Part shown: one piece after another, positions 1-64,000 of the stretch
Layout of the letters: each line of letters opens with the position of its first letter
Numbering within the stretch: the stretch's first letter is position 1
Virus record (IMG/VR): IMGVR_UViG_3300032226_000551
Location: 1 to 64,000 of that record
Length of the DNA: 64,000 bases
Origin: a virus
Taxonomy: Duplodnaviria; Caudoviricetes
Strand: one strand, 5' to 3'
Program-made: the position numbers and the translations under genes
The notes under the pieces: generated by a model
What the model was told of the DNA's origin: nothing
Seen by the model: only the letters and a program-made list of their open reading frames with translations
The model's database searches: none

Positions 1-3000
1 AGTAATCGTATATGGTACACTAGTACCATTTGATACATTAGTTGTTGTTAGAGTGAAAATAACAGAATCTGGTTCATTTACAGAAGTTTTATTTGAAGTA
101 AGTTGATATGTTGGTGGTGGTGTACAAACATTTTGATAATCAGAATAATTGTTTATTTCTCTATTTGAATCCAACCAATTTATTTTATATAAATCAGTAT
201 GTGCAGGAGTAATTTTCTTAATATTACTTCTTATAGAATCTTCTATTAATTTTTTAACGCTATCATCTGCTTTTAAATTATGAATATTGATATTAAAGTA
301 TTTGCTTTTATTTGTAGGTAATTGCATCTGAAACCAATGTTTGATTTCTTCCACGTAATTTCTTTCTCCTATTGGTATATTCCATTTCAATGGACCTTTA
401 TCGACAGATAATGGTGATGCAAAATATAATTCTGCTATTTGTCCTTGTGTCAAGGATTTGTTATACATTACTATTTGACCAACATCACCCAATAATTTAT
501 AAGCATCATCGATTTGTATTAAATCATTTAGTGTTGTATTTTTTATGTTTGATGCACCAACCAATATAGAAGATTTATAATCGTATTGTATTTGATATTT
601 TGCTTTATCAAAATTTTCTGTGGCAACCAAATAGGTATCTATGTAGTATTTTGCGGTTCCTTCTGTTGAATTAAAATTGAAAACAAAATTATGCCAACCC
701 GGTGGAAGATCTTTAACATCATATGTCAATTTCAATAATCTTCCTTCTTTTCCATTTGCAGTACCAACTTTAAATTTCCAACTTAAATTTTTTTCTAATG
801 AACCAAATTTTCTTAAAAATTGATAACTACTAAAATCACCCAATGCTTTAAATTTCAATCCATCATTAACCGTAGATAAATCAACTGTTACTAGTCCATA
901 TAAACTTAATCTAGAAACTAATGATCCTTCAGAATTTATTAGATAAACAATCTTATCGGAATCATCGATTAATATAGCCAAATCCTCTGTTTTATCCGTA
1001 GTTTCAACACAAACTTTACTAATTTTTGGAGTTTTAATAAAATTTAAAAATCTGAATTGACCGTTATATTCAAAACAATCATCATCTATTAAAACATTTT
1101 TTCCTATACTTTTTGTAAATTCAAATTTATCTTCTGTTATATTGAATTTTGTTATTTTATCTTTTAAATGTACTATCCACAAATTATTATTTGCATCGCA
1201 TGTTATTTGTTGTATCGGACCAAGATTTGCATATATTTGTTGATCTTTATATAAGTTTCCTCCTATGACTTCCCATAGACTATTATCATTATCTATACAC
1301 GATGAATCTCCATATGAATACCTTTCTTCATCATTTAAACCTATTTCTATTCTTTTATATTGATTTGGTAAAATTTTAGAAAAAACAAAATCACCACTAC
1401 TATTTAATTTTACTAAATTTTTCTTTTCAATATTATATAAATATAAATTTTCTTGAGAATCTATTTCAACCTGATCTATATATGTTATATCTGTTGTATA
1501 ATCTTTTATATAAACAGTTTTTTGTATCTTTCCTTCTATACTATATTTTCTTAATATTCTATTATATGAATCGATTATCCAATAACTAAAATCCATTAGT
1601 CTTTGTACAATACAATTTTCACTATTAACAACATCTGGTATTTTTATATTATCTAAATGTGAAAGTTTATAATTTAAATTGAAAATATTTCCAGATGTTG
1701 ATTCTATAACAGTGAATATTGGTGATGTTAAAGATGCCTCGTTTATAAAACCAAAACCACTATCATAATAATTTCCTATAATTTGATCACCATTTATGTT
1801 TCCCCAATCTTGTACATTCAACCATAAAGATACGGTCAGGTGATTTTTTTCCAATAAAACATTTTTAGCGGGAAATACTATATGATTTTTACCATCAAAT
1901 GTCATATAATCACCTTTTAAATTTGAATCTGTATTTCCAACAATAAATCCACTATTTAAATATGGTGTATTATCTATTAGAGGAGAACTGGTAAAATTTG
2001 ATATATCCAATATTTTAGAACCGAGTAAATTGTAAAAATCAGAACTTAAATATTTTAAAAATGTTCTGGAATTTTCTTGTCCAGAACGGAAGTAGATATA
2101 CTGTCCGCCGGGTTCGAAGATTAAAGAAGATGGTTCATCCCAAACTTCAAAATCCACATCGGGATTCAACTTCTCGTTATACAAAAGATCCGTTGCTCCC
2201 AATGCTGTATCTGTTGTATAGTATGCTGAATTGAAATATCGATCCATCCATTTTTTCTGACCCATTGGATTTCCAGATAGCCATGTGCAAAGCCATGTTC
2301 CATCCAATCTTGGCATAGACGGTGGTTGTGCAACATTAGGAGTCAGTTCTTCATATGATATTTGTCTTGTATAGATTCTATCTGAAACATATGGCATTTC
2401 TCCATAATAAGCACCATCATCAATCAATCCAGAATCATGAACCGATATTCTTTCTGTGGTTGGTGGAAAGTAAAATACAGTATTTTTATCTGTTTCAAAT
2501 TTTTTCAAGTATGTATTTGCAGTGAATCCTAAATACACATTCTCCAAACCATTTTCTTGATTTGTTCCGGAGAATATATTGTTATACTCTCTTCTTATTG
2601 GTTTATAGTCCTCAACATAGTCAAATCCACGCGAATAGTTATATTCTGGTGTTTGATAATTTTTTAGTCCATGAATTTGTAAATTATAATCTACATATCC
2701 ATCTATATCATTGAATACTGGATTTTGATATGGAAAAAATGATAAGAAATTTTGTTTATAATTTTCCAGTAAACTCTCTTGTGACGGAACTATATTTTTT
2801 TGTGATGAAAGAGGACTAGAAAGATACCTACAAAAATAACTATTTTTAATACTATTTGTTTCTAAATTTTTTCTTTCATAAGAAATAAAATTTAAAATTT
2901 TATCGCTTTCCAATACAGCATTTAAATTGTATGATACGTTAGTAAGTGATAATATTCGGTTTGTATTTATCGTTACCGCTTTTGAATAATTGCTTCCATA

Positions 3001-3543
3001 TGAAAATAAAACTATATTATCATCACCTAAAAGATAATTAAATTTTTGTGTATCAGAAGGTGGAGATATTCTAGATGAAAAAAACAAATTATTTGAACCA
3101 TCATAGGTTAATACATTACCATCATTCGATTCTAGTGATACTGTATCATCATCAAAAACTATTTTTATATTATCTAAATATGAATAGTTTTTAGTATATG
3201 ATTTATATAGTATAGTTTTGTTTTGATGTGAAGATAATGTTATTACAAAGGAATCAAAATCGGAAGTTTTAAATGGTGTTTCTATTTTAGTAAGATCGGT
3301 TAAATTTTGAGGAGAACCTTTATCTTCAAAAAAATCTTCAGACAACAAAAGATCGGTTAAAACCATTCCGGTTTTTTTGTTTATTTTTATATCTTTTGAA
3401 TTTTGTAAAAAATTGTAAACGTTTGCTTTAAAACCATTATCAAAAACAAATGATGTGTTTTTTACATTTATTTTTTCTCCCATTAAATTAAAATTTATAG
3501 GATACCAATATATGTCTGATATTTTTGTTGAATAAAGTTCCAT
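1..3543 (-). CDS. Large baseplate/tail-associated protein (>1181 aa, 3' end outside window) with LamG-like, beta-propeller-like and Calx-beta-like regions
   Basis: Not in ORF track (no stop in window). Hand translation from ATG 3543: MELYSTKISDIYWYP...HLTVSLWLNVQDW...GWHNFVFNFNS...GDVGQIVMYNKSLTQGQIAELY (LamG-like)...IKKITPAHTDLYKINW...NVSNGTSVPYTIT; TAAGTA box 6 nt upstream. Confidence 0.8.
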   Translation of the reverse strand, partial: MELYSTKISDIYWYPINFNLMGEKINVKNTSFVFDNGFKANVYNFLQNSKDIKINKKTGMVLTDLLLSEDFFEDKGSPQNLTDLTKIETPFKTSDFDSFVITLSSHQNKTILYKSYTKNYSYLDNIKIVFDDDTVSLESNDGNVLTYDGSNNLFFSSRISPPSDTQKFNYLLGDDNIVLFSYGSNYSKAVTINTNRILSLTNVSYNLNAVLESDKILNFISYERKNLETNSIKNSYFCRYLSSPLSSQKNIVPSQESLLENYKQNFLSFFPYQNPVFNDIDGYVDYNLQIHGLKNYQTPEYNYSRGFDYVEDYKPIRREYNNIFSGTNQENGLENVYLGFTANTYLKKFETDKNTVFYFPPTTERISVHDSGLIDDGAYYGEMPYVSDRIYTRQISYEELTPNVAQPPSMPRLDGTWLCTWLSGNPMGQKKWMDRYFNSAYYTTDTALGATDLLYNEKLNPDVDFEVWDEPSSLIFEPGGQYIYFRSGQENSRTFLKYLSSDFYNLLGSKILDISNFTSSPLIDNTPYLNSGFIVGNTDSNLKGDYMTFDGKNHIVFPAKNVLLEKNHLTVSLWLNVQDWGNINGDQIIGNYYDSGFGFINEASLTSPIFTVIESTSGNIFNLNYKLSHLDNIKIPDVVNSENCIVQRLMDFSYWIIDSYNRILRKYSIEGKIQKTVYIKDYTTDITYIDQVEIDSQENLYLYNIEKKNLVKLNSSGDFVFSKILPNQYKRIEIGLNDEERYSYGDSSCIDNDNSLWEVIGGNLYKDQQIYANLGPIQQITCDANNNLWIVHLKDKITKFNITEDKFEFTKSIGKNVLIDDDCFEYNGQFRFLNFIKTPKISKVCVETTDKTEDLAILIDDSDKIVYLINSEGSLVSRLSLYGLVTVDLSTVNDGLKFKALGDFSSYQFLRKFGSLEKNLSWKFKVGTANGKEGRLLKLTYDVKDLPPGWHNFVFNFNSTEGTAKYYIDTYLVATENFDKAKYQIQYDYKSSILVGASNIKNTTLNDLIQIDDAYKLLGDVGQIVMYNKSLTQGQIAELYFASPLSVDKGPLKWNIPIGERNYVEEIKHWFQMQLPTNKSKYFNINIHNLKADDSVKKLIEDSIRSNIKKITPAHTDLYKINWLDSNREINNYSDYQNVCTPPPTYQLTSNKTSVNEPDSVIFTLTTTNVSNGTSVPYTIT

Positions 3544-3552
3544 TTATAATAC

Positions 3553-4275
3553 TTAACTGTAAAAATCAGTTTCTAATAATTTATCAACTATAACATCTGT
3601 TGTTATAGATTGTAGTGTAGCATATGGCAATAAACAATTTATATTATCTATTACAAGATTTTGATCCTTTTTTAAAATGGTGCTTATTATACCAAATTCA
3701 TCTTTATTTCCACGCAATATAAAAGATACATTAAAACATCTAGTATCATTATTATAGGATATTTTACAAGGTTCTAAAATAGGTTTTTTAGTAAGATTGG
3801 AAAAATTACAATATGTTAAATTTATATCATATGAAAATTTTGATGAATATGTATTTTTTAATATATCAAATTGTTTTATCGTAACATTTATTTTTACATT
3901 AGTAGAAGTCCAGTATTTTATTTGATTATCAACAACATATATTTTTTTATTCACTTCATCCAACCAATAATCTGGAAATTTATTACCATTTGCTGTTATG
4001 ATTAATCTATCATCATTATTTGATGGTATTAAGATGTTATTATTTTTTGTTAATTTATCAAAAATATATCCTGTTTCGGTTTCTAAAAAAATAACATCAT
4101 AGAAAAAATCAAATCTTTTTATTTGATTGTTAATCAATTCTGAATAAAAATCAGTATTAACTGTACTATATTTCAAATTTAATGCTGATAATGCATCAGT
4201 TGATGGTAATATTTTACCAGATGGTGTTCTTAACCACAATTCTCCATCTACATCATTTTCTAATATCTTATTCAT
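3553..4275 (-). CDS. Hypothetical protein, tail/baseplate block
   Basis: 240 aa ORF packed between structural genes; TAAATA box upstream. Confidence 0.7.
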   Translation of the reverse strand: MNKILENDVDGELWLRTPSGKILPSTDALSALNLKYSTVNTDFYSELINNQIKRFDFFYDVIFLETETGYIFDKLTKNNNILIPSNNDDRLIITANGNKFPDYWLDEVNKKIYVVDNQIKYWTSTNVKINVTIKQFDILKNTYSSKFSYDINLTYCNFSNLTKKPILEPCKISYNNDTRCFNVSFILRGNKDEFGIISTILKKDQNLVIDNINCLLPYATLQSITTDVIVDKLLETDFYS

Positions 4276-4278
4276 ATT

Positions 4279-4947
4279 TTATTTACAATCCGGATAATTT
4301 GGATCATTTTCAACTTCTTTTTGTTTATCTACAAAATCTATGTTATATGGATTTTCCACATTTGAATTCTGGAAAGATTGTAGTATATCATATGCTCTCC
4401 TTGATTTAGAAGATAGATCAATTACTGGTTTAATTATTGGTTTTTTATTCCAATTTACAACTACCGGAATATAATAATTTGGATCTATAGTTTCAAATAC
4501 ATATAAAATGTCGTTGTTTACACCAAACATTCTGGTGTACAATAACTGAACACTATCAAAAACCCCACCTGTTCCATCCATTTTAGGTGATGTTAAATTT
4601 AATTTAAATTCAATTTTAGTGGGATTTGTCACTCCTATCTGATAAACATTTACACTAATTCCAAAAACTTGCGATGTGGCAGTTGATGTAATATAAAAAG
4701 TCTTATTACATTTGTAATTTCTTGGATCTCCTATTTCACTTTGAAATGGTAGAGTTTCGGTAGTTGTTTTTTTATAAAATAAACTTTGAATTTTTGTTTC
4801 ATCCTCGAAAATATATTCAATTTTATGTATTTTTTTAGAAATATTTAATGTTGATGGATTTATAGTTAATTTTAATGGCGCATAAAAATTATTTATAGTA
4901 TTATGCAAAGAGGTTGTTAAATTTAATGATGTTTCAAAATTTAGCAT
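4279..4947 (-). CDS. Hypothetical beta-rich protein, tail/baseplate block
   Basis: 222 aa ORF; TAAGTA box 7 nt upstream. Confidence 0.7.
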   Translation of the reverse strand: MLNFETSLNLTTSLHNTINNFYAPLKLTINPSTLNISKKIHKIEYIFEDETKIQSLFYKKTTTETLPFQSEIGDPRNYKCNKTFYITSTATSQVFGISVNVYQIGVTNPTKIEFKLNLTSPKMDGTGGVFDSVQLLYTRMFGVNNDILYVFETIDPNYYIPVVVNWNKKPIIKPVIDLSSKSRRAYDILQSFQNSNVENPYNIDFVDKQKEVENDPNYPDCK

Positions 4948-4989
4948 TTATTAATACTTAATAATAAGTGTTAAATATTCTATTATATA

Positions 4990-7176
4990 TTATTGATATT
5001 GCATTCCCGATGCCGAACTACCAAAACCACCTCCAGCATTTACATAGAATCTAACACCCGTAACATCTAACCATGGTATGGCTACTGACCATCTGGGTCT
5101 ATCAAAACTTGTATAACCCACTATTGTATTTGTAGATCTAAACCATCTTACGATTGCATCATCTCCTTGTGTTCCGTTTGTTTCTGAATTAACGGTATAT
5201 ACTGCGTCTGCAACTGTAGGATAATTTGGATGTCTGAAAACCATTTGCGCCCATCCACCAAAACCTGTTCCTCCACCGTTCATATAAACTCTTGCTGAAT
5301 CAAATTCCGAAAAGTTGTATAATGTTACAAATGCTAAACCAACTTCGACTGGTGGTTTTTGTGTGTCATTTATTGTAATTGATTTTGATGTAGGACATGT
5401 AGCAGAATTTATCGTAAGAGTCATTGTTTCTGTTCCTTCTAGTAGCACATCATTTGTTATAGTAAATGATACCATTCCAGAACCTTTATAAAGAGTGAAA
5501 TTTCCGGTTAAACTAGCTCCGTTTATATCTGCTGGAGTAATTCCTGTTATGGTATATGGTACAGTTCCATCTCCTAGTAAAGTAGAATCTAAAATAAAGT
5601 TAACTGTTGTTCCTTCATCTGTTGTGTTTACATTACTAGTTAAACGATATAATGTTGGATAAACTCTCCAATCTTTATTTTTTGCAATTAACCAATTGCA
5701 TGAACATGTTCCTGTATTATTATCTACATTTATAGACCATTCTGGTGTTATGCTTGTTGGTTTTTGTGGAAGTTGATTAAATATGTCATTTAAATTTGTT
5801 GCTGACATATTGTTGTTTTTTATTGTTATTGTTCTTGTTGTATTTTGTGTTAAAGAAATATTAGATAATCCACTTAAATTTCCACCTATATTATTAGCTT
5901 CTAAATTTAATGTTTCCAATGATACACAAGAAGACACGTTCAAACTACTTAAATTATTAGAATAAAAATCAAGTGTTTTTAAACTAGAACAATTAGTCAA
6001 ATTCAATAATGCTACAGATTTTTTGATGCATGTCATTGTTTGTAACAATCTACAATTTGATAAATCTATAGCACCACCAAGATAGTTTGGTAAATTTACT
6101 GTTATATTAGTTAATGCCTGTCTAGGTTCTATATAAAGATCGGTTGATTGTGTTGAGATTGTTACACCAGAACCGTCCGATGGGGTAGTTGTTATAGAAG
6201 GCTGTGAACTCCATCCTGACCATAATACTGGCAATGTACCAGATCCGCTACTAGTACATTGATAACCTCTCTCATCATTGTTGGTTTGAATTGTTGCAAA
6301 TTCTGAACCATCTATCCAACATCCCCCTTGTCCACCATTACCAAAGCTGGTAGTTGATCCTGCTAATCCATTTTCTCCATCTTGTCCCCATGCACCACCA
6401 TCTCCACCATCTCCGGTAAATATAGAAGCTCCGTATATTGTGCCAACTATACCAGAAGTTGGAACCGAACCATAACCTTGTCCGTTTCCTCCTTTTCCAC
6501 CAGTGTATGTTGTACATTCTCTATATTTGGTATTGCATGTACCAACAGTTGATCCGTTACAATCAGAACCATTGCTATAATATTGACAAGATGAACCACA
6601 TGCTGCTTCAACCGTACAATCATTTGGAGTAGAACAATAATTTCTTCCTTGACAATTAAATATGCAACATTTACCACAATAGGATGCACCTGAACAATTT
6701 GTAGATGATGTTAATACTTCTGTTTTATATGCTCCACCCCCACCACCGCCTCCACCCCCACCACCATATATATTTCCATTATTGGTTATAATAAGGTTTC
6801 TTCTAGTGTATATAGCAGTTCCTCCTTTTCCTCCATCAAAACCCGCTGTACTACCTCCTCCTATTGCACCAAATCCTGCTGCTCCTAATATTGAACCGTT
6901 GTTAATAAGGATAACCTGATCATACGATCTAAAAGTACTTGCACTATCGGCTGGAATAGTTATTGCTGGCGTTAAAGGATTATTTGAATATATATTAACA
7001 CCAGAATTAATTGTAATTATTCCTCTAAGTTTTTTTCCACCATTTCTATTCCAATTAAATCTACTAGCTGCTCTAGTACTTATATATGTCCATAAATTTA
7101 AATTTTGTTGGTCAGTAGTTATTGTATCAACTACTGTTAACCAACTACCATAATATCCTAATCCAAGTGATGCCAT
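4990..7176 (-). CDS. Putative receptor-binding adhesin: gp38-like Gly-rich domain, Cys-rich insert, LRR, Calx-beta-like Ig domain
   Basis: GGKGGTAI...IITNNGNIYGGGGGGG resembles T-even gp38; LxxLxLxxNxL repeats; TDEGTTVNF...NDVLLEGTETMTLTI. Confidence 0.65.
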   Translation of the reverse strand: MASLGLGYYGSWLTVVDTITTDQQNLNLWTYISTRAASRFNWNRNGGKKLRGIITINSGVNIYSNNPLTPAITIPADSASTFRSYDQVILINNGSILGAAGFGAIGGGSTAGFDGGKGGTAIYTRRNLIITNNGNIYGGGGGGGGGGGAYKTEVLTSSTNCSGASYCGKCCIFNCQGRNYCSTPNDCTVEAACGSSCQYYSNGSDCNGSTVGTCNTKYRECTTYTGGKGGNGQGYGSVPTSGIVGTIYGASIFTGDGGDGGAWGQDGENGLAGSTTSFGNGGQGGCWIDGSEFATIQTNNDERGYQCTSSGSGTLPVLWSGWSSQPSITTTPSDGSGVTISTQSTDLYIEPRQALTNITVNLPNYLGGAIDLSNCRLLQTMTCIKKSVALLNLTNCSSLKTLDFYSNNLSSLNVSSCVSLETLNLEANNIGGNLSGLSNISLTQNTTRTITIKNNNMSATNLNDIFNQLPQKPTSITPEWSINVDNNTGTCSCNWLIAKNKDWRVYPTLYRLTSNVNTTDEGTTVNFILDSTLLGDGTVPYTITGITPADINGASLTGNFTLYKGSGMVSFTITNDVLLEGTETMTLTINSATCPTSKSITINDTQKPPVEVGLAFVTLYNFSEFDSARVYMNGGGTGFGGWAQMVFRHPNYPTVADAVYTVNSETNGTQGDDAIVRWFRSTNTIVGYTSFDRPRWSVAIPWLDVTGVRFYVNAGGGFGSSASGMQYQ

Positions 7177-7180
7177 ATCA

Positions 7181-9253
7181 TTATGATAATAAATCTCCTA
7201 CAAGATACCAAGATGTACCTGTCCAATATGCACTTGCCGCTGAATTCGTAAATGCCAATTTTTTAAAATTGTTATCTGGTGTTGATAATATGGTTGGTGT
7301 TCCCGTACCTTGTGCAAATTGTACTACACCAGCACCAACTCTTATTACAGAAACTTGTGTTCCTGCTTTTAGACCAGTTGGTAATAGGATATTTATAGTA
7401 GATGTTGCATGATTTGCCAAAATTGTTTTATCGTGATCATCTTGTGTTACTGGATAATTTGCTGTTGTTGTTATGGGTGCATTTGGATCATTTTTTATTG
7501 AACCGTTTATTGTTAATGAACCAGTTGCTGATAGATTACCATATATTGTAACCGTATTACCATCTGCTCTTAATTTTTCAACATTGTTGGAGAATAATGA
7601 TACTACTCCGTTAGCCGCTCCACCACCCACTATAGGGCTAAATAAACCAGTATCACCATCAGATCCAAAAGCATAACCATTGGTTGATAAATCAGAATTA
7701 GATGGCGTACCTTGATTTGATCTAAATCCGGTAGCAGAAACTCTTCCATTTACTGTTAATTTTTCGGATGGTGTAGTAATTCCAATACCAACATTTCCAG
7801 AAGGAGCTATTCGCATTGCCTCTTGTTCGGTTGATACTAAAAATTGTATATCCGCATTAGCATGATTTGTTGCCAGTTTTAAATCTAAATTATCATGATT
7901 CCAACTTAAATAAGAACCATAAGGATTTGTTGGTCCTCCCATTACAACACCAGCATAGTTTGAATTTGGTGATAATAATGATATATAACAATTACCACTA
8001 TTTTCAAATACTCCAACACTATTAGCCTGTGCTGTTACTGAACCCGCTGAACCATTTTTAACGTGTAATAATCCTTCTGGTGATGTTTCCCCAATTCCAA
8101 CCTTTCCATCACATAATATACGCATTTTTTCTGTAGCATTAGTTCTAAAAATTATTGGATTACAATTCTGTTGATCTATTATAAATGAACCACCAAATGA
8201 TCTAATCCAATTATCAGCTGCTCCATTTCTAATAAATTCTAAAGCATTTACTCCTGTACCAAGAGCTATTCTAACATCTCCAGTAGTTGTTTCATCAGTA
8301 ACATGTAATTTTTGGGATGGTGACATTGTTCCTATTCCAACAAAACCATTATCATTAAAAACTATATCACCTCCATCAGAATCTATAAAATGAGCAATTG
8401 GTTGTGTTCCGGTTTGAGTAACTTTTAATGCGGGACCACTACCAGTATTTTCAATTGTCATTGCGGATGTAACTTGTACTTTGGTATCCAAATATGTATA
8501 TGCCCCCAATACGGTTAAATCTCCTGATATTTTTGCATCACCACATACGTTTAAATTTTTTGCAATACCAACACCACCATCAACTATCAATGCACCAGTT
8601 GTACAAGACGTGCTTTCGGTTGCATTGTTCAAATCTAGTTTTCCACATAAATTTAAATTTCCACCAATTCCAACTCCTCCATCAACTACCAATGCTCCAG
8701 TTGTACAAGAATCACTTTGGGTATCACCATTTATATTAACGGTGCTAGTAGTATCATTTCCAATGTTTATAGTAGAAGCATTACCTCCAAAATTAATAGT
8801 TGTAGTTGTTGTATTTAACAAATTAAAAGTGGAAGTAGAAGCTGTTAAATCTCCACCATCTATATCAACATCACCAACTACATTTAAATCTCCACCCAAA
8901 TTCGTATTTCCTAAAACATCTAAAACGTAACCACTGGATATAGAATTTTTGTTTATACCCACTGTACCATGCATTATATTTTTACCAAATGCAGTAGAAA
9001 GTGGTACGTTTAAACTAAATGCTGCTAAACCTATTTCTCCACCAATAGTGCGAACACCAGTTTTTGATGAATAAAAATATCCTGCATATGCACTTGCTGG
9101 TGCAACAGCACACAATGCTCCTTGTAATGAAAAATCTCCAAGGAAGGGTTGATCTGGACTTGCTATAGGATCATGAGAAGCATCAGGATTGGTAGGATTT
9201 CCGTATGTATGATGGTTTTTTCTGTGATATTTTGGATGGAATCTATTACTCAT
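7181..9253 (-). CDS. Tail fibre protein
   Basis: Repeated G.VGIG...P..KL.V motifs, duplicated TTGAL.VDGGVGI units, C-terminal W.LVGDL knob-type ending. Confidence 0.75.
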   Translation of the reverse strand: MSNRFHPKYHRKNHHTYGNPTNPDASHDPIASPDQPFLGDFSLQGALCAVAPASAYAGYFYSSKTGVRTIGGEIGLAAFSLNVPLSTAFGKNIMHGTVGINKNSISSGYVLDVLGNTNLGGDLNVVGDVDIDGGDLTASTSTFNLLNTTTTTINFGGNASTINIGNDTTSTVNINGDTQSDSCTTGALVVDGGVGIGGNLNLCGKLDLNNATESTSCTTGALIVDGGVGIAKNLNVCGDAKISGDLTVLGAYTYLDTKVQVTSAMTIENTGSGPALKVTQTGTQPIAHFIDSDGGDIVFNDNGFVGIGTMSPSQKLHVTDETTTGDVRIALGTGVNALEFIRNGAADNWIRSFGGSFIIDQQNCNPIIFRTNATEKMRILCDGKVGIGETSPEGLLHVKNGSAGSVTAQANSVGVFENSGNCYISLLSPNSNYAGVVMGGPTNPYGSYLSWNHDNLDLKLATNHANADIQFLVSTEQEAMRIAPSGNVGIGITTPSEKLTVNGRVSATGFRSNQGTPSNSDLSTNGYAFGSDGDTGLFSPIVGGGAANGVVSLFSNNVEKLRADGNTVTIYGNLSATGSLTINGSIKNDPNAPITTTANYPVTQDDHDKTILANHATSTINILLPTGLKAGTQVSVIRVGAGVVQFAQGTGTPTILSTPDNNFKKLAFTNSAASAYWTGTSWYLVGDLLS
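8545..8718 (-). repeat. Internal duplicated fibre unit (SCTTGALxVDGGVGIxxNLNxCG twice)
   Basis: Two near-identical peptide units visible in translation; boundaries approximate. Confidence 0.75.
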
Positions 9254-9265
9254 ATTTTTAAATAC

Positions 9266-12200
9266 TTATGTTAATGGTGATATATATTCATTACAGCAAT
9301 TAGATGATGCATCTTTCCACTGTTTTGTTGGTGCATAATTTACAGGAAATGTGTTCATTAATTCGGCATATGTTATCGGATTTATATTACAAAGTCTTAT
9401 TAATGGTAATGATAAATCATAACAAGACATTGCTTTCCAAGACCAACAAAAGTCTCCCCCGCATTTAGATTTTTCGCCATCCAAATTGGACGTTGAACTA
9501 TCACTAAATGATACATCTAAATTTTCTCTCAATTTGATTTGAGAATCATATAGCTTTTTAAGTTCTCTATTTGCTACCGATGGCACATAAAATTCATTTA
9601 CACCAATTTTTAATTTTTCATTTTCTACATCAGTTTCAAATTTAACATTATCTTCTTTTAAAATTGGTACTAATGTAAAATATGTAGCCGAACCTCTCGC
9701 AGTTTGTTCTGTGACAAGAACAAATTTTGCATTTAATGAATTTCTAAATGTTTTTAAATTTTGTGCTGTTCTATTTAATGCTAAATTATAGTTTATATCT
9801 GTTGCAAACTCTTCCTTTTTAAGTAAAATTTGATCTAGTGTCCAATATTTAGAATCTAAACCATCTCCAATTTTAAATAGTTGTACAAAATCTTGAAATT
9901 TCAATATAGAAGTTTTTGTTGATACATACAATTCTCTATTTGTAAAATGTTTAGAGGATGTGAAGTTTAAACCATTTATATTTGGTAAATTAAATGTTGT
10001 AATAAATTCGCCAACGGCAGAATATTTAAATATATTACCATTTGTTACAACATATAAAAATTCACCGTTTTCATCGAATGATATTTTTACTATTTCGGAA
10101 GTTCCAATTTTATTAATTTTGAATGTAGAATATACGGTTTGTGCAAATTCATCAAATATGTGAACCTTTAGATTTTTTGTTACTATGTATAATAATCCGC
10201 TTTCGTGAACGGTCAAATTCAATATTTGATCTCCGCTTAAAATATCATCATAATATGTATGAATCCAAGATAGAGATCCGCTATATTGTTTTACACAATT
10301 ATTATTATAATCTAAAACAAAAACATTTTCATTCCAGTAAAATATTTCAGATGGAAAATCAAATTTATTTTTATCGTTTAATGCTCCCAACATTCCCACC
10401 GTTAAAACTAAACTAAATATTGGATTGTTAATATCAGAAAAATCAAAGTCGAATCTGAATATTTTATTTCTTATAGAATCGGCAACATAAATCGATGTTT
10501 CATCATCGTTTACTGTTATTGATTTTGGATCAAAAAACAATTCATCCATATCCGATGATTTTGAAAAAATGACCTCTTGACATCTTTTATCTTTTTTGAA
10601 TAATCTAAATTTTTTATCGTCCAATACATACACATAATTTCCTATATGTATATCTTTAATATCTGTAAAATATGATGTACCTTCTGATGTTGTATAACTA
10701 GGAGTATCGTAAAATTCCGATCCGTAACTTTGTGTATACCATCTTATACCATCTGATCTATTATCTTTATTTGAACCCATCCAACCATAATAATAAGATG
10801 GAGCATTACTATTAATAGTTTGAATATTATTTTTTAAATAGTTTAAATTATCATCAATTCTTTTTAAAGATGTATTGAAAATATCAGAATCTCCAAATTC
10901 ATTTGGTTGTATCGATATATCATTTAAAGAATACGGTAATTGTAAATTTGCTTCATTTATAACTCTTATGGTTTCTTTATTATATTCATCCCAATTTTTC
11001 CTAACAATAAAAGGTGTTTTTTCGGTGAATACCTTTTTAGAATTGTCCGCATATATGGCACTATATGTTATATAAAAAGTTCCTAGTGTTTTATATGTAT
11101 TATAAAATATTTGATCCTTAGTATTTGTTTGTATATCACCTTCTCCAAAATTTACAGCATAAGAAACTATTGGATTTTTTGTATATTCAGGAGTATTAAA
11201 TTCAACAAATACTTTAGTTCCAGATAATATATAATTTGTATTTAAAAATATTTCCGGTTGTGTTGATGTGGTATATGCTTGAAGTGTTTCCCAGTTTGAT
11301 CTTTGTGTTATTGATATATTTTTAGTATCCCAAAAATCTCCACCAAAATTAGGATTTGTCTGTTTTATTGTATTAAAAGTTGATTCTGGTATTTTTATAT
11401 TTAAGTTAGAACTCGCATTTAAATACAATGTATTAAGAGAAGTATTTTTAACTCTAAGAGGAGACATGTCATCACCTGGTCTGATGGTGAAAACATTAAA
11501 TAGACCATCTACAGCAGGAATTTCTTTTTTCACTATCCATTTTGGTGCAGATAAAATATATGTAACAGTCGATGAATCACTTTGTATTTTCGCTGGTGTA
11601 TTTAATGGATTATTTTGAAATTTTTGTCTGATTAATACGCTTCTGTTAACATCCAAATCAAATGATGTTATTGTTGCACTGAATGTATGGGTTATACCAT
11701 TATAATCCATCAATTTCGGATTCTGGAAAAATAGTAAATTACTTGAAGTACTAACACTATATGGAATTGTTTCTGCTACTATATTATAACTTTTAGTAAC
11801 CAAACTACTACCTTCTATAGTTTTATAATATAATGGAGTATTTGATGGGAAATATTCATTGAATGCAGAAAGATATAACTTAGTTCCAACCGAAGATAAA
11901 AATTCATCAGTATATTTTAATGTTAATCTATTAACACCATCATTATCTGTATCCAACAACAATTCTCTATCTGATCCTTGTTGATAAACATATCTATCAA
12001 AATTTCCATTTGCCGAAACATAAAATACTTCCGTTTCATCTTTTTTATATGCATATGCAGTAGTTCCAGCAGCTATTGTATTAAAATTTGATGGTGTTAA
12101 TATAGTTGCTTGATCACTATTTTTCCATGCATATTCTGGATATGAAATAAATTTTAATTGCTTGTCAAAAATTGAACTATCTAAACTATAAATTACACAA

Positions 12201-14941
12201 TTTCTCTCTGTGCTATGTATAGTGTTTCCCCATCCATTTACAATAGCATTTGATACTTTTAACTTTACTGAATATTTTGATTTATTTATAGCATCAAGTG
12301 TATATGTATTACCAGTAAAAGTAGTTGTAATATTATCAGAATCTGTAATAGTCCAAGTCAATGTCGAATTTGTTGGAATAGCATCTGTATTAGCGGTTAA
12401 TTTATATATAGCATTTGAATTTTTAAGTCTAGATAAAACATATTGACCTTTTCTGGTTTCTAACAATTTATCATTTGGGTAAGAAGGATATGTTATATCA
12501 AAATCTGCATTAAAAATGCTATCACTCGGAAAACTATCTAAAGGTAAAGTATAACTACCGACATATATTTGTGATGTATCCGCAGTAAATGCAGATAATA
12601 ATACAAAATTATTAATCAAAGATGTTGTTTTAGTTGGTTTTATTAAAAATTGTAATGTATCTAAATTGTTTGCTATATCGTTATCGTATATATTATAATA
12701 TCCTGTTTTTTTTACATATTTTGCTGTTACGGGTGGAGTTTGAATATATTCATTATTAGAATAATAATTCCATGCCCAATAGATTACACCATTTGATGGT
12801 AAATTATATATTCTATTTTTAAATGGTACATATGCACTTAATGTTATTGTTCGTATTTCACTTTGATTGTCTAACTGTACAGATGGTTGTATAATTAATT
12901 TTCTTTCTGTATAAAAATCAAAAAAAGTATTATCTGATGAAACTGATACTGTATTATTATATTTTTGAGAAGAAAGTGTCAACTTTGTTGTTGTTGGTCC
13001 ATATCCGGATAATCTAATAGCCCAACTGTTACTATCATATAATATTTTAGTATTTGGTGTTATGAAATTTATTGGTTGATAAACATTATTGCTATTTTTT
13101 ATTAGATAGTTTATTTTTATATTAGAGTCGGGATTAACCAATTTCCATTCTATATAAGAATTGGTTAGATCTATAAATGGATACTTGGAAGAATTAATTA
13201 AATTTTCAATACTTACGTCCAAATAATCATTTCCTTCATTTATTTTTGTAATCTCTAAATTATATTCATCTCCTTTATATATTCCTTTGATCGGTATTAT
13301 AGAAGTTCTTGGCGCATCATTTGTACCACTATAAATATTACTTAAACAAGGTCTTATATTTAAATTTGTATATCCTGTTCTAGAAGTAGAAAAGCTTACT
13401 TCCAAAACAGGATTATCTTTAGCATCTACCCATTCTGGATTTTTTAAATCGTATATAGTTGTTCTATTTGAATTTGTTCCTACTTTTGCTGTAAGTTCAT
13501 TCAATAATTGAGGATCATCTAAAAAATCAGGTTTGTACATTATTTTATCAAATGTACCATATGTTTCCAAATCCAAATTCAATTTACCAAATTCATCTCT
13601 CAAATATGTAGAAATCAAAACAGATGTTGTGGTTTCTCTATATGGTATAGATGTTAATGTAAAAGATAAGGAATAATCATCTATTGGTGATGTTATTTCT
13701 GGTGGTGATATTAATGATATTTTATAAGAATAAAAATGTGGAGGATACTTTGTAACATATGTTACGGTGTTATAATTTTGTTTTGTTGATGGTATAGCAG
13801 ATGTTAATTTTGTTTTTGTTCCATCTTCAAATAAATTAACACCATCTATTATAAATGAATTAACAGTGCTTTGCACCGATTCATTAGTATTCAACATATT
13901 TGCAGAATCAACAATATAAGAAATTTTAAAAGCAGATAAAGAATTTCCTTTTATAACTGTATTATTACAATAATATTTAAACAAAGTAGAATCTAAAAAT
14001 AAATTACAACTAAGTACACAATTTTGAGTGCTTTGTAATGGTAAACTTATATTAGCTGCACTTTGAATAAATAAAAATGTTTGACTGTTATTTGTATCAT
14101 TAATAAAATTTAACGGTATACTAAAAGGTATATTATTAATAACATCATCGGGATGATATAAAGTAAAATATATTTTGTCCGAACTTCCATATTTAAAATA
14201 ATTTACTGTATTTTCAAAAAATGTTCTGTCTTTTCTTATTTTTTTATGAAAATCATTATTTTCTAAAATAGTATTATAAGTTTTTGGTTGATTTGTATCA
14301 CTATAAGTAAATAATGTTTTTCCTACTACTGATTTTGTTGCTGATATACTATATAAAAAACTACAAGAATTAACAGAATTTATTGGATAATCTGATATAA
14401 CTTCATTATCCGATGCTATATAATTATTATGTGATAATGGTAGTTGATCATTTTTAAGTGGATAAAGTGATCTATTAAATATGGTTTTCATATCTAATAT
14501 ACTAGCTTTTAATGTTGTACTATAAAATGTATTACCATTAACAATAACTTTAGATACCGATGTTGGTTTCAATATTAGTTGTTGTGGATATAATAAATAT
14601 GAATAACTGATATCACTTTTGTCAATTTTAAAATAATTTACAATATAACCAAAATTTATTGTTTTTCTGGCTTCTAATGCATTGAATATTAATTTGGAAG
14701 TACTATCAACAAGTTCAATTTCCCATATATTTTTATCTAATGTTAAATTGTCTGTTGTTAAATAAGGAGAATTTTCTAATTGGGGTAAAATTAAATTAGT
14801 TTGTCTAGCATAAAAGCATAAAAAATTACAAAATAATTGCGGATTTAATAATGGTGAAAAAATACTAAATTGAGGAAAAATATAATATTTTTCTTTTGGA
14901 AAATCTCCATTTTTATTTATTGTAAATCCTATATCTGACAT
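9266..14941 (-). CDS. Very large virion-associated protein with PKD-like and NHL/beta-propeller domains
   Basis: 1891 aa; YAVNFGEG (PKD-like); FDPKSITV...IYVADSIRNKI and FDFPSEI...VFVLDYNNNCVK (NHL-like); Cys/Trp-rich C-terminus. Confidence 0.65.
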   Translation of the reverse strand: MSDIGFTINKNGDFPKEKYYIFPQFSIFSPLLNPQLFCNFLCFYARQTNLILPQLENSPYLTTDNLTLDKNIWEIELVDSTSKLIFNALEARKTINFGYIVNYFKIDKSDISYSYLLYPQQLILKPTSVSKVIVNGNTFYSTTLKASILDMKTIFNRSLYPLKNDQLPLSHNNYIASDNEVISDYPINSVNSCSFLYSISATKSVVGKTLFTYSDTNQPKTYNTILENNDFHKKIRKDRTFFENTVNYFKYGSSDKIYFTLYHPDDVINNIPFSIPLNFINDTNNSQTFLFIQSAANISLPLQSTQNCVLSCNLFLDSTLFKYYCNNTVIKGNSLSAFKISYIVDSANMLNTNESVQSTVNSFIIDGVNLFEDGTKTKLTSAIPSTKQNYNTVTYVTKYPPHFYSYKISLISPPEITSPIDDYSLSFTLTSIPYRETTTSVLISTYLRDEFGKLNLDLETYGTFDKIMYKPDFLDDPQLLNELTAKVGTNSNRTTIYDLKNPEWVDAKDNPVLEVSFSTSRTGYTNLNIRPCLSNIYSGTNDAPRTSIIPIKGIYKGDEYNLEITKINEGNDYLDVSIENLINSSKYPFIDLTNSYIEWKLVNPDSNIKINYLIKNSNNVYQPINFITPNTKILYDSNSWAIRLSGYGPTTTKLTLSSQKYNNTVSVSSDNTFFDFYTERKLIIQPSVQLDNQSEIRTITLSAYVPFKNRIYNLPSNGVIYWAWNYYSNNEYIQTPPVTAKYVKKTGYYNIYDNDIANNLDTLQFLIKPTKTTSLINNFVLLSAFTADTSQIYVGSYTLPLDSFPSDSIFNADFDITYPSYPNDKLLETRKGQYVLSRLKNSNAIYKLTANTDAIPTNSTLTWTITDSDNITTTFTGNTYTLDAINKSKYSVKLKVSNAIVNGWGNTIHSTERNCVIYSLDSSIFDKQLKFISYPEYAWKNSDQATILTPSNFNTIAAGTTAYAYKKDETEVFYVSANGNFDRYVYQQGSDRELLLDTDNDGVNRLTLKYTDEFLSSVGTKLYLSAFNEYFPSNTPLYYKTIEGSSLVTKSYNIVAETIPYSVSTSSNLLFFQNPKLMDYNGITHTFSATITSFDLDVNRSVLIRQKFQNNPLNTPAKIQSDSSTVTYILSAPKWIVKKEIPAVDGLFNVFTIRPGDDMSPLRVKNTSLNTLYLNASSNLNIKIPESTFNTIKQTNPNFGGDFWDTKNISITQRSNWETLQAYTTSTQPEIFLNTNYILSGTKVFVEFNTPEYTKNPIVSYAVNFGEGDIQTNTKDQIFYNTYKTLGTFYITYSAIYADNSKKVFTEKTPFIVRKNWDEYNKETIRVINEANLQLPYSLNDISIQPNEFGDSDIFNTSLKRIDDNLNYLKNNIQTINSNAPSYYYGWMGSNKDNRSDGIRWYTQSYGSEFYDTPSYTTSEGTSYFTDIKDIHIGNYVYVLDDKKFRLFKKDKRCQEVIFSKSSDMDELFFDPKSITVNDDETSIYVADSIRNKIFRFDFDFSDINNPIFSLVLTVGMLGALNDKNKFDFPSEIFYWNENVFVLDYNNNCVKQYSGSLSWIHTYYDDILSGDQILNLTVHESGLLYIVTKNLKVHIFDEFAQTVYSTFKINKIGTSEIVKISFDENGEFLYVVTNGNIFKYSAVGEFITTFNLPNINGLNFTSSKHFTNRELYVSTKTSILKFQDFVQLFKIGDGLDSKYWTLDQILLKKEEFATDINYNLALNRTAQNLKTFRNSLNAKFVLVTEQTARGSATYFTLVPILKEDNVKFETDVENEKLKIGVNEFYVPSVANRELKKLYDSQIKLRENLDVSFSDSSTSNLDGEKSKCGGDFCWSWKAMSCYDLSLPLIRLCNINPITYAELMNTFPVNYAPTKQWKDASSNCCNEYISPLT

Positions 14942-14977
14942 GATTATATCTAATATTTAGATTAAAATATCATTTTA

Positions 14978-17900
14978 TCAATCATCTAACAACCCAAGTC
15001 CTTTATATAATTCATAATTGAAAAATATATCCAATAACCCCTCGTCTTTATACCAATCATCATTTGTTGATAAATTTCTACTAATTGTTGTTTGATCACT
15101 ATTCCAATCTATTAAATTTTCTATTATTCCACCATTCCAATATGGTATATATTCATAAAATTCATAATATTGTGTCCAATCATTCCCCAATCCGATTGAT
15201 GTTGCCAATACATTTACAGTATATTTGGTTTTATCATCTACAATTCCAGTAGGAATCAATCTATAATTGTTTATAGATTTAGTTTTTAATACTAATGGAT
15301 TACCAGCAGTTACTGTATAATTTAAAGTATCTATTAAATTTCCTCTATTATTTTTCTTTTCCTTTTTGCAATATGGACAAATATCAACTTTTGCACAATC
15401 ATTATGTCTTTCAAATGACATACCACAATTACATTCGGTTCCTAATAATTTAGAAAGATTGATACTAGCAAAACTCATTACCCTTTTTATAGTTGGTGGA
15501 TAATTTAATTGCAAATCTTCTGATTCGGAATTTATCATTTGTGCCAAATCGTATAATTGCGGTATTTCACAAGTTTCTGGATCGGATGTATTGTTTACAA
15601 AGTTTGCAATTTTTTCATATGCAGTCACCGCTAAATCATCTTGATAAAATGGTTCTTTACCAAAAATATTTCCCAAAAATTCATCAAAGAAAAATTCACT
15701 TTTTTGCAAAATTGGCATATGAGCAAATTGTTTCATATTTTCTGCTAAATTAAAATCTTCATTTATTTTAAATGCAGTATAAACAGATCTATCATAAAAA
15801 TTTAATTTATCAGATATTCCGGTTATATAAAAAGATTTACTACTAGTAGTAAAATATGGCAAATATTTTTCTGCGTATTTATTAATCCATCTCGAACCTG
15901 TCCAATCTCCGGTAGCCTGAAGTGATTTACCCCATTCGTAATATTCCATCTTTGTGGGTTTTAATTGATCGTCTTGGAAAAATAAAAATCCTTGTGGTGA
16001 TATGTAAAAATTATCTATTTTTTTCTTTTCTATGCTATCAAAAACATAAACCATATTTTCTATGGAATTTATTATGTATAGATACCCTCTCATATCACAA
16101 GCTATTCCCTCTATTGCTGTTTCATCTACGTTTTGAGTTTCGTTAAACCATGGCGTTTTGCTAGGATTTTTATTTGAAAATGCTATATTGGATTTTGGAT
16201 AATCGGCATAGATATTATCTGCCAAACATAAGGTAGTTCCAGAAATAGTATATGTTAATGTGTTTCCGTTTATATTATCAATATAACCTATTTTATTATA
16301 ACCATAAGAAAACCACAAATTCTGTGACATATCCAATGTCAAATAATTGGGACTTTGAATTCCTTTAAATGTACTTAATAATGTTCCGGTTGAAGATCTT
16401 TTTTGTATATATCCAAATGTACCCCAAACATTTCCATTATTAGATATCCAAACATTACCATCTTTGTCCGATATTATTTCTTGTGGTGTTGAACAAACAG
16501 GAGAACTAGTACTATAAAGTAAATTTCCATTTTTATCTATTTTTGTTACAAATCCACTTAAATAGTTTGAATAAGAAACCCATACATTATTATCCTTATC
16601 GGTTTCTATGCAAGTTGGCTCTACCAATCTATGATCATATTCGTTTACAGTCGTTGGGTAATATGAATTTTGTATAAACCAATCATATAAACCAGTAGGA
16701 ACACTCTCTTTTATTTTTATTGGTGTTGTCGCAAATAAAAATTCACCAATTGGATTAAATTTTAATACTGATATTGTATCATATAAAGAAACCCATATGT
16801 TTCTTTCTCCATCCAAGCTTATGTATGATGGACTTAATACATTTTCTATATCGTATCCCAAATTATATTTTTTAACTACTTCATTTAAGTCTATTGAACA
16901 TAATATCTGACCAACTGTGGAAACTCTATATATTCTGTTCATTTCGGAATCACACAACCAAGCATGATAATTTGGTGCGGGAAGAGAAGCTACTGAATAT
17001 ATACCATGGAAACCAGACAATGCCATCGGATCTTTTTCAAAATCTACAGTATCAATAACAGGCATTTCAAAAGTTTTAACCTGTGCATTTTGAAGATTTG
17101 TAGTATCAATTTGTCCAAAATCAGAATTGTTATTTTTATAGTATTGTGCAACAGAAACTGTTCCTGCATTTGGATTAGGTAGCCAAATATGTGGATTGAA
17201 ATATGATGATATGGTAGATCCTGTGTTTATATTTGCAGCTGCTGTTATATTTGTACTAAATGCATATGGTGTATTCGGATCAACATAAAAAGAGCCTTTA
17301 TAATAACCTGCAACTTTAAATGTGGTGTCATCAATCCATTTAAAACATGGTTGCGGTACAAAATTAGTACTTAAATTTATTACTCCTGCATCAAAATAAA
17401 TATCAGGCTGTTCTAACGGAATATATTTTGCAAATGGTTCATATTGTAAAATGCCATTTCCATCAACCCAATCATCTGGAAAGCTATCATCAAAACCTGC
17501 TTTTATTATAACTGGTTGAACGGATCCTGTCCATCTGGGATTGGAATGTGGTCGAAGACCATTTTCGGTAATTAACAATTTTTCAGGAAATCTCTTCAAC
17601 ACCATGTATGGCGAAAATGCTCTAGCGGTGCTATTAGCGAAGCCCGGTAGCGTCAAATCAGCATTAAAACTATCACTCGCTACTCTTCTTCCACTAGTCT
17701 GTAGTGTAGCCCATAATGTTGTATAATTTTCCTTATTAAATGCCAAATCGTTGTTGTATATATCATCAACAAAATAAAAATCCGCATAACCAGAAACTCC
17801 AACAGTAGTTCCATTTATTTGATCGACTATACCATCTGCTGTTATTTTTAAAGGAGAATCTACAGTCTTAATGTTCCAAATTTGATTTCCATCTAAATCC

Positions 17901-18355
17901 AAAAATCTCCACTGTGGTTTTAGAAATGACCATTTATTTTGTGGTTCTTGATATGGATATGATCTGGAATATTGAGCATATAAATCCACTATGTTTTCAC
18001 CTACTGATGCGGTGGTAATGTTTATTCTAAATGGATAACGGTTTATATGACCTGCAAAAGCAGGAGGTGGAATTATGTTGAAATAAACAGAATCTTTTAC
18101 ATAATTTTCTACTCTTACGGTTTTTTTTGCACTTAGAACTTCTGTTTCAGTATATGCAAATAGATTTATATCATACTCACCGGGTACGGCATAGTAGTGA
18201 TCCAATTCGGTTTTATCATAAAAAATAGCTCCATCACCAAAACTCCATTTTATTTTTATTAAATCGTCTAATGGTGTATAGTTTACAGATACACTAAAAT
18301 TAGTAGCTTTTGTATATCCAGTCGTTCTATTTAAATTTATTGATAAACTACCCAT
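14978..18355 (-). CDS. Baseplate-associated protein with N-terminal PKD domain, beta-propeller and possible gp7/gpI-like C-terminus
   Basis: KWSFGDG...HYYAVPGEYDINL; repeated D.DGNVW(I/V)S blades; DPETCEIPQLYDLA; directly downstream of gp6. Confidence 0.65.
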   Translation of the reverse strand: MGSLSINLNRTTGYTKATNFSVSVNYTPLDDLIKIKWSFGDGAIFYDKTELDHYYAVPGEYDINLFAYTETEVLSAKKTVRVENYVKDSVYFNIIPPPAFAGHINRYPFRINITTASVGENIVDLYAQYSRSYPYQEPQNKWSFLKPQWRFLDLDGNQIWNIKTVDSPLKITADGIVDQINGTTVGVSGYADFYFVDDIYNNDLAFNKENYTTLWATLQTSGRRVASDSFNADLTLPGFANSTARAFSPYMVLKRFPEKLLITENGLRPHSNPRWTGSVQPVIIKAGFDDSFPDDWVDGNGILQYEPFAKYIPLEQPDIYFDAGVINLSTNFVPQPCFKWIDDTTFKVAGYYKGSFYVDPNTPYAFSTNITAAANINTGSTISSYFNPHIWLPNPNAGTVSVAQYYKNNNSDFGQIDTTNLQNAQVKTFEMPVIDTVDFEKDPMALSGFHGIYSVASLPAPNYHAWLCDSEMNRIYRVSTVGQILCSIDLNEVVKKYNLGYDIENVLSPSYISLDGERNIWVSLYDTISVLKFNPIGEFLFATTPIKIKESVPTGLYDWFIQNSYYPTTVNEYDHRLVEPTCIETDKDNNVWVSYSNYLSGFVTKIDKNGNLLYSTSSPVCSTPQEIISDKDGNVWISNNGNVWGTFGYIQKRSSTGTLLSTFKGIQSPNYLTLDMSQNLWFSYGYNKIGYIDNINGNTLTYTISGTTLCLADNIYADYPKSNIAFSNKNPSKTPWFNETQNVDETAIEGIACDMRGYLYIINSIENMVYVFDSIEKKKIDNFYISPQGFLFFQDDQLKPTKMEYYEWGKSLQATGDWTGSRWINKYAEKYLPYFTTSSKSFYITGISDKLNFYDRSVYTAFKINEDFNLAENMKQFAHMPILQKSEFFFDEFLGNIFGKEPFYQDDLAVTAYEKIANFVNNTSDPETCEIPQLYDLAQMINSESEDLQLNYPPTIKRVMSFASINLSKLLGTECNCGMSFERHNDCAKVDICPYCKKEKKNNRGNLIDTLNYTVTAGNPLVLKTKSINNYRLIPTGIVDDKTKYTVNVLATSIGLGNDWTQYYEFYEYIPYWNGGIIENLIDWNSDQTTISRNLSTNDDWYKDEGLLDIFFNYELYKGLGLLDD

Positions 18356-18361
18356 AAATTA

Positions 18362-20167
18362 TTAAAAGTCTGCTATCTTTATAGAATTATTTTTTTCTAC
18401 TATTTCTATTCTATCTAAGATATTTTCAATATTGTTAAACAATCCAAATTTAAAATTTTCTAATGTTATATTTTGGGTAAAAACATTAACATCGGTTTCT
18501 GGATATGTGGGATTCCATATAACAAAAGATAAACCATCTATAGTCAAATTTATATCCGATCTATATGTTTTAATATTATCAACACCATCGATATTGATTA
18601 TACTATTTGCTATTTGATATACATCTATTATTTGTCCTAATTTAGATGTTTGTCTTGAGAAGTTGTCATCAAATATTTTTTTAATTTCTAGTGCTATAGC
18701 AGAAGATGCTCTTCTTGTATTTAATGATTTATTGATTAATATTTTGGTTTGATTTATATCCGATAATACTACTGCATCATCATTTGATTTTTTTAAATAA
18801 AAATCCATATAAACATAAACTGGATCTATTGGAATAATTTGAGTTGTTATTGTTTTAACTTCTTTTACTCCTTCTAAAATAAATTCCTTTTGAGATGGTG
18901 TTAAATATTCTTGTCCTTCGTTTGATGGAACCATGTAAACATATAGATTATTAAAATTACAAGAATTTGCAAATTTAATCTGATTGTATAATATTTTTGT
19001 ATCTTCTTGTGGATTTTTTAATCCATTATCGTATAGGTATTTTATATGTTGTCTTAAATATTCATCATTGTTTAAGAGTTTAATATCCGATATTAAATTT
19101 TTATAATTACTTTTAATAAAAACCTCATAATCTTTTGCTGTTACTAATCTATTTTGTGATTTAAAACTCTGTGGTGCATTTTTTCTAATATCATCAACAG
19201 TCTCTTCTTGTGAATAGGCGGTAGATGGATAATCATTGCTTATTTTTACGTTTAAACATCCATTTGCATTTAAATAATTTCCAGAGTCTATTCCAGTATC
19301 AGATAAAATTTCGGTAAATTGTATAGAATTGTATAAAATCGTAGATATTTTATTCATAGCACCTACACCAACATTTTGTATAGTTGGATTTATTTTTAAA
19401 TAATATATCGCTACGATATCACCCTTTTCTAATTTTTTTCCGTTTATATTATCACCAAAAGTTATTTCGTATCTTTTATTTTCATTATATCTAACTTCAT
19501 ATACGGTATCCGTAGCTTTGTTTAAAAATAAATCTTGTACTCTTGTCCACTTTTGCCACGTATCAGTATTATATTTTTTTACATATACATCAATATTAAA
19601 ATTATCTATTGTAATTTTAGAATCAACAGAAAGATATATTTTTTCATTATCTATTCCACCCGATTTATATAATGGATATTCTTGAAAAAAACCTTCTCTT
19701 AATGTTATAGTATTATCCAATATTGTTATATCTTCACTTATAGAATCTGTTAGTTTTGTAAAAGATACATCTTCATTAAAAGAATATGTTGTACTACCAA
19801 CATTTATATAACTATACTTTGGTATAATATAATTACCTTTTGGAATATTTGTTATAGTTAGTTTAATAGGAATAGTTTGCCCCTGCGGTCCTACTGGTTT
19901 ATAATTTAAAAGCTTGACAATTCTATTCATGTTCTCGTATAATTGAGATTCTGAGAACATACTTTCTGATGATGTTTTATTTAAATAAAATAATAAATTA
20001 CTAAAAGAATATGATATAACATCTATAATAGCTGATATATTAGAACCTTGATAATTTTGATCGGTAAAAACTTTACCTCTATTTAATCTATCGATTATAA
20101 TATCTCTTAAACTAGTGCCATCAAATGCCACATATGAATTTTTGTTGAAAATAAAACTCTCGTCCAT
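18362..20167 (-). CDS. gp6: Baseplate wedge subunit (T4 gp6-like)
   Basis: FTDQNYQGSNISAIIDVISY, YEITFGDNINGKKL, ETVDDIRKNAP...QNRLVTAKDY. Confidence 0.92.
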   Translation of the reverse strand: MDESFIFNKNSYVAFDGTSLRDIIIDRLNRGKVFTDQNYQGSNISAIIDVISYSFSNLLFYLNKTSSESMFSESQLYENMNRIVKLLNYKPVGPQGQTIPIKLTITNIPKGNYIIPKYSYINVGSTTYSFNEDVSFTKLTDSISEDITILDNTITLREGFFQEYPLYKSGGIDNEKIYLSVDSKITIDNFNIDVYVKKYNTDTWQKWTRVQDLFLNKATDTVYEVRYNENKRYEITFGDNINGKKLEKGDIVAIYYLKINPTIQNVGVGAMNKISTILYNSIQFTEILSDTGIDSGNYLNANGCLNVKISNDYPSTAYSQEETVDDIRKNAPQSFKSQNRLVTAKDYEVFIKSNYKNLISDIKLLNNDEYLRQHIKYLYDNGLKNPQEDTKILYNQIKFANSCNFNNLYVYMVPSNEGQEYLTPSQKEFILEGVKEVKTITTQIIPIDPVYVYMDFYLKKSNDDAVVLSDINQTKILINKSLNTRRASSAIALEIKKIFDDNFSRQTSKLGQIIDVYQIANSIINIDGVDNIKTYRSDINLTIDGLSFVIWNPTYPETDVNVFTQNITLENFKFGLFNNIENILDRIEIVEKNNSIKIADF

Positions 20168-20212
20168 TATATTATTACTTAATCAAAATATACTAAATTG
20201 CTTTAATTTTGA

Positions 20213-20220
20213 TATAAATA
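20213..20220 (+). promoter_or_regulatory. T4-type late promoter TATAAATA
   Basis: Exact T4 late consensus, 6 nt before ATG 20227; gp55 is encoded in the window. Confidence 0.75.
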
Positions 20221-20226
20221 TATAAA

Positions 20227-20589
20227 ATGAAATTTAAAGATATTTTTGAAAAAGCAGCAAAACAATATTTAACCGAACAACAGGTTCAGGATATGATGAA
20301 TGATGCTTCTAATGAAACTGAACAAGTTCAACAACCCGAAGTAAATCCAGAAATGCAATCGGAATTACCTACAGAAGAAACTATTGATTTGAACGAGGAA
20401 AAATATAAAGCCTTGCTTTTGATGGTTCAAAAAGCATTAATTCTAGCATATAAAGATGATACGAATAAAAGAAATGATTTGGCAGACATTGAATCCAAAA
20501 TAGAAACTTCTCCCAAAGAAGCAGAATCTTCATTGCAATCATTATTAGACAGTAACGTTTCAAATTTTCCAGAAAATAGCTTTAATTAA
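20227..20589 (+). CDS. Acidic hypothetical protein, candidate head internal protein
   Basis: 120 aa; MKFKDIFEKAAKQYLTE N-terminus; late box. Confidence 0.7.
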   Translation: MKFKDIFEKAAKQYLTEQQVQDMMNDASNETEQVQQPEVNPEMQSELPTEETIDLNEEKYKALLLMVQKALILAYKDDTNKRNDLADIESKIETSPKEAESSLQSLLDSNVSNFPENSFN

Positions 20590-20592
20590 AAG

Positions 20593-20620
20593 TTGACTTA
20601 TATTAAAATGATGTTATATT
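20593..20620 (+). promoter_or_regulatory. Sigma70-type early promoter TTGACT-16-TATATT (extended TGn)
   Basis: Intergenic; -10 ends 6 nt before ATG 20627. Confidence 0.65.
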
Positions 20621-20626
20621 ATTTTA

Positions 20627-20899
20627 ATGTTTAATTTAAAAGTTTCAGAAGAAGATTTAAAATTAATATTGGAATCTCTATTGTTTTCATCATCTGTTGA
20701 TGTATGTGCAGATTGGTATAAAGATGATATTGATAAAATTATAGATTTATCTAAAAGATTAAGATTAGAATTTCCTAGTGTACCCACAGAAAATGTTTAT
20801 GTTTCACATGTGGAAAATTTTATATATTCTGAAGAAAACACCAAACATATTCTAGAATATTTTCCAGAATTGAATACTAAAAACAAAAAAGATTTATGA
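20627..20899 (+). CDS. Hypothetical protein
   Basis: 90 aa; ATGA-coupled to next gene. Confidence 0.7.
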   Translation: MFNLKVSEEDLKLILESLLFSSSVDVCADWYKDDIDKIIDLSKRLRLEFPSVPTENVYVSHVENFIYSEENTKHILEYFPELNTKNKKDL

Positions 20900-21546
20900 A
20901 AATAGCAACAATTGGAACACATAGTACAGGAAAAACTACATATATCGAAGATTTTTTAAAAAACTGGTCGATGTATGAAACCGATAAAAATTCATATAGA
21001 GATTTAATTAAAACAAATAAAATTAAACACAGCAAAGAAGGAACCGAAGAATCTCAAAAAGAAATACTAAACTTTTTAGTAGATCAAACAATTGAATCTT
21101 GTAAAAAAGATTTTGTAATATTGGATAGGTGTGTTTTAGACAATTTGGCATATTCTTCTTGGTTAAATTTGAATGAAAAGGTTTCAGATAAGTTTCTAGA
21201 AGAAACCAGAATTATTGTAAAAGAAACATTAAAAATGTTTGATGTAGTATTTTTCTTTCCTTTGACAAAGGTGGCAGAAGTTCCACTGGAAGACAATCAG
21301 CTTAGAGATATCGATCCTATCTATAGAGAAGAAATAGATACAATATTTAAAGCATTTCAACAATCATACCTAAGAGGCGATGGTAGAGTTTTTCCTACAG
21401 ATGATAGTCCCGCCTTAATAGAGATTTTTGGAACAAGAGAACAAAGAATTAAAATGACCGAACTTTATATTACAAAAGATGGAAAACCTTTTGGTGATGA
21501 TCAAAGTTTAATATCAGATATCGTTCCTGCTACATTTAAGTTGTAA
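20896..21546 (+). CDS. P-loop NTPase/kinase (NadR/AAA_28, dNMP-kinase-like)
   Basis: GTHSTGKTT Walker A at N-terminus; ILDRCVLDNLAY. Confidence 0.8.
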   Translation: MKIATIGTHSTGKTTYIEDFLKNWSMYETDKNSYRDLIKTNKIKHSKEGTEESQKEILNFLVDQTIESCKKDFVILDRCVLDNLAYSSWLNLNEKVSDKFLEETRIIVKETLKMFDVVFFFPLTKVAEVPLEDNQLRDIDPIYREEIDTIFKAFQQSYLRGDGRVFPTDDSPALIEIFGTREQRIKMTELYITKDGKPFGDDQSLISDIVPATFKL

Positions 21547-21557
21547 ATATATTATGT

Positions 21558-22046
21558 ATGAAATTTGATATATTTGTTGAAAACTATTTAGAAACCTTAC
21601 TTGAAGGAAGACCAAAAACCGATCACAATAAAGAAATATCTTTAGATTTTGATGATATTGAAAATTATATCAATAAAATGTCTGATGATAATTTAAGTAA
21701 ACCAATATATTCAAAAATTTTAGAATTTTTAAAAGATGATAACGAAGAAAATCGTTTCACAATTTCTAAAATAAAAAGCATAATAGAAAATAACTTAAAA
21801 CACAATTTTGATAAAAAAAGCCCTGTAGAATTTAATGCTAATGAATTTATAAAGTTCTTTATAAAAGAAAGAAAAGCATATTCTCCATTTGAGGAAAAAG
21901 AGGAAGAAACCGAACAAGATGATTCAAACGATGAATACGAATCACCAGAAAACGAACCATCATATAATGGGGAGGAACCGTCTGAAGATTCCGAGTTTGA
22001 GTTGTCCGATCAAGATTTCCTTCCTTTGGGTAAAGATTTAAATTGA
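21558..22046 (+). CDS. Hypothetical protein with acidic tail, candidate head internal protein
   Basis: MKFDIFVENYLETLLE; TAAATA at 21544-21549. Confidence 0.7.
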   Translation: MKFDIFVENYLETLLEGRPKTDHNKEISLDFDDIENYINKMSDDNLSKPIYSKILEFLKDDNEENRFTISKIKSIIENNLKHNFDKKSPVEFNANEFIKFFIKERKAYSPFEEKEEETEQDDSNDEYESPENEPSYNGEEPSEDSEFELSDQDFLPLGKDLN

Positions 22047-22073
22047 CAAAATAGTTTTTAATACTATTGTCAA
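22043..22073 (+). promoter_or_regulatory. Early promoter TTGACA-16-TATTGT inside an inverted repeat
   Basis: TTGACAAAATAGT...ACTATTGTCAA; -10 ends 6 nt before primase ATG. Confidence 0.65.
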
Positions 22074-22076
22074 TAT

Positions 22077-23033
22077 ATGACAATACCGGAAAGTTATATA
22101 TTAAATAAATTTTTTTCATATTCTGGTGATCCAGAACACAAAAAATACGAAAACGTATATAATGCAGGATGTCCAATTTGTAGAGAAGGTGCTAGTTGGG
22201 GTAGTAAAAAGCGTTTATACTATTATCCTACAAGTAAAAGTTTTTACTGCTTCAATTGTTCTCGTTCTTGGAATGCTTTGAATTGGATATGTGAAGTGTC
22301 TGACTCTTCACCAGATGAAGTATTCTCAGAAATCAAAGATGACAATATATCTTTAGATGTTTTTAAAAAACAACCCTTCTCGTCTCGTAAAAGAAAAGAA
22401 TTACCTAGCTTGCCTTATGATTCTATCAACATATTTGATTCTATACAGAATGTTTTCTATTCAAAGAATAAAACATTTAATATAGCATTGGAGTATTCTA
22501 AATCCAGAAGATTGGATACTGCTATAAACAAGCCACAAAATCTATATATCAGTTTTAATGATTTTTATCATAAGAATAGATTATGTATACCTTTCTATGA
22601 TAGAGATAAAAAGATAATTTTTTATCAAACGAGAGCATTGGATAATTCCAACCCAAAATATCTAGGAAAAGTTGGATATGAAAAGTCCTTATTTGGAATA
22701 GATAAAGTTGATACAGATTTAGAATATATATTCATATTTGAGGGACCGATAGATTCAATGTTTGTTAAAAATTCTGTAAGTGCAGCAGGACTAACATTAA
22801 ATCCTTTGCAAAAGAAACAATTGCTAGAGTATCCCTTTCATAAAAAAATATGGGTTTTGGATAATCCTATGTTTGATAAAACAGCAAAAGAAAAAACCAA
22901 AGACCTTCTAGAAAAAGGTGAAAATGTTTTTATGTGGACACCAAATATGAAATACAAAGATTTCAATGATTTGGCAGTAAAAGAAAAATTAGACGAAGTA
23001 GACTATAATACTATATTGGATAGTATTTTTTAA
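22077..23033 (+). CDS. gp61: DNA primase (T4 gp61-like)
   Basis: Zn ribbon CPIC...CFNC; RLCIPF...YQTRAL; TOPRIM EGPIDS; KDFND. Confidence 0.92.
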   Translation: MTIPESYILNKFFSYSGDPEHKKYENVYNAGCPICREGASWGSKKRLYYYPTSKSFYCFNCSRSWNALNWICEVSDSSPDEVFSEIKDDNISLDVFKKQPFSSRKRKELPSLPYDSINIFDSIQNVFYSKNKTFNIALEYSKSRRLDTAINKPQNLYISFNDFYHKNRLCIPFYDRDKKIIFYQTRALDNSNPKYLGKVGYEKSLFGIDKVDTDLEYIFIFEGPIDSMFVKNSVSAAGLTLNPLQKKQLLEYPFHKKIWVLDNPMFDKTAKEKTKDLLEKGENVFMWTPNMKYKDFNDLAVKEKLDEVDYNTILDSIF

Positions 23034-23623
23034 CTTCCCATTTTTAATTGCTCTGTATCACGCAATTTCTTAGGTGCTGTATTGACATATGTATCCAACA
23101 CGGCTTTTAATTTTTCAATTTCACCAGTAATTCTTGTTATGGAATCTGAGGCTTTTCTGGTGACACCTCTAAGCAAGCTACCTGCTCTATCATTGTCAGC
23201 AAGAATTTTATGCAATGATTCTTCTTGTGGACTATTTAAGAATAAAGCAAATTCGTCCAATTTTTTGGACCATTCTAGAACTTTTTCTATATTTTGAACA
23301 GTCAATTCTGGTGCTACACCTACAACATCAAATTTAGAAGGGTCGGTATTTGGATCTAATGAACTCTCTAGATCTTTTTGATTTTGTTCTGGTGTAAATT
23401 CGTCTGGTGATTTTGGAGCAGATTCTTCTTTTTGTGGTTCTAATTCTTGCTGTACATCTTCTTGCTCTTTAATTAATGAATATAGGAAATTTTTAATAAA
23501 AGGAATATCGGAACTCTCATTTAAATCTAATCTAGAAATATTTGATTTGAGTATTCTACTAACTTCAGATTGCGCCTTTTTAGTTTTCATATTTTTCTTC
23601 TTTGACTTTCTCGAATTATTCAT
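23030..23623 (-). CDS. Hypothetical late protein
   Basis: 197 aa; TAAATA 6 nt upstream; LNE/IKE possible protease sites. Confidence 0.7.
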   Translation of the reverse strand: MNNSRKSKKKNMKTKKAQSEVSRILKSNISRLDLNESSDIPFIKNFLYSLIKEQEDVQQELEPQKEESAPKSPDEFTPEQNQKDLESSLDPNTDPSKFDVVGVAPELTVQNIEKVLEWSKKLDEFALFLNSPQEESLHKILADNDRAGSLLRGVTRKASDSITRITGEIEKLKAVLDTYVNTAPKKLRDTEQLKMGS

Positions 23624-23656
23624 TAGAATTATTTATCCTAAATATTTACTTTTCAT

Positions 23657-24331
23657 ATGAACAAATTAAAAAAAGATTACAAAATTGTAACAGCAACTCC
23701 AAATGACTTAAAAACTTTTAAGGCATCCTCACAGTTATGTCTATCATTAGATAAAATAGGTATATCTAATAAATGTAAGGCAATAACCGAAAATAAAGAA
23801 GGATTGCCTAAAATTTATAATTCATTTATCAACGAAGAATATAAAGATTATTATATTATTTTTATACACGACGATGTTTTAATAGAAGATCTATTTTTCG
23901 AAGAAAAACTACAATTAGCCTTTGATAAATACGATATAGTTGGATTGGCAGGATCTAAAAGATGTGATTTGAATTCTCCAATGTCAGCATGGCATTTAAT
24001 GTCAGATAGAAAAGATTGGGTTGGGGAAGTATCACATTCTAAAGATAAAAAGGTATGGACTTCTACTTTCGGTGAAACAGATTCTCGCGCTTTGATTTTA
24101 GATGGTTTGTTTATAGGAGTAAATGTATCAAGATTATTGGAAACTAATACTCGTTTTGATGAAAATTTTACATTTCACCATTATGATATATCTTTTTGTT
24201 TAAATGCAAACAATAATAAATTGAAAATGGGAGTTTATCCTATAAAAGTAACACATTTTGGTTTGGGTGATTCTATGAATACACCGGAATGGCAAGAAAG
24301 CGCAATGAAATTTAAACAACTTTATAAATAA
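23657..24331 (+). CDS. GT-A glycosyltransferase (StrF/Glyco_tranf_2_5-like)
   Basis: IFIHDDV, DIVGLAG, LDGLFIG, FDENFTFHHYDISFC. Confidence 0.85.
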   Translation: MNKLKKDYKIVTATPNDLKTFKASSQLCLSLDKIGISNKCKAITENKEGLPKIYNSFINEEYKDYYIIFIHDDVLIEDLFFEEKLQLAFDKYDIVGLAGSKRCDLNSPMSAWHLMSDRKDWVGEVSHSKDKKVWTSTFGETDSRALILDGLFIGVNVSRLLETNTRFDENFTFHHYDISFCLNANNNKLKMGVYPIKVTHFGLGDSMNTPEWQESAMKFKQLYK

Positions 24332-24333
24332 AA

Positions 24334-24699
24334 ATGGCTACTAATTTATTTGATGCATTAAATTGGGTTCTTAAAAACAAGAAAGAGGAACCTTCTGATT
24401 TGAAGGTGTATCCATTTTTATTTAATAGGTGGTTGTCTATGGTTGATAATGATACTATAAATATTATCAATTCAACAACAAATAGATGGTTATTAAAAAA
24501 TAAAGATTTTCCGTTTGTTGATTTTTACAGAGCAGTTTTGCCTAAAAATAATGAAAGAATCAATTATATAAAAAAAGAAGCAGTGAGTACCAGTAAAGAT
24601 TCTGATGTTACACAAATAGCAGAAAATATGGAACTCTCTACGAGAGAAATTATTTTTCTTCAAAAATCACTTGAAGATTTAAAACAGGTAACTAATTAA
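24334..24699 (+). CDS. gp62: Clamp loader small subunit (T4 gp62-like)
   Basis: LFDALN...YPFLFNRWLSM...YIKK...IAENMELSTRE pattern; size fits. Confidence 0.7.
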   Translation: MATNLFDALNWVLKNKKEEPSDLKVYPFLFNRWLSMVDNDTINIINSTTNRWLLKNKDFPFVDFYRAVLPKNNERINYIKKEAVSTSKDSDVTQIAENMELSTREIIFLQKSLEDLKQVTN

Positions 24700-24703
24700 T
24701 TTT

Positions 24704-25084
24704 ATGATTCAAAGACCAAAACAGGAAGATTTAATCGGTGGAAAAGTTCAACTTGAACAATATAAGGGAAGTTCAATGGAAATGATAGATTGGCATCTCG
24801 ATAAGGTATTAGATGATATTTTGATGTGTCAATATGTAGATATTAACGAAGAAGGAACAGAAGTAAAAAGAGGCAGTATTTGGGTTCCTATCAATACTGT
24901 TCATTTTGCATGGAGAGTAGCAAAGGTTATATTAGCTGGTCCAAAATGTGAAACAGTAAAAGAAGGAGATCATATCATTTTTCCTAATGATAAGGGTATT
25001 CAGGTTAATAACCTCAATGGTTTAAAAAATATTGTGTTTTTAAACGAAACTAGAATTTTTGGTGTTTGTTCTCCTTTAGAATAA
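24704..25084 (+). CDS. Co-chaperonin GroES-like
   Basis: GSIWVP...AKVILAGPKCETVKEGDHIIF...FLNETRIFGV. Confidence 0.85.
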   Translation: MIQRPKQEDLIGGKVQLEQYKGSSMEMIDWHLDKVLDDILMCQYVDINEEGTEVKRGSIWVPINTVHFAWRVAKVILAGPKCETVKEGDHIIFPNDKGIQVNNLNGLKNIVFLNETRIFGVCSPLE

Positions 25085-25085
25085 A

Positions 25086-25475
25086 ATGGCATTAAGTGTT
25101 GGTGGTTTAAAATCTGTTTGTTCTTCTTCTATAGCGGAAATAAAATTCGTTAGAAGAGATAAACAACGTATTCCATCAACAAGAAGAATGCTGTGTACCT
25201 TAAATGTAGCAGTTTTAAATTCGGATTTAGGTAAAAACATTTTAAATTTCAAACCTCCAACATCTGATCCACCATATAACGCAGAATCGAAAGGTTTGGT
25301 TGTTGTTTGGGATCTTTTCATGCAGGATTGGAGAGCAATACCAGCAAATAGTTGTGAGCTTGTAAAGGTTTTTAAAATGGGTACAAAAAAAGAACAAGCC
25401 GATTTTTGGAGATATTTTGATTTAGTCATTAGAAAGATGACAACGGCTCAAAAGAGAGCTTTCATGAACAAATAA
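25086..25475 (+). CDS. WYL-like/SH3-fold phage protein (DUF2693-like)
   Basis: EIKFVRR...RRMLCTLN...VVWDLFMQDWRAI. Confidence 0.65.
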   Translation: MALSVGGLKSVCSSSIAEIKFVRRDKQRIPSTRRMLCTLNVAVLNSDLGKNILNFKPPTSDPPYNAESKGLVVVWDLFMQDWRAIPANSCELVKVFKMGTKKEQADFWRYFDLVIRKMTTAQKRAFMNK

Positions 25476-25828
25476 TGACTATACATGGATCAAATTTAGA
25501 GAATGCTTGTAAATTTCTTTTACAAAAAGAAATCTGTATAGATATTGGTAAAAAATCCTTTAAAAAAGGAAAGTTGCTACTTTTTTATCAAAAAAATTTC
25601 TTTTTGGTTTTTATTTTAAAAACTGCAAAAAAAGATAAAGAGAAAATTGAAATTCCTATTCCATATAGTGTTGAAATGCATGAAGATGATAACTTGGTTT
25701 TTTTTGATTACCGAATAAAAACACTAGCCAAATATGCACCAGAAATAGAAATGTATTTGTCTCTTTATCCAAAAAAAGTTGCAGGAAATAAATTTTGGGA
25801 TACAATATTATTAATAGATGGAAACTGA
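25475..25828 (+). CDS. Hypothetical protein
   Basis: 117 aa, overlapping both neighbours. Confidence 0.7.
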   Translation: MTIHGSNLENACKFLLQKEICIDIGKKSFKKGKLLLFYQKNFFLVFILKTAKKDKEKIEIPIPYSVEMHEDDNLVFFDYRIKTLAKYAPEIEMYLSLYPKKVAGNKFWDTILLIDGN

Positions 25829-26075
25829 TAATAAAACAATACCTGTATATAGCGTTTTTTCTGGAACAATTTATGATGTTTTAGAAAGCGATGTAAAACT
25901 TTTAGATGTGGGTCAAATACCTTTGATTAAAAATCCACCTAATAACTGCAAAAAATGCTATGGTAGACATAGTGTTGGCAGAAATAATCAAAACTATACA
26001 TTTTCTCCATGTTCTTGCTTGCGCAAAGTGGTAAATGTTGATATAGTAAGAAGTCTTGAAAACTTTAGAACATAA
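25818..26075 (+). CDS. Small Zn-finger protein
   Basis: CKKCYGR...PCSC. Confidence 0.65.
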   Translation: METDNKTIPVYSVFSGTIYDVLESDVKLLDVGQIPLIKNPPNNCKKCYGRHSVGRNNQNYTFSPCSCLRKVVNVDIVRSLENFRT

Positions 26076-27717
26076 AAACCAATTAGTAGATTTTTTCCCT
26101 GAAAATTCTAAACCTAGAAAACAACAAATTGAAGCATTGTCTAAAATTGATAAATGTTTCAATACTGGTAAGAAAATTGTAATCGGATGTCTTCCCACAG
26201 GATCTGGTAAGAGTCACATAGGATTAAGCGTTGGTAATTCTGCGTCCTATATGGATGATAGTTTAAAGGGTCTTATAAATTCTTATGCGATATATAAGAA
26301 GAATAAGAACAACGAATATCTATATGAATCTAATTTTTTAAATGCGGCATCATCTGGTTCTTTTATTTTAACAATTACCAAATCTTTACAAGATCAATAC
26401 AAAAGCCTTTTCCCATTTATACCAACAATAAAAGGAAAAAATAATTATCAATGTGAAATTGATTGTAATTTTAGTACAGAAAATGCTCCCTGTTTATTTT
26501 CCCCTAAATTAAAACAGGAATGTTTCGATAATGATAGATGTCCATATTATAGAGCCAGAAACGAATCTCTATCTTCCCATTGTCCAATTCTAAACTATAG
26601 AGTATTTTTTAACTTACCAACTTTCTTAAAGAAGAGAGAAATCTATATATGTGATGAGGCTAGTGGATTGGAGGACGAATTGGTATCGAAGTGTACATTA
26701 AGTCTTCAATATACAACTTTATATTCTGAAAATATAAAGTTCAAAAAACTTTTGACTGATGATCAAAAGTCATCTTTATTTTGGCTACAGGATATATATC
26801 TTCAAGTAGAGAAGGAATTGGATACTGTTAAAACAGAACTAACCAACATGCAAAATGGAAATACCGACAAGCTGTATTTCAAATCAATGCAGAGGTTATC
26901 TAAGCTGAATAGATTGTTTAATTCTTTAACCGAAACAATTGAGAATTGGGAGAAATGTTCTTTCTTAACCGAAAAGAGAGATAGTGACGGTGTTGTGTTT
27001 TGTCCATATGACGTAAAACCAATAGCGAAAGATATGTTTGATGGTGCGGATAAGATTTTAATGATGTCTGCCACTATCAGTAATCATAAAGAATATGCCA
27101 AAAGTTTGGGTATTAATGATTATGAATATTTTGAAATGGAATCATCATTTGATCCAAAAAAATCTCCTATTTTATGTAGCAGAAAATATAAACTTTCTTA
27201 TAAAAACATGGAACAAAATCTTCCAAGTGTTTTAGATGCTGCGTTATCGTTATGTGATAAACATAAAAACGATAAAGGATTGATTCATACACATACAAAT
27301 CAAATAGCAGAAAAACTTAAAATAAAATTAAGTGACAATGAAAGATTTTTATTCAAGGATATAACAAATAATAACGAAAAACTTTTAGATGATCATAAAA
27401 ATACTAAAGAACCAACTGTGTTGGTTAGTCCTTCTTTAGATACTGGTATAAGTCTAGATGGAGATTTAGGTAGATTTCAAATAATTTTAAAATCTCCCTT
27501 TTTGCCACTTGGTTCAAAACGAATAAAAATGATGTTTGATAAAAATCCAAAGCAATACACTATGAAAATGTTGGATAAACTTATTCAAATGTGTGGTAGA
27601 TGCACAAGATCAAATGATGATTATTCGATGACTTATATTTTGGATGGTGTGGTAGCGGATACTATAATGAGAGAAAAAAGTAATCTCCCAAAACATTTTT
27701 TGGATAGAATTGTTTAA
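26056..27717 (+). CDS. DinG/XPD(Rad3)-family SF2 helicase
   Basis: Q-motif PRKQQ, PTGSGKS, KGKNNYQC...C...C...CPY (Fe-S ligands), DEAS, MSAT, QMCGRCTR; TTG start uncertain. Confidence 0.88.
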   Translation: MKTLEHKNQLVDFFPENSKPRKQQIEALSKIDKCFNTGKKIVIGCLPTGSGKSHIGLSVGNSASYMDDSLKGLINSYAIYKKNKNNEYLYESNFLNAASSGSFILTITKSLQDQYKSLFPFIPTIKGKNNYQCEIDCNFSTENAPCLFSPKLKQECFDNDRCPYYRARNESLSSHCPILNYRVFFNLPTFLKKREIYICDEASGLEDELVSKCTLSLQYTTLYSENIKFKKLLTDDQKSSLFWLQDIYLQVEKELDTVKTELTNMQNGNTDKLYFKSMQRLSKLNRLFNSLTETIENWEKCSFLTEKRDSDGVVFCPYDVKPIAKDMFDGADKILMMSATISNHKEYAKSLGINDYEYFEMESSFDPKKSPILCSRKYKLSYKNMEQNLPSVLDAALSLCDKHKNDKGLIHTHTNQIAEKLKIKLSDNERFLFKDITNNNEKLLDDHKNTKEPTVLVSPSLDTGISLDGDLGRFQIILKSPFLPLGSKRIKMMFDKNPKQYTMKMLDKLIQMCGRCTRSNDDYSMTYILDGVVADTIMREKSNLPKHFLDRIV

Positions 27718-27734
27718 TTATGTAAATATAGTTA

Positions 27735-28901
27735 GTGAAAAAATATACTTACTATTGGGAAATTCAAACCATTCTAGAACAATTTGTTGGTGCTTTTAAT
27801 GATGTTTTTATTAAAAGATACGACAAAGATAAAAATCTAGTCGGTTCTTTTTCTGGTATTAAAGTAAATTACGTTTACGGTCCAAAGCAAAGAGTTTTTA
27901 ATACTTTACAAAATCCCGCACCCGGTGGGATTACCGTACCTGCCATAGCAGTAAGTCTTGGTACAATTTCAAGGGATCAAAGTCGTGTTTTTAACAAAAA
28001 TGATGGATTTAATGTAAACTACAGCAAATTTAATGAATCTATAGATTTTGTTAAACGTGTACCACAACCAATTCCAGTTAATATTGGAGTTAATATGACA
28101 TTAATAACGAAATATCAAAATGATATGGAACAATTAATATCAAACTTTGCTCCATATTGTGATCCTTATATTGTAATATCATGGAAAACTCCAGATTTAG
28201 ATGATTCTTTAATTCCTTATGAAATAAGAACAGAGGTATTATGGAATGGTAACATAAATTTACAATATCCCAACGATGCGGGTCCGAGTCAAGCATTTAG
28301 AATAGTAGCAGATACTAGCTTTACAATAAAAGGTTGGCTATTTAAAAAGATAGACGAAATAGTTAAAAAAATATATGTTATAAATTCAGATTATACTGCT
28401 ATAAACAGTGATTCTAATATACTAATAGATTTGGATGAATATCAAACCGATTATCTTTCTATTTCTGCTAGACCTCAATTAAGAGATATACAACCATGTG
28501 AAATAGTTGCATTCGGTCCTTTCAATAATTTTAAAACTATTGAAATTTATGGAAAATCGTTTTTTGAAGTTAGAAACGTATATTTGAGCGCATCCGATGA
28601 ATCAATGTTTGATAATATTACTTTATTTAATCCGTTTTCATCCATTCCAAATATGGTAAACAAATATTCTGCGTTTAGAGGTATAGTTGTTCCAGAATTT
28701 ACATTATATAATGAAAATTTTTTAAGTTTTGAATTACCACAAAATCCAAAAGTTTCTGGACATATTGATATAATAGTTGAAAACGAAGCAGGTTATGGAA
28801 TATTAACCAGAGACAAAGAACGTCCTAAAGTTTTTGCATATGATGGTGCATTAGGATTGGAATGTAAAGATTGTGGAATGGATGGTTTGTCTATTAAATA
28901 A
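27735..28901 (+). CDS. gp15: Tail terminator/sheath stabiliser (T4 gp15-like) with C-terminal IPT/Ig-like extension
   Basis: QFVGAFNDVFIKR, YGPKQR, PQPIPVNI, FTIKGWLF; TAAATA 6 nt before GTG. Confidence 0.85.
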   Translation: MKKYTYYWEIQTILEQFVGAFNDVFIKRYDKDKNLVGSFSGIKVNYVYGPKQRVFNTLQNPAPGGITVPAIAVSLGTISRDQSRVFNKNDGFNVNYSKFNESIDFVKRVPQPIPVNIGVNMTLITKYQNDMEQLISNFAPYCDPYIVISWKTPDLDDSLIPYEIRTEVLWNGNINLQYPNDAGPSQAFRIVADTSFTIKGWLFKKIDEIVKKIYVINSDYTAINSDSNILIDLDEYQTDYLSISARPQLRDIQPCEIVAFGPFNNFKTIEIYGKSFFEVRNVYLSASDESMFDNITLFNPFSSIPNMVNKYSAFRGIVVPEFTLYNENFLSFELPQNPKVSGHIDIIVENEAGYGILTRDKERPKVFAYDGALGLECKDCGMDGLSIK

Positions 28902-28948
28902 TTCATTATTAGTAGAATTAAATTTAAGTTGTTGTAAGTATAATTTAT

Positions 28949-30847
28949 ATGCCAGATGTTTTGCCACAATCTAATAGACAACCCGATAATGGAAGAAGTT
29001 TTATATCTTCCATATTATCAAAATTACCTTATGTAGATCAAGCATTGGATGTTGGTGATACAAATCCAAAATACGAATTATTTGATAGGTTATCTAAGAA
29101 GCGTGAATTAAGAGTAATGCAACAGTCCGTTATTACCGGACCGTTCATGAATCAAAATCAATCGGATTATTATAATCCCAATTTGATGTCTACTGACAAG
29201 GGTTATCATAATTTCATTTATGCTCAAATAGACGTAGATAAAATTAGAAGATTGTCAGAGTATCGAAGAATGGCAGCATTTTCCGAGGTTGCAGATTGTT
29301 TAGATGCAATATGTGATGAGTTTATAAACAAGGATGAAAATGGTAAAGTGGTAAATATCAAATTTTCCGGTTTTAATAAAGTTGACAGTCAGGAAAAGTT
29401 AGAAATAGAAAAAGAATTTCATAAATTTGTTCAAAGTTATGATTTAGAGAATAAAGGATGGGGTTATTGTAGGCAGTTATTAACCGAGGGAGAAATATTT
29501 TTTGAAAATATTGTACACGAAAAAAATAAAGATTTAGGAATTATTGGTGTCTTAAATGTACCCGGTGAGTTGATAAATCCCATCTACGACAACATTCAAA
29601 ACAATGTAATTCAGAATTTCATATTTCAAAAACCAATAAATATGACAAATAATCAGCCAGGTCAACCCAACCTGCCGATGCAAAATCCGAATCCTACTAA
29701 TTCTTTACAACACCAATTAATAACATTTGAAGGAAATCAAATAACCTATATAAATTCCGGTATTTGGAACGAGGATATGTCTATACGAATTCCTCATATA
29801 GAAAAGGGTAGAAGAGCATACAAACAATTATCCCTAATCGAAGATGCTATAGTAATTTATCGTTTAGTAAGAGCACCAGAAAGACTTAAATTCGTTATTG
29901 ATGTGGGTAATATGCCACCAGCAAAAGCCGAAGCATATTTGAAGCAATTGATGCAATCTTATTGGTCTAAAAAATCCTACGACCCACAAAATGGAGGAAG
30001 TGCAGGTAATATATATGATCCACAATCGATGCTTGATTCATACTGGTTTGCAAAGAGAAGTGGTGAGTCTGGTTCAGATGTTCAGGTTTTACAAGGTGGT
30101 CAAAACTTGGGAGAATTAAAGGATTTGATGTATTTCGTAACAAAGTTATATAATGCATTAGGTGTTCCTTCTACTAGATTAAATCCAGAAGATTCTTACA
30201 AAGATGGTTCTGAAATTTTAAGAGAAGAATTAAGATTCGCAAAAATGATTTTAAGAATGCATTATCAATTCTGTAAAGGTCTTAAAGATGCATTTGTTAC
30301 ACATTTAAAAATAAGAGGATGGTGGAATGAATATAAATTACATGAATCATATTTCGATTTAGAATTTGTTCCTCCTAGCAGTTATTTTGCATTAAGACAA
30401 AATCAAAATTTAGAATTAAAAATAAAGAATTTTGAATCTATGGCTCAACAAGAAAATATATCCAAAACATTTGCAATGCGTCATTATTTGGGATTAAATG
30501 ATTCAAAGATAAGCGAAAACATGGAATGGTTGAGAAAAGATGCAGCATTGAAGTGGGAGTTGGATCAAATCGCATCAACCGGACCAAATTGGAGAGAACA
30601 TTTGGAAGCTGCTGAAAATGTTGCTGCTCAAGGTGGAGCAGAAGGAGGTATGGCTGGCGGTGGTGGAGGTGGTGGAGGTTCTTCTAGTGCAATACCAGAA
30701 TTTGGTGGTGGGGGAGAAGCTGCTGCCGCTCCAGTAGGTGCTGCTGGTGCAGAAGGTGCTGCCGCAACACCTGAAGCGGGTGCTGGTGCAGAAGAAACAC
30801 CAGAAGATGTTGGTGCAGCTGCTGCGGGTGCAGCAAATGTTCAGTAA
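28949..30847 (+). CDS. gp20: Portal protein (T4 gp20-like)
   Basis: EDAIVIYRLVRAPERLKFVIDVGNMPPAKAEAY; ILREELRF. Confidence 0.97.
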   Translation: MPDVLPQSNRQPDNGRSFISSILSKLPYVDQALDVGDTNPKYELFDRLSKKRELRVMQQSVITGPFMNQNQSDYYNPNLMSTDKGYHNFIYAQIDVDKIRRLSEYRRMAAFSEVADCLDAICDEFINKDENGKVVNIKFSGFNKVDSQEKLEIEKEFHKFVQSYDLENKGWGYCRQLLTEGEIFFENIVHEKNKDLGIIGVLNVPGELINPIYDNIQNNVIQNFIFQKPINMTNNQPGQPNLPMQNPNPTNSLQHQLITFEGNQITYINSGIWNEDMSIRIPHIEKGRRAYKQLSLIEDAIVIYRLVRAPERLKFVIDVGNMPPAKAEAYLKQLMQSYWSKKSYDPQNGGSAGNIYDPQSMLDSYWFAKRSGESGSDVQVLQGGQNLGELKDLMYFVTKLYNALGVPSTRLNPEDSYKDGSEILREELRFAKMILRMHYQFCKGLKDAFVTHLKIRGWWNEYKLHESYFDLEFVPPSSYFALRQNQNLELKIKNFESMAQQENISKTFAMRHYLGLNDSKISENMEWLRKDAALKWELDQIASTGPNWREHLEAAENVAAQGGAEGGMAGGGGGGGGSSSAIPEFGGGGEAAAAPVGAAGAEGAAATPEAGAGAEETPEDVGAAAAGAANVQ

Positions 30848-30865
30848 TTCAAGTAAATATTTAAA

Positions 30866-31735
30866 ATGTCTGTATTACCCAATCCATTTCACGGAAGCAC
30901 AACTTTTAATTCAAAAATTAAAAGTTATGATCACTTGGCACAAAGAGTTAGAAGAACATTAGGCGAACCACTAGTTGAAATTGAGGTTAGTAGTGAGCAA
31001 ATGTATGAATTGATAGATATTGCTATCGAATGGTTTACTAAATTTTCTGGTGTAACCGAAGAATACTTGATTTTCCGTTCCGATTTATATGAAAGAGGAG
31101 TTGGATTAAGAATTGATAAATTGTTTAGCATAACTCCGGATATGAACAATTCATCTGACCCAACATTACCAGATAATTCAGAAGGTTATGATTTTGATTT
31201 AGATGATTATAGAAAAGTAATTGATGTTTTTTCATTAGAACAAGGAAATACAAGCGGTGTTAATACACTCTTTACAATTGAACACACAATTGCACAACAG
31301 GCTTATTTCGGACATCTTTTGGGTAATGTTGGTTATGATCTAGTAACATGGCACGTATTAAAAGATTGGTTGGACACAAGAGAAAAATTATTGGCATTAA
31401 AACCTTATGTTCGTTTTAATCCCGATAATCAAATTTTAAAATTAATTCCAGAACCAAATACTACATCTATATATTATGGTTTAATTGGATGCAAAGTACA
31501 AAAACCAATTAAAGATTTGGTTTCTCAACTTTGGGTTTTTAGATATACCACAGCACTAACTAAAATTGCAGTTGGACATGTAAGAGGAAAATATACAGGA
31601 ACTAATTTATTCGGTGGTCAAAGTGTTAATTATCAAGATTTATTAAGACAGGGTGAGAAAGAAAAAGATGAATTAGAAAAAGAATTAATGTCTAACTATG
31701 TTGATTCCGATCCTGTTAGATTCTTTATCGGTTGA
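30866..31735 (+). CDS. gp13: Neck protein (T4 gp13-like)
   Basis: RRTLGEPLVEIEV; WVFRYTTALTK...GKY...GG; C-terminal FFIG. Confidence 0.9.
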   Translation: MSVLPNPFHGSTTFNSKIKSYDHLAQRVRRTLGEPLVEIEVSSEQMYELIDIAIEWFTKFSGVTEEYLIFRSDLYERGVGLRIDKLFSITPDMNNSSDPTLPDNSEGYDFDLDDYRKVIDVFSLEQGNTSGVNTLFTIEHTIAQQAYFGHLLGNVGYDLVTWHVLKDWLDTREKLLALKPYVRFNPDNQILKLIPEPNTTSIYYGLIGCKVQKPIKDLVSQLWVFRYTTALTKIAVGHVRGKYTGTNLFGGQSVNYQDLLRQGEKEKDELEKELMSNYVDSDPVRFFIG

Positions 31736-32193
31736 TGAAATCTTTAGGTAAAAAAAATAGAAACTATACTCAAGGTATTTTTAAACCAAAAAATCCAAAA
31801 AAATATAAGGGTAGCTATCCGATAATATATAGAAGCTCTTTGGAACTTTCTTCATTTAGATTTTTAGATGATAGTAGCAATGTATTATCTTGGGGTTCCG
31901 AGTCTGTAATAATACCTTATGTATCTCCGAAAGATGGTCGCATACACCGATATTATGTTGATTTGGTGGCAGAAATAAAAATGAAAGACAACACAATTAA
32001 AAAAGTTTTAATTGAGGTTAAACCAGAAAAACAAACTAAACCACCAACAATAACAAACAGAAAAAAACAATCCACAATACTTTACGAAAAACATAACTAT
32101 GCAATCAATTTATCAAAGTGGAAATCTGCAAAAGAATGGTGTGATAAAAAGGGTTATGTTTTTTTAATTTTGAATGAAAACCATTTAAAATGA
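31735..32193 (+). CDS. gp4: Head completion nuclease (T4 gp4-like)
   Basis: FKPKNPKKYKG...YRSSLE...WGSE...HRYYVD...IEVKP; ATG overlaps gp13 stop (TGATG). Confidence 0.92.
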   Translation: MKSLGKKNRNYTQGIFKPKNPKKYKGSYPIIYRSSLELSSFRFLDDSSNVLSWGSESVIIPYVSPKDGRIHRYYVDLVAEIKMKDNTIKKVLIEVKPEKQTKPPTITNRKKQSTILYEKHNYAINLSKWKSAKEWCDKKGYVFLILNENHLK

Positions 32194-32222
32194 ACAAGTG
32201 TAGTATAAGTAATATTATTGAT

Positions 32223-32894
32223 ATGAGCAATACCTATAATCTATTAGTTGAATCTCCTAATTACGAATTGAAATATTTAGTTGAAGAAAAAAATAGAAAT
32301 TCACCTTCCAATCTTTTTATTCAAGGACCATTTTTAATGGCAGATAGACCAAATAGAAATAATAGAATTTATCCAAGACAACAAATGGTCGAAGAGGTTA
32401 ACAGATATTCATCTGAAATGATTGCAAATAGCAGATCAACAGGTGAGTTGAATCATCCAACTTCTCCCGAAGTTAATTTGGAAAGAGCTTGTCACATGGT
32501 TACTGAATTAAAACAAAACGGTGACATATTTGAAGGTAAGTCCAAAATTCTTTCTACTCCAATGGGACAAATTGTTCGTTCTTTAATTATGGACGGTGTT
32601 AAACTTGGAGTCTCTTCTAGAGCATTAGGACGTGTTGATGAAAATAAACAAGGTGTTGGTGTTGTTTCAGATTTCAGATTGGTTGCTATTGACGTAGTTG
32701 CCGACCCATCTGTTCCTACCGCATTTGTAAATGGTATTTTAGAATCAAAGAAATGGGTTCTTGCTGATACAGGAGAATTTGAACCATTTTATGAGAAGTT
32801 TGAAAAATCTATTTCTAAATTACCAAACAAAGAAAGAGATGCATATTTAAAAGAACAATTTATTACATTTATTAATGCAATAAAAAAACTTTAA
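32223..32894 (+). CDS. gp21: Prohead core protease (T4 gp21-like)
   Basis: NRNNRIYP, GELNHP, GVSSRALG, DVVADPS; start placed downstream of TATAAGTA (32204-32211). Confidence 0.95.
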   Translation: MSNTYNLLVESPNYELKYLVEEKNRNSPSNLFIQGPFLMADRPNRNNRIYPRQQMVEEVNRYSSEMIANSRSTGELNHPTSPEVNLERACHMVTELKQNGDIFEGKSKILSTPMGQIVRSLIMDGVKLGVSSRALGRVDENKQGVGVVSDFRLVAIDVVADPSVPTAFVNGILESKKWVLADTGEFEPFYEKFEKSISKLPNKERDAYLKEQFITFINAIKKL

Positions 32895-32927
32895 TTGTGA
32901 ATAAAAAAAGATAAATAATAATACATT

Positions 32928-33395
32928 ATGGAATTGCGAAAAGACATCTCTAAGTTTATAACACAAATTTGCGAAAAGAATTATTCTTCGGCAAATTCAA
33001 CACTTGAAACTTTAATTGAAAAAAAGTTAAAAGAAAAGGTTAAAAAAATGCACAAAGCATGTTGCGAAGAATGTGGCAAAAAGAAAAAGAAAAAGGTCGT
33101 TAAAGAAAATTTAGATGACAATGATTTCGGGGATTTCCCAGAACCTGAAGATACTCAAGATAGGATTCCAAATCTGTCAGAAGAACAACCAGAAGAAGAG
33201 GATTATATTATTAGTAGTTCCGGAACATTGGGAGGTAGAACAAGTGTCTCAATTTATGGCGGTAAACATTTAGCAACATTCGGTGACGAAGAATATGCCG
33301 AAAATTTTTTGAGAAAACGTATGGATCAAGAAAGTTTCTATCCGCGTGTTTGGTTCTTTGATGACCATGGTGGTTATACATTAAGAAAATTATAA
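32928..33395 (+). CDS. Hypothetical head-module protein (possible prohead core component)
   Basis: Between gp21 and gp22; late box upstream. Confidence 0.6.
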   Translation: MELRKDISKFITQICEKNYSSANSTLETLIEKKLKEKVKKMHKACCEECGKKKKKKVVKENLDDNDFGDFPEPEDTQDRIPNLSEEQPEEEDYIISSSGTLGGRTSVSIYGGKHLATFGDEEYAENFLRKRMDQESFYPRVWFFDDHGGYTLRKL

Positions 33396-33435
33396 TAAAT
33401 GTCATTCTTGAAAGGTAAATAATAATATACAGCTT

Positions 33436-34338
33436 ATGAATAAATTTGCAGAAATCTTAAAACAAGTCGATGAAAGCGTAATCAACGAAGAAACCGCCAA
33501 AGCAATCACTGAAGCTTTTGATAGCGCAGTTGAAGAAAAAGTAAACGCCAGAGTTACTTTGGAAATGGAAAGTGTTTTATCAAAACAAGACGAAGATCAT
33601 GCTAACAAACTTCAAAAACTTTTGGAAGCAATCGATACAGATCACACTGAAAAATTACAACAAGTTGTAAATGCTCTTACAGAAAATCATACTGGTAAAT
33701 TAAAAAATATTATCAGCTTTTATAAAAAGGCAATCAATGAAAAAGCCGAAAAATTTTCTGGTAAGATTGTTTCCGAAATTAGCAACTATCTAGATTTATA
33801 TTTGGATAAAAATGTTCCTAATTTACAATTAGAAGAAGCTGTTCAAAATACATATGCTCGCAAGCAGCTTGATAAAATTAGAGAATTGGTTGGAATTGAT
33901 CCCGATTACATTAACGAAAGCGTTAAATCGGTTGTTTCTAAAGGCAAATCTAAAATTGATGAGCTTAATGAAAAATTAAATGAAGCATACAAAGAAAATC
34001 ATTTATTGGCTGAAAAATTAAAAGTAAATGAATCCGCTTTTCTTATTGAAAAGAAAACAAAGGGTATGCCAACAGCTAAAAAAGAATTTATTACAAATTT
34101 ATTGAACGACAAAGATTCTTCTTATATTGAAGAGAATTTTAATTATGTCGTTGAGATGTTCGAACGTGGAGAGGAAGATAAATCTTCTGATTTGGTTCAA
34201 GAAGCTAAAGAAAGAGCTTTAAGTAGAGATGCTAAGATTCCTGCTAAAAATATTATCAAAGAATCTAAATCATCATCTGTTAAAACCAAAGAATTTAATC
34301 CGGTTTCGAACTATCTTAATGAACTTAGTAGATACTAA
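33436..34338 (+). CDS. gp22: Prohead scaffold (T4 gp22-like)
   Basis: Coiled-coil; AFDSAVEEKV, ISNYLD; immediately before gp23. Confidence 0.85.
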   Translation: MNKFAEILKQVDESVINEETAKAITEAFDSAVEEKVNARVTLEMESVLSKQDEDHANKLQKLLEAIDTDHTEKLQQVVNALTENHTGKLKNIISFYKKAINEKAEKFSGKIVSEISNYLDLYLDKNVPNLQLEEAVQNTYARKQLDKIRELVGIDPDYINESVKSVVSKGKSKIDELNEKLNEAYKENHLLAEKLKVNESAFLIEKKTKGMPTAKKEFITNLLNDKDSSYIEENFNYVVEMFERGEEDKSSDLVQEAKERALSRDAKIPAKNIIKESKSSSVKTKEFNPVSNYLNELSRY

Positions 34339-34394
34339 AAATTTCCAGTTGAAGAGAAGCATCTGCTTATCTTGATTCTATATCCATAGAAAGG

Positions 34395-34404
34395 TAAATA
34401 AATA
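34395..34404 (+). promoter_or_regulatory. Tandem late boxes TAAATAAATA before major capsid gene
   Basis: Second box ends 6 nt before ATG 34411; GAAAGGTAAATAA shared with gp22 upstream region. Confidence 0.7.
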
Positions 34405-34410
34405 TATATT

Positions 34411-35889
34411 ATGAGAAATGTTAATCCAGCCACAGGCTACATCGATAGATCCCGTGCTCAACAGCTAGTTGAAAAATGGTCCCCCGTACTCAATTATTCA
34501 TCCGATAAGGTTGCTCCAATTGAAGACGAACATGCCCGTTTAACAACTGCGATCCTAATGGAAAACCAAGAAAGATGGTGTATTGAAGAAGCAGGAGGTA
34601 ACTCTGCTGGTGTTGGTGGTGCTTTTGGCACACCCACTGGTTCTGCTCTTTATTCCCCACCCGGAACGGTTACAGCAGGAGATCGTTATGCAACAGGTGA
34701 CCAACGCTTACCAAAGGTTTTAATACCAATGGTTCGTCGTACATTCCCTGAGTTGATCACTAACGAAATCGTCGGCGTTCAGCCAATGAGTGGACCAGTA
34801 GGATTGGCCTTCGCTCTTCGTTACCGCTATGAGGCTGATAGCTTAGGTGCTAATGGACTTGATGGTTATGCTAATGGCAAAACCACAGTTGGAGGCGATT
34901 ATATTAATCGTTCTTACGCTACAAATTCATCTGGACCCGATGCCGGAAAAGGCAAAGAATTAGGCTATCAATACTTAGATACTAGATTTACTGGTACTAG
35001 CGCAAACTTCACCTCTATCGCAGACTTCCAAGTTTTGGATTCTGATAAAGGTGTCGCCGCTATTCTCAGTCAGTTCGAATTAACAGGCAACATTCCTCAA
35101 GTTACTGTTGAGTTCAGCAAAACAGCTGTTGAGGCTGGCACACGCCGCCTTGCTGCTCGTTGGTCTGTTGAACTTGAGCAAGACTTGAAGAACATGAATG
35201 GCCTCGATATCGACGGTGAATTAACAAACGCAATGTCGTATGAAATTCAAGCCGAAATCGACCGTGAAATGGTAATTCGTATGGTTCAAGTAGCCCTCAA
35301 TGCAGGTTCTCCGAATGGATACAGCTTCTGGTACGCCGCATCAGCTGACGCACGTTGGCTCGGTGAGCGTAATCGTGACTTCTACAGCAAAGTTATCGTT
35401 GAAGCCAACCGTATTGCTATCCGCAATCGTCGTGGTTCCGCTAACTTCATTATTGCAACACCTCGCGTGTGTGCAATTCTTGAGATGTTACCAGAGTTCC
35501 AATGGATGCCAGTAAACGGCAACGTCAACACACAACCAACAGGTATTGCCAAAGTTGGTTCACTTGGCGGACGTTTTACTGTCTACCGTGACACTCGTAC
35601 AGATGCTCAGTATCTCGATGGTCAACGTACAAACTCATTAGAATATGCCCTCTTAGGTTTCAAAGGTACAGAATATTATGACACTGGTATCGTCTATTGT
35701 CCTTATATTCCTGTCATGATCCAAAGAACAATCGGTCCTAACGACTTCTCTCCAAGAGTAGGTCTTATGACTCGTTATGGTGTAGTAGATCACATCTTCG
35801 GTGCGAATCTCTACTATCATATCATCATTGTTAAAGGTCTTGGCACTGAAGGTGCTTTTAAAGTTGATGCAGGTCGCATCTATCTCTAA
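34411..35889 (+). CDS. gp23: Major capsid protein (T4 gp23-like)
   Basis: IVGVQPMSGPVGLAFALR, WSVELEQDLK, YCPYIP, GLMTRYG. Confidence 0.98.
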   Translation: MRNVNPATGYIDRSRAQQLVEKWSPVLNYSSDKVAPIEDEHARLTTAILMENQERWCIEEAGGNSAGVGGAFGTPTGSALYSPPGTVTAGDRYATGDQRLPKVLIPMVRRTFPELITNEIVGVQPMSGPVGLAFALRYRYEADSLGANGLDGYANGKTTVGGDYINRSYATNSSGPDAGKGKELGYQYLDTRFTGTSANFTSIADFQVLDSDKGVAAILSQFELTGNIPQVTVEFSKTAVEAGTRRLAARWSVELEQDLKNMNGLDIDGELTNAMSYEIQAEIDREMVIRMVQVALNAGSPNGYSFWYAASADARWLGERNRDFYSKVIVEANRIAIRNRRGSANFIIATPRVCAILEMLPEFQWMPVNGNVNTQPTGIAKVGSLGGRFTVYRDTRTDAQYLDGQRTNSLEYALLGFKGTEYYDTGIVYCPYIPVMIQRTIGPNDFSPRVGLMTRYGVVDHIFGANLYYHIIIVKGLGTEGAFKVDAGRIYL

Positions 35890-35915
35890 TAAGTTAGATA
35901 CAAGGTCGAAAGCTC

Positions 35916-35950
35916 AAAAAAACCCCATTTCGAAAGAAATGGGGTTTTTT
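35916..35950 (+). terminator. Bidirectional intrinsic terminator after gp23
   Basis: AAAAAAACCCCATTTC-GAAA-GAAATGGGGTTTTTT between convergent genes. Confidence 0.92.
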
Positions 35951-35979
35951 ATTTTTAAAAATTAAAATAAAAAAATAAA

Positions 35980-36270
35980 TTAAACTGCGTTTAATTCACT
36001 TAAAAATTCTTCAAATCTTTTTTTATAGATTGAATCTAAATAATAGTTGAATCCCTTATTTGCCTTTAATTCTTCTATAAATTTGTTTTGTGTGTCAGGA
36101 TCTTGTAATTGAGACATTGTATTTCTGATATGTTGCTTTAAACCTTCCCAATCGTTCATATACGTGTCCGTAATATGCAAGTCTATGTTTTTAACCTGTC
36201 CATCCTTTGTTGCAAATGCAGCAGTTGGTGCTTCGTTTAATAGAGATTTTACTAATTTATCAAATTTCAT
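35980..36270 (-). CDS. Small late protein, candidate head internal protein
   Basis: MKFDKLVKSLLNEA; TAAGTA 7 nt upstream. Confidence 0.7.
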   Translation of the reverse strand: MKFDKLVKSLLNEAPTAAFATKDGQVKNIDLHITDTYMNDWEGLKQHIRNTMSQLQDPDTQNKFIEELKANKGFNYYLDSIYKKRFEEFLSELNAV

Positions 36271-36280
36271 ATAATAATAC

Positions 36281-36766
36281 TTATTCTTCTTTAGTGTCTT
36301 CTATTGCTACATCTATAACATCATCGTTATTTTTTTGTTTCTTGTCTCCCAAACCTTTTAATATCTCATCTCTAGATGCTATCAATATATTTGTAGTTTG
36401 TGGTATTTTAGAAGCGATCATCTTATTAGCTTCCAATTCTATTTTCTTTAATTCTAAATTACTTTTACTCTTTTTGTTTTGTAAGTTTATTTGATTTAAT
36501 GTATCTAATGCCTTCGTAGTTGCGTTTATAAGCTGTGAGAGCGCAGATATCTCTTTTGGGTCAACTCCAGTCAAAACACTATCTCTAATCGTTTGTACGG
36601 CTCCTAAACTCGCGCTAACAAGTTCTACGGACTTCTTATATACAAATGAATTTACATTATCATCTGTAACATCTTCTTTTTTATCGGTTGTAACCAAAGT
36701 GTTAGATGGAACAGAATCGCTTTTTAATTGTTCTATTATAGAATCTATTTCGTTATTATTTTCCAT
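36281..36766 (-). CDS. gp16: Terminase small subunit (gp16-like)
   Basis: PKEISALSQLINATTKALDTL...TTNILIASRDEILK resembles gp16 of marine T4-like phages; start moved to MENNNE. Confidence 0.65.
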   Translation of the reverse strand: MENNNEIDSIIEQLKSDSVPSNTLVTTDKKEDVTDDNVNSFVYKKSVELVSASLGAVQTIRDSVLTGVDPKEISALSQLINATTKALDTLNQINLQNKKSKSNLELKKIELEANKMIASKIPQTTNILIASRDEILKGLGDKKQKNNDDVIDVAIEDTKEE

Positions 36767-36800
36767 TGAATTGTAATTTGATGTAGTAAATATACTTAGT

Positions 36801-36986
36801 ATGATTACCGAAATATTTACAAACAATAATCAAGAATACCATATTCCAAGCGAATTGCCAACAAGTATATTAGCGGAATTGGATCCAGAATTGATTCAAA
36901 ATATCGATTCTGAAGAAAAATCGGATTCCGATGTACTGGAAGTAGTTTCGAAGAATTTTCAAGGTAAGCAGTTAATTATTGATTGA
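36801..36986 (+). CDS. Small acidic hypothetical protein
   Basis: 61 aa; TAAATA at 36787-36792. Confidence 0.6.
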   Translation: MITEIFTNNNQEYHIPSELPTSILAELDPELIQNIDSEEKSDSDVLEVVSKNFQGKQLIID

Positions 36987-37011
36987 TTTTATTGGTCATA
37001 TGCCTTAACAT
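36983..37011 (+). promoter_or_regulatory. Early promoter TTGATT-17-TAACAT
   Basis: -10 ends 6 nt before gp44 ATG. Confidence 0.55.
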
Positions 37012-37017
37012 ATAGGC

Positions 37018-37950
37018 ATGACAAAATACAATTCATTGTGGGTTGAGAAATATCGACCTTCGAAAATTACCGACATTATTTTGAATGACGGCAATAGGGA
37101 GTTTTTCAATAATTTGGATGAAAAGACTCCACATATATTTCTTTGGGGTGCACCGGGTGCAGGGAAAACCACCCTTGCTAAGATAATCGTAAACGACATA
37201 CTAAAATGTCAGTATCTCTACATCAATGCATCAGACGAAAACGGTGTCGATACTATCAGAAACAAGGTAATCTCTTTCTCTCAAACAAAATCATTGGATG
37301 GTAATATAAAAGTTATTATCTTAGATGAATCTGATGGATTAACTAATGAAAGCCAAAGAGTTCTTAGAAACGTCATGGAAGAATATTCCGAAAACGTTCG
37401 ATTCATTTTAACAGCAAATTATGCAAATAAAATAATCGAACCTATACAATCAAGATGTTTGGTTTTTAACATAAAACCAAATTTAGAAGAATCTTACAAT
37501 AGATGTTTATATATTTTACAAAATGAAAATATAAAAATCGATGATGATACGAAAACTCTATTAAAACCTTTTATTGAAAAGAGAAACTTGGATTTAAGAA
37601 GGTGTATAAATGATCTACAGAGATATTCTGTCGATGGGAAATTGAATTTAAATTCTTCTTTCTCTAATAGTAACATTCATGCACAACATATCATAAAATC
37701 ACTTTTATTAAAGGAATCTTGCTGGAATATAAGAAAATATGTTCTTTCTAATGAAATTAATTTCGATTATAATTATGGTAATCTCATGAAAGAGATGTTT
37801 GAAATATTATTCTCATCTAAAATACAAGGTAATATGAAGAAAATGATCCTATTAGAATTAGGAGAGCATATGTACCGAGATGTTTCGGTATTAGATCATG
37901 AAATTAACTTCTTTTGCTGTATTCTAGCTATAGAAAAAATTATGACTTAA
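37018..37950 (+). CDS. gp44: Clamp loader large subunit (T4 gp44/RFC-like)
   Basis: LWVEKYRP, GAPGAGKTT, INASDENG, ILDESD, IQSRC. Confidence 0.95.
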   Translation: MTKYNSLWVEKYRPSKITDIILNDGNREFFNNLDEKTPHIFLWGAPGAGKTTLAKIIVNDILKCQYLYINASDENGVDTIRNKVISFSQTKSLDGNIKVIILDESDGLTNESQRVLRNVMEEYSENVRFILTANYANKIIEPIQSRCLVFNIKPNLEESYNRCLYILQNENIKIDDDTKTLLKPFIEKRNLDLRRCINDLQRYSVDGKLNLNSSFSNSNIHAQHIIKSLLLKESCWNIRKYVLSNEINFDYNYGNLMKEMFEILFSSKIQGNMKKMILLELGEHMYRDVSVLDHEINFFCCILAIEKIMT

Positions 37951-38464
37951 TTTGTACGTTTTTAGTGGGTAGAGAATTATCTTCTGGTTGATTTCCCAAA
38001 TTTATATTAATTTGTACTACCTCTGGTTTAGTACCAATTGGTTTTTCGTATTTATTTGGAACACCTTGTACTGGTGGTAAATTAACACCGAAATCTAGAA
38101 CTTCTATAACCTCAAAGTCACCGGGTACGGTAAACTCTGACATTTCCGTTGGGGTATGAACCGATCTAGGGTCGCATTTTAAAATTAAGAACACATCCCC
38201 CGAACCTTCGTTTGTGTTTGCATCTTTTACGTTTTGTTCGGAACCACCACCAACAACTCTTTTAATAAAAAAGAAATAGTCTTGATCAACCATTGCTTTT
38301 AACCATTCGCAAAAAGCACTGTGTCCACCATAATGCTTTTTAAAGTATGGTGAATTAAAAAAACCACTTTTTATCTTAACTGGTGATCCTTCTCTGAATC
38401 CACCATTAGAAAAATGTGTAAAAGCAGTTTCGAGCAATGTATCAAATCTATTAAATTTTTTCAT
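37940..38464 (-). CDS. Hypothetical late protein
   Basis: MKKFNRFDTLLE; TAAATA upstream; alternative start 38470. Confidence 0.7.
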   Translation of the reverse strand: MKKFNRFDTLLETAFTHFSNGGFREGSPVKIKSGFFNSPYFKKHYGGHSAFCEWLKAMVDQDYFFFIKRVVGGGSEQNVKDANTNEGSGDVFLILKCDPRSVHTPTEMSEFTVPGDFEVIEVLDFGVNLPPVQGVPNKYEKPIGTKPEVVQININLGNQPEDNSLPTKNVQIKS

Positions 38465-38497
38465 ATCCATATATATTTACATAAGTATTTACCTAAT

Positions 38498-38998
38498 ATG
38501 GCTACAGTTCGACTAGATAATTTAATAAAACCTAGAATTAGAAACTCTAAAGAAACCAATTTAAAAAACGAGTATATTGAAAAACCAGCATTATACACTG
38601 ATTTAACATTGGATATGAGTGTATCCAAATCAATCGGTTCTGGTTTAAATGTAATTGATGCGGGTGATATTGCAGTTTCTAATGATGACGAGGCTATAAA
38701 AAATTCATTATACAATATCTTTTCTACTAAAAAGGGTCAAAAAATACTAAATCCTGAATTTGGTGCATCTTTGGATCAATATCTATTTGAAAATGTAAAT
38801 TCGTTTGTTGGAAATAGTTTGGGAAAAAATATATTCGATACTATTAAAAATTATGAACCGAGAATAAGGGTCCATAAAGTAGATGTGTATCCTCTTCCAG
38901 ATTTAAACCAATATACCGTAAAAATTTATTATTATAAGGTAAACGGAGAAGGAGCATTGAGTTTAAAATTAGATAGAAGTGGAATTATCATCGAATAA
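38498..38998 (+). CDS. gp25: Baseplate wedge/sheath initiator (T4 gp25-like)
   Basis: AIKNSLYNIFSTKKGQKILNPEFG...YLFE...YEPRI; start follows TAAGTA 38482-38487. Confidence 0.9.
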   Translation: MATVRLDNLIKPRIRNSKETNLKNEYIEKPALYTDLTLDMSVSKSIGSGLNVIDAGDIAVSNDDEAIKNSLYNIFSTKKGQKILNPEFGASLDQYLFENVNSFVGNSLGKNIFDTIKNYEPRIRVHKVDVYPLPDLNQYTVKIYYYKVNGEGALSLKLDRSGIIIE

Positions 38999-39009
38999 TA
39001 AGTATTGTT

Positions 39010-39447
39010 ATGTGGAAGAATATAATAGACATAGCCAAAACAGCAAAATCCATGTTAAGCAGTGGCGAAATACCTCCAAACACACCCGAAAACTATAAAG
39101 AGGATTTGAGCAAGGTAAATTTTTTAGCATCTAAAAAATTTTATGTGGTTTTTTGCTCTGTTATAATATTAAGTTTTTTCTATGCGGCGAGTATAATTGT
39201 TTTATTTTTAACCGCAGCACATCCTTCTTTAACAACAGCTTTTGTTAGTATTTTTAGCGAAACAATAAAAATATTAGCAGTAATTATAGCAAGTTATTTG
39301 GGTGTACAAACTGTTTTAGATTACAAAATGAATTCAAATTCTACTAATGAATATAAAACAAGCAATGAATATTCTAAAAAACAAATTGATGTAAACAAAG
39401 TTACCTATATTGAAACCAATTCAAAGGAAGATGATTATGAACTCTAA
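39010..39447 (+). CDS. Two-TM membrane protein, putative holin
   Basis: SKKF followed by two hydrophobic segments and a charged tail; overlaps lysozyme gene. Confidence 0.6.
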   Translation: MWKNIIDIAKTAKSMLSSGEIPPNTPENYKEDLSKVNFLASKKFYVVFCSVIILSFFYAASIIVLFLTAAHPSLTTAFVSIFSETIKILAVIIASYLGVQTVLDYKMNSNSTNEYKTSNEYSKKQIDVNKVTYIETNSKEDDYEL

Positions 39448-40054
39448 AAAACCATCTGAAAAAGCCTTAAATTTATTGTTTAAATACGAAGTAGGGGGAG
39501 GAAAGAATTATTATGATAAATATTTGTCCCACTTCACATGGCCCGGTGGGGCTTCTGGACCAACCATCGGTATCGGTATCGATTGCGCTTATTATACTCA
39601 AACAGAATTGCAAAAAATATTTGAGTTTTTACCAAGTGAACAAATAGAATTGATAAAAAAATCTAGTGGTAAAACCGGACAAGATGGGAAAGAGTATACA
39701 AAAACATTAAGACAATCCGGTATAGTTGTAGAATGGGAAGAAGCAGTTGAAATATTCAACAGTCTAACATGGAAAAAATTTTCAACATTGGCAGAAAAAA
39801 CATTCCCATCGCTAGATCAACTCTGTCCTGATGCATATGGTGCTATAGTGTCCCTCGTATTCAATCGAGGAACGAGCCTAAACGGTCCTTCTAGGCTCGA
39901 AATGAGAAAAATCAAGGAATTGATACCTTCCAAGGATTATAATTCAATAGCGAACGAAATTAGAAAAATGAAAAGGCTCTGGATGGGTAAAAATATGGCG
40001 GGACTATTAGAAAGAAGAGAATCGGAAGCTAAATTAGTAGAAAGTTGTGCTTAA
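39437..40054 (+). CDS. Pesticin-C/T4-lysozyme-like muramidase (putative endolysin)
   Basis: YEVGGG, GASGPTIGIGID, AIVSLVFNRG, GLLERRESEA; start 39431 or 39437. Confidence 0.8.
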   Translation: MNSKKPSEKALNLLFKYEVGGGKNYYDKYLSHFTWPGGASGPTIGIGIDCAYYTQTELQKIFEFLPSEQIELIKKSSGKTGQDGKEYTKTLRQSGIVVEWEEAVEIFNSLTWKKFSTLAEKTFPSLDQLCPDAYGAIVSLVFNRGTSLNGPSRLEMRKIKELIPSKDYNSIANEIRKMKRLWMGKNMAGLLERRESEAKLVESCA

Positions 40055-40055
40055 T

Positions 40056-40307
40056 ATGGAACTTTCTGAGGTATACGCAAAAAATGTTAAAAAAACAAGT
40101 GTCAGCAACTTATGTGTTGGTGGAAATATGCCAATTATTGAAAGAGATCCAAATTTGATTAAATTGGAAAGAGAGGTTTTTGCTAAAATGTTAGAAATAT
40201 CGCCACCAGAAGAAACCCCGCCAAGCAAAACCTCTAATTTGAGTATTAAAAATGTATCATTTGAGGATGCACTAAAAGAATTAGTAAGTATTAGAAATAA
40301 TTCTTAA
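40056..40307 (+). CDS. Hypothetical protein
   Basis: ATG just after lysozyme stop. Confidence 0.6.
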   Translation: MELSEVYAKNVKKTSVSNLCVGGNMPIIERDPNLIKLEREVFAKMLEISPPEETPPSKTSNLSIKNVSFEDALKELVSIRNNS

Positions 40308-40358
40308 ATATTCAGAAGTTTTCTTAAACATTATTAATTTATTCTCTCTATAAATTCA

Positions 40359-40386
40359 ATTATAATACAGATAAAAAAAATGTCAA
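40359..40386 (-). promoter_or_regulatory. Consensus sigma70 promoter TTGACA-16-TATAAT, antisense to lysis genes
   Basis: Minus strand reads TTGACA ttttttttatctgtat TATAAT. Confidence 0.75.
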
Positions 40387-40409
40387 CTGGTTTTTTTAAA
40401 ATTCCCAAA

Positions 40410-40907
40410 CTACTTATTCATATTTTTTAATTTGTCAAGTACTTTTAATAAAAATTCTTCATCATCTCCAGTAGGATTAAGACAAGGAAAGTCTAAAAAT
40501 TTTCCAGATGTATTTAAAAATAATTTTTTATCAGTTTTTAATTCTATAAAATTCGGTAAATTCTTTTTACAAATTTTTTTACATATTTTTAATATTTTTA
40601 ATGGATCAGTAAAAAAAGAATGCCATTCTCTTGTTTCATTTGAATTAAAAAGAAATGATATTATTTTACAATTGTTATCATTTGCTATTTTTATAAAATT
40701 ATCTAATTCCGATTGTAATTTGGTTTGTATTAATTCTTTTATTAAAATATTACTACAATTAACCATTCCATTTTTTAAAAGATCCCAATCATAAACAAAA
40801 TCTAATACATGAACCGATAATTCATCTATATAGTTTGAAATATCAAAAATTAATATATTTTCTTTTAAATAATATAAAAAGTATTTTTTAACTTTTTTTT
40901 CGTTCAC
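40410..40907 (-). CDS. Hypothetical protein
   Basis: 165 aa; last gene of a coupled minus-strand run. Confidence 0.65.
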   Translation of the reverse strand: MNEKKVKKYFLYYLKENILIFDISNYIDELSVHVLDFVYDWDLLKNGMVNCSNILIKELIQTKLQSELDNFIKIANDNNCKIISFLFNSNETREWHSFFTDPLKILKICKKICKKNLPNFIELKTDKKLFLNTSGKFLDFPCLNPTGDDEEFLLKVLDKLKNMNK

Positions 40908-41430
40908 AACTATCTATAATAGCATCAATTAAAATTTCTTCCACTATTTCGTTAGGTAAAAATGTGTTTGCTCTATTTATAGTTTTGCTGATTTCTTGAT
41001 ATTGCTCAATCAGTCGTTTTTTTATGTTGTTTGCTTCTACATATTGTTCTTTATTCAAAGAACTAAAAGTAGGTTTACTTTGTAATTCAAAAGCTTCTAA
41101 TAGAGGTTCTCCTGAATTTGAAATTATTTCTGATAATCTTTTATAAAATCTACTTAAAGGAGTGAATTGTTTTGATGTAGAAAAACCTTTAAGTTTTTCA
41201 TACAAATAAGATAAAACACATGACTTTTTAGTTTGTTCATGAACTCTATTTAAAAATTCTGGTGATTTAACATGATTTTTACCATAAGGATTGTATATAC
41301 AACCGCTTCCCACATATTTTGAATTACAATATATGCATCTATCAGGAGAATCCATATGAACATGTGTATTGGTGGGAGAAAAAATACATCCCTTTCCATA
41401 AGATTTAGAATCGCAATAAATACATTTCAT
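40888..41430 (-). CDS. Protein with two tandem CxxC-x8-C...H Zn-finger-like repeats
   Basis: CIYCDSKSYGKGCIFSPTNTHVH and CIYCNSKYVGSGCIYNPYGKNHV. Confidence 0.7.
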   Translation of the reverse strand: MKCIYCDSKSYGKGCIFSPTNTHVHMDSPDRCIYCNSKYVGSGCIYNPYGKNHVKSPEFLNRVHEQTKKSCVLSYLYEKLKGFSTSKQFTPLSRFYKRLSEIISNSGEPLLEAFELQSKPTFSSLNKEQYVEANNIKKRLIEQYQEISKTINRANTFLPNEIVEEILIDAIIDSCERKKS

Positions 41431-41431
41431 A

Positions 41432-41872
41432 TTATATAATTACTTTATTTTTAAAATTATCCAACTCTTGTTTAGGTGCATTTCCGATTCTTACATTTAT
41501 TATACCGTTGTAAAAATCATTTCTTAAAAGAACATCATTTTCAATTTGTTCTTTTATTTCATAATAAGCCAATGCCCACTTTGAACCACATGTTCTTATA
41601 ATTTCAAATTTAAAATTTTCTTTTCCATACTTTTTAATATCATCATTCAATTCATTAGATGAACTAGTATATGTTTTCCAATCTGATTCTTTAAAACATA
41701 TACGTTTTCTGGTTTTACCTTTCAGTGGTTGTCTTTTAATTTTTGAAATACATTGTTTCTTACCTATATATTTTTTATTTGTTAAATTGTTTGTTATCAA
41801 ATATAGAAATCCAAAGGTTTCTTCATTTATATTAACATTTTCTCGTAAAATCCAATGCCCTATATCATTCAT
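41432..41872 (-). CDS. GIY-YIG endonuclease (EndoII/DenA-like)
   Basis: GFLYLITN...KYIGKK, ESDWKTYTSSS, FYNGII. Confidence 0.88.
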   Translation of the reverse strand: MNDIGHWILRENVNINEETFGFLYLITNNLTNKKYIGKKQCISKIKRQPLKGKTRKRICFKESDWKTYTSSSNELNDDIKKYGKENFKFEIIRTCGSKWALAYYEIKEQIENDVLLRNDFYNGIINVRIGNAPKQELDNFKNKVII

Positions 41873-42099
41873 TTATTTTTATTTTTCTTATTTTTCTTAG
41901 TTAAAAGTTCAGGAAATTTTCTTTTTATAACTTTTTTACCTAACAATTTAGGAGTTCTCATGTCTTTAGTAGCATAATTATCATTATTTTTAATATCAGA
42001 TGGTGGATTATATAAAGGTTCTAATGATTGACCCAATACACCGCTAACTGTATTATTTTCTAATATTTTAATTATAGTTTGTTGAAATTTATTAAACAT
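41869..42099 (-). CDS. Small basic hypothetical protein
   Basis: MFNKFQQTIIKILEN; coupled to GIY-YIG gene. Confidence 0.65.
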   Translation of the reverse strand: MFNKFQQTIIKILENNTVSGVLGQSLEPLYNPPSDIKNNDNYATKDMRTPKLLGKKVIKRKFPELLTKKNKKNKNK

Positions 42100-42122
42100 A
42101 ATATATAATTTAATTAATACTT

Positions 42123-42521
42123 ATGGATTTTTTTGAAAAATATAGATTAGAAATAAACGAAGATGTTAAAATCGATCAATTAAATTTATTGGAGCGTGAA
42201 ATGCAGCATCCAGCCATACGTCACAAATGGGTTTCTAGGTTAATTCAACATAAAAAAAACAAAACTGAATTAGAAAGAAAGAAAAAAACTTTAAAACAAG
42301 AAGTATTAAAAAATATAACAGAAAAAGGAATTCCAACCGGAATTCCTAAAACTGCTATAGACAATAAAGTAGAATCATCAGAAGTGATTCAAAAAATAAA
42401 TCAAGAAATAGAAGATATTACGTTGTTAATTGATTATTTAGAAAGAGTGGAAAAGGTATTTTCGTCTATGAGTTATGATTTTGGGTCTATTAACAATACT
42501 ATTAAAATGGAAATGACATGA
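42123..42521 (+). CDS. uvsY: Recombination mediator UvsY-like
   Basis: EDVKIDQLNL...P..RHKW...IDYLE; upstream of uvsW. Confidence 0.8.
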   Translation: MDFFEKYRLEINEDVKIDQLNLLEREMQHPAIRHKWVSRLIQHKKNKTELERKKKTLKQEVLKNITEKGIPTGIPKTAIDNKVESSEVIQKINQEIEDITLLIDYLERVEKVFSSMSYDFGSINNTIKMEMT

Positions 42522-42537
42522 TTTTTTTATTAAAAAA

Positions 42538-42545
42538 TATAAATA
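42538..42545 (+). promoter_or_regulatory. Late promoter TATAAATA for HNH cassette
   Basis: Exact consensus just after uvsY stop. Confidence 0.7.
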
Positions 42546-42549
42546 TAAA

Positions 42550-42625
42550 GAATAACAAGAGTAAGAATATTTTGGCTGAAAACAAAATATTCGACTGGAA
42601 TAATACAGTTTGTCCTCTTGTATTC
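42550..42625 (+). ncRNA. Predicted three-way-junction RNA leader of HNH gene
   Basis: GAATAACAAGAG/CTCTTGTATTC encloses GAATATTTTG/CAAAATATTC and ACTG/CAGT stems. Confidence 0.55.
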
Positions 42626-42634
42626 GGAATAATT

Positions 42635-43276
42635 ATGAAAAATTTAAAAGAAAACAATCAAATTTTATCTTTGGATGAAATAAAAAAACAGAAAAAGAAA
42701 GAATATTTTCAAAAAAACAAAAAAATAATAAACGAAAAGAAAAAACAATATCGTATTAAAAATAGAGATTTACATTTACAGCAATGTAAAAAATATAGAG
42801 AAAAAAACAAAGAACGTTTAAAAGAATATCATAAAAATTATAGAAAAATACATGGTGTATCTATGTATTTGAGAGAACAAAAAAATAAAAAAGAAAACTC
42901 AGATAGAGTTAAAAAATATTATAAAAAATATGTAAAAAAAAGAATTTTAAACGATGTAAATTTTAAAATTTCTTTAACCTTGAGAATATCTATAAACAAG
43001 GCATTACATAATAAAAAAATAATAAAGTCAAAAAAAACATTAGATTTATTGGGATGTTCTTTACAGGTTTTTAAAAAACATATAGAAACACAGTTTAAAG
43101 ACGGTATGTCTTGGGATAATCATGGTAAATTTGGTTGGCACATAGATCATATTAAACCAGTATCTTCATTTAATCTTATAAATGAAGATGAACAAAAAAA
43201 ATGTTTTAATTATAAAAATATGCAATCTTTATGGTGGAACGAAAACCTATCTAAAGGAAACAAAAATATATGGTAA
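42635..43276 (+). mobile_element. Free-standing HNH homing endonuclease inserted between uvsY and uvsW
   Basis: Lys-rich helical repeats, LLGCS...QFKDGMSWDNHG...WHIDHIKP...ENLSKGNK. Confidence 0.85.
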
Positions 43277-44691
43277 AAATAGAATATTCTGGTAAATCTA
43301 AACAACAATTACAATTGAATTGTAATACTATTGTTTTGAACAGAATAAGAGAATATTTTTCCGCTCCAAATCCTGCTTTTAGAAGAAATTCAAGATTCTC
43401 ACAGCCTAGAATCTATGCCATCACACCATCAGGTAAATTTGAGTCTGGTTTATTGAATAATATCATATTATATTTTGATGTTAATCAAATTAAGTTTGAA
43501 ATCAACGATGATGTGTTAAAAGATCACAAAAACGGTTTCTCCTCCCCCAAATTAAAGAAATTCGATTTGGTTTACAGAGATCATCAAGAAAAATCTATAA
43601 TCAAATCACTAGAATCTGGAAAAGGTGTTGTAATAATTCCAACAGCAGGTGGTAAAACATTAATAATGGCTGGTTTGATAGAATCATTAAGAGAAAATCT
43701 TAATGATAATGATGCTTTAACATTGGTTATGGTTCCCACTATTCAATTGGTAGAGCAAACTTGTTCTGATTTCATATCATATGGAATGAACAAAGTAACA
43801 AAATGGTCCGGTAATAACAAACCAGATCCAGATGCAACTACAATAGTGGCAGGTACTCAAATATTGATGTCTGATAATACAGATTTGTCTATTTTAGATG
43901 ATGTCAAAATACTAATGATAGATGAATGTCATGGATTAAAAAAGGACAACGAAATAAATAAAATTTTAAAATTTATAAAAACCAATTTTAAATATGGTTT
44001 TACCGGAACGATGCCATCTACAAAGATTGATGAATGGAATATCATCGGAAAACTTGGTCCAATAGTATATCAAGAAAAAACAGAAGATTTAAGAAATAAA
44101 AAGTATATATCAAATTTTAAAATAGTTATCTTGAATGTTATTCATAAAAATATACCTACATTTTCTTTAAATTTTAGTAAACCCGCAGAAGCATATCAAA
44201 GTGAAATGGACTTTCTTCTACAATCAGAAAGAAGAAATGAAATTATTTGTAAATTAGCGGATAAATTAACTAATAATACGATTATAATGGTTGATAGAAT
44301 AGATCATGGAATCAATATTATTGATATTTTAAGTAAAATAACAAAAAAACAATTCTATTTCATTAGAGGGTCTACCGAAATAGAGGAAAGAGAACAAATA
44401 AGATCATTGATGGACGTAAAAAATGATGTTATAGTTGTAGCTATATCTAAAATTTTTAGTACTGGTATAAATATACCCAATTTACACAATATAATTTTTG
44501 CATCTGCTGGAAAAGCCAAAATCAAAATAATGCAATCAATAGGTAGAGCATTGAGATTACATCCAACTAAAACCATGGCAAATATATTCGATATTTCGGA
44601 TAATACCAAATATGGAAAAAAGCATGTAAAAGAAAGAAAGAACCTTTACGATTCGGAGAAATTTAATTATGAAGAAAAAACTATACAATGA
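43270..44691 (+). CDS. uvsW: UvsW-like SF2 helicase
   Basis: PTAGGKT, DECH, GFTGT, STGINIPNLH, QSIGRALR. Confidence 0.93.
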   Translation: MVKIEYSGKSKQQLQLNCNTIVLNRIREYFSAPNPAFRRNSRFSQPRIYAITPSGKFESGLLNNIILYFDVNQIKFEINDDVLKDHKNGFSSPKLKKFDLVYRDHQEKSIIKSLESGKGVVIIPTAGGKTLIMAGLIESLRENLNDNDALTLVMVPTIQLVEQTCSDFISYGMNKVTKWSGNNKPDPDATTIVAGTQILMSDNTDLSILDDVKILMIDECHGLKKDNEINKILKFIKTNFKYGFTGTMPSTKIDEWNIIGKLGPIVYQEKTEDLRNKKYISNFKIVILNVIHKNIPTFSLNFSKPAEAYQSEMDFLLQSERRNEIICKLADKLTNNTIIMVDRIDHGINIIDILSKITKKQFYFIRGSTEIEEREQIRSLMDVKNDVIVVAISKIFSTGINIPNLHNIIFASAGKAKIKIMQSIGRALRLHPTKTMANIFDISDNTKYGKKHVKERKNLYDSEKFNYEEKTIQ

Positions 44692-45271
44692 AGAAGATTT
44701 AATAGATGATTTAGAAGATGATTTAGAAGAAGAAATCGTTTTGGATGAAAGTGAATCCGAAGATATTGATTCTGATGAAGAAATTTCTGATGAAATTTTA
44801 CTGGATGATGATATCATATCTTTAGATGATGTCATTAAACCAAAAAGAAGAAAAAGAGGAGCGAAAAAAGAAGAATTTTACGTTGAACCGAAAAAATTTG
44901 ACGAAGAGATTTTAAATTATTATGATACTGGTGTTCTAACAAATGAATTAGCCGATATGGTTAGTAAAATAGCTCATAAATTAAGTTATGCTTCAAATTT
45001 TATAAATTACACATATCGTGAAGATATGGTTGGTGATGCTTTAATTAGAATGTTTAAGGCATTGATGTCAAAAAAATATGATAGAGTAAAGGGAACAAAT
45101 CCTTTCTCATATTTTACCAGAATTGCATTTAATGCTTTTAGAAACAGAATCAAAAAAGAAAAACATATCAATGAAACACATTTAAAATACCAAGAAGAGA
45201 TTATGTTTATGTCCGAAAATCAAAGTCTTTATAAAAACAAAAAAAATATATACGGTAATGATCAAAAATAA
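44669..45271 (+). CDS. gp55: Late-transcription sigma factor (T4 gp55-like) with acidic N-terminal extension
   Basis: LSYASNFINYTYREDMVGDA...NPFSYFTRIAFNAFRNRIKKEK. Confidence 0.92.
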   Translation: MKKKLYNEEDLIDDLEDDLEEEIVLDESESEDIDSDEEISDEILLDDDIISLDDVIKPKRRKRGAKKEEFYVEPKKFDEEILNYYDTGVLTNELADMVSKIAHKLSYASNFINYTYREDMVGDALIRMFKALMSKKYDRVKGTNPFSYFTRIAFNAFRNRIKKEKHINETHLKYQEEIMFMSENQSLYKNKKNIYGNDQK

Positions 45272-46295
45272 TAAAGTTGGATTATTCACAGATATTCACA
45301 TTGGTTTGTTTCAAGATAGTCCTGTTTGGCATGATATAGTTTTAAACTTTGCTAAATGGTCTGCTAATGAGTTTTTAAACAAGGGAATTGATGACATTAT
45401 TATATGCGGAGACATATTTCACAACAGGTCAGAAATATCGGTGGCAACATTGGACATAGCTAAGAGATTTTTTGATTATTTTAAAGATTTTCAAATATAC
45501 ATATTGGCAGGAAATCATGATAGTTATTTTAAAGATAACAGTACGGTAAATTCAATATCGATTTTTGATGGTTGGAATAACATAAAAATAGTAGATAAAG
45601 AACCGAAACAAATAAAACTCAAAGATAAAACCGCCGCATTGGTTCCTTGGGGTACAACATATCAAGATATACCAAACAGTGATATAATTTTTGGACATTT
45701 TGAGATTTCATCGTTTTACATGAATACATATAAAGTATGTGAACATGGAATGCAGTCGAGTGATCTGTTTAAGAAGTCCAAAACTATTGTATCTGGACAT
45801 TTTCACAAAAAAGATCATCGCAAATATGAAAACGGTGAAATAGTTTATTTGGGAAGTCCATATCAGCAGAATTTTGGAGATACGATGGATCAACGTGGAA
45901 TCTATATCTATGATATAGACAATAATGAATTTGAATTTATTGAAAATGATATATCACCAAAATATTTTAAACTATCTGTTAGTAAAATATTGAGTAATTC
46001 GGATGATATTAAAAATAAAATAGAAAATAACCATGTTAGCTTGGTTGTAGATTGTGAAATAGACTACGAAAACCTCAATTTACTAAGCTCAAAGCTTCAA
46101 AAACACTCGCCAGTAAATTTTAGAATAGATTATCAAGATGTAGAAACAAAAAATGACACCAAAATAGTGGAAAAAAATTTAGAATTTGTTAATATATTAG
46201 ATGATATGGAATTTTATATCAATAATATTGATATAAAAAATAAAAAAGAAGTTTTAGAATATATAAAGGAAATTTACACTCTCAAAAATACATGA
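45258..46295 (+). CDS. gp47: Recombination nuclease (T4 gp47/Mre11/SbcD)
   Basis: DIHIG, GDIFH, GNHD, GHFH, YLGSPY. Confidence 0.95.
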   Translation: MIKNNKVGLFTDIHIGLFQDSPVWHDIVLNFAKWSANEFLNKGIDDIIICGDIFHNRSEISVATLDIAKRFFDYFKDFQIYILAGNHDSYFKDNSTVNSISIFDGWNNIKIVDKEPKQIKLKDKTAALVPWGTTYQDIPNSDIIFGHFEISSFYMNTYKVCEHGMQSSDLFKKSKTIVSGHFHKKDHRKYENGEIVYLGSPYQQNFGDTMDQRGIYIYDIDNNEFEFIENDISPKYFKLSVSKILSNSDDIKNKIENNHVSLVVDCEIDYENLNLLSSKLQKHSPVNFRIDYQDVETKNDTKIVEKNLEFVNILDDMEFYINNIDIKNKKEVLEYIKEIYTLKNT

Positions 46296-47077
46296 ACAAT
46301 AACGAAATAGGAATAGGAATAATTGATGTTTATTCGGATGAAGATTTACAAAATTGTATTTCTTCTATACCACAAGAATTTAAAGATAATATTGTAACAG
46401 TTTCAAATAAACGGAAACCTTCAATAGTTTGTAATAGACACTATTCTAATGATATACCATTTGCTACACTTAGAAATTATCTATTAACACAATTAAGAAT
46501 CAAAGGATTTAAATATTATTTTATTTTAAATTCAAATATTAAAATAAAAAATCCTGATATATTCAATAATACAATAAAACTTGCCAATACCTTTGGCACT
46601 TGGTTTATTACAGGACATGGCGATAAAAATGTAACACTAGAAGACGATTCAAACAACTTGTCTTTGAATATTAGTCCAACATTGAATACAAATTTTATAT
46701 TTTTATACTCTGGTATAATTAAAAATTTTGGTTTCTTTGACGAAAGATTTTTTGATACAAAAGATTTGGATGTTTTAGATTATATATTAAAACTTAGAAG
46801 AAAAGAAGTATATCCCCCGAATCATTATAACCCAACAATCGATTCTTCTGATGTTGAAGAATCTTCATCCGAAATCGAAAAAATAAATTTTAAAGATTTT
46901 AGCACAATTCAAAAAAATAATGGAAATATGCAAAAATCATTGGAAATGACTTTTGCATATTTCTATCATGAACACAAATATATACCAAATCAAAATGATC
47001 CAGTTGGTGTAACTCAAGATGAATTGTTTAAATTCATGGAAAAATTACAAGCGCAATATGGAAACAGTCAAAAATAA
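46292..47077 (+). CDS. Degenerate GT2-like glycosyltransferase paralogue
   Basis: Aligns by eye to next two genes but has NSN in place of EDD. Confidence 0.65.
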   Translation: MNNNEIGIGIIDVYSDEDLQNCISSIPQEFKDNIVTVSNKRKPSIVCNRHYSNDIPFATLRNYLLTQLRIKGFKYYFILNSNIKIKNPDIFNNTIKLANTFGTWFITGHGDKNVTLEDDSNNLSLNISPTLNTNFIFLYSGIIKNFGFFDERFFDTKDLDVLDYILKLRRKEVYPPNHYNPTIDSSDVEESSSEIEKINFKDFSTIQKNNGNMQKSLEMTFAYFYHEHKYIPNQNDPVGVTQDELFKFMEKLQAQYGNSQK

Positions 47078-47882
47078 AATTGGTTGCGCTTTAATAACCT
47101 GTGACAGATTGGATTTTTATAAAAAATCCTGTGGTTCTTTGTTAAACTCTATTAAAGATAAAAACATAGAGTGTGTTGTAGTAAACGATGGTATCGAGAA
47201 AATAAAAGAATGTGAATGTTCTTATATAGAAACTACTGGAAAGTGTGGTGTTTCTGTTGCTAAAAATAAAGGATTGGATTTTTTAATTAAAAGCGGATGC
47301 GAACATATATTCTTAATGGAAGACGATATTCAAATTACAAATGGAGAAGTTTTCCAAGCATACATTGATGCATCCAAAAAAACCGGAATAAAACATTTTA
47401 ACTATGCCTTACATGGTAATCACAATTTAAACCGCTTTGGAGAACCAGATATAAGAAAAACTGTAAAATACCCAAACGGAATAGAGGTTGATCTATATAG
47501 TAATGTTTTGGGAGCATTTAGTTATTATCATATCGATGTATTAAACGGTATAGGACTATTTGATGAAGGCTATTATAACGCAATGGAGCATGTTAAGCAT
47601 ACCTATGATGCATCATTAAAGGGTTATACTACGCCTTGGAGATGGTTTGTTGATATACATAATTCATCCACTTATTTGAAAGACATTGTACCCGATCATC
47701 AGCAATCTAAAATAAGAAACGATTCAGATTTTCAAAATACTTTTAAAAAAGGTTTGGATAGGTTTATCGAACAAACCGGATTTAGTGTGGTGCATGGATA
47801 TGGTAAATCGGAACCAATTATATCAGAAGAAGAATGTTTAAAGAATTTAAGAGAAATATGGAAAAAATATCATCAGGAATAG
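47058..47882 (+). CDS. GT2-family glycosyltransferase
   Basis: ITCDR, VVNDG, GVSVAKN, FLMEDD, GLFDEGY. Confidence 0.88.
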   Translation: METVKNKIGCALITCDRLDFYKKSCGSLLNSIKDKNIECVVVNDGIEKIKECECSYIETTGKCGVSVAKNKGLDFLIKSGCEHIFLMEDDIQITNGEVFQAYIDASKKTGIKHFNYALHGNHNLNRFGEPDIRKTVKYPNGIEVDLYSNVLGAFSYYHIDVLNGIGLFDEGYYNAMEHVKHTYDASLKGYTTPWRWFVDIHNSSTYLKDIVPDHQQSKIRNDSDFQNTFKKGLDRFIEQTGFSVVHGYGKSEPIISEEECLKNLREIWKKYHQE

Positions 47883-49336
47883 GTGTTGCAATTATAACAT
47901 ATAATAGACCCGACTATTATAAAAGGGTATTAGAATCGATACCTAGAAATATGATAGACTTCTTGGTTGTTGTGAATGACGGTTACGACATTTATACAAA
48001 AGATAACGATGCGGAAATTGTAATTCAAACTAACAAGCAAATGGGTGTTGCTGTTTCAAAGAACTATGCAATCAAAGTGTTGGTGGAGAAATTTAATTGC
48101 GAGCATATCTTCTTAATAGAAGACGATATCATAATAAAAAGACCTGATGTGTTTGAAGCATATATAAAAGCTGCAAATTCAACAGGGATTCATCATTTGT
48201 GTTATGAAAAGGTTGCAGGAAACGAAAAGTCCTTGAAATATACATTAGAACAACCGGATGGTGTTAAATTGGGCTTTTATCACAATCCTCAAGGTGCTTT
48301 TATGTATGTAAATGCGAATATTCTTAAAAAAATAGGATATTTTGATGAAAATTATGTAAATGCGTTTGAACATATAGATTTTGCTTATTCTTTGATACAA
48401 AAAAACGTAGCTCCCCCATTTTGGTATTTTCCTGATCTGCTAAACAGTGAAGATTATATAACAGATATAGAAGGAAGTAATCAAAATTCATCAATAACCA
48501 ATAAAGAGGGATATAATCATAATTGGCAAAGATCCGCTCAATATTTTATAAAAAAATGGGGGAAATTTACAAACGAAATTATAGATGAAGGTATAGATAA
48601 TTTAAAAAACAATATAATTTTCTTACAAACAAATTATAGCAGGAAGAAAAATGTCAATAAGAATCAAAAATTGACCATTGTTGTTCCATATAGAGATAGA
48701 AAGGTAGCATTGGATATATTAATACCGAATTTGATAGGTTATGTTGGAAAACAAGTGGAAAATTATGAAATTATCGTTGTAGAACAAGATGATAACAACC
48801 CTTTTAATAAAGGAAAATTGAACAATATAGGATTTAAACTTAAATCGGAAGATTCTACGTATGTATGTTTTCATGACGTAGACTTAATTCCTGAATTTTC
48901 TGATTATAGTTATCCAGAAAGACCATCACATTTAAGTAGTCATTGTAGCCAGTTTGCATACATTAATATACCAGACAAAATAATGGGGGGTGTAATAACG
49001 TTTAAAAATGAACATTACGAACAAGTAAACGGTTTTAGTAATGAATATGAAGGATGGGGAAAAGAAGACGATGATTTATATTTAAGATGCGAAAGAGATA
49101 ATATAATACCATATAAACATCCATTTGGTAGATATTTTAGCGTTCCGCACAAGTTGAGACTGTCGGACGATAATGAAAAGGAAATGCATAAAATAAATGG
49201 TAAAAGATATACAGAATTTTCAGAAGGAAAAATTGATATAAAAAATGATGGAATAAATACAATATCGAATTATAAAATAAATGAGGTGATTAATATAAAT
49301 CCATTTACAAAACATTATAAAATTAAATATGCATAA
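47858..49336 (+). CDS. Two-domain glycosyltransferase: GT2 plus GT7 (beta-1,4-galactosyltransferase-like)
   Basis: N: ITYNR, LIEDD; C: IVVPYRDR, FNKGKLNNIG, FHDVD, NGFSNEYEGWGKEDDD. Confidence 0.9.
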   Translation: MEKISSGIGVAIITYNRPDYYKRVLESIPRNMIDFLVVVNDGYDIYTKDNDAEIVIQTNKQMGVAVSKNYAIKVLVEKFNCEHIFLIEDDIIIKRPDVFEAYIKAANSTGIHHLCYEKVAGNEKSLKYTLEQPDGVKLGFYHNPQGAFMYVNANILKKIGYFDENYVNAFEHIDFAYSLIQKNVAPPFWYFPDLLNSEDYITDIEGSNQNSSITNKEGYNHNWQRSAQYFIKKWGKFTNEIIDEGIDNLKNNIIFLQTNYSRKKNVNKNQKLTIVVPYRDRKVALDILIPNLIGYVGKQVENYEIIVVEQDDNNPFNKGKLNNIGFKLKSEDSTYVCFHDVDLIPEFSDYSYPERPSHLSSHCSQFAYINIPDKIMGGVITFKNEHYEQVNGFSNEYEGWGKEDDDLYLRCERDNIIPYKHPFGRYFSVPHKLRLSDDNEKEMHKINGKRYTEFSEGKIDIKNDGINTISNYKINEVININPFTKHYKIKYA

Positions 49337-49413
49337 AAAATACAATTTCACTATAGATTATTCGATTAAAGATGTTAATTTTGATAAATGAATAATGTTT
49401 TTTTAAAAGATAT

Positions 49414-50964
49414 ATGACAACTAAAATTTTAATTAAATTTCCAACCAGAGAAAGACCTGAAAAATTCTTTCAAGTATTGAACCTATATTATCAAAAATCA
49501 AAAGATATCAATAATATAGAATTTTTAATATCATGTGACTCGGATGATTCTACCATGAATAATCCAGTAGTAATTAAAAAACTGGAAAATGCTAAAAAAC
49601 ACATCAATTTAAATTATTATTTTGGAAATAGTAAAAGTAAAGTTGAGGCTATCAATTCTGATATTGAAAAAATTAAAAATTGGGACATACTATTATTAGC
49701 TTCCGACGACATGATACCAGTTTGTGATGAATATGATCAAATTATAAGAGATGATATGCTCACATATTATAAAAATGGCGATGGAGTTCTTTGGTATAAT
49801 GATGGTAATAGAAATGACCTTATTACGCTGTGTATTTTTGATAAAAAATATTATGAAAAATTTAATTATATATATAATCCGGAATATACTAGCCTGTGGT
49901 GTGATAATGAATTTACCGATGTTTGTTTATTTTTAAAAAAATGTACAAAAATAAATAAAACTATAATAGAACATGCTCATCCCGCTTATCAAAAAGCAAA
50001 TTTTGATAAATTATATGTTAAAAATGAATCTTTTTTTAAAAAAGACGAAGATATTTATAATAAAAGAAAAATTAAAAATTTTGATTTGTGCATAGATATA
50101 TGCACAGTCGCAGATTCAAAATATTTTCTTCAGGGATTAACATTATTTGAATCTATAAAACAAAAATCATCAATATCTTTCAAGTTTCATTTTTTGTGTA
50201 TAAATGAAGAAGATTACTTAAAACATAAAGACAAATATGAAAATATTATATTTTATAATGCTAAAGATTTTTTAGATAAAAGTAAATTATTATATAATCA
50301 TTACATAAATGATTATAGATATTTTTGTTGGTCATTAGCTTCATTTTTTTCATATTTTTTATTGAAATATGAAAATAAAAATAGTGTAATTTATATAGAT
50401 AGTGATATATGTTTTTATAAAGACATTAAAATTTTATATGAAAAAATAAAAAATAAAGATTGTGCTATATTTAGACATAGACAATTTTCTTTAAATGAAA
50501 ATAGAATGGATGGATTGTTTAATGTTGGTGTTGTTTATTTCAACAACACACCAAACGGCGTTAATGTACTCGGTTGGTGGGCAGATGCTGTTTTAAATAA
50601 AAAATACCCGCATTTAGCTACATGCGGGGATCAGAAATATCTGGAAGCATTTCCTCAAATAGTAGGAGAAGATAATATTTTTATTGATGGTGATATAGGT
50701 CACGGAGCACCGTGGATGTGGCAATTATATGATTTATCAAAAATTAATGATGGTTACATAACTTGGAATGGCGAAAAACAAGAATATTATTTTAGTCATT
50801 TTTCTCAATTTAGTTATGATATAGAAAATAATAAATTTAAACATAGTACATTACACGAACCATATACTAATAATAATCAAATTTTTACTAATCCAGTTTT
50901 AGATCAGCATTATAAAGAATATTTTAACATCATTAAACAAACTAAAAATAAATACAATTTATGA
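49414..50964 (+). CDS. Two-domain GT-A glycosyltransferase
   Basis: N: PTRERP, CDSDD, ASDDM, WCDNE; C: YIDSD, FNVG, GDQKYL, APW, HFS. Confidence 0.82.
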   Translation: MTTKILIKFPTRERPEKFFQVLNLYYQKSKDINNIEFLISCDSDDSTMNNPVVIKKLENAKKHINLNYYFGNSKSKVEAINSDIEKIKNWDILLLASDDMIPVCDEYDQIIRDDMLTYYKNGDGVLWYNDGNRNDLITLCIFDKKYYEKFNYIYNPEYTSLWCDNEFTDVCLFLKKCTKINKTIIEHAHPAYQKANFDKLYVKNESFFKKDEDIYNKRKIKNFDLCIDICTVADSKYFLQGLTLFESIKQKSSISFKFHFLCINEEDYLKHKDKYENIIFYNAKDFLDKSKLLYNHYINDYRYFCWSLASFFSYFLLKYENKNSVIYIDSDICFYKDIKILYEKIKNKDCAIFRHRQFSLNENRMDGLFNVGVVYFNNTPNGVNVLGWWADAVLNKKYPHLATCGDQKYLEAFPQIVGEDNIFIDGDIGHGAPWMWQLYDLSKINDGYITWNGEKQEYYFSHFSQFSYDIENNKFKHSTLHEPYTNNNQIFTNPVLDQHYKEYFNIIKQTKNKYNL

Positions 50965-51041
50965 ACACATTTAATAATGAAATTATTGATAATTCAAGCC
51001 CTCGACTATATCAATGCTTTTGTACAAAATAACAAAAAAAT

Positions 51042-51764
51042 ATGAAATTATCATTCAATCAAACTTATAGCAATGATCGCAAGATATTATTAGAAGCAAG
51101 ACTTAGGGATAAAAAGTTTATAGAGTTTCTTTCTTTTTTTGATATTAATATTTTCTCATTCCATAACTGTAATGATAATATTCTTGATTTTTTTAAGAAT
51201 ATTAAAAATAAAATACCTAATGTTAAAATACATATTAATAATAATATTAGTTATACACAATGTATAAGAAGATTGCTACGGATAGTAGAAACTCTTAATG
51301 TAAAACATTTTTTCTTTTATCAGGATGATACATTTAGTTGCGATAATAATATATCATTCGATGGTTTGTTAAATTATGTTTTTAAACAAAATGATATAAT
51401 GTTGACATTATATGAAAGAAAAGAATTTTTTGAAGATGGAACTGTACTACTGGAATCGTTTGATGATTTAGATTTATATTCAAATAATACAGAAAATTTT
51501 GTAAAACATAACAGATGGTCTTTTGATGATTCACCATATATATGTACTACTAACTATTTATCGCAAATATATGATGAGAATTATTTGAATCATTCCGATG
51601 TATGGTCAGCCGAATGTTATAATAATTTTAAATTTAAAACTTCACCTATTAATCGTTATATAACTAATAAATCTTTATTTAAAAATTATAATTTTATAGG
51701 TCGTAATAATTGGAATAAAGATGAAGAAATTAAAACACTTAAAGAAAAAAATATACTACCTTAA
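51042..51764 (+). CDS. Probable GT-A-fold glycosyltransferase
   Basis: FFFYQDD motif, W..E; island context. Confidence 0.55.
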   Translation: MKLSFNQTYSNDRKILLEARLRDKKFIEFLSFFDINIFSFHNCNDNILDFFKNIKNKIPNVKIHINNNISYTQCIRRLLRIVETLNVKHFFFYQDDTFSCDNNISFDGLLNYVFKQNDIMLTLYERKEFFEDGTVLLESFDDLDLYSNNTENFVKHNRWSFDDSPYICTTNYLSQIYDENYLNHSDVWSAECYNNFKFKTSPINRYITNKSLFKNYNFIGRNNWNKDEEIKTLKEKNILP

Positions 51765-51798
51765 TTTTTTTTTAAAAAAATAGTTGCAAATTAAAAAT

Positions 51799-52683
51799 AT
51801 GAAAATAGCATTCGGAATGATTGTTTTTGAAGGTGATTATGTTCTAAAAGAATGTTTAGAACAAGTATATCCTTTTGCTTCACAAATTTTAATAGCAGAA
51901 GGTCCGGTAAATTATTGGCAGAGGCAAGGCAGAACTACTTCTTTAGATCAAACTAATGAAATCTTAGATAATTTCCCAGATCCAGAAAATAAAATTAGAA
52001 TAGTGCATGGTCAATTCAATGAAAAAGATGATCAATGCAAAGCTTACATGCAATATATCAATGATGATATAGATTATATTTGGAATTTAGATTCTGATGA
52101 AATATATAAATCAGAGGATATACAAAAAATTATTAATATATTAAACGAACATCAACCCACTAGTATAGGTGTAAGAAGCTGTTCTTTTTATGGAAGTTTT
52201 GATCATTATTTGACTGGATTTGAACTTAATACAGATAATTTTTTAAGAATTTTTAAATATATCAAAGGTTCTACTTGGCAAACCCACAGACCTCCTACCG
52301 TTCAATACCCTACAGGATCTAATATAGAGAGAAAACATATCAATAGTGATACATTATATAACACATTTGGAATTCAAATGTATCACTATTCTTATGTTTT
52401 TCCTGATCAGGTATACAAAAAAGTTAATTATTATAAAGATAGTGTGAGCAGGGATAATTGCATAGACAATTATTTTAATGAAATTTATTTGCCTTGGGTC
52501 AAAGGTTCTGAACAAGATAAACAAAATATAGAGTCGAAGTTCATTGGTGTACACGAATTTAAACCTCATGTTAGGGGAGAATGTTACACCGCTAAATTTG
52601 AAAATGTTCATCCAGAAGCAATAGAAAAGAATATTTTAAATTTAAAAGAAAAATTTAATTCTCAGCTTAAAAAATATGAATGA
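51799..52683 (+). CDS. GT2-like glycosyltransferase
   Basis: ILIAEG, S.DQT.EIL, WNLDSDEIY, HYSYV. Confidence 0.82.
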   Translation: MKIAFGMIVFEGDYVLKECLEQVYPFASQILIAEGPVNYWQRQGRTTSLDQTNEILDNFPDPENKIRIVHGQFNEKDDQCKAYMQYINDDIDYIWNLDSDEIYKSEDIQKIINILNEHQPTSIGVRSCSFYGSFDHYLTGFELNTDNFLRIFKYIKGSTWQTHRPPTVQYPTGSNIERKHINSDTLYNTFGIQMYHYSYVFPDQVYKKVNYYKDSVSRDNCIDNYFNEIYLPWVKGSEQDKQNIESKFIGVHEFKPHVRGECYTAKFENVHPEAIEKNILNLKEKFNSQLKKYE

Positions 52684-53602
52684 TAAACCTTTAGATTTTT
52701 TTGTTGTGGATTTTGAGTCTATATTAAAAGACGTAAAAATAGAATGTGTTGATAGTCATATCAAAGAATATCTAGAAGGTGGTAGACAAGATATTTTAGA
52801 AAATATTGATTTGTTTTGTGAGAATGTAAGATCTGTAGACAAACCCTTTAAACAATTTGAATTATTTAACAAAATTGATTCAATCAATTCGGATACTATT
52901 ATTGTAATAAGTTTATATTTAGAATTACTACAATACTGGGGTAGACATAATAAAATAAAAGAATTATGTGGATATTATTGCAACAAATATCCAAACAATA
53001 AAATAGTAGTCCATTGGAATCATGATACAGATGCAAAACAAATTTTTAATTTTATAGATGATTATAAAAATTTATATGTATTAAATTTTAATACTAGTTT
53101 GAACCACGAAAGATTTATTATTTTACCTTTTTGGTGTATAAATGATTCTTTTGTAGAAGCTTCTAAAACAAAATTTGCTAACTTGATTTGTTCTCTAAAT
53201 AACGAGTTAAGGTATGAATTATATAATACATTAAATGGTGATCCAAATTTTTATGTTTCACAAAGAGTAGAATATTCAGAATACGAGAATGTATTAAGTT
53301 CTTCTGTTTTTACATTTTGTCCAAAAGGAGTTGGATTATCATCTTATAGATTTTTTGAATGTTTTCATTTGAATACAATACCGATTCTAATTGCAGACGA
53401 TGTTATATTACCTTTTGAAAAGGATTTAGATTATAAAAATTTTATTGTTAAGATACCAGAAAACAAAATTTTAGATTTAAATTATATAAAAAATATATTA
53501 TCTCAAATAAATCAAAATGAATTTTTAGATAAAATAAAAGAAGTAAAAGAATTTTTTACTTTAAAAGGAGCACAAAAAGAAATTTATAAAAAATTAAAAT
53601 GA
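52676..53602 (+). CDS. Exostosin-family (GT47) glycosyltransferase
   Basis: SVFTFCPKGVGLSSYRFFE...IPILIADDVILPF. Confidence 0.85.
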   Translation: MNDKPLDFFVVDFESILKDVKIECVDSHIKEYLEGGRQDILENIDLFCENVRSVDKPFKQFELFNKIDSINSDTIIVISLYLELLQYWGRHNKIKELCGYYCNKYPNNKIVVHWNHDTDAKQIFNFIDDYKNLYVLNFNTSLNHERFIILPFWCINDSFVEASKTKFANLICSLNNELRYELYNTLNGDPNFYVSQRVEYSEYENVLSSSVFTFCPKGVGLSSYRFFECFHLNTIPILIADDVILPFEKDLDYKNFIVKIPENKILDLNYIKNILSQINQNEFLDKIKEVKEFFTLKGAQKEIYKKLK

Positions 53603-54411
53603 TACCTGTAATTTTTATTCACACTGGTTTGCAAGAGTATTTGTTTTATACGTTAAAACAAGCAACTAAATTTAATGACAATGTATATTTAATTGGTGAT
53701 ATTAATCCTAATTTAAATGCAATTAATTTTTTTAATATGCAAGAATATAATCAAGAATTTGATTTTTTTGAAAAGAATTACATTCATTTAACAACTACTC
53801 CATTTAATTATGAATTATTTTGTTATAAAAGATGGTTTGTTTTAAAGAATTTTATGGAGTCTAAAAAAATAGATGTAGTTTTTTATTGTGATTCTGATGT
53901 ATTGTTATTTTCTAACATAGAAAAAGAATGGATCAATTTTAATCAATATGATTTGACTTTATTACACCGGACAGCACCAGTTTCTTCTTTTATAACTTAT
54001 AGAGGGATTACAAATTTTTGTAATATGTTACAAGAAATATATAATAATAAAAATTCTTATCATTACAAAAAGATAGCTTCTCATTATGATGTAAGAAAAG
54101 AATTTAATCTACCAGGTGGAGTTTGTGATATGACCTTATTTGAATACTTTCATTACAATCATGACTTGGGAGGTGGTCCCGGAAGAGTGGGTGAAATGAT
54201 GGGTATTATCAATGACTCTACCTATGATCATAATATAAACACTTCAGATCAAGATTTTTCAATGAAAAATGGATTAAAAAATGTAAAAATAAAAGATGGC
54301 ATTCCTTACGTATATAATGAAAAATTAAAAAAAGACATAAAATTTAATTCTTTACATTTTCAAGGTGGTTCTAAATATTTTATAAAAATGGCTTATGAAA
54401 AATGTAATTGA
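53599..54411 (+). CDS. GT-A glycosyltransferase-like protein
   Basis: ELFCYKRWF, YCDSDVL, CDMTL, LHFQG. Confidence 0.7.
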   Translation: MIPVIFIHTGLQEYLFYTLKQATKFNDNVYLIGDINPNLNAINFFNMQEYNQEFDFFEKNYIHLTTTPFNYELFCYKRWFVLKNFMESKKIDVVFYCDSDVLLFSNIEKEWINFNQYDLTLLHRTAPVSSFITYRGITNFCNMLQEIYNNKNSYHYKKIASHYDVRKEFNLPGGVCDMTLFEYFHYNHDLGGGPGRVGEMMGIINDSTYDHNINTSDQDFSMKNGLKNVKIKDGIPYVYNEKLKKDIKFNSLHFQGGSKYFIKMAYEKCN

Positions 54412-54997
54412 CTCTTGGAAAAATAAAGAGGTTTTTTTAAAACAGCTAAATTTCAATTTAAATGAAATATTATGCACAGACAATTATCCTGAGCATTGGA
54501 AATCATTTATAGTCTTATTAGATAATTTTAAAAATAAAAAAATATTAGATATTGGATGTGGTTGTGGAACATATTATCAAATATGCAAGAAGCACTTTCC
54601 TCATATAGAATATACCGGAATAGATTATGCCGAAGAAGCAATTTCCTTAGCAAAATCTGTATGGAATTATGACAATTTTTATGTTAAGAATTATACAGAC
54701 TTAACTCCAGATTATGTTAGATCTTTCGATTTAATACATTTAGGAGCAGTATTAGACGTATTACCCAACGGTGATGAAGCTCTTGAATTTATACTAAACC
54801 TTTCAGCTAATAACATTCTCATAGGAAGAATGAAATTAACTGATAAAGAAAGTTATTATGAAATATATCAAGCATATGGTGAAATAGAAACATGCGCTTA
54901 TTACCACAATAAACAAAAATTTATTGATATAGCAAAACAATATAACTATTGTATATATAATATAGAAGATAATTTTTACTTAAAAAAACATGAATGA
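54395..54997 (+). CDS. Class I SAM-dependent methyltransferase
   Basis: ILDIGCGCG, YTGIDYA. Confidence 0.9.
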   Translation: MKNVIDSWKNKEVFLKQLNFNLNEILCTDNYPEHWKSFIVLLDNFKNKKILDIGCGCGTYYQICKKHFPHIEYTGIDYAEEAISLAKSVWNYDNFYVKNYTDLTPDYVRSFDLIHLGAVLDVLPNGDEALEFILNLSANNILIGRMKLTDKESYYEIYQAYGEIETCAYYHNKQKFIDIAKQYNYCIYNIEDNFYLKKHE

Positions 54998-55757
54998 TAA
55001 CATAAGCAATATATTTCCTCAGAAATGGGAAAGGGATGATTTAATTTCTTATTTGGATGAATTTTATGAGTTATATAATTCAAGACCTATAAAAGATAAT
55101 AATGGAGGAATGAAGTCGCCTCATATGTTTTCTGCTTGGTATATAATTAAGAAGCTAAAACCAAAATATTTAATAGAAAGTGGAGTTTGGAAAGGCTTAG
55201 GAACTTGGTTTTTTGAAAAGGCTAGTCCAGAAACTAAAATAATATCGATAGACCCATATCCTCATTATAGAGAATATACCAGTCCTAATGTAATTTATCG
55301 TACAGAAGATTTTTTGATAACTAATTGGAGTAAATTTCCTAAAGAAGACACTTTAATATTTTTTGATGATCATCAAAATTTTTTAGAAAGATTAAAAAAA
55401 GCTCAAGAATGGGGATTTAAAAAGATAATGACAGAAGACAATTATCCATATCAACAAGGTGATTGTTACACTCCAAAAAAAATATTATCTAAAAAGGATT
55501 ATGTGATAGATAATGCTGGTCAAAAACAATGGTTTAATCATAACTTAGAGGATTATAATTATTTTATTAATAATATTAGTATATACCAAGAAATGTATCC
55601 TATATTCAAATCAAATATCACAAGATGGGGAGATTCATGGAATGATGAATATCCTACGCCAAAAGCTTTGTTGGATGAATCTTTTAAAGAAAAATATCCA
55701 GTATATTATAAAGAAAAATTAGATTATACATGGATTTGTTATTTAGAATTGAAATAA
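54990..55757 (+). CDS. Methyltransferase-like protein
   Basis: LIESGVWKGLGT, ISIDP, FFDDHQ, EDNY. Confidence 0.65.
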   Translation: MNDNISNIFPQKWERDDLISYLDEFYELYNSRPIKDNNGGMKSPHMFSAWYIIKKLKPKYLIESGVWKGLGTWFFEKASPETKIISIDPYPHYREYTSPNVIYRTEDFLITNWSKFPKEDTLIFFDDHQNFLERLKKAQEWGFKKIMTEDNYPYQQGDCYTPKKILSKKDYVIDNAGQKQWFNHNLEDYNYFINNISIYQEMYPIFKSNITRWGDSWNDEYPTPKALLDESFKEKYPVYYKEKLDYTWICYLELK

Positions 55758-55790
55758 TTAAAAAAGGATAATTTAAACATATTATTATAG

Positions 55791-55818
55791 TTGAAATTCC
55801 ATAAGTTTCGACTATAAT
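55791..55818 (+). promoter_or_regulatory. Early promoter TTGAAA-16-TATAAT inside a 15-bp hairpin
   Basis: Intergenic; -10 ends 8 nt before ATG 55827. Confidence 0.75.
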
Positions 55819-55826
55819 ATATCTAT

Positions 55827-56306
55827 ATGTTTGTAAGCAATGATGAAGAAACTTTCTTTTTCTCTTTTTTAAAAGATGATCTAACAGTTTTAGAATATGG
55901 TTCTGGAAAGTCAACCACTCAAATAAGCCAAAAAGTTAAACACTTGGTTTCTGTTGAACATCAGAAACAGTGGTTTGAAGAAGTTATTAAAGCAATACCT
56001 AAAAATTGTTCTTTAATGTTAAAAGAACCTTCAGAATTGTATATAGAAGGAGGTCAGGATGGATCTTATTCTCAGTTTAAAGATTACATAGAAGCACCCA
56101 TAGAACAAGGCCCTTATGATATTATCTTTATAGATGGAAGAGCGCGAGTAGGTTGCGCCTCTGTCTGCCATCTAATGTCTCATGAAAATACACACATTTT
56201 TATTCACGATTTTCATAGGCCAGAATATCAAGAAGCTTTAAAATATCTTGAATTAAAACAAAGAGTAGGTGAAATGGCTCTTTTTAAAATTAAAAAAAAT
56301 GATTAA
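55827..56306 (+). CDS. SAM-dependent methyltransferase
   Basis: VLEYGSGKST, SVEH, IFIDGRAR, IHD. Confidence 0.85.
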   Translation: MFVSNDEETFFFSFLKDDLTVLEYGSGKSTTQISQKVKHLVSVEHQKQWFEEVIKAIPKNCSLMLKEPSELYIEGGQDGSYSQFKDYIEAPIEQGPYDIIFIDGRARVGCASVCHLMSHENTHIFIHDFHRPEYQEALKYLELKQRVGEMALFKIKKND

Positions 56307-57225
56307 TTTATTTAATTTAAATAAACATATTTTAGATACCTCAAATTATCAAAATCTTTTACATGATAAGATTGTTACTGATTTTGAAAATGTTATTAAA
56401 AAATACGTAGGAGCTAAACATGCAGTATCTTTTAATAGTGCCACTAATGCTATATTTTTAGCACTTTTAAATAAAAACGTAACAGTCGAAGTACCTAGTA
56501 TGATACCATCCGTGGTACTAAATGCTATTATTACTTCTAATAATCAATATAAATTTACAGATGACACAGAATGGATAGGTAATTCTTATATACTACATAA
56601 ATTTAAAAATTATAAGATAGTAGATTCCGCTCAAAAATTAGAAAAAGATCAATTTAAAAAAGAATGTGATCCTAATGATTTATTAATTTTTAGTTTTTAT
56701 CCTACAAAACCAGTAGGAGGTTGTGATGGAGGAATGATAGTTTCCGATGATGAAGAGAAAATCAATTATTTAAGAGAGATGGCATTCAATGGAATGTCTT
56801 ATGCTAATAATAACTGGGAAAGAGTAGTAAAATATACGGGATATAAAATGTATATGAATAGTATACAAGCAGACATAGCTCTAAGAAATTTTAAATTGTA
56901 TAATAATAAACTTAAAAAATTAAAAAAAATAAGAAATTTATACAACAAAAAATTGGGATATACTAATTCCAGTAATCATTTATATAGAATAGATGTAGAT
57001 GATAGAAATGGATTTATTAAATATATGAAAGATAATGGTGTATTATGTGGTATTCATTACGAAGCAGCACATTTGAATCCGGTTTATGCTCTTTCTGAAT
57101 CAAAATGTCCAATTTCAGAAATTAAATCCACAAAAACCGTATCAATACCTTTCCATGAAAATTTGACAGAACAAGATATATATTGTATATTAGAACTAAT
57201 ATGTCAATGGAACCATATAAATTAA
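56299..57225 (+). CDS. DegT/DnrJ/FdtB-type PLP sugar aminotransferase (compact)
   Basis: NSATNA, DSAQ, SFYPTK...GG, GYKMYM, GIHY, SIPFH. Confidence 0.9.
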   Translation: MINLFNLNKHILDTSNYQNLLHDKIVTDFENVIKKYVGAKHAVSFNSATNAIFLALLNKNVTVEVPSMIPSVVLNAIITSNNQYKFTDDTEWIGNSYILHKFKNYKIVDSAQKLEKDQFKKECDPNDLLIFSFYPTKPVGGCDGGMIVSDDEEKINYLREMAFNGMSYANNNWERVVKYTGYKMYMNSIQADIALRNFKLYNNKLKKLKKIRNLYNKKLGYTNSSNHLYRIDVDDRNGFIKYMKDNGVLCGIHYEAAHLNPVYALSESKCPISEIKSTKTVSIPFHENLTEQDIYCILELICQWNHIN

Positions 57226-57602
57226 AATCTTTCGATGATGAAAGAGGTTCTTTATTGCCTCTAGAATTTAGCTCTATTCCTTTTGAAGTTAAAAGGATAT
57301 TTGTAGTTAATAACGTACCTATTAATGTTTTAAGAGGTAATCATTCACATTATAAAACCAAACAATTAATTGTTTGTACTAAGGGTAAGGTTAATGTTAT
57401 ACTTCATGATGGAAAAAAAGAAAAAATATACAATCTTAATAAATTTCAAAATATATTAGTACCTGAACTGATTTGGGATTCTCAAATCTTCTTAACCGAA
57501 GATACAGAACTTTTAGTTTTATGCTCTACCCCATATGATAAAAACGATTATATATTCGATTTTGACTTTTTTTTAAAAATTAAAAACAATGAAAAAAATT
57601 AA
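57201..57602 (+). CDS. fdtA: NDP-sugar 3,4-ketoisomerase (FdtA/QdtA cupin)
   Basis: DERGSL, PFEVKRIF, RGNHSH, LLVLCSTPYDKNDYI. Confidence 0.9.
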   Translation: MSMEPYKLKSFDDERGSLLPLEFSSIPFEVKRIFVVNNVPINVLRGNHSHYKTKQLIVCTKGKVNVILHDGKKEKIYNLNKFQNILVPELIWDSQIFLTEDTELLVLCSTPYDKNDYIFDFDFFLKIKNNEKN

Positions 57603-59388
57603 TTTTAAAAATATTTGTATTAAAAACTTTTTATCAGTAGGTGATAAAAAAATAGATATAGATTTTCAAACTGGCATAAATCTACTAACAGGTATTAATA
57701 AAGATAATAATACAAGAAATGGTGTTGGTAAATCATCCATAATAGAATCTGTATATTGGTGTTTGTTTGGTAGTACTATAAGAGATATAAAAAACGATAA
57801 AATAATTCACAACCAACAAAAAAAAGGATGTGATGTAACATTAAGTTTTGATGTTATTGGTGTAGACTCTGATAAAAACTCATATCAGCTAATAAGAAGC
57901 TTGGGACCGAGTAAAATTCAGTTATTAAAGGATAATGTAGACATAACCTTATCAACGATTCCAGCAAATGATGAATTCATACAAAATTTAATAGGTGCTA
58001 CACCAGAAGTATTCAATAATGCTGTCATCATGACAGCTAACAATACACTTCCCTTCATGGCACAGAAGAAGATAGAGAAAAGAAAATTCATAGAAGGCAT
58101 CTTGAACTTAAATATCTTCACGGAAATGCTTTTAAAGGCAAGATCTGATTTCAATGACACCAAAAAACAAAATGATATTCTTTCTAATAATTTTTTAAAC
58201 CAACAAAAGAATCTAGACATTTTTGAAAGCCAAATTGTAAAAAATAAACAAAAAAAGAAAGATAAGATTGATAGTATCAATGTTACAATTCAAAAAATTA
58301 AAGATGATATAGCATCAACCGAAAAAATAAATGTATCTTTGGATGACATATTAGTAAAAATTAAAGAAAATGATACAAAACTTATTAAATTAGAAACCGG
58401 ATTGACTAAACTAGATGAAGACATCTTAGAATATTCCAAAAAACAAATAGAATATAAAACATATATTCAAAATGAAAAAAATAAGTTAAAAGAATTTGAT
58501 AAAAAGAAAGATTTCTGTCCAACCTGTAATAGAAAATTCGAAAATTTAATAGAAGATAATCACAAATGTTTAAAAGAAGATTGTTTATTGATTATAGAAA
58601 AAAATGAAATGCTTTTAACTGATATCAACGACAAAATTAATGTCAAAAACACAAAAAAACAAGAAATAAAACAATTTATTTTTGGCATAAAAGACAAAAA
58701 TAAAAAATTACAAGAAGAAAAAAATTCCGTAGAGTTAAAAAACCAAAAGATAAACAATTTTAAGGATAAAATAAAAGAATACGAGAGTCAGATAGAAGAA
58801 TTAATAAACGAAAAGGATGCAACTGACGAACAAATAGAAGTAATTAAAAAAGAAATTTGTAAGATAGAAAAAGATTTAGAAAATGTTAAAAAGGAACTGT
58901 CCATTTTAGAAGAAATAAAATTTGTTTTATCAGAAGAAGGCGTGAAAACACATATTATTAAAAAGTTATTAACCTTATTCAATCAAAAAATCAATTTTTA
59001 TTTAAAATCTATGGATGCACCATGCACATGTGAATTTGATGAGATGTTTGAAGAGAAAATTATTAATGTATATGGTAACGAATGCTCTTATTTCAATTTT
59101 AGTGGCGGGGAAAGAAAGAGAATAGACATTTCTGTACTATTTGCATTCCAAGATATTTTAAGATTGTATTCAGGTACATCTTTTTCATTGAGTATTTACG
59201 ATGAATTGTTTGATTCGGCTATAGATGAATCCGGAATAGAGAAAATAATGAATATTTTGAAAAAAAGAGTGGAAGATTATAATGAGTGTATATACATAGT
59301 TTCTCATAATAAGAGTTCTATTAAAAGTAATTTTGATAATATACTGGAAATAGAGAAATATAAGGGAGAAACAAGTTTAAAAACTTGA
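57589..59388 (+). CDS. gp46: Recombination ATPase (T4 gp46/Rad50/SbcC)
   Basis: KNFLSVG, NGVGKS, CPTC hook, FSGGE, DELFD, SH. Confidence 0.95.
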   Translation: MKKINFKNICIKNFLSVGDKKIDIDFQTGINLLTGINKDNNTRNGVGKSSIIESVYWCLFGSTIRDIKNDKIIHNQQKKGCDVTLSFDVIGVDSDKNSYQLIRSLGPSKIQLLKDNVDITLSTIPANDEFIQNLIGATPEVFNNAVIMTANNTLPFMAQKKIEKRKFIEGILNLNIFTEMLLKARSDFNDTKKQNDILSNNFLNQQKNLDIFESQIVKNKQKKKDKIDSINVTIQKIKDDIASTEKINVSLDDILVKIKENDTKLIKLETGLTKLDEDILEYSKKQIEYKTYIQNEKNKLKEFDKKKDFCPTCNRKFENLIEDNHKCLKEDCLLIIEKNEMLLTDINDKINVKNTKKQEIKQFIFGIKDKNKKLQEEKNSVELKNQKINNFKDKIKEYESQIEELINEKDATDEQIEVIKKEICKIEKDLENVKKELSILEEIKFVLSEEGVKTHIIKKLLTLFNQKINFYLKSMDAPCTCEFDEMFEEKIINVYGNECSYFNFSGGERKRIDISVLFAFQDILRLYSGTSFSLSIYDELFDSAIDESGIEKIMNILKKRVEDYNECIYIVSHNKSSIKSNFDNILEIEKYKGETSLKT

Positions 59389-59412
59389 TATTTTACTAAT
59401 TTATAATAAAAT
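59385..59412 (+). promoter_or_regulatory. Early promoter TTGATA-16-TAAAAT
   Basis: -10 ends 7 nt before ATG 59420. Confidence 0.6.
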
Positions 59413-59419
59413 ATAGTAT

Positions 59420-60727
59420 ATGGCTTTAAAAATAAAAAATTCTTCTGACACTAATAATGGAAATAATGTAGTATATGAATATCAGCCAGTTAAAAGTGGA
59501 GTTCCCTCATTACCACTCGGATGTCCAGTTGGAATGCCAACATATTCGTATGTTGGTTATAAACCAGTCAGAATTCCCTCCGCGCCACCTGTTGAGATGC
59601 CAGAAAGCAATCTACCTAGAGCATTAAATTATTATGCAGACTATGGTGGATGTGGATTCTGGAGAATGATATGGCCTGAATACGTTTTAAATGGTTATCA
59701 GAAGGCATGTATTTCTGGAATGACACAGATGATATTAGATTTGCGTTTTTATGGTTCATTAAAATCCATAAGAATGCAAAGACAGGCAACTCCCGCACAA
59801 AACTCTTTTATAAAAGAACTGCATAAAGTTAAATCTCAAACCGGATATAGATTAATATACGAAATTGATGATATAGTATTTAAAGACGATATCCCCGATT
59901 ATAATAGATGCAAAGATGCATTTGTCGATGAAAACATAGTAAAGAGTATTATGGAAATTATGGGAATGATGGATGAGATTACCGTTACCTGTAAATACAT
60001 GAAGGAATACTATATTTCTAAAACTGGAAATAAAAATGTCACAGTCATTCCCAACTATCCTCCAAAATTTTGGTTAGATAAATTCCATAATAGAGAAAGA
60101 TTACAAAAAACATACGAACAAAATAAGAAAAGACCTAGAATTTTATATTCTGGATCGGGAACACACATCGATGTATTGAATAAAACAGGACTCAATGACG
60201 ATTTCAAGCATGTTACCGATGCTATCATTAAAGCCAGAAAGAAATTTAAATTTGTTTGGAAGGGTTGTTATCCATTAGTAATGAAACCATTTATTGATAA
60301 TGGTGAAATGGAATATATTGATTGGTCGCCTCTATTGGAGTATCCACAAGGATTATATGATGCTAATTGTAATGCGGTCTTTGCTTCGTTACAAGATAAT
60401 GTGTTTAATAAATCCAAGAGTAATATTAAAATGATAGAATCGGGAGGATTAGGACTACCCGGTGCGTTTCAAGACTTGTGTACATACGAAGAAGCAGACT
60501 TCAAATTTAAATCCGGTGATGATTTAATAAATCAGTTGGAACATTTAACTTCCGACTTTGATCGTTACATGAAATATTCCGATAAATCTAGAAAATTCGT
60601 AGAAGGATTATGGTTGGAAGATCATATACAAGAATATGAGGCGATATACTTTACTGCATTTGGTAGTAAAGAAAGAAATGCAATGTCGCCAAGACTTATT
60701 GAGTTGAATCCCGATCAAAAGATATAA
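59420..60727 (+). CDS. GT-B glycosyltransferase (phage-type)
   Basis: ADYGGCGFWRMIWP, MQRQ, YEIDD, VIPN, FNKSKSNIKMIE. Confidence 0.85.
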   Translation: MALKIKNSSDTNNGNNVVYEYQPVKSGVPSLPLGCPVGMPTYSYVGYKPVRIPSAPPVEMPESNLPRALNYYADYGGCGFWRMIWPEYVLNGYQKACISGMTQMILDLRFYGSLKSIRMQRQATPAQNSFIKELHKVKSQTGYRLIYEIDDIVFKDDIPDYNRCKDAFVDENIVKSIMEIMGMMDEITVTCKYMKEYYISKTGNKNVTVIPNYPPKFWLDKFHNRERLQKTYEQNKKRPRILYSGSGTHIDVLNKTGLNDDFKHVTDAIIKARKKFKFVWKGCYPLVMKPFIDNGEMEYIDWSPLLEYPQGLYDANCNAVFASLQDNVFNKSKSNIKMIESGGLGLPGAFQDLCTYEEADFKFKSGDDLINQLEHLTSDFDRYMKYSDKSRKFVEGLWLEDHIQEYEAIYFTAFGSKERNAMSPRLIELNPDQKI

Positions 60728-60732
60728 ATTTC

Positions 60733-60760
60733 TTGATTTTTATTCCAAAAACATTATTAT
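60733..60760 (+). promoter_or_regulatory. Early promoter TTGATT-16-TATTAT
   Basis: -10 ends 6 nt before gp43 ATG. Confidence 0.6.
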
Positions 60761-60766
60761 AATCTC

Positions 60767-63343
60767 ATGGGTTATCGCAATGTTTATTATAATGCCAAGG
60801 ATGAATGTATTCACCTTTGGACATGGGATGAAAGTGGCAATAGAATCAAAACAGAAAGCAGTTTTGAGCCATTTTTGCTTGTTGAATCACCAGATGGTAC
60901 TGATGGAGTCTCTGTTTTTGATACAAAACTTAAAAAAATAAAGTTCAAGAATCAATTCGAGAGAAGTAAATTTTTAAATAGTACTACAATAACCAGATTG
61001 TTTCATAATCTGAATGTAGAACAGCAATTTTTACTGGAAACTTTTAAAAAGGAATCGGAAAAGGAAGATTTTAGCAAAAACAAGTTAAAGATTTTCTATA
61101 TAGATATTGAAACATATGGTAGAGATGGATTTTCTACACCAGAAGAGGCTAGAGATCCAATAAATTTGATTACTGTATATGATTCTTTTTCTGAACACTA
61201 TTATACATGGGGTACTGGTGGCTCTTATGTTTCAAAAAATTCAAATGAGACATATGTTAAGTGTTCAAACGAAGAAATTCTACTTAAAAAGTTTTTAGAT
61301 TTCTGGGAATCTGATTATCCTGATGTTGTTAGCGGATGGAATATTTGTGGATACGATATTCCCTATATTATAAATCGTTTGGCTATCATATTCGATGACC
61401 AAGAGGCAAAGCGATTGTCTCCTGTTTCAAAATTAAGATTTGTTGAGAACTTATCTCTAAACAAAATGGGAAAGAGAATGGATAGATGGTACATATGTGG
61501 ATTAAGCATTATTGACTATATGGAAGTCTATAAAACTTTTTCTTTGGGTGATAGGGAATCATATAGTTTGAATTACATTTCGGATTATGAACTAGGAGAT
61601 TCTAAAATTGCTTATGTTGCATCATCTTTGGCAGATTTGGCTGATCAAGATTGGAATACTTTCGTAGATTACAACATACAAGACGTTAAACTTCTTATTA
61701 AGTTGGAAGATAAATTAAAGTTTTTGAAATTGGTTAGAAATCTTTCTTATAGAGGATTCATACCATTTGAAAAATCTATGGGAAAGGTGTCGTTGATTAC
61801 TGGTGCGGTAGCAAATCAAGCACAAAAACAGGGTGTTTATATTCCAACATTTAATGTTGAAAACGTGAAACAAAAATTTGCAGGAGGTTTTGTAATGGAA
61901 CCCAGACCGGGTCTGTACGAGGATGTAGTAACCTACGATGCAAACAGTCTATATCCGAATACCATTATTACTCTGAATATTTCACCAGAAACAAAAATTG
62001 GTAAAGTTCTAAAAATAGAAAATGACAAATACACATTAAAGCTATCGAATAATAAAAATGTGGTGTTAGAAAAAGAAAAATTTGATAAGTTGGTTCAAAA
62101 AGAAAAACTATCAATATCAGAGGCTAATGTTTTATATACACAAAAGATTAAAGGTGTTGTTCCCAATCTAATTGATGGTCTATATAAGGAAAGAGTTGCG
62201 GCAAAAAATAAAATGGGTGATGCAATTAAGAAGTTAAGCACCACAACTGATCAAAAAGAGATACAAAAGTTAAAAGAAGAAATAAACGACAATGATACAT
62301 TGTCAAATGTGTATAAGGTAATATTGAATTCTATTTATGGGGTATTCTCACAGATATATTCCCCTCTCTTTGATATAGATCATGCGGAAAGTGTTACATT
62401 AACAGGTCAATCGGTTGTTAAAAAGGGATCAGAGATCGTATTCCAATACCTAAAAGAGAAAGGATTTAATGGTTCTATTGATGATGTTTGCATATATCAA
62501 GATACAGACAGTGAATTTTTCTCATTTAAAAAGGTATTTGATTCTAAAGGTGTATCTTTAACAGATGAATCGAATAATATAACATTTGAAGCCAACAGTC
62601 TGATAGAAGAATATGGTAAAGTTTTAAATACCAAAATTAACGAGTGGGCGGCATCGAAATTTAATTCAATAGATACACGATATTTCTTTAAAAGAGAAAA
62701 GATATGTGATGTGGCAGTATTACAGAAAAAGAAATATTACATAATGCATATTTTGGATAGTGAAGGTACTAAGGTTGACAAGTTTTTGTATAAAGGAATC
62801 GAAGTTGCTAAATCTATTCTATCGAAAGAGACAAAAAATCTGATCAAAAAAATTATTGAATCGGCAATTATTTCTAAAAACCGAAAAGTAGCGAATGGTT
62901 TATTCCAAGATGGATTTGAAGAGTATTGTAATATGAGTCCAGAATTGATTTCATCTAGAAAAAAGGTAAACAATTACGAGAAGTATATAAATTCTGTTGA
63001 TAAGGATGGTAAATTCGGAAAGGGAACACCCAACCATGTTAAATCTGCTATAAATCACAATAAACTAATAGATGTTTTAAAAATAACAGATAGGTATCAA
63101 CATATTTCTAGCGGAGAAAAGATTAAAACTCTATATTGTTTAAAAAATAGTTTGGGATTCGATACAATTGCTTTTGCAAATGATTTTCCAAAGGATTTTT
63201 ATCAATATATAAAACCGGATTATCGGAAGATGTTTGAAAAAAATATAATTCCTCCAATTAGTAGAGTGTTTCAAATAATCGGTTGGCCATTACCAGCAAT
63301 AGGATGTGAACAAGTTACTGATTTAACCGAACTCTTTTCTTAA
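60767..63343 (+). CDS. gp43: Family B DNA polymerase (T4 gp43-like)
   Basis: DIET, GWN...YDIPY, YNIQD, DANSLYP, K..LNSIYG, DTDS; uninterrupted. Confidence 0.97.
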   Translation: MGYRNVYYNAKDECIHLWTWDESGNRIKTESSFEPFLLVESPDGTDGVSVFDTKLKKIKFKNQFERSKFLNSTTITRLFHNLNVEQQFLLETFKKESEKEDFSKNKLKIFYIDIETYGRDGFSTPEEARDPINLITVYDSFSEHYYTWGTGGSYVSKNSNETYVKCSNEEILLKKFLDFWESDYPDVVSGWNICGYDIPYIINRLAIIFDDQEAKRLSPVSKLRFVENLSLNKMGKRMDRWYICGLSIIDYMEVYKTFSLGDRESYSLNYISDYELGDSKIAYVASSLADLADQDWNTFVDYNIQDVKLLIKLEDKLKFLKLVRNLSYRGFIPFEKSMGKVSLITGAVANQAQKQGVYIPTFNVENVKQKFAGGFVMEPRPGLYEDVVTYDANSLYPNTIITLNISPETKIGKVLKIENDKYTLKLSNNKNVVLEKEKFDKLVQKEKLSISEANVLYTQKIKGVVPNLIDGLYKERVAAKNKMGDAIKKLSTTTDQKEIQKLKEEINDNDTLSNVYKVILNSIYGVFSQIYSPLFDIDHAESVTLTGQSVVKKGSEIVFQYLKEKGFNGSIDDVCIYQDTDSEFFSFKKVFDSKGVSLTDESNNITFEANSLIEEYGKVLNTKINEWAASKFNSIDTRYFFKREKICDVAVLQKKKYYIMHILDSEGTKVDKFLYKGIEVAKSILSKETKNLIKKIIESAIISKNRKVANGLFQDGFEEYCNMSPELISSRKKVNNYEKYINSVDKDGKFGKGTPNHVKSAINHNKLIDVLKITDRYQHISSGEKIKTLYCLKNSLGFDTIAFANDFPKDFYQYIKPDYRKMFEKNIIPPISRVFQIIGWPLPAIGCEQVTDLTELFS

Positions 63344-63611
63344 AAAAATCTTTAAATGATTCAGGCATATGTATTTTTTCTCTTGCTTTAGCAAATCCAG
63401 AAGCAAGTTCGTCATCATTTAAATATTTTTTTGGTTTTTGGGGTTTAGGAAGAATATTAATTTCATTATTTATATCTTCTAATCTTGAATTTATTAATGA
63501 TGCAACTTCATCATCAGTCATTTCATTAAACAATTCATTATCAATACTTATTGGTAATGAACTATGAACCCACTCGTTAGTTTTTCCATTATATCTAAAA
63601 TCATCTTTCAT
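63315..63611 (-). CDS. Hypothetical late protein
   Basis: 98 aa; TAAATA 6 nt upstream. Confidence 0.6.
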   Translation of the reverse strand: MKDDFRYNGKTNEWVHSSLPISIDNELFNEMTDDEVASLINSRLEDINNEINILPKPQKPKKYLNDDELASGFAKAREKIHMPESFKDFFKKRVRLNQ

Positions 63612-63629
63612 TTTTTATATTTACACTAG

Positions 63630-63657
63630 TTGACATTTTAATACATCGTATTAAAAT
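63630..63657 (+). promoter_or_regulatory. Early promoter TTGACA-16-TAAAAT with perfect 10-bp inverted repeat
   Basis: ATTTTAATAC-ATC-GTATTAAAAT; 9 nt before ATG 63667. Confidence 0.75.
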
Positions 63658-63666
63658 ATATAAGAT

Positions 63667-64000
63667 ATGAGTAATACAACAGAAACAACAAACAATACAA
63701 CGACACCAATTATCTTTTTAGATACTGTAGGAAGAACCATCATGGCACTTCCTGATGCATCTAGTGATGATAGTGTTTTAACTGTAAAAAATCCGGTAGT
63801 TATCATGGTAGGTGGAGATAACAGCGGAAAAATGTCGGTACAACTATTCCCACTATTCTTCAGAGAGTTTCTAGCCGATAAGAATGCAGATGTGACATTC
63901 TCTTATAAGAAGGATTCCATCACATTGAGCAATATCGAAGCGATTGATTTTAGATTGCAAGCTCAGTATTCACAAATGTTCTCAAAGACAAATTCCTTTG
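63667..64000 (+). CDS. Partial hypothetical protein, possibly Sm-like fold (3' end outside window)
   Basis: Not in ORF track; MSNTTETT...IIFLDTVGRTI...LTVKNPVVI...QLFPLFF...QYSQMF open to window edge. Confidence 0.7.
   Translation, partial: MSNTTETTNNTTTPIIFLDTVGRTIMALPDASSDDSVLTVKNPVVIMVGGDNSGKMSVQLFPLFFREFLADKNADVTFSYKKDSITLSNIEAIDFRLQAQYSQMFSKTNSF

Follow-up and report, generated by a model that had tools for sequence, protein, structure and literature searches.

A gene-less consensus promoter facing the lysis genes is conserved in a lineage of uncultured T4-like phages

Other phages are already known to make early RNAs that run antisense to late or lysis genes, and the locus described here, where the transcript is predicted, is a well-conserved further case; the finding is solid as anatomy and ordinary as biology. 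In lambda, the constitutive or early antisense promoters paQ and that of the oop RNA lie in or beside genes that govern late development and lysis timing. Antisense promoters at late or lysis-timing genes are common to lambda and to our locus, but lambda is a temperate siphovirus and its antisense RNAs are short and defined, with effects that were shown experimentally. Another precedent comes from Pseudomonas myoviruses, in which RNA-seq revealed early antisense RNAs within late genes, one of them lying over the endolysin gene and proposed to delay lysis (PMC5563952). The likeness lies in an early transcript antisense to late genes including the endolysin, with a proposed delay; the RNAs of those phages were seen by RNA-seq, whereas the RNA discussed here is predicted from sequence. 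Our locus differs further in that its promoter matches the host consensus perfectly, stands where two gene groups converge and is conserved in a large clade of uncultured phages.

Two features of T4 also have to be considered. Homing-endonuclease insertions in T4 can create antisense transcripts (Edgell, Gibb and Belfort 2010, PMC2988022), and the endonuclease-specific promoters of T4 are middle or late, never early (PMC2988022). As with the early and endonuclease promoters of T4, we are dealing with a host-RNAP-type promoter in a T4-like genome near a SegE-type GIY-YIG gene; here, however, the promoter is tied to a 165-aa gene (m165) and not to the nuclease. The other feature is origin priming: T4 oriE consists of an early promoter plus iterons and oriF and oriG of a promoter plus a DUE, and a skew shift is absent at some T4 origins (Kreuzer and Brister 2010, PMC3016281). 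The T4 record gives the order 26-25-(oriF)-uvsY ... uvsW-segE, with oriF at the uvsY 5' end, gene 25 being its neighbour, and with segE adjoining uvsW. Our locus shares with oriF(uvsY), oriG(34) and oriE a promoter followed by AT-rich DNA, and has gene 25, uvsY and uvsW nearby, but T4 oriF uses the uvsY promoter itself, the counterpart of which lies here at 42082, and our site has no MotA box, iterons or skew shift.

The DNA analysed (the window, 64 kb) is the first part of an IMG/VR contig of 114,347 bp, with 29% GC and about 54% complete according to CheckV. Its source is an uncultured T4-like myovirus without a close cultured relative; its major capsid protein is about 34% identical to those of T4-like cyanophages and no closer to that of any cultured phage. 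Among GenBank phages the promoter region has no DNA relative, short endonuclease matches aside, and m165 has no homologue among them. The promoter lies inside a 102-nt gap between two converging gene groups (Table 1). On its right is a minus-strand cassette that begins, seen from the gap, with m165 and stands beside uvsY-uvsW in about 60 related contigs; divergent from it follow, in order, uvsY, a 252-aa gene that is variably present, and a UvsW-like helicase gene. On its left is the end of a plus-strand module of an 83-aa gene, a lysozyme-family endolysin and a protein with two hydrophobic helices. No lineage lacks the conserved 83-aa ORF, the product of which is 61% identical in L004 and 35-57% identical elsewhere. 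Searches of Pfam and PHROGs returned nothing for the 176-aa, 83-aa, 165-aa and 76-aa proteins, nor for the genes that follow m165 in the outgroups; the 145-aa holin-like protein had no family match there either, and only a sub-threshold CD20-like row.

Table 1. Features of the locus and its surroundings (positions are those of the window).
Feature	Position	Strand	Remarks
Clamp-loader gp44 gene	37018-37950	+	left of the gap
176-aa gene (m176)	37940-38470	-	between gp44 and gp25
gp25 baseplate wedge gene	38498-38998	+	PF04965, E 4e-12; phrog_261; likely start MATVRL at 38498
145-aa protein, two hydrophobic helices	39010-39447	+	putative role, holin-like by position only
Lysozyme-family endolysin	39410-40054	+	PF00959, 29.4 bits (cut-off 22.3); PHROG endolysin families
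83-aa gene (p83)	40056-40307	+	conserved ORF; 3' end is the first predicted antisense target
16-aa ORF	40281-40331	-	exists as read; not a gene
Intergenic gap, 102 nt	between 40307 and 40410		TAA of the 83-aa gene (+, ends 40307) to TAG of the 165-aa gene (-, from 40410)
Transcript start TTTATAGAGAGAATAAATTAA	40334-40354	-	predicted; purine-rich; conserved in the window, L004, L026 and L028 groups, not in L029, L061
T4-type late-like motif TATAAATT	40349-40356	+	7/8 of TATAAATA; back-to-back with the promoter
Predicted transcription start	40350-40354, ~40352	-	from promoter geometry, ~7 nt past the -10
-10 hexamer TATAAT	40359-40364	-	6/6 consensus; invariant across the window clade
Spacer, 16 nt	40365-40380	-	15-17 in relatives (15 in L002, L003); sequence varies freely
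-35 hexamer TTGACA	40381-40386	-	6/6 consensus
A-tract plus CCAG (AAAAAAACCAG)	40387-40397	-	just upstream of the -35; UP-element-like
165-aa gene (m165)	40410-40907	-	promoter always follows its stop where present
180-aa gene (m180)	40888-41430	-	part of the minus-strand cassette
SegE-type GIY-YIG nuclease	41432-41872	-	PF19835, E 5e-32; part of the cassette
76-aa gene (m76)	41869-42099	-	part of the minus-strand cassette
uvsY promoter TTGAAA-16-TATAAT	42082-42109	+	conserved in most lineages
uvsY	42123-42521	+	PF11056 UvsY

The first-pass annotation had singled out TTGACA-16-TATAAT on the minus strand as the best match that it found, and this is confirmed. The promoter at 40386-40359 is the sole 12/12 match within 35-46 kb. 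The 114-kb contig has no other 12/12 match with a spacer of 16-17 nt and no better sigma-70 match, and the position is intergenic. The window holds three perfect hexamer pairs at spacers of 15-19 nt, against a mean of 0.40 in shuffled sequences, of which 1 in 100 reaches three; the other two pairs have spacers of 15 and 18 nt and both lie within long ORFs. Taken from the window alone, the evidence against a chance match is modest. The same promoter class stands at real genes of the contig (TTGAAA-16-TATAAT, TTGACA-16-TAAAAT), where the spacer is usually 16 nt long and the ATG follows 6-9 nt past the -10, and the contig has a separate late class, TATAAATA, with perfect copies ahead of late-type genes at 20220, 24330 and 109729 and with a gp55 gene nearby. 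If the host uses the sigma-70 consensus, as we assume, our promoter belongs to the host-RNAP (pre-late) class. Upstream of the -35, the A-tract, which we take to resemble a proximal UP subsite, takes the conserved form AAAAA(A)C-C/TAG across the window, L004, L026 and L028 groups, and further upstream the sequence shows indels of 11-28 nt. A paralogue search within the contig returned no second copy of the promoter region.

The stronger evidence comes from relatives. Protein searches with the lysozyme, m165 and UvsW yielded about 100 loci from virus contigs, from the first round of which 15 lineage representatives were taken, with m165 identities from 98% down to about 25%. In all 15 a match of 10/12 or better lies no more than 140 nt from the m165 stop codon, and in 11 of them it reaches at least 11/12, in a scan that itself demanded A2 and T6 in the -10 hexamer; in the background, 1266 windows of the same loci, 6.8% reach 10/12, 1.2% reach 11/12 and none 12/12. 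The hexamers do not vary among members of the window clade, whereas the spacer has substitutions and a 1-nt deletion and the downstream sequence has diverged. In a clade of 42 rows of the UvsW tree every lineage retains TTGAC and a TAnnAT -10, adjoining or overlapping the m165 stop codon, while the flanking sequence can no longer be aligned. TTGAC is invariant in L007 and L043 too, and the -10 variants of other clades are TAAGAT, TAAAAT, TACAAT and, in one lineage, CATAAT. The promoter is more conserved than the neighbouring neutral sequence. With the hexamers kept in relatives while their flanks diverge, the promoter is under purifying selection and not a product of chance. The first-pass view of it as an early promoter is supported to the extent that it is a real, selectively maintained promoter of the host-RNAP class.

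The promoter has no gene of its own. The 16-aa ORF that the first-pass annotation had found behind it, and had not counted as a real gene, is present as written. We reject it as a gene: its ATG is ATA in L002, L003, L017 and L018, although the neighbouring proteins of these relatives are 89-100% identical, and in the next group (L004) the sequence is unrelated. Moreover, its ATG lies 27 nt past the -10 and 21 nt from the predicted start, compared with the 6-9 nt of real genes, and no Shine-Dalgarno sequence stands at working distance. The first 500 nt of the putative transcript contain no ATG-initiated ORF of at least 25 aa. Mini-ORFs at a conserved AATGT in the sister clades were considered as well and dismissed, since their ATG is a mere 3-5 nt past the -10 and their peptides (4-21 aa) are not conserved. 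Nor did a structured RNA emerge. RNAalifold on the first 250 nt gave a consensus of -3.9 kcal/mol with 0 covarying pairs, the putative transcript and the gap, folded singly, did no better than shuffled sequences (z-score of the transcript fold -0.41), a permissive Rfam search over 38-43 kb brought up no more than a plastid intron whose 20.8 bits are far short of the gathering threshold of 55.2, and ARAGORN detected no tRNA or tmRNA.

As to the extent of the transcript, the distance from the predicted start near 40352 to the gp25 start at 38498 amounts to an antisense stretch of 1.85 kb, and on the minus strand no terminator-like site is predicted before 36932. The stop codon of the 83-aa gene lies on the opposite strand 45 nt from the predicted start. 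Of the antisense coverage that had been proposed, over the gene at 40056, the lysozyme, the holin and gp25, the geometry stands over the 1.85 kb, but the name holin rests on position only. Over nucleotides 201-400 the putative transcript is untranslated and C outnumbers G by 47 to 20. Rho could therefore plausibly end it inside the 83-aa gene or the lysozyme gene, and the 1.85 kb would be an upper bound on its length.

The relatives also allow the history of the layout to be traced. The promoter points into the 3' end of the module of the 83-aa gene, lysozyme and transmembrane protein in the window clade, in a clade with L097, L062, L064, L076 and L089, and in the basal L007 and L043. The three-gene module is flipped in L034/G001, L037/G003, L039, L065, L069, L091, L099, L106, L108, L125 and others, where one to three lineage-specific genes lie between the promoter and the module and everything downstream is in sense; among these genes are one for a 260-aa calcineurin-like phosphoesterase, a 222-aa gene and a pair of 64 and 196 aa. 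The about 60 related contigs include one clean inversion of the lysis module, and lineages with and without the promoter. When G001 is set against G004, the difference is confined to the lysis module. In a UvsW tree of 62 rows the orientation changes once, the flipped lineages forming one clade with an SH-aLRT of 92, and in smaller trees of m165 and UvsW the split of L007/L043 is the deepest. By midpoint rooting only, the convergent "orphan" layout would be the older state.

This bears on the possibility that relatives have a gene here that was simply deleted in our phage, which is borne out in part. Co-oriented genes do follow the promoter in the flipped clade and m165 in some outgroups that lack the promoter, but the gene-less convergent layout appears from the trees to be old and widespread and not the result of a recent deletion. 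The outgroups in question are a sister clade of 16 rows, L128 and L120, which have no good promoter and in most of which co-oriented genes come directly after m165; one such gene is a weak homologue of the window gene at 20227. Across the lineages, the promoter seems to accompany a lysis module that adjoins the cassette and to be missing if other genes take that place, with L120 and L121, which are convergent and lack a good promoter, as exceptions. Because there are few independent contrasts, this association is only suggestive.

We tentatively favour a reading in which a pre-late promoter drives a predicted non-coding RNA that runs antisense into the lysis genes and gp25, and we consider it quite possible, if a little short of probable. 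Since the stretch holds neither a translatable gene nor a predicted intrinsic terminator, its transcript would be a non-coding antisense RNA. Unmodified host RNA polymerase would fire near 40352 before the late phase and move leftwards on the minus strand, and the RNA would overlap, in antisense, first the 3' end of the 83-aa gene and next the lysozyme gene. The C-rich stretch 200-400 nt downstream, being untranslated, would make termination by Rho more likely. The lysis genes would in this way be kept silent ahead of the gp55-dependent late phase, both by interference between convergent transcription and by pairing with early sense RNA, such as stray read-through from the clamp-loader gp44 gene, and the block would lapse once early transcription stops. 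The activity and timing of the promoter, the length of the transcript and the effect on lysis are what we infer from the anatomy of the locus and its conservation.

Several observations temper this antisense reading. L120 and L121 are convergent and yet have no good promoter. In the flipped clade, where everything downstream is in sense, the promoter has long been kept, so its upkeep would need no antisense geometry; there, it would have either a second use, driving the inserted genes, or a function that does not depend on orientation. Furthermore, no terminator is found between the m165 stop codon and the -35, and transcripts of the cassette itself probably read through the gap, so that a dedicated antisense promoter would be partly redundant. 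Should antisense silencing nevertheless prove true, the locus would be an old and clean case of a consensus early promoter set against the end of the lysis genes and serving as a simple antisense timer; the T4-like lineage concerned is large, uncultured and very AT-rich, and most of its genes start a few bases from their promoters. The comparative set of about 60 contigs offers a natural experiment on whether antisense geometry matters.

One rival explanation is that of a promoter at a cassette boundary, which restarts pre-late transcription for whichever genes lie downstream, such that the antisense RNA of our phage would be a by-product tolerated after a rearrangement. The flipped clade has just such an arrangement, the promoter being followed first by lineage-specific genes and further on by the lysis module in sense, outgroups show co-oriented genes directly after m165, and in T4 insertions of homing endonucleases bring or embed promoters and can yield antisense transcripts (PMC2988022). 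Yet the promoter of the flipped clade lies 75-130 nt before the next gene instead of the usual 6-9 nt, and three or more old clades with the convergent layout have retained perfect hexamers that have no target there, while their non-coding neighbours decay. Such persistence is hard to explain unless the promoter has a function in the convergent layout; we regard the boundary promoter as rather unlikely. Its variant in which a free-standing homing-endonuclease gene carries the promoter does not hold, since the promoter is kept in L007 and L043, which have no GIY-YIG gene and which speak against the boundary promoter as well; it is likewise kept in the group of L030, L031 and L036, which lacks the 180-aa gene. 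A more distant target would be the 176-aa minus-strand ORF (38470-37940), reached through a leader of 1.9 kb. It is the nearest gene on the same strand and a real, conserved one, with an identity in the L004 group of 92% against 76-78% for its neighbours. But the gene occurs only in the window, L004 and L026 groups, with no copy in the whole records behind L034, L040, L038 and L030, and because it is limited to three groups it cannot explain the wider conservation of the promoter. It has late-type motifs of its own upstream, GATAAATA or GGTAAATA, plus TGTAAATA 3 nt before its ATG, and the 1.9-kb leader would be untranslated and contain the C-rich stretch prone to Rho termination, which makes this target very improbable.

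A different kind of explanation is a promoter-primed origin of replication, with a persistent R-loop in the AT-rich DNA just behind the promoter that would prime leading-strand synthesis as at T4 oriF, oriG and oriE, and perhaps with the participation of m165. If true, it would explain why the promoter is kept whichever way the downstream genes point. A strong gene-less promoter is indeed followed by AT-rich DNA, with 8-20% GC from +1 to +60 against 25-29% for the loci (17% against 28% at the window site), but all gaps are AT-rich in this genome of 29% GC. The site falls within the gp25-uvsY interval, which in T4 holds oriF; the direct analogue of the oriF promoter is, however, the conserved uvsY promoter. 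Tandem repeats follow the promoter in some relatives (27 nt x3 in L037, 18 nt x2-3 in L033), but the window has no iterons, repeats are absent from 40290-40420 and from most relatives, and the GC-skew check that had been suggested for an origin spoke against one, as both GC and AT skew merely track the coding strand, with the cumulative minimum at about 20 kb. The start of the transcript is purine-rich in the window clade and U-rich in the sister clades, so that no composition favouring an R-loop is conserved. The adjoining m165 would fit an origin if its weak match to a FEN/RNase H-like fold were meaningful. Its predicted structure (pLDDT 88.7) has T4 RNase H (Z 6.0) and T5 exonuclease (Z 5.4) as its best matches, both weak, and a broad search of structures yielded nothing beyond middling matches of FEN/RNase H type, with Z of at most 6, within the range of chance; the protein has no conserved acidic cluster, Foldseek against the PDB returned nothing for it, and the ESM Atlas had nothing usable for m165 or m180. 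Taken together, we think an origin at this site improbable. The last explanation, a micro-peptide or a discrete structured small RNA, both of which had been put forward in the first-pass annotation, starts from the existence of the 16-aa ORF at a short distance from the predicted start; given that its ATG is lost in near-identical relatives and that Shine-Dalgarno sequence, fold, Rfam match and terminator are all missing, it is hardly credible.

Two minor features of the gap and its edge deserve mention. A further TTGACA at 40439-40434 was considered as a second, tandem promoter and rejected, as it lies inside the end of m165 and its best -10 gives 9/12 without A2 and T6; it is conserved as codons (L-D-K). 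On the opposite strand, the late-like motif that stands back-to-back with the promoter has no plus-strand gene after it and may be a coincidence; it becomes a perfect TATAAATA in the L004, L026 and L028 groups.

At the predicted start site of the orphan promoter, just after the -10 hexamer, sister clades carry a small hairpin whose loop is GTC, with a T-run behind it (e.g., AGGATGTCATCCTTTTT); changes in the stem preserve the pairing. This hairpin could be the terminator of the adjoining nuclease gene cassette or an operator. In the window's own clade, its place is taken by TTTATAGAGAGAA. In some members of the derived clade with an inverted lysis module, tandem repeats occupy the long AT-rich spacer that separates the promoter from the next gene.

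Promoters of the form TTGAnA-16-TAnnAT precede many genes of this genome, with only 6-9 nt between the end of the -10 hexamer and the ATG, and late TATAAATA motifs lie 3-7 nt upstream of an ATG. The design of the gene starts looks largely leaderless, without Shine-Dalgarno sequences. A second perfect hexamer pair, TTGACA-18-TATAAT, is directed at the main strand switch (20167/20227), which is also the minimum of the cumulative GC skew.

Most related lineages keep the promoter of uvsY. Its -35 hexamer overlaps the opening codons of the 76-aa gene, which runs divergently. By position, the uvsY promoter is the counterpart of the T4 oriF(uvsY) promoter. The uvsY gene itself occurs as two strongly divergent alleles, approximately 50% identical, among otherwise close relatives (the related loci L003, L004, L005, L013 and L016 were compared). 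In L013 and L016, uvsY is 100% identical to that of the window, whereas the adjoining genes are ~80% identical, which points to local mosaic recombination beside the nuclease genes. A terminator-like hairpin is also present within uvsY, upstream of the cassette.

The SegE-type GIY-YIG gene of the cassette is found over nearly the entire clade with 63-85% identity, in every case in the same cassette adjoining uvsY-uvsW, much as T4 segE likewise adjoins uvsW. Such stability is unusual for a free-standing homing endonuclease, and the nuclease may therefore have been domesticated. For the 165-aa protein encoded directly before the orphan promoter, a confident fold was predicted (pLDDT 88.7). The best structural matches of this model, all of them weak, belong to the 5'-nuclease/FEN group (T4 RNase H, Z 6.0; T5 exonuclease, Z 5.4; Pol I 5'-nuclease, Z 5.1), and a conserved acidic cluster was not found in the alignment of the protein.

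Positions of the features discussed (window positions unless a locus or the whole contig is named)
Feature	Position	Strand	Remark
GTC-loop hairpin	L034 3509-3530		also in L069, L081, L125, L091, L106
Tandem repeats	L037 3538-3627		27 nt x3
Tandem repeats	L033 3562-3623		18 nt x2-3
Gene-start motifs (promoter or late-motif spacing)	55791-55829, 63630-63669, 59420, 60767, 20627, 22077; contig 110802-110764		examples
TTGACA-18-TATAAT	19914-19943	+	within 5' part of minus-strand gene 18362-20167
uvsY promoter, TTGAAA-16-TATAAT	42082-42109	+	upstream of uvsY start 42123
uvsY	42123-42521	+	
Terminator-like hairpin	42347-42326	-	9 bp, with T-run; in uvsY coding region
252-aa gene	42518-43276	+	between uvsY and uvsW
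SegE-type GIY-YIG gene	41432-41872	-	
165-aa gene	40410-40907	-	
176-aa gene	37940-38470	-	between gp44 and gp25
Lysis module	39010-40307		
Lysis module, inversion example	L045 (record G001) 10810-12080 vs L047 (G004) 9485-10700		

Other neighbors are variably present. The 252-aa gene is found in the close relatives L002, L013, L015 and L016 and is missing from L003, L005, L007 and L008, which are also close; in L029, its homologue adjoins the 83-aa gene. A Pfam search with it returned no family at E 0.001. The 176-aa gene, likewise without a family match, is wedged between its neighbors and is more conserved than they are (92% vs 76-78% identity in the L004 group), and no copy of it was present in the whole records behind L034, L040, L038 and L030.

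The lysis module (two-TM protein, lysozyme and ~83-aa gene) is inverted as one unit between related phages, in a single event according to the UvsW tree. Within the clade carrying the inverted module, differing extra genes are inserted next to it.

Follow-up and report, generated by a model that had tools for sequence, protein, structure and literature searches.

The slot between gp47 and gp46 of an uncultured T4-like phage from water is occupied by an island of 13 soluble sugar-chain-building genes (c01–c13; Table 1), made up of a conserved part (c01–c03) and a strain-specific, exchanged part (c04–c13). We tentatively propose that these genes encode a two-part, wholly soluble assembly line for a methylated amino-sugar oligosaccharide, the acceptor of which would not be DNA but, most probably, a virion protein or several. 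The window analysed comprises 64,000 nucleotides (positions 1 to 64,000 of IMG/VR record IMGVR_UViG_3300032226_000551), and the genome record is ~54% complete. Capsid and polymerase of the phage are ≤35% identical to those of any cultured phage.

Table 1 Features of the gp47–gp46 slot and related loci (positions in the window).
Feature	Position	Strand	Basis or remark
Separate glycosyltransferase	23657–24331	+	Glyco_tranf_2_5, E 1e-9; head of neck/sheath gene block
gp47 (Mre11/SbcD-like nuclease subunit)	45258–46295	+	Metallophos match; left slot border
c01, degenerate GT-A paralogue (pseudo-glycosyltransferase)	46292–47077	+	Paralogue of c02 and c03N; first gene of trio
c02, conserved GT-A glycosyltransferase	47019–47882	+	phrog_2456 and phrog_1579
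c03, two-domain glycosyltransferase	47834–49336	+	N, GT-A; C, GT7 (beta-1,4-Gal/GalNAc-transferase-like)
c04, chimeric two-domain glycosyltransferase	49414–50964	+	phrog_14945 on residues 4–223; GT8 C half
c05, probable GT-A glycosyltransferase (lead only)	51042–51764	+	ESM Atlas structure matches
c06, GT2 glycosyltransferase	51784–52683	+	Glycos_transf_2, 30.7 bits, cut-off 23.3
c07, exostosin-type GT47 glycosyltransferase	52676–53602	+	Exostosin_GT47, 65.5 bits, cut-off 33.4
c08, probable GT-A, nucleotide-diphospho-sugar transferase-like (lead only)	53599–54411	+	ESM Atlas structure
c09, class I SAM-dependent methyltransferase	54395–54997	+	Methyltransf_31, _12, _23, _25, _11
c10, class I methyltransferase-fold protein	54990–55757	+	Foldseek on AlphaFold model
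Sigma-70-type promoter-like site TTGAAA-16-TATAAT	55791–55818	+	c10–c11 gap; 11/12 consensus matches
c11, small Methyltransf_24-like protein	55827–56306	+	Weak Methyltransf_24 match, E 0.007
c12, DegT/QdtB-type PLP sugar aminotransferase, short viral form	56299–57225	+	DegT_DnrJ_EryC1, 2e-34
c13, dTDP-4-keto-6-deoxyhexose 3,4-ketoisomerase (QdtA/FdtA cupin)	57183–57602	+	FdtA, 9e-35
gp46 (Rad50/SbcC-like ATPase)	57589–59388	+	SMC_N and AAA_23 matches; right slot border

ORF and domain matches confirmed the 13 co-oriented genes that an earlier, sequence-only reading had placed at 46292–57602, tightly packed with overlaps or gaps of ≤80 nt. Its count of eight glycosyltransferase (GT)-like genes with ten domains was upheld by Pfam, PHROG, BLAST and structure matches (seven firm domains, one degenerate and two from ESM Atlas structure only), as were the three methyltransferase folds (c11 match weak), the DegT aminotransferase and the QdtA/FdtA 3,4-ketoisomerase. 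Of the two GTs that it saw elsewhere, one was found (Table 1), with a 30% identical homologue near the c12–c13 pair in contigs L061 and L064, but not the second, as PF00535 and PF00534 searches of the record gave no further GT outside the cassette. All 13 cassette proteins lack a transmembrane-grade hydrophobic stretch or membrane helix. The island lies within a block of replication/recombination genes, and its translation is coupled to that of gp47, the stop of which overlaps the c01 start; the late box TATAAATA was not found on the island’s strand, so that co-regulation with structural genes is not obvious. The candidate promoter-like site between c10 and c11 ranks among the top three in 19 kb. 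In T4, gp47 and gp46 are near-neighbours.

Homologues of gp47 (47–94% identical) were found on 54 related viral contigs; in relatives, gp46 (47–79% identical) lies 4.3–9.7 kb or >10 kb from gp47. The c01–c03 trio follows gp47 in 49 of the 54 contigs; the remaining five break off inside gp47 or shortly after it, the trio being present wherever the recovered sequence sufficed. c01 is 26% identical to the N domain of c03 (c03N; BLAST E 1e-10), without any Pfam or PDB sequence match, and has ‘VSNK’ and ‘NSN’ where c02 and c03N have ‘VVNDG’ and ‘EDD’, a conserved loss of the NDG and DxD motifs; the role of c01 may be non-catalytic, as a subunit for recognition or scaffolding. The AlphaFold model of c02, which probably starts at the ATG at 47058, has a pLDDT of 91.5 and matches B4GALNT1, TarP, TarS and GnT-I in Foldseek (probability 1.0, TM about 0.5), as well as Mimivirus R699, and the EDD motif is invariant across 19 orthologues. 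c03 is a paralogue of c02 (38% identical) in which a phrog_2456 N domain, ~28–31% identical to GTs of Mycobacterium phages and HK542-like coliphages, is joined to a GT7 domain (Glyco_transf_7N, 74 bits; 7C, 62.6 bits). Mycobacterium phages account for 321 of the 357 records matching the c02/c03N family. The trio would attach to the acceptor an inner core of sugars that is conserved.

Beyond the trio, cassettes diverge, and the comparison of relatives that the sequence-only reading called for bears out its idea of a swappable cassette: the slot and the first three genes are kept and the distal content is replaced. To the nearest relatives, nucleotide identity is 91–95% up to ~49250 and from gp46 onwards, whereas 50088–57600 does not share it. 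This distal 7.5 kb is ~70% nucleotide-identical to large-phage contig L060, which is otherwise dissimilar (flanking PhoH only 31% identical at the protein level), and is a swapped-in module ending on the right with c13 and with its breakpoint at a domain junction inside c04. Nucleotide similarity of c04 to contig L003 ends at 50087, and similarity to L060 spans 49691–50818. The c04 N domain (to about 50087; 56–87% identical in relatives, the C halves of which differ) is native to the lineage, while the C domain (50089–50961; GT8, 36.4 bits, cut-off 24.3) belongs to the module; in L060 the counterparts of the two halves are separate ORFs. c06, c07 and c08 are 75%, 53% and 64% identical to their L060 homologues, and in place of a c05 homologue L060 has two FkbM methyltransferases. 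ESM Atlas structure matches suggest that c05 (GT2 and HtrL clusters, TM 0.67–0.72; no Pfam, PHROG or PDB sequence match) and c08 (TM 0.91 to clusters named glycosyl transferase, with Nucleotid_trans and GT8 at 0.91 in the feature search; no Pfam or PDB sequence match) are probable GTs, and the neighbours of both include Nucleocytoviricota clusters.

Other relatives carry fucosyl-, GT6, FkbM and GDP-mannose-dehydratase genes in the distal part, the 82 variable ORFs including GT2 (12), FkbM methyltransferase (9), NDP-sugar epimerase/dehydratase (6), GT11 (4), GT6 (3) and GT10 (1) genes. The c12–c13 pair recurs on further contigs (c12 50–69% and c13 39–70% identical) with capsid and polymerase only 29–37% identical. 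In L070, a distant T4-like relative, the module immediately precedes the neck and sheath genes.

Among solved structures, c09 comes closest to the N-methyltransferases BpumL and BamL (E 3e-7). c10 belongs to a large unannotated family of at least 753 homologue clusters, in which Pfam domains are absent throughout; its AlphaFold model (pLDDT 92.8) matches TrmR, CmcI and COMT-type methyltransferases (class I SAM), and the motifs ‘ESGVWKGLGT’ and ‘FFDDHQN’ are invariant. P0099, a 404-aa protein with PF13578, joins homologues of c10 and c11 in a natural fusion, and its C half shares 51% identity with c11, suggesting a functional link between c11 and c10. c12 likely starts at ATG 56299 rather than at GTG 56269, where the ORF opens, and its homologues on 11 other viral contigs (301–304 aa) align from ORF residue 6–11; PDB matches are WbpE and perosamine synthases, with the lysine motif ‘SFYPTKP’ aligned, and c13 matches QdtA (4zu7, 2e-22) with the ‘HSH’ histidines aligned. 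From these folds we infer that c13 and then c12 would convert dTDP-4-keto-6-deoxyglucose to a dTDP-3-amino-3,6-dideoxyhexose, the substrate being probably the host’s, given that the fragment showed neither RmlA nor RmlB. c09, c10 and c11 would methylate sugars, and the GT8, GT2 and GT47 proteins with the two probable GT-A enzymes would add outer residues. The cytoplasmic, anchor-less assembly line with a methylated amino-sugar branch anticipated by the sequence-only reading is supported by these data.

DNA hypermodification, also raised by that reading, would put the oligosaccharide on a modified base, beyond T4 glucosyl-hmC or RB69 arabinosyl-5hoC. T4 a-gt does adjoin gene 47, on the side facing gene 55, the island sits among replication and recombination genes, and Straboviridae with poly-arabinosylated cytosine and MT/TET-dependent GT clusters are documented (PMC13326640; 10.1101/2023.12.21.572611). 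However, neither a ThyA-family enzyme (hmC, hmU or 5hoC synthase) nor, in a search run without a positive control, a Tet/JBP enzyme (Tet_JBP) was found in the fragment or in four 92–100% complete relatives carrying the same trio, and in Pfam scans none of the cassette proteins matched the T4 alpha-/beta-GT families (PF09198, PF11440). Palindromic 6-mers are strongly avoided in the phage’s own genome (median O/E 0.76, p 2e-11), resembling unmodified Che8 (0.72) and unlike T4 (0.91). The families present (GT7, GT8 and GT47; GT6, GT10 and GT11 in relatives) extend glycans, whereas documented DNA arabinosyltransferases are GT-B/GT4-like (PMC13326640). DNA hypermodification is thus unlikely, and as an account of the island we regard it as highly improbable.

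From the lack of a flippase, polymerase or obvious membrane anchor, the sequence-only reading concluded that the acceptor is probably cytoplasmic. The absence stands, as no initiating phosphoglycosyl transferase, Wzx flippase or membrane segment was found in the record or in the four near-complete relatives, but the inference is weaker than stated, because soluble GT-A enzymes like TarP act on lipid-linked, host-exported polymers. In host-envelope remodelling, soluble enzymes would act at the inner membrane face on lipid-linked intermediates of the host (of the O-antigen, capsule or teichoic-acid-like type), with the altered glycan exported by the host’s own flippase or transporter, changing the infected cell surface and, for example, blocking superinfection or keeping progeny off debris. 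This is the standing interpretation of the GT-rich islands of pelagimyophages and cyanomyophages (PMC7029224, PMC12801897), and it fits the prophage enzymes TarP and TarS among the structural neighbours of c02 (soluble GT-A, decorating wall teichoic acid), the GT8, GT2 and FdtA/DegT pathway typical of O-antigen loci, and an early-type gene context suited to an enzyme needed during infection. We nevertheless consider it a somewhat unlikely explanation: besides the missing transferase, flippase and membrane segment, a lytic phage would have 8–13 dedicated genes wholly dependent on host export within one cycle, a trio kept between phages of only 47–60% gp47 identity suggests that the acceptor is conserved and supplied by the phage, not a varied set of host glycans, and the module abuts virion genes in L070.

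A virion protein is the favoured acceptor. Phage GTs have been reported to glycosylate mycobacteriophage virions (Freeman et al. 2023, cited in PMC11256854, PMC12619734), and three gene positions point the same way: the module upstream of the L070 neck/sheath genes, the extra GT heading the phage’s own neck/sheath block, and the c02/c03N family in siphophages, just before HNH and terminase genes. Each phage strain would then acquire its own surface glycan. Counting against a virion acceptor, the search for a Ser/Thr sequon gave no signal, with G-x-T-G not enriched, and the cassette GTs have no similarity to gp108–110 of Che8, GT genes of a phage with a reportedly glycosylated capsid (Freeman et al. 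2023, cited in PMC11256854). Glycolipid, teichoic acid or glycan, not polypeptide, is the acceptor of the enzymes that c02 matches best in structure, and the replication-block setting, gp47 coupling and lack of a late box count likewise. Another soluble acceptor, be it a non-structural protein of phage or host or a glycoside (free or small-molecule) that is synthesised in the infected cell, would agree with the solubility of all enzymes, with the lack of a recognisable acceptor and with c09, the nearest solved relatives of which methylate peptides and small amines. We consider it improbable: fast diversification of the outer module and exchange between phages better suit an externally selected surface than an intracellular metabolite, and we know of no phage ten-domain GT set that makes a soluble product.

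The island is a further form of the GT-rich hypervariable islands already described in aquatic T4-like phages (PMC7029224, PMC12801897), sharing with them a T4-like core genome, many soluble GTs (GT8, GT2, GT10, GT11 and GT25-type families) and sugar-nucleotide enzymes, and content that varies between relatives. Cyanomyophages P-SSM2, S-SCSM1 and S-SCSM2R carry up to 13 GTs (PMC12801897). The pelagimyophage host-recognition cluster lies between VrlC and gp14 among tail fibres, whereas the slot here is gp47–gp46, genes unmentioned in that account (PMC7029224); a fixed three-gene core with a degenerate GT preceding the variable part, and the divergent capsid and polymerase, further set this phage apart. 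T4 (alpha/beta-glucosyltransferases with gp42) and the RB69/DLP3 arabinosyl-5hoC clusters (PMC13326640) likewise place GT genes beside gene 47 in a T4-like phage, but in the phage analysed here searches gave neither a ThyA-family base hydroxylase or hydroxymethylase nor a T4-type DNA GT family, and palindromes are avoided. The virion glycosylation reported for mycobacteriophages Che8 and Rita also uses soluble phage GTs, sometimes with a methyltransferase and without export machinery, and the c02/c03N family has Mycobacterium phage homologues; however, those genes lie beside terminase rather than in a replication block and are not detectably similar (Che8 gp108–110), and the island is far larger and has an amino-sugar pathway. 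That pathway shares the cupin His pair and PLP lysine motif with bacterial QdtA/QdtB (FdtA/FdtB) routes to dTDP-3-amino-3,6-dideoxyhexoses in S-layer and O-antigen loci, but c12 is a viral form ~40–60 residues shorter, and three methyltransferase-fold genes are present with no QdtC/FdtC N-acetyl or acyl transferase seen on the fragment. Chlorovirus capsid and mimivirus fibril glycans are made by virus-encoded cytoplasmic machineries. Although the island is from a bacteriophage and the homology shown to these is limited to common glycosyltransferase folds, they too combine multi-domain soluble GTs, methyltransferases and amino/deoxy-sugar pathways, with a conserved core and variable outer sugars.

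The record that supplied the window (114,347 bp, linear, the window being its first 64 kb; estimated 54% complete) is identified as a T4-like phage by the genes around the island (table below); genes for a gp44-type clamp-loader subunit, gp25 and lysozyme lie upstream in the window. Among cultured phages cyanomyophages are nearest, with gp23 and gp43 only 29–35% identical to the capsid protein and polymerase of this phage, and megablast of 44000–64000 against cultured phages gave zero matches, i.e. a near-identical cultured relative was not found. Assignment to the ‘moraphages’ (PMC12619734) was weighed and rejected. G+C content around the island is 23–32% and composition does not shift at the island itself.

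Features of the window around the glycosyltransferase (GT) island.
Feature	Position	Remarks
GT outside the island	23657–24331	heads the neck/sheath block
UvsW-type helicase	43270–44691	T4-like core gene
gp55	44669–45271	sigma-70 region 2 protein, taken as gp55
gp47	45258–46295	Metallophos protein
Island (c01–c13)	46292–57602	13 ORFs, + strand
Spacer between c10 and c11	55758–55826	69 nt
gp46	57589–59388	Rad50-like, SMC_N/AAA_23
Protein between gp46 and gp43	59420–60727	435 aa
gp43	60767–63343	family B DNA polymerase

The late sigma factor gp55, 200 aa in the window, is a single 537-aa ORF in close relatives (L001, 2081–3694; L002; L006) due to a ~337-aa in-frame insertion at window position ~45010, which is probably an intein, given a sub-threshold Intein_splicing match (E 2e-6) and the lack of any intron match in Rfam. 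Two other relatives (L003, 9087–10015, and L009) carry a ~0.9 kb insertion, possibly a mobile element, between gp55 and gp47, where the window genes overlap (45271–45275). The 435-aa protein encoded between gp46 and the polymerase has no Pfam matches and is kept in relatives at 68–95% identity; the matching region of T4 holds rpbA and the clamp/clamp-loader genes (45, 44, 62).

The 13 co-oriented ORFs that the sequence-only reading had observed are confirmed and are packed together, overlapping or separated by short gaps, and its count of eight GT genes with ten domains is borne out if c05 and c08 are included as leads. Assignments are firm for c02 (PHROG glycosyltransferase families; AlphaFold model, pLDDT 91.5, with Foldseek matches to B4GALNT1, TarP, TarS and GnT-I), c03 (the same GT-A domain as c02, plus GT7 N- and C-terminal domains well over Pfam cut-offs), c04 (N half, phrog_14945; C half, GT8, 36.4 bits vs a cut-off of 24.3), c06 (GT2) and c07 (exostosin, GT47; both by Pfam). 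For c05 and c08 the GT-A-like call comes solely from structure matches in the ESM Atlas (TM 0.67–0.72 and 0.91, respectively). PDB sequence searches with c01, c04, c05, c08 and c10 gave nothing usable, and NCBIfam gave sub-threshold matches only. None of the 13 proteins has a hydrophobic stretch of transmembrane grade, in agreement with the earlier remark that no membrane anchor was visible. Two GTs had also been placed elsewhere in the window; one was confirmed, leading the neck/sheath block, but no second was found by PF00535 and PF00534 searches of the record or among ten further ORFs of the window that were scanned.

c01 is a paralogue of c02 and of the N domain of c03 (c03N; BLAST E 1e-10). 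When these genes are aligned across the window and 12 relatives (13 phages), ‘VVNDG’ and ‘EDD’ (DxD-type motif) are preserved in c02 and c03N; at the same columns c01 reads ‘VSNK’ and ‘NSN’ or ‘TSN’. On these motifs c01 is a predicted pseudo-glycosyltransferase, i.e. a degenerate enzyme, yet it keeps its place at the start of the island, where it overlaps the stop codon of gp47.

A gp47 scan retrieved 54 related viral loci (47–94% identity). c01 directly follows gp47 in 49 of these, with c02 and then a c03N-like gene after it as far as the sequence reaches, and the other five stop within or just past gp47. gp46 lies 4.3–9.7 kb downstream of gp47 in 17 loci and >10 kb downstream in others, so the 11.3 kb interval of the window is large but not exceptional. 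Beyond the c01–c03 trio, ORFs of the relatives are mostly unrelated to those of the window by BLAST. Pfam matches among 82 of these variable ORFs were to GT2 (12), FkbM methyltransferases (9), Methyltransf_24 (8), NDP-sugar epimerases/dehydratases (6, including four GDP-mannose 4,6-dehydratases), GT11 (4), GT6, GT47 and GT7C (3 each), GT10 (1), CmcI-type rhamnosyl O-methyltransferase (2) and a C-methyltransferase (1). Each relative thus appears to make a different outer glycan on common inner machinery. The comparison of cassette content among relatives therefore upholds the earlier suggestion of a swappable cassette, with slot and trio kept and distal genes unrelated by BLAST.

The boundaries of one such replacement can be located. 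Nucleotide identity to L003 and L009, the closest relatives, is 89–95% from uvsW to ~49250, where c03 ends; the N domain of c04 follows in L003 at 80% identity up to 50087, after which there is no alignment until gp46 (77–79%). A different contig, L060 (121 kb, estimated 34% complete), matches window positions 49691–57626 in four collinear blocks (66–71% nucleotide identity). Here the N and C domains of c04 are separate ORFs, followed by c06–c13 homologues (46–75% protein identity) with additional FkbM and Methyltransf_24 genes. The only match between its flanking sequences and the genome of the window is a PhoH of 31% identity, and no gp47, gp46, polymerase or capsid homologues were detected on this 34%-complete fragment. 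The left breakpoint coincides with the c04 domain junction, and in relatives the shared N domain is joined to other C domains, so c04 is a chimera and the distal part of the island a swapped-in module. The c12-c13 pair was also found on contigs with a T4-like capsid protein or polymerase only 29–37% identical, showing that distant phages exchange glycan genes.

The aminotransferase and ketoisomerase named in the sequence-only reading are recognisable as c12 (DegT, 119.8 bits) and c13 (FdtA, 119.8 bits), respectively. In c12 the motif around the PLP (Schiff-base) lysine, ‘sFyPtKPvg’, aligns with ‘sFfPsKPlg’ of WbpE, pointing to a DegT-family PLP aminotransferase as the predicted activity, and the N-terminal part is ~40 residues shorter than in solved enzymes. 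This short form is kept on 11 other viral contigs (50–69% identity), with alignments starting at ORF residue 6–11, which makes ATG 56299 the likely start codon. c13 matches QdtA (PDB 4zu7, 2e-22) and has the catalytic His pair in place (‘rgnHsHyk’ aligned with ‘rgyHsHkk’). QdtA/QdtB and FdtA/FdtB define established pathways to dTDP-3-amino-3,6-dideoxyhexoses, and by these precedents c13 followed by c12 would convert dTDP-4-keto-6-deoxyglucose to a dTDP-3-amino-3,6-dideoxyhexose. RmlA- and RmlB-type proteins (PF00483, PF16363) were not found in the 54%-complete record; the substrate is probably supplied by the host, or else RmlA/RmlB are encoded in the missing half of the genome.

No terminal N-acetyl-, acyl- or formyltransferase domain was found by Pfam in any cassette protein, and the cassette has three methyltransferase-fold proteins instead. 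These correspond to the three methyltransferase-like genes noted previously: c09 has Pfam methyltransferase matches, c10 has no Pfam domain but a structure model (pLDDT 92.8) matching class I methyltransferases of the TrmR, CmcI and COMT type, and c11 has a weak Methyltransf_24 match. The nearest solved relatives of c09 are amine N-methyltransferases, making N-methylation possible, but this is given low weight because the sugar N,N-dimethyltransferases TylM1 and DesVI are missing from its 14 PDB matches at E 0.01 or better; for the same reason a mycaminose-like dimethylamino sugar is only a guess. c11 is 51% identical to the C half of a natural 404-aa fusion protein (P0099), the N half of which is a c10 homologue, indicating that c10 and c11 work together. 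The c10 family comprises at least 753 clusters (at 90% identity) without a Pfam domain or an informative source name, the best 120 of these being 56–82% identical to c10, and occurs in marine and freshwater metagenomes, including on contigs of 167–287 kb. The spacer between c10 and c11 contains a near-consensus TTGAAA-16-TATAAT site, which may be an internal promoter for the c11–c13 amino-sugar genes; in L060 the two genes abut. Promoter-like sites overall are as numerous as expected from shuffled sequence. TATAAATA late boxes are absent from the + strand within the island, and across the window the motif occurs less often than expected by chance.

DNA hypermodification, which had been put forward as one use of the glycan, is unlikely. 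The ThyA family supplies hmC, hmU and 5hoC (PMC13326640), but the search for a hydroxymethylase gene recommended in the earlier reading yielded none: PF00303, the family of dCMP/dUMP hydroxymethylases and 5hodCMP synthases, has no match in the record or in four trio-bearing relatives of 92–100% completeness (control search: matches in 10/14 genomes). Tet/JBP dioxygenase (PF12851), the neighbour of the GTs in MT/TET(5mYOX)-dependent DNA glycosylation clusters (Pyle et al.), has no match in five records, though control genomes were equally blank, and no such domain appeared in Pfam scans of the cassette. The same scans of the 13 proteins revealed no T4 alpha/beta-GT or GT-B/GT4 type, c07 belonging to a different family (GT47), and PF00534 was not found in the record. 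Indirect evidence pointing the same way is a depletion of 6-mer palindromes (median O/E 0.76, p 2e-11), as in Che8 (0.72) and unlike the first 50 kb of T4 (0.91), judged against one control phage per kind. ACCGGT, GGTACC and CTGCAG have zero copies in the 114 kb record (~8–17 expected per strand) and GGCC has an O/E of 0.31, a pattern that suggests earlier contact with particular host restriction systems.

Virion proteins are favoured as the acceptor on circumstantial evidence; candidates encoded by this genome are the capsid protein (34411–35889), the sheath, tube and neck proteins and the large fibre proteins (1–20167). That the core is kept in divergent phages suggests an acceptor that is likewise conserved and encoded by the phage, and gene order points the same way: in L070, a distant T4-like relative, a rearranged module is directly upstream of neck and sheath genes, the extra GT of the window heads its neck/sheath block, and the c02/c03N family is found just before HNH and terminase genes in siphophages. 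In mycobacteriophages, virion glycosylation by phage GTs is reported (cited in PMC11256854). BLASTP of all cassette proteins against Che8 gp108–110, GT genes of a mycobacteriophage with a reportedly glycosylated capsid, gave nothing better than E 0.04, and the G-x-T-G sequon is not enriched (5 observed vs 8.9 expected). A counterpoint is the position of the island among early-type genes: a sigma-70-like site precedes c11, and the + strand of the island has no TATAAATA box. The host envelope is the other candidate. An initiating phosphoglycosyl transferase (PF02397) and a Wzx flippase (PF01943) are absent from seven records, and as four of these are near-complete, gene content excludes a purely phage-run pathway to surface polysaccharide. 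Action of the island enzymes on host lipid-linked intermediates must nevertheless be kept in view, as TarP and TarS are among the fold neighbours of c02 and host-surface change is the published view of pelagimyophage and cyanomyophage islands (PMC7029224, PMC12801897).

Taking virion proteins as the acceptor, we advance a joint reading tentatively, as a possible rather than a probable account, in which these phages bear strain-specific oligosaccharide coats. The c01–c03 core would prime a virion protein, guided by its catalytically dead GT as the acceptor-recognition subunit, and multi-gene ‘outer glycan’ modules would be interchangeable and traded between otherwise dissimilar phages, that of the window being a methylated 3-amino-3,6-dideoxyhexose module. 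Virus particles of this uncultured aquatic T4-like lineage would then differ in a serotype-like manner.

‘LPS-like’ GT genes, numerous in abundant aquatic T4-like phages, were first met in cyanophages, and the roles proposed for them in print are host-surface change and DNA protection. Among known systems, the hypervariable islands of this kind in aquatic T4-like phages are closest, sharing with the present one a T4-like core genome, a multi-GT cluster with sugar enzymes (here eight GT-like and three methyltransferase-fold genes, DegT and FdtA) and content that varies between syntenic relatives. The location differs, in that pelagimyophage islands lie in the VrlC to gp14 tail-fibre host-recognition cluster and this one separates gp47 from gp46 among replication/recombination genes; PMC7029224 does not mention gp46 or gp47. 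In T4, genes 47 and 46 are parted by just two small ORFs, with a-gt beyond gene 47, and neither the ThyA-family enzyme nor the T4-type DNA GT of glycosylated-pyrimidine systems was found here. Wzx/Wzy- or ABC-dependent loci likewise have an initiating transferase and a flippase/transporter not found here, and the GTs of Che8 (gp108–110) show no sequence similarity to those of the island. The QdtA/FdtA and QdtB/FdtB pathways have ketoisomerase and aminotransferase in common with the island, differing in the terminal acyl-type transferase, which was not found. What is new is the gp47-gp46 slot, the fixed trio with its pseudo-glycosyltransferase, and module exchange with a domain-level breakpoint. 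With a fixed slot, a conserved trio that includes a pseudo-enzyme and outer modules visibly moving, this lineage offers a cleaner case for the role of ‘LPS-like’ GTs, and should virions prove to be the target, lake and ocean phages would have particles coated with variable glycans, with bearing on adsorption, grazing, aggregation and host range.
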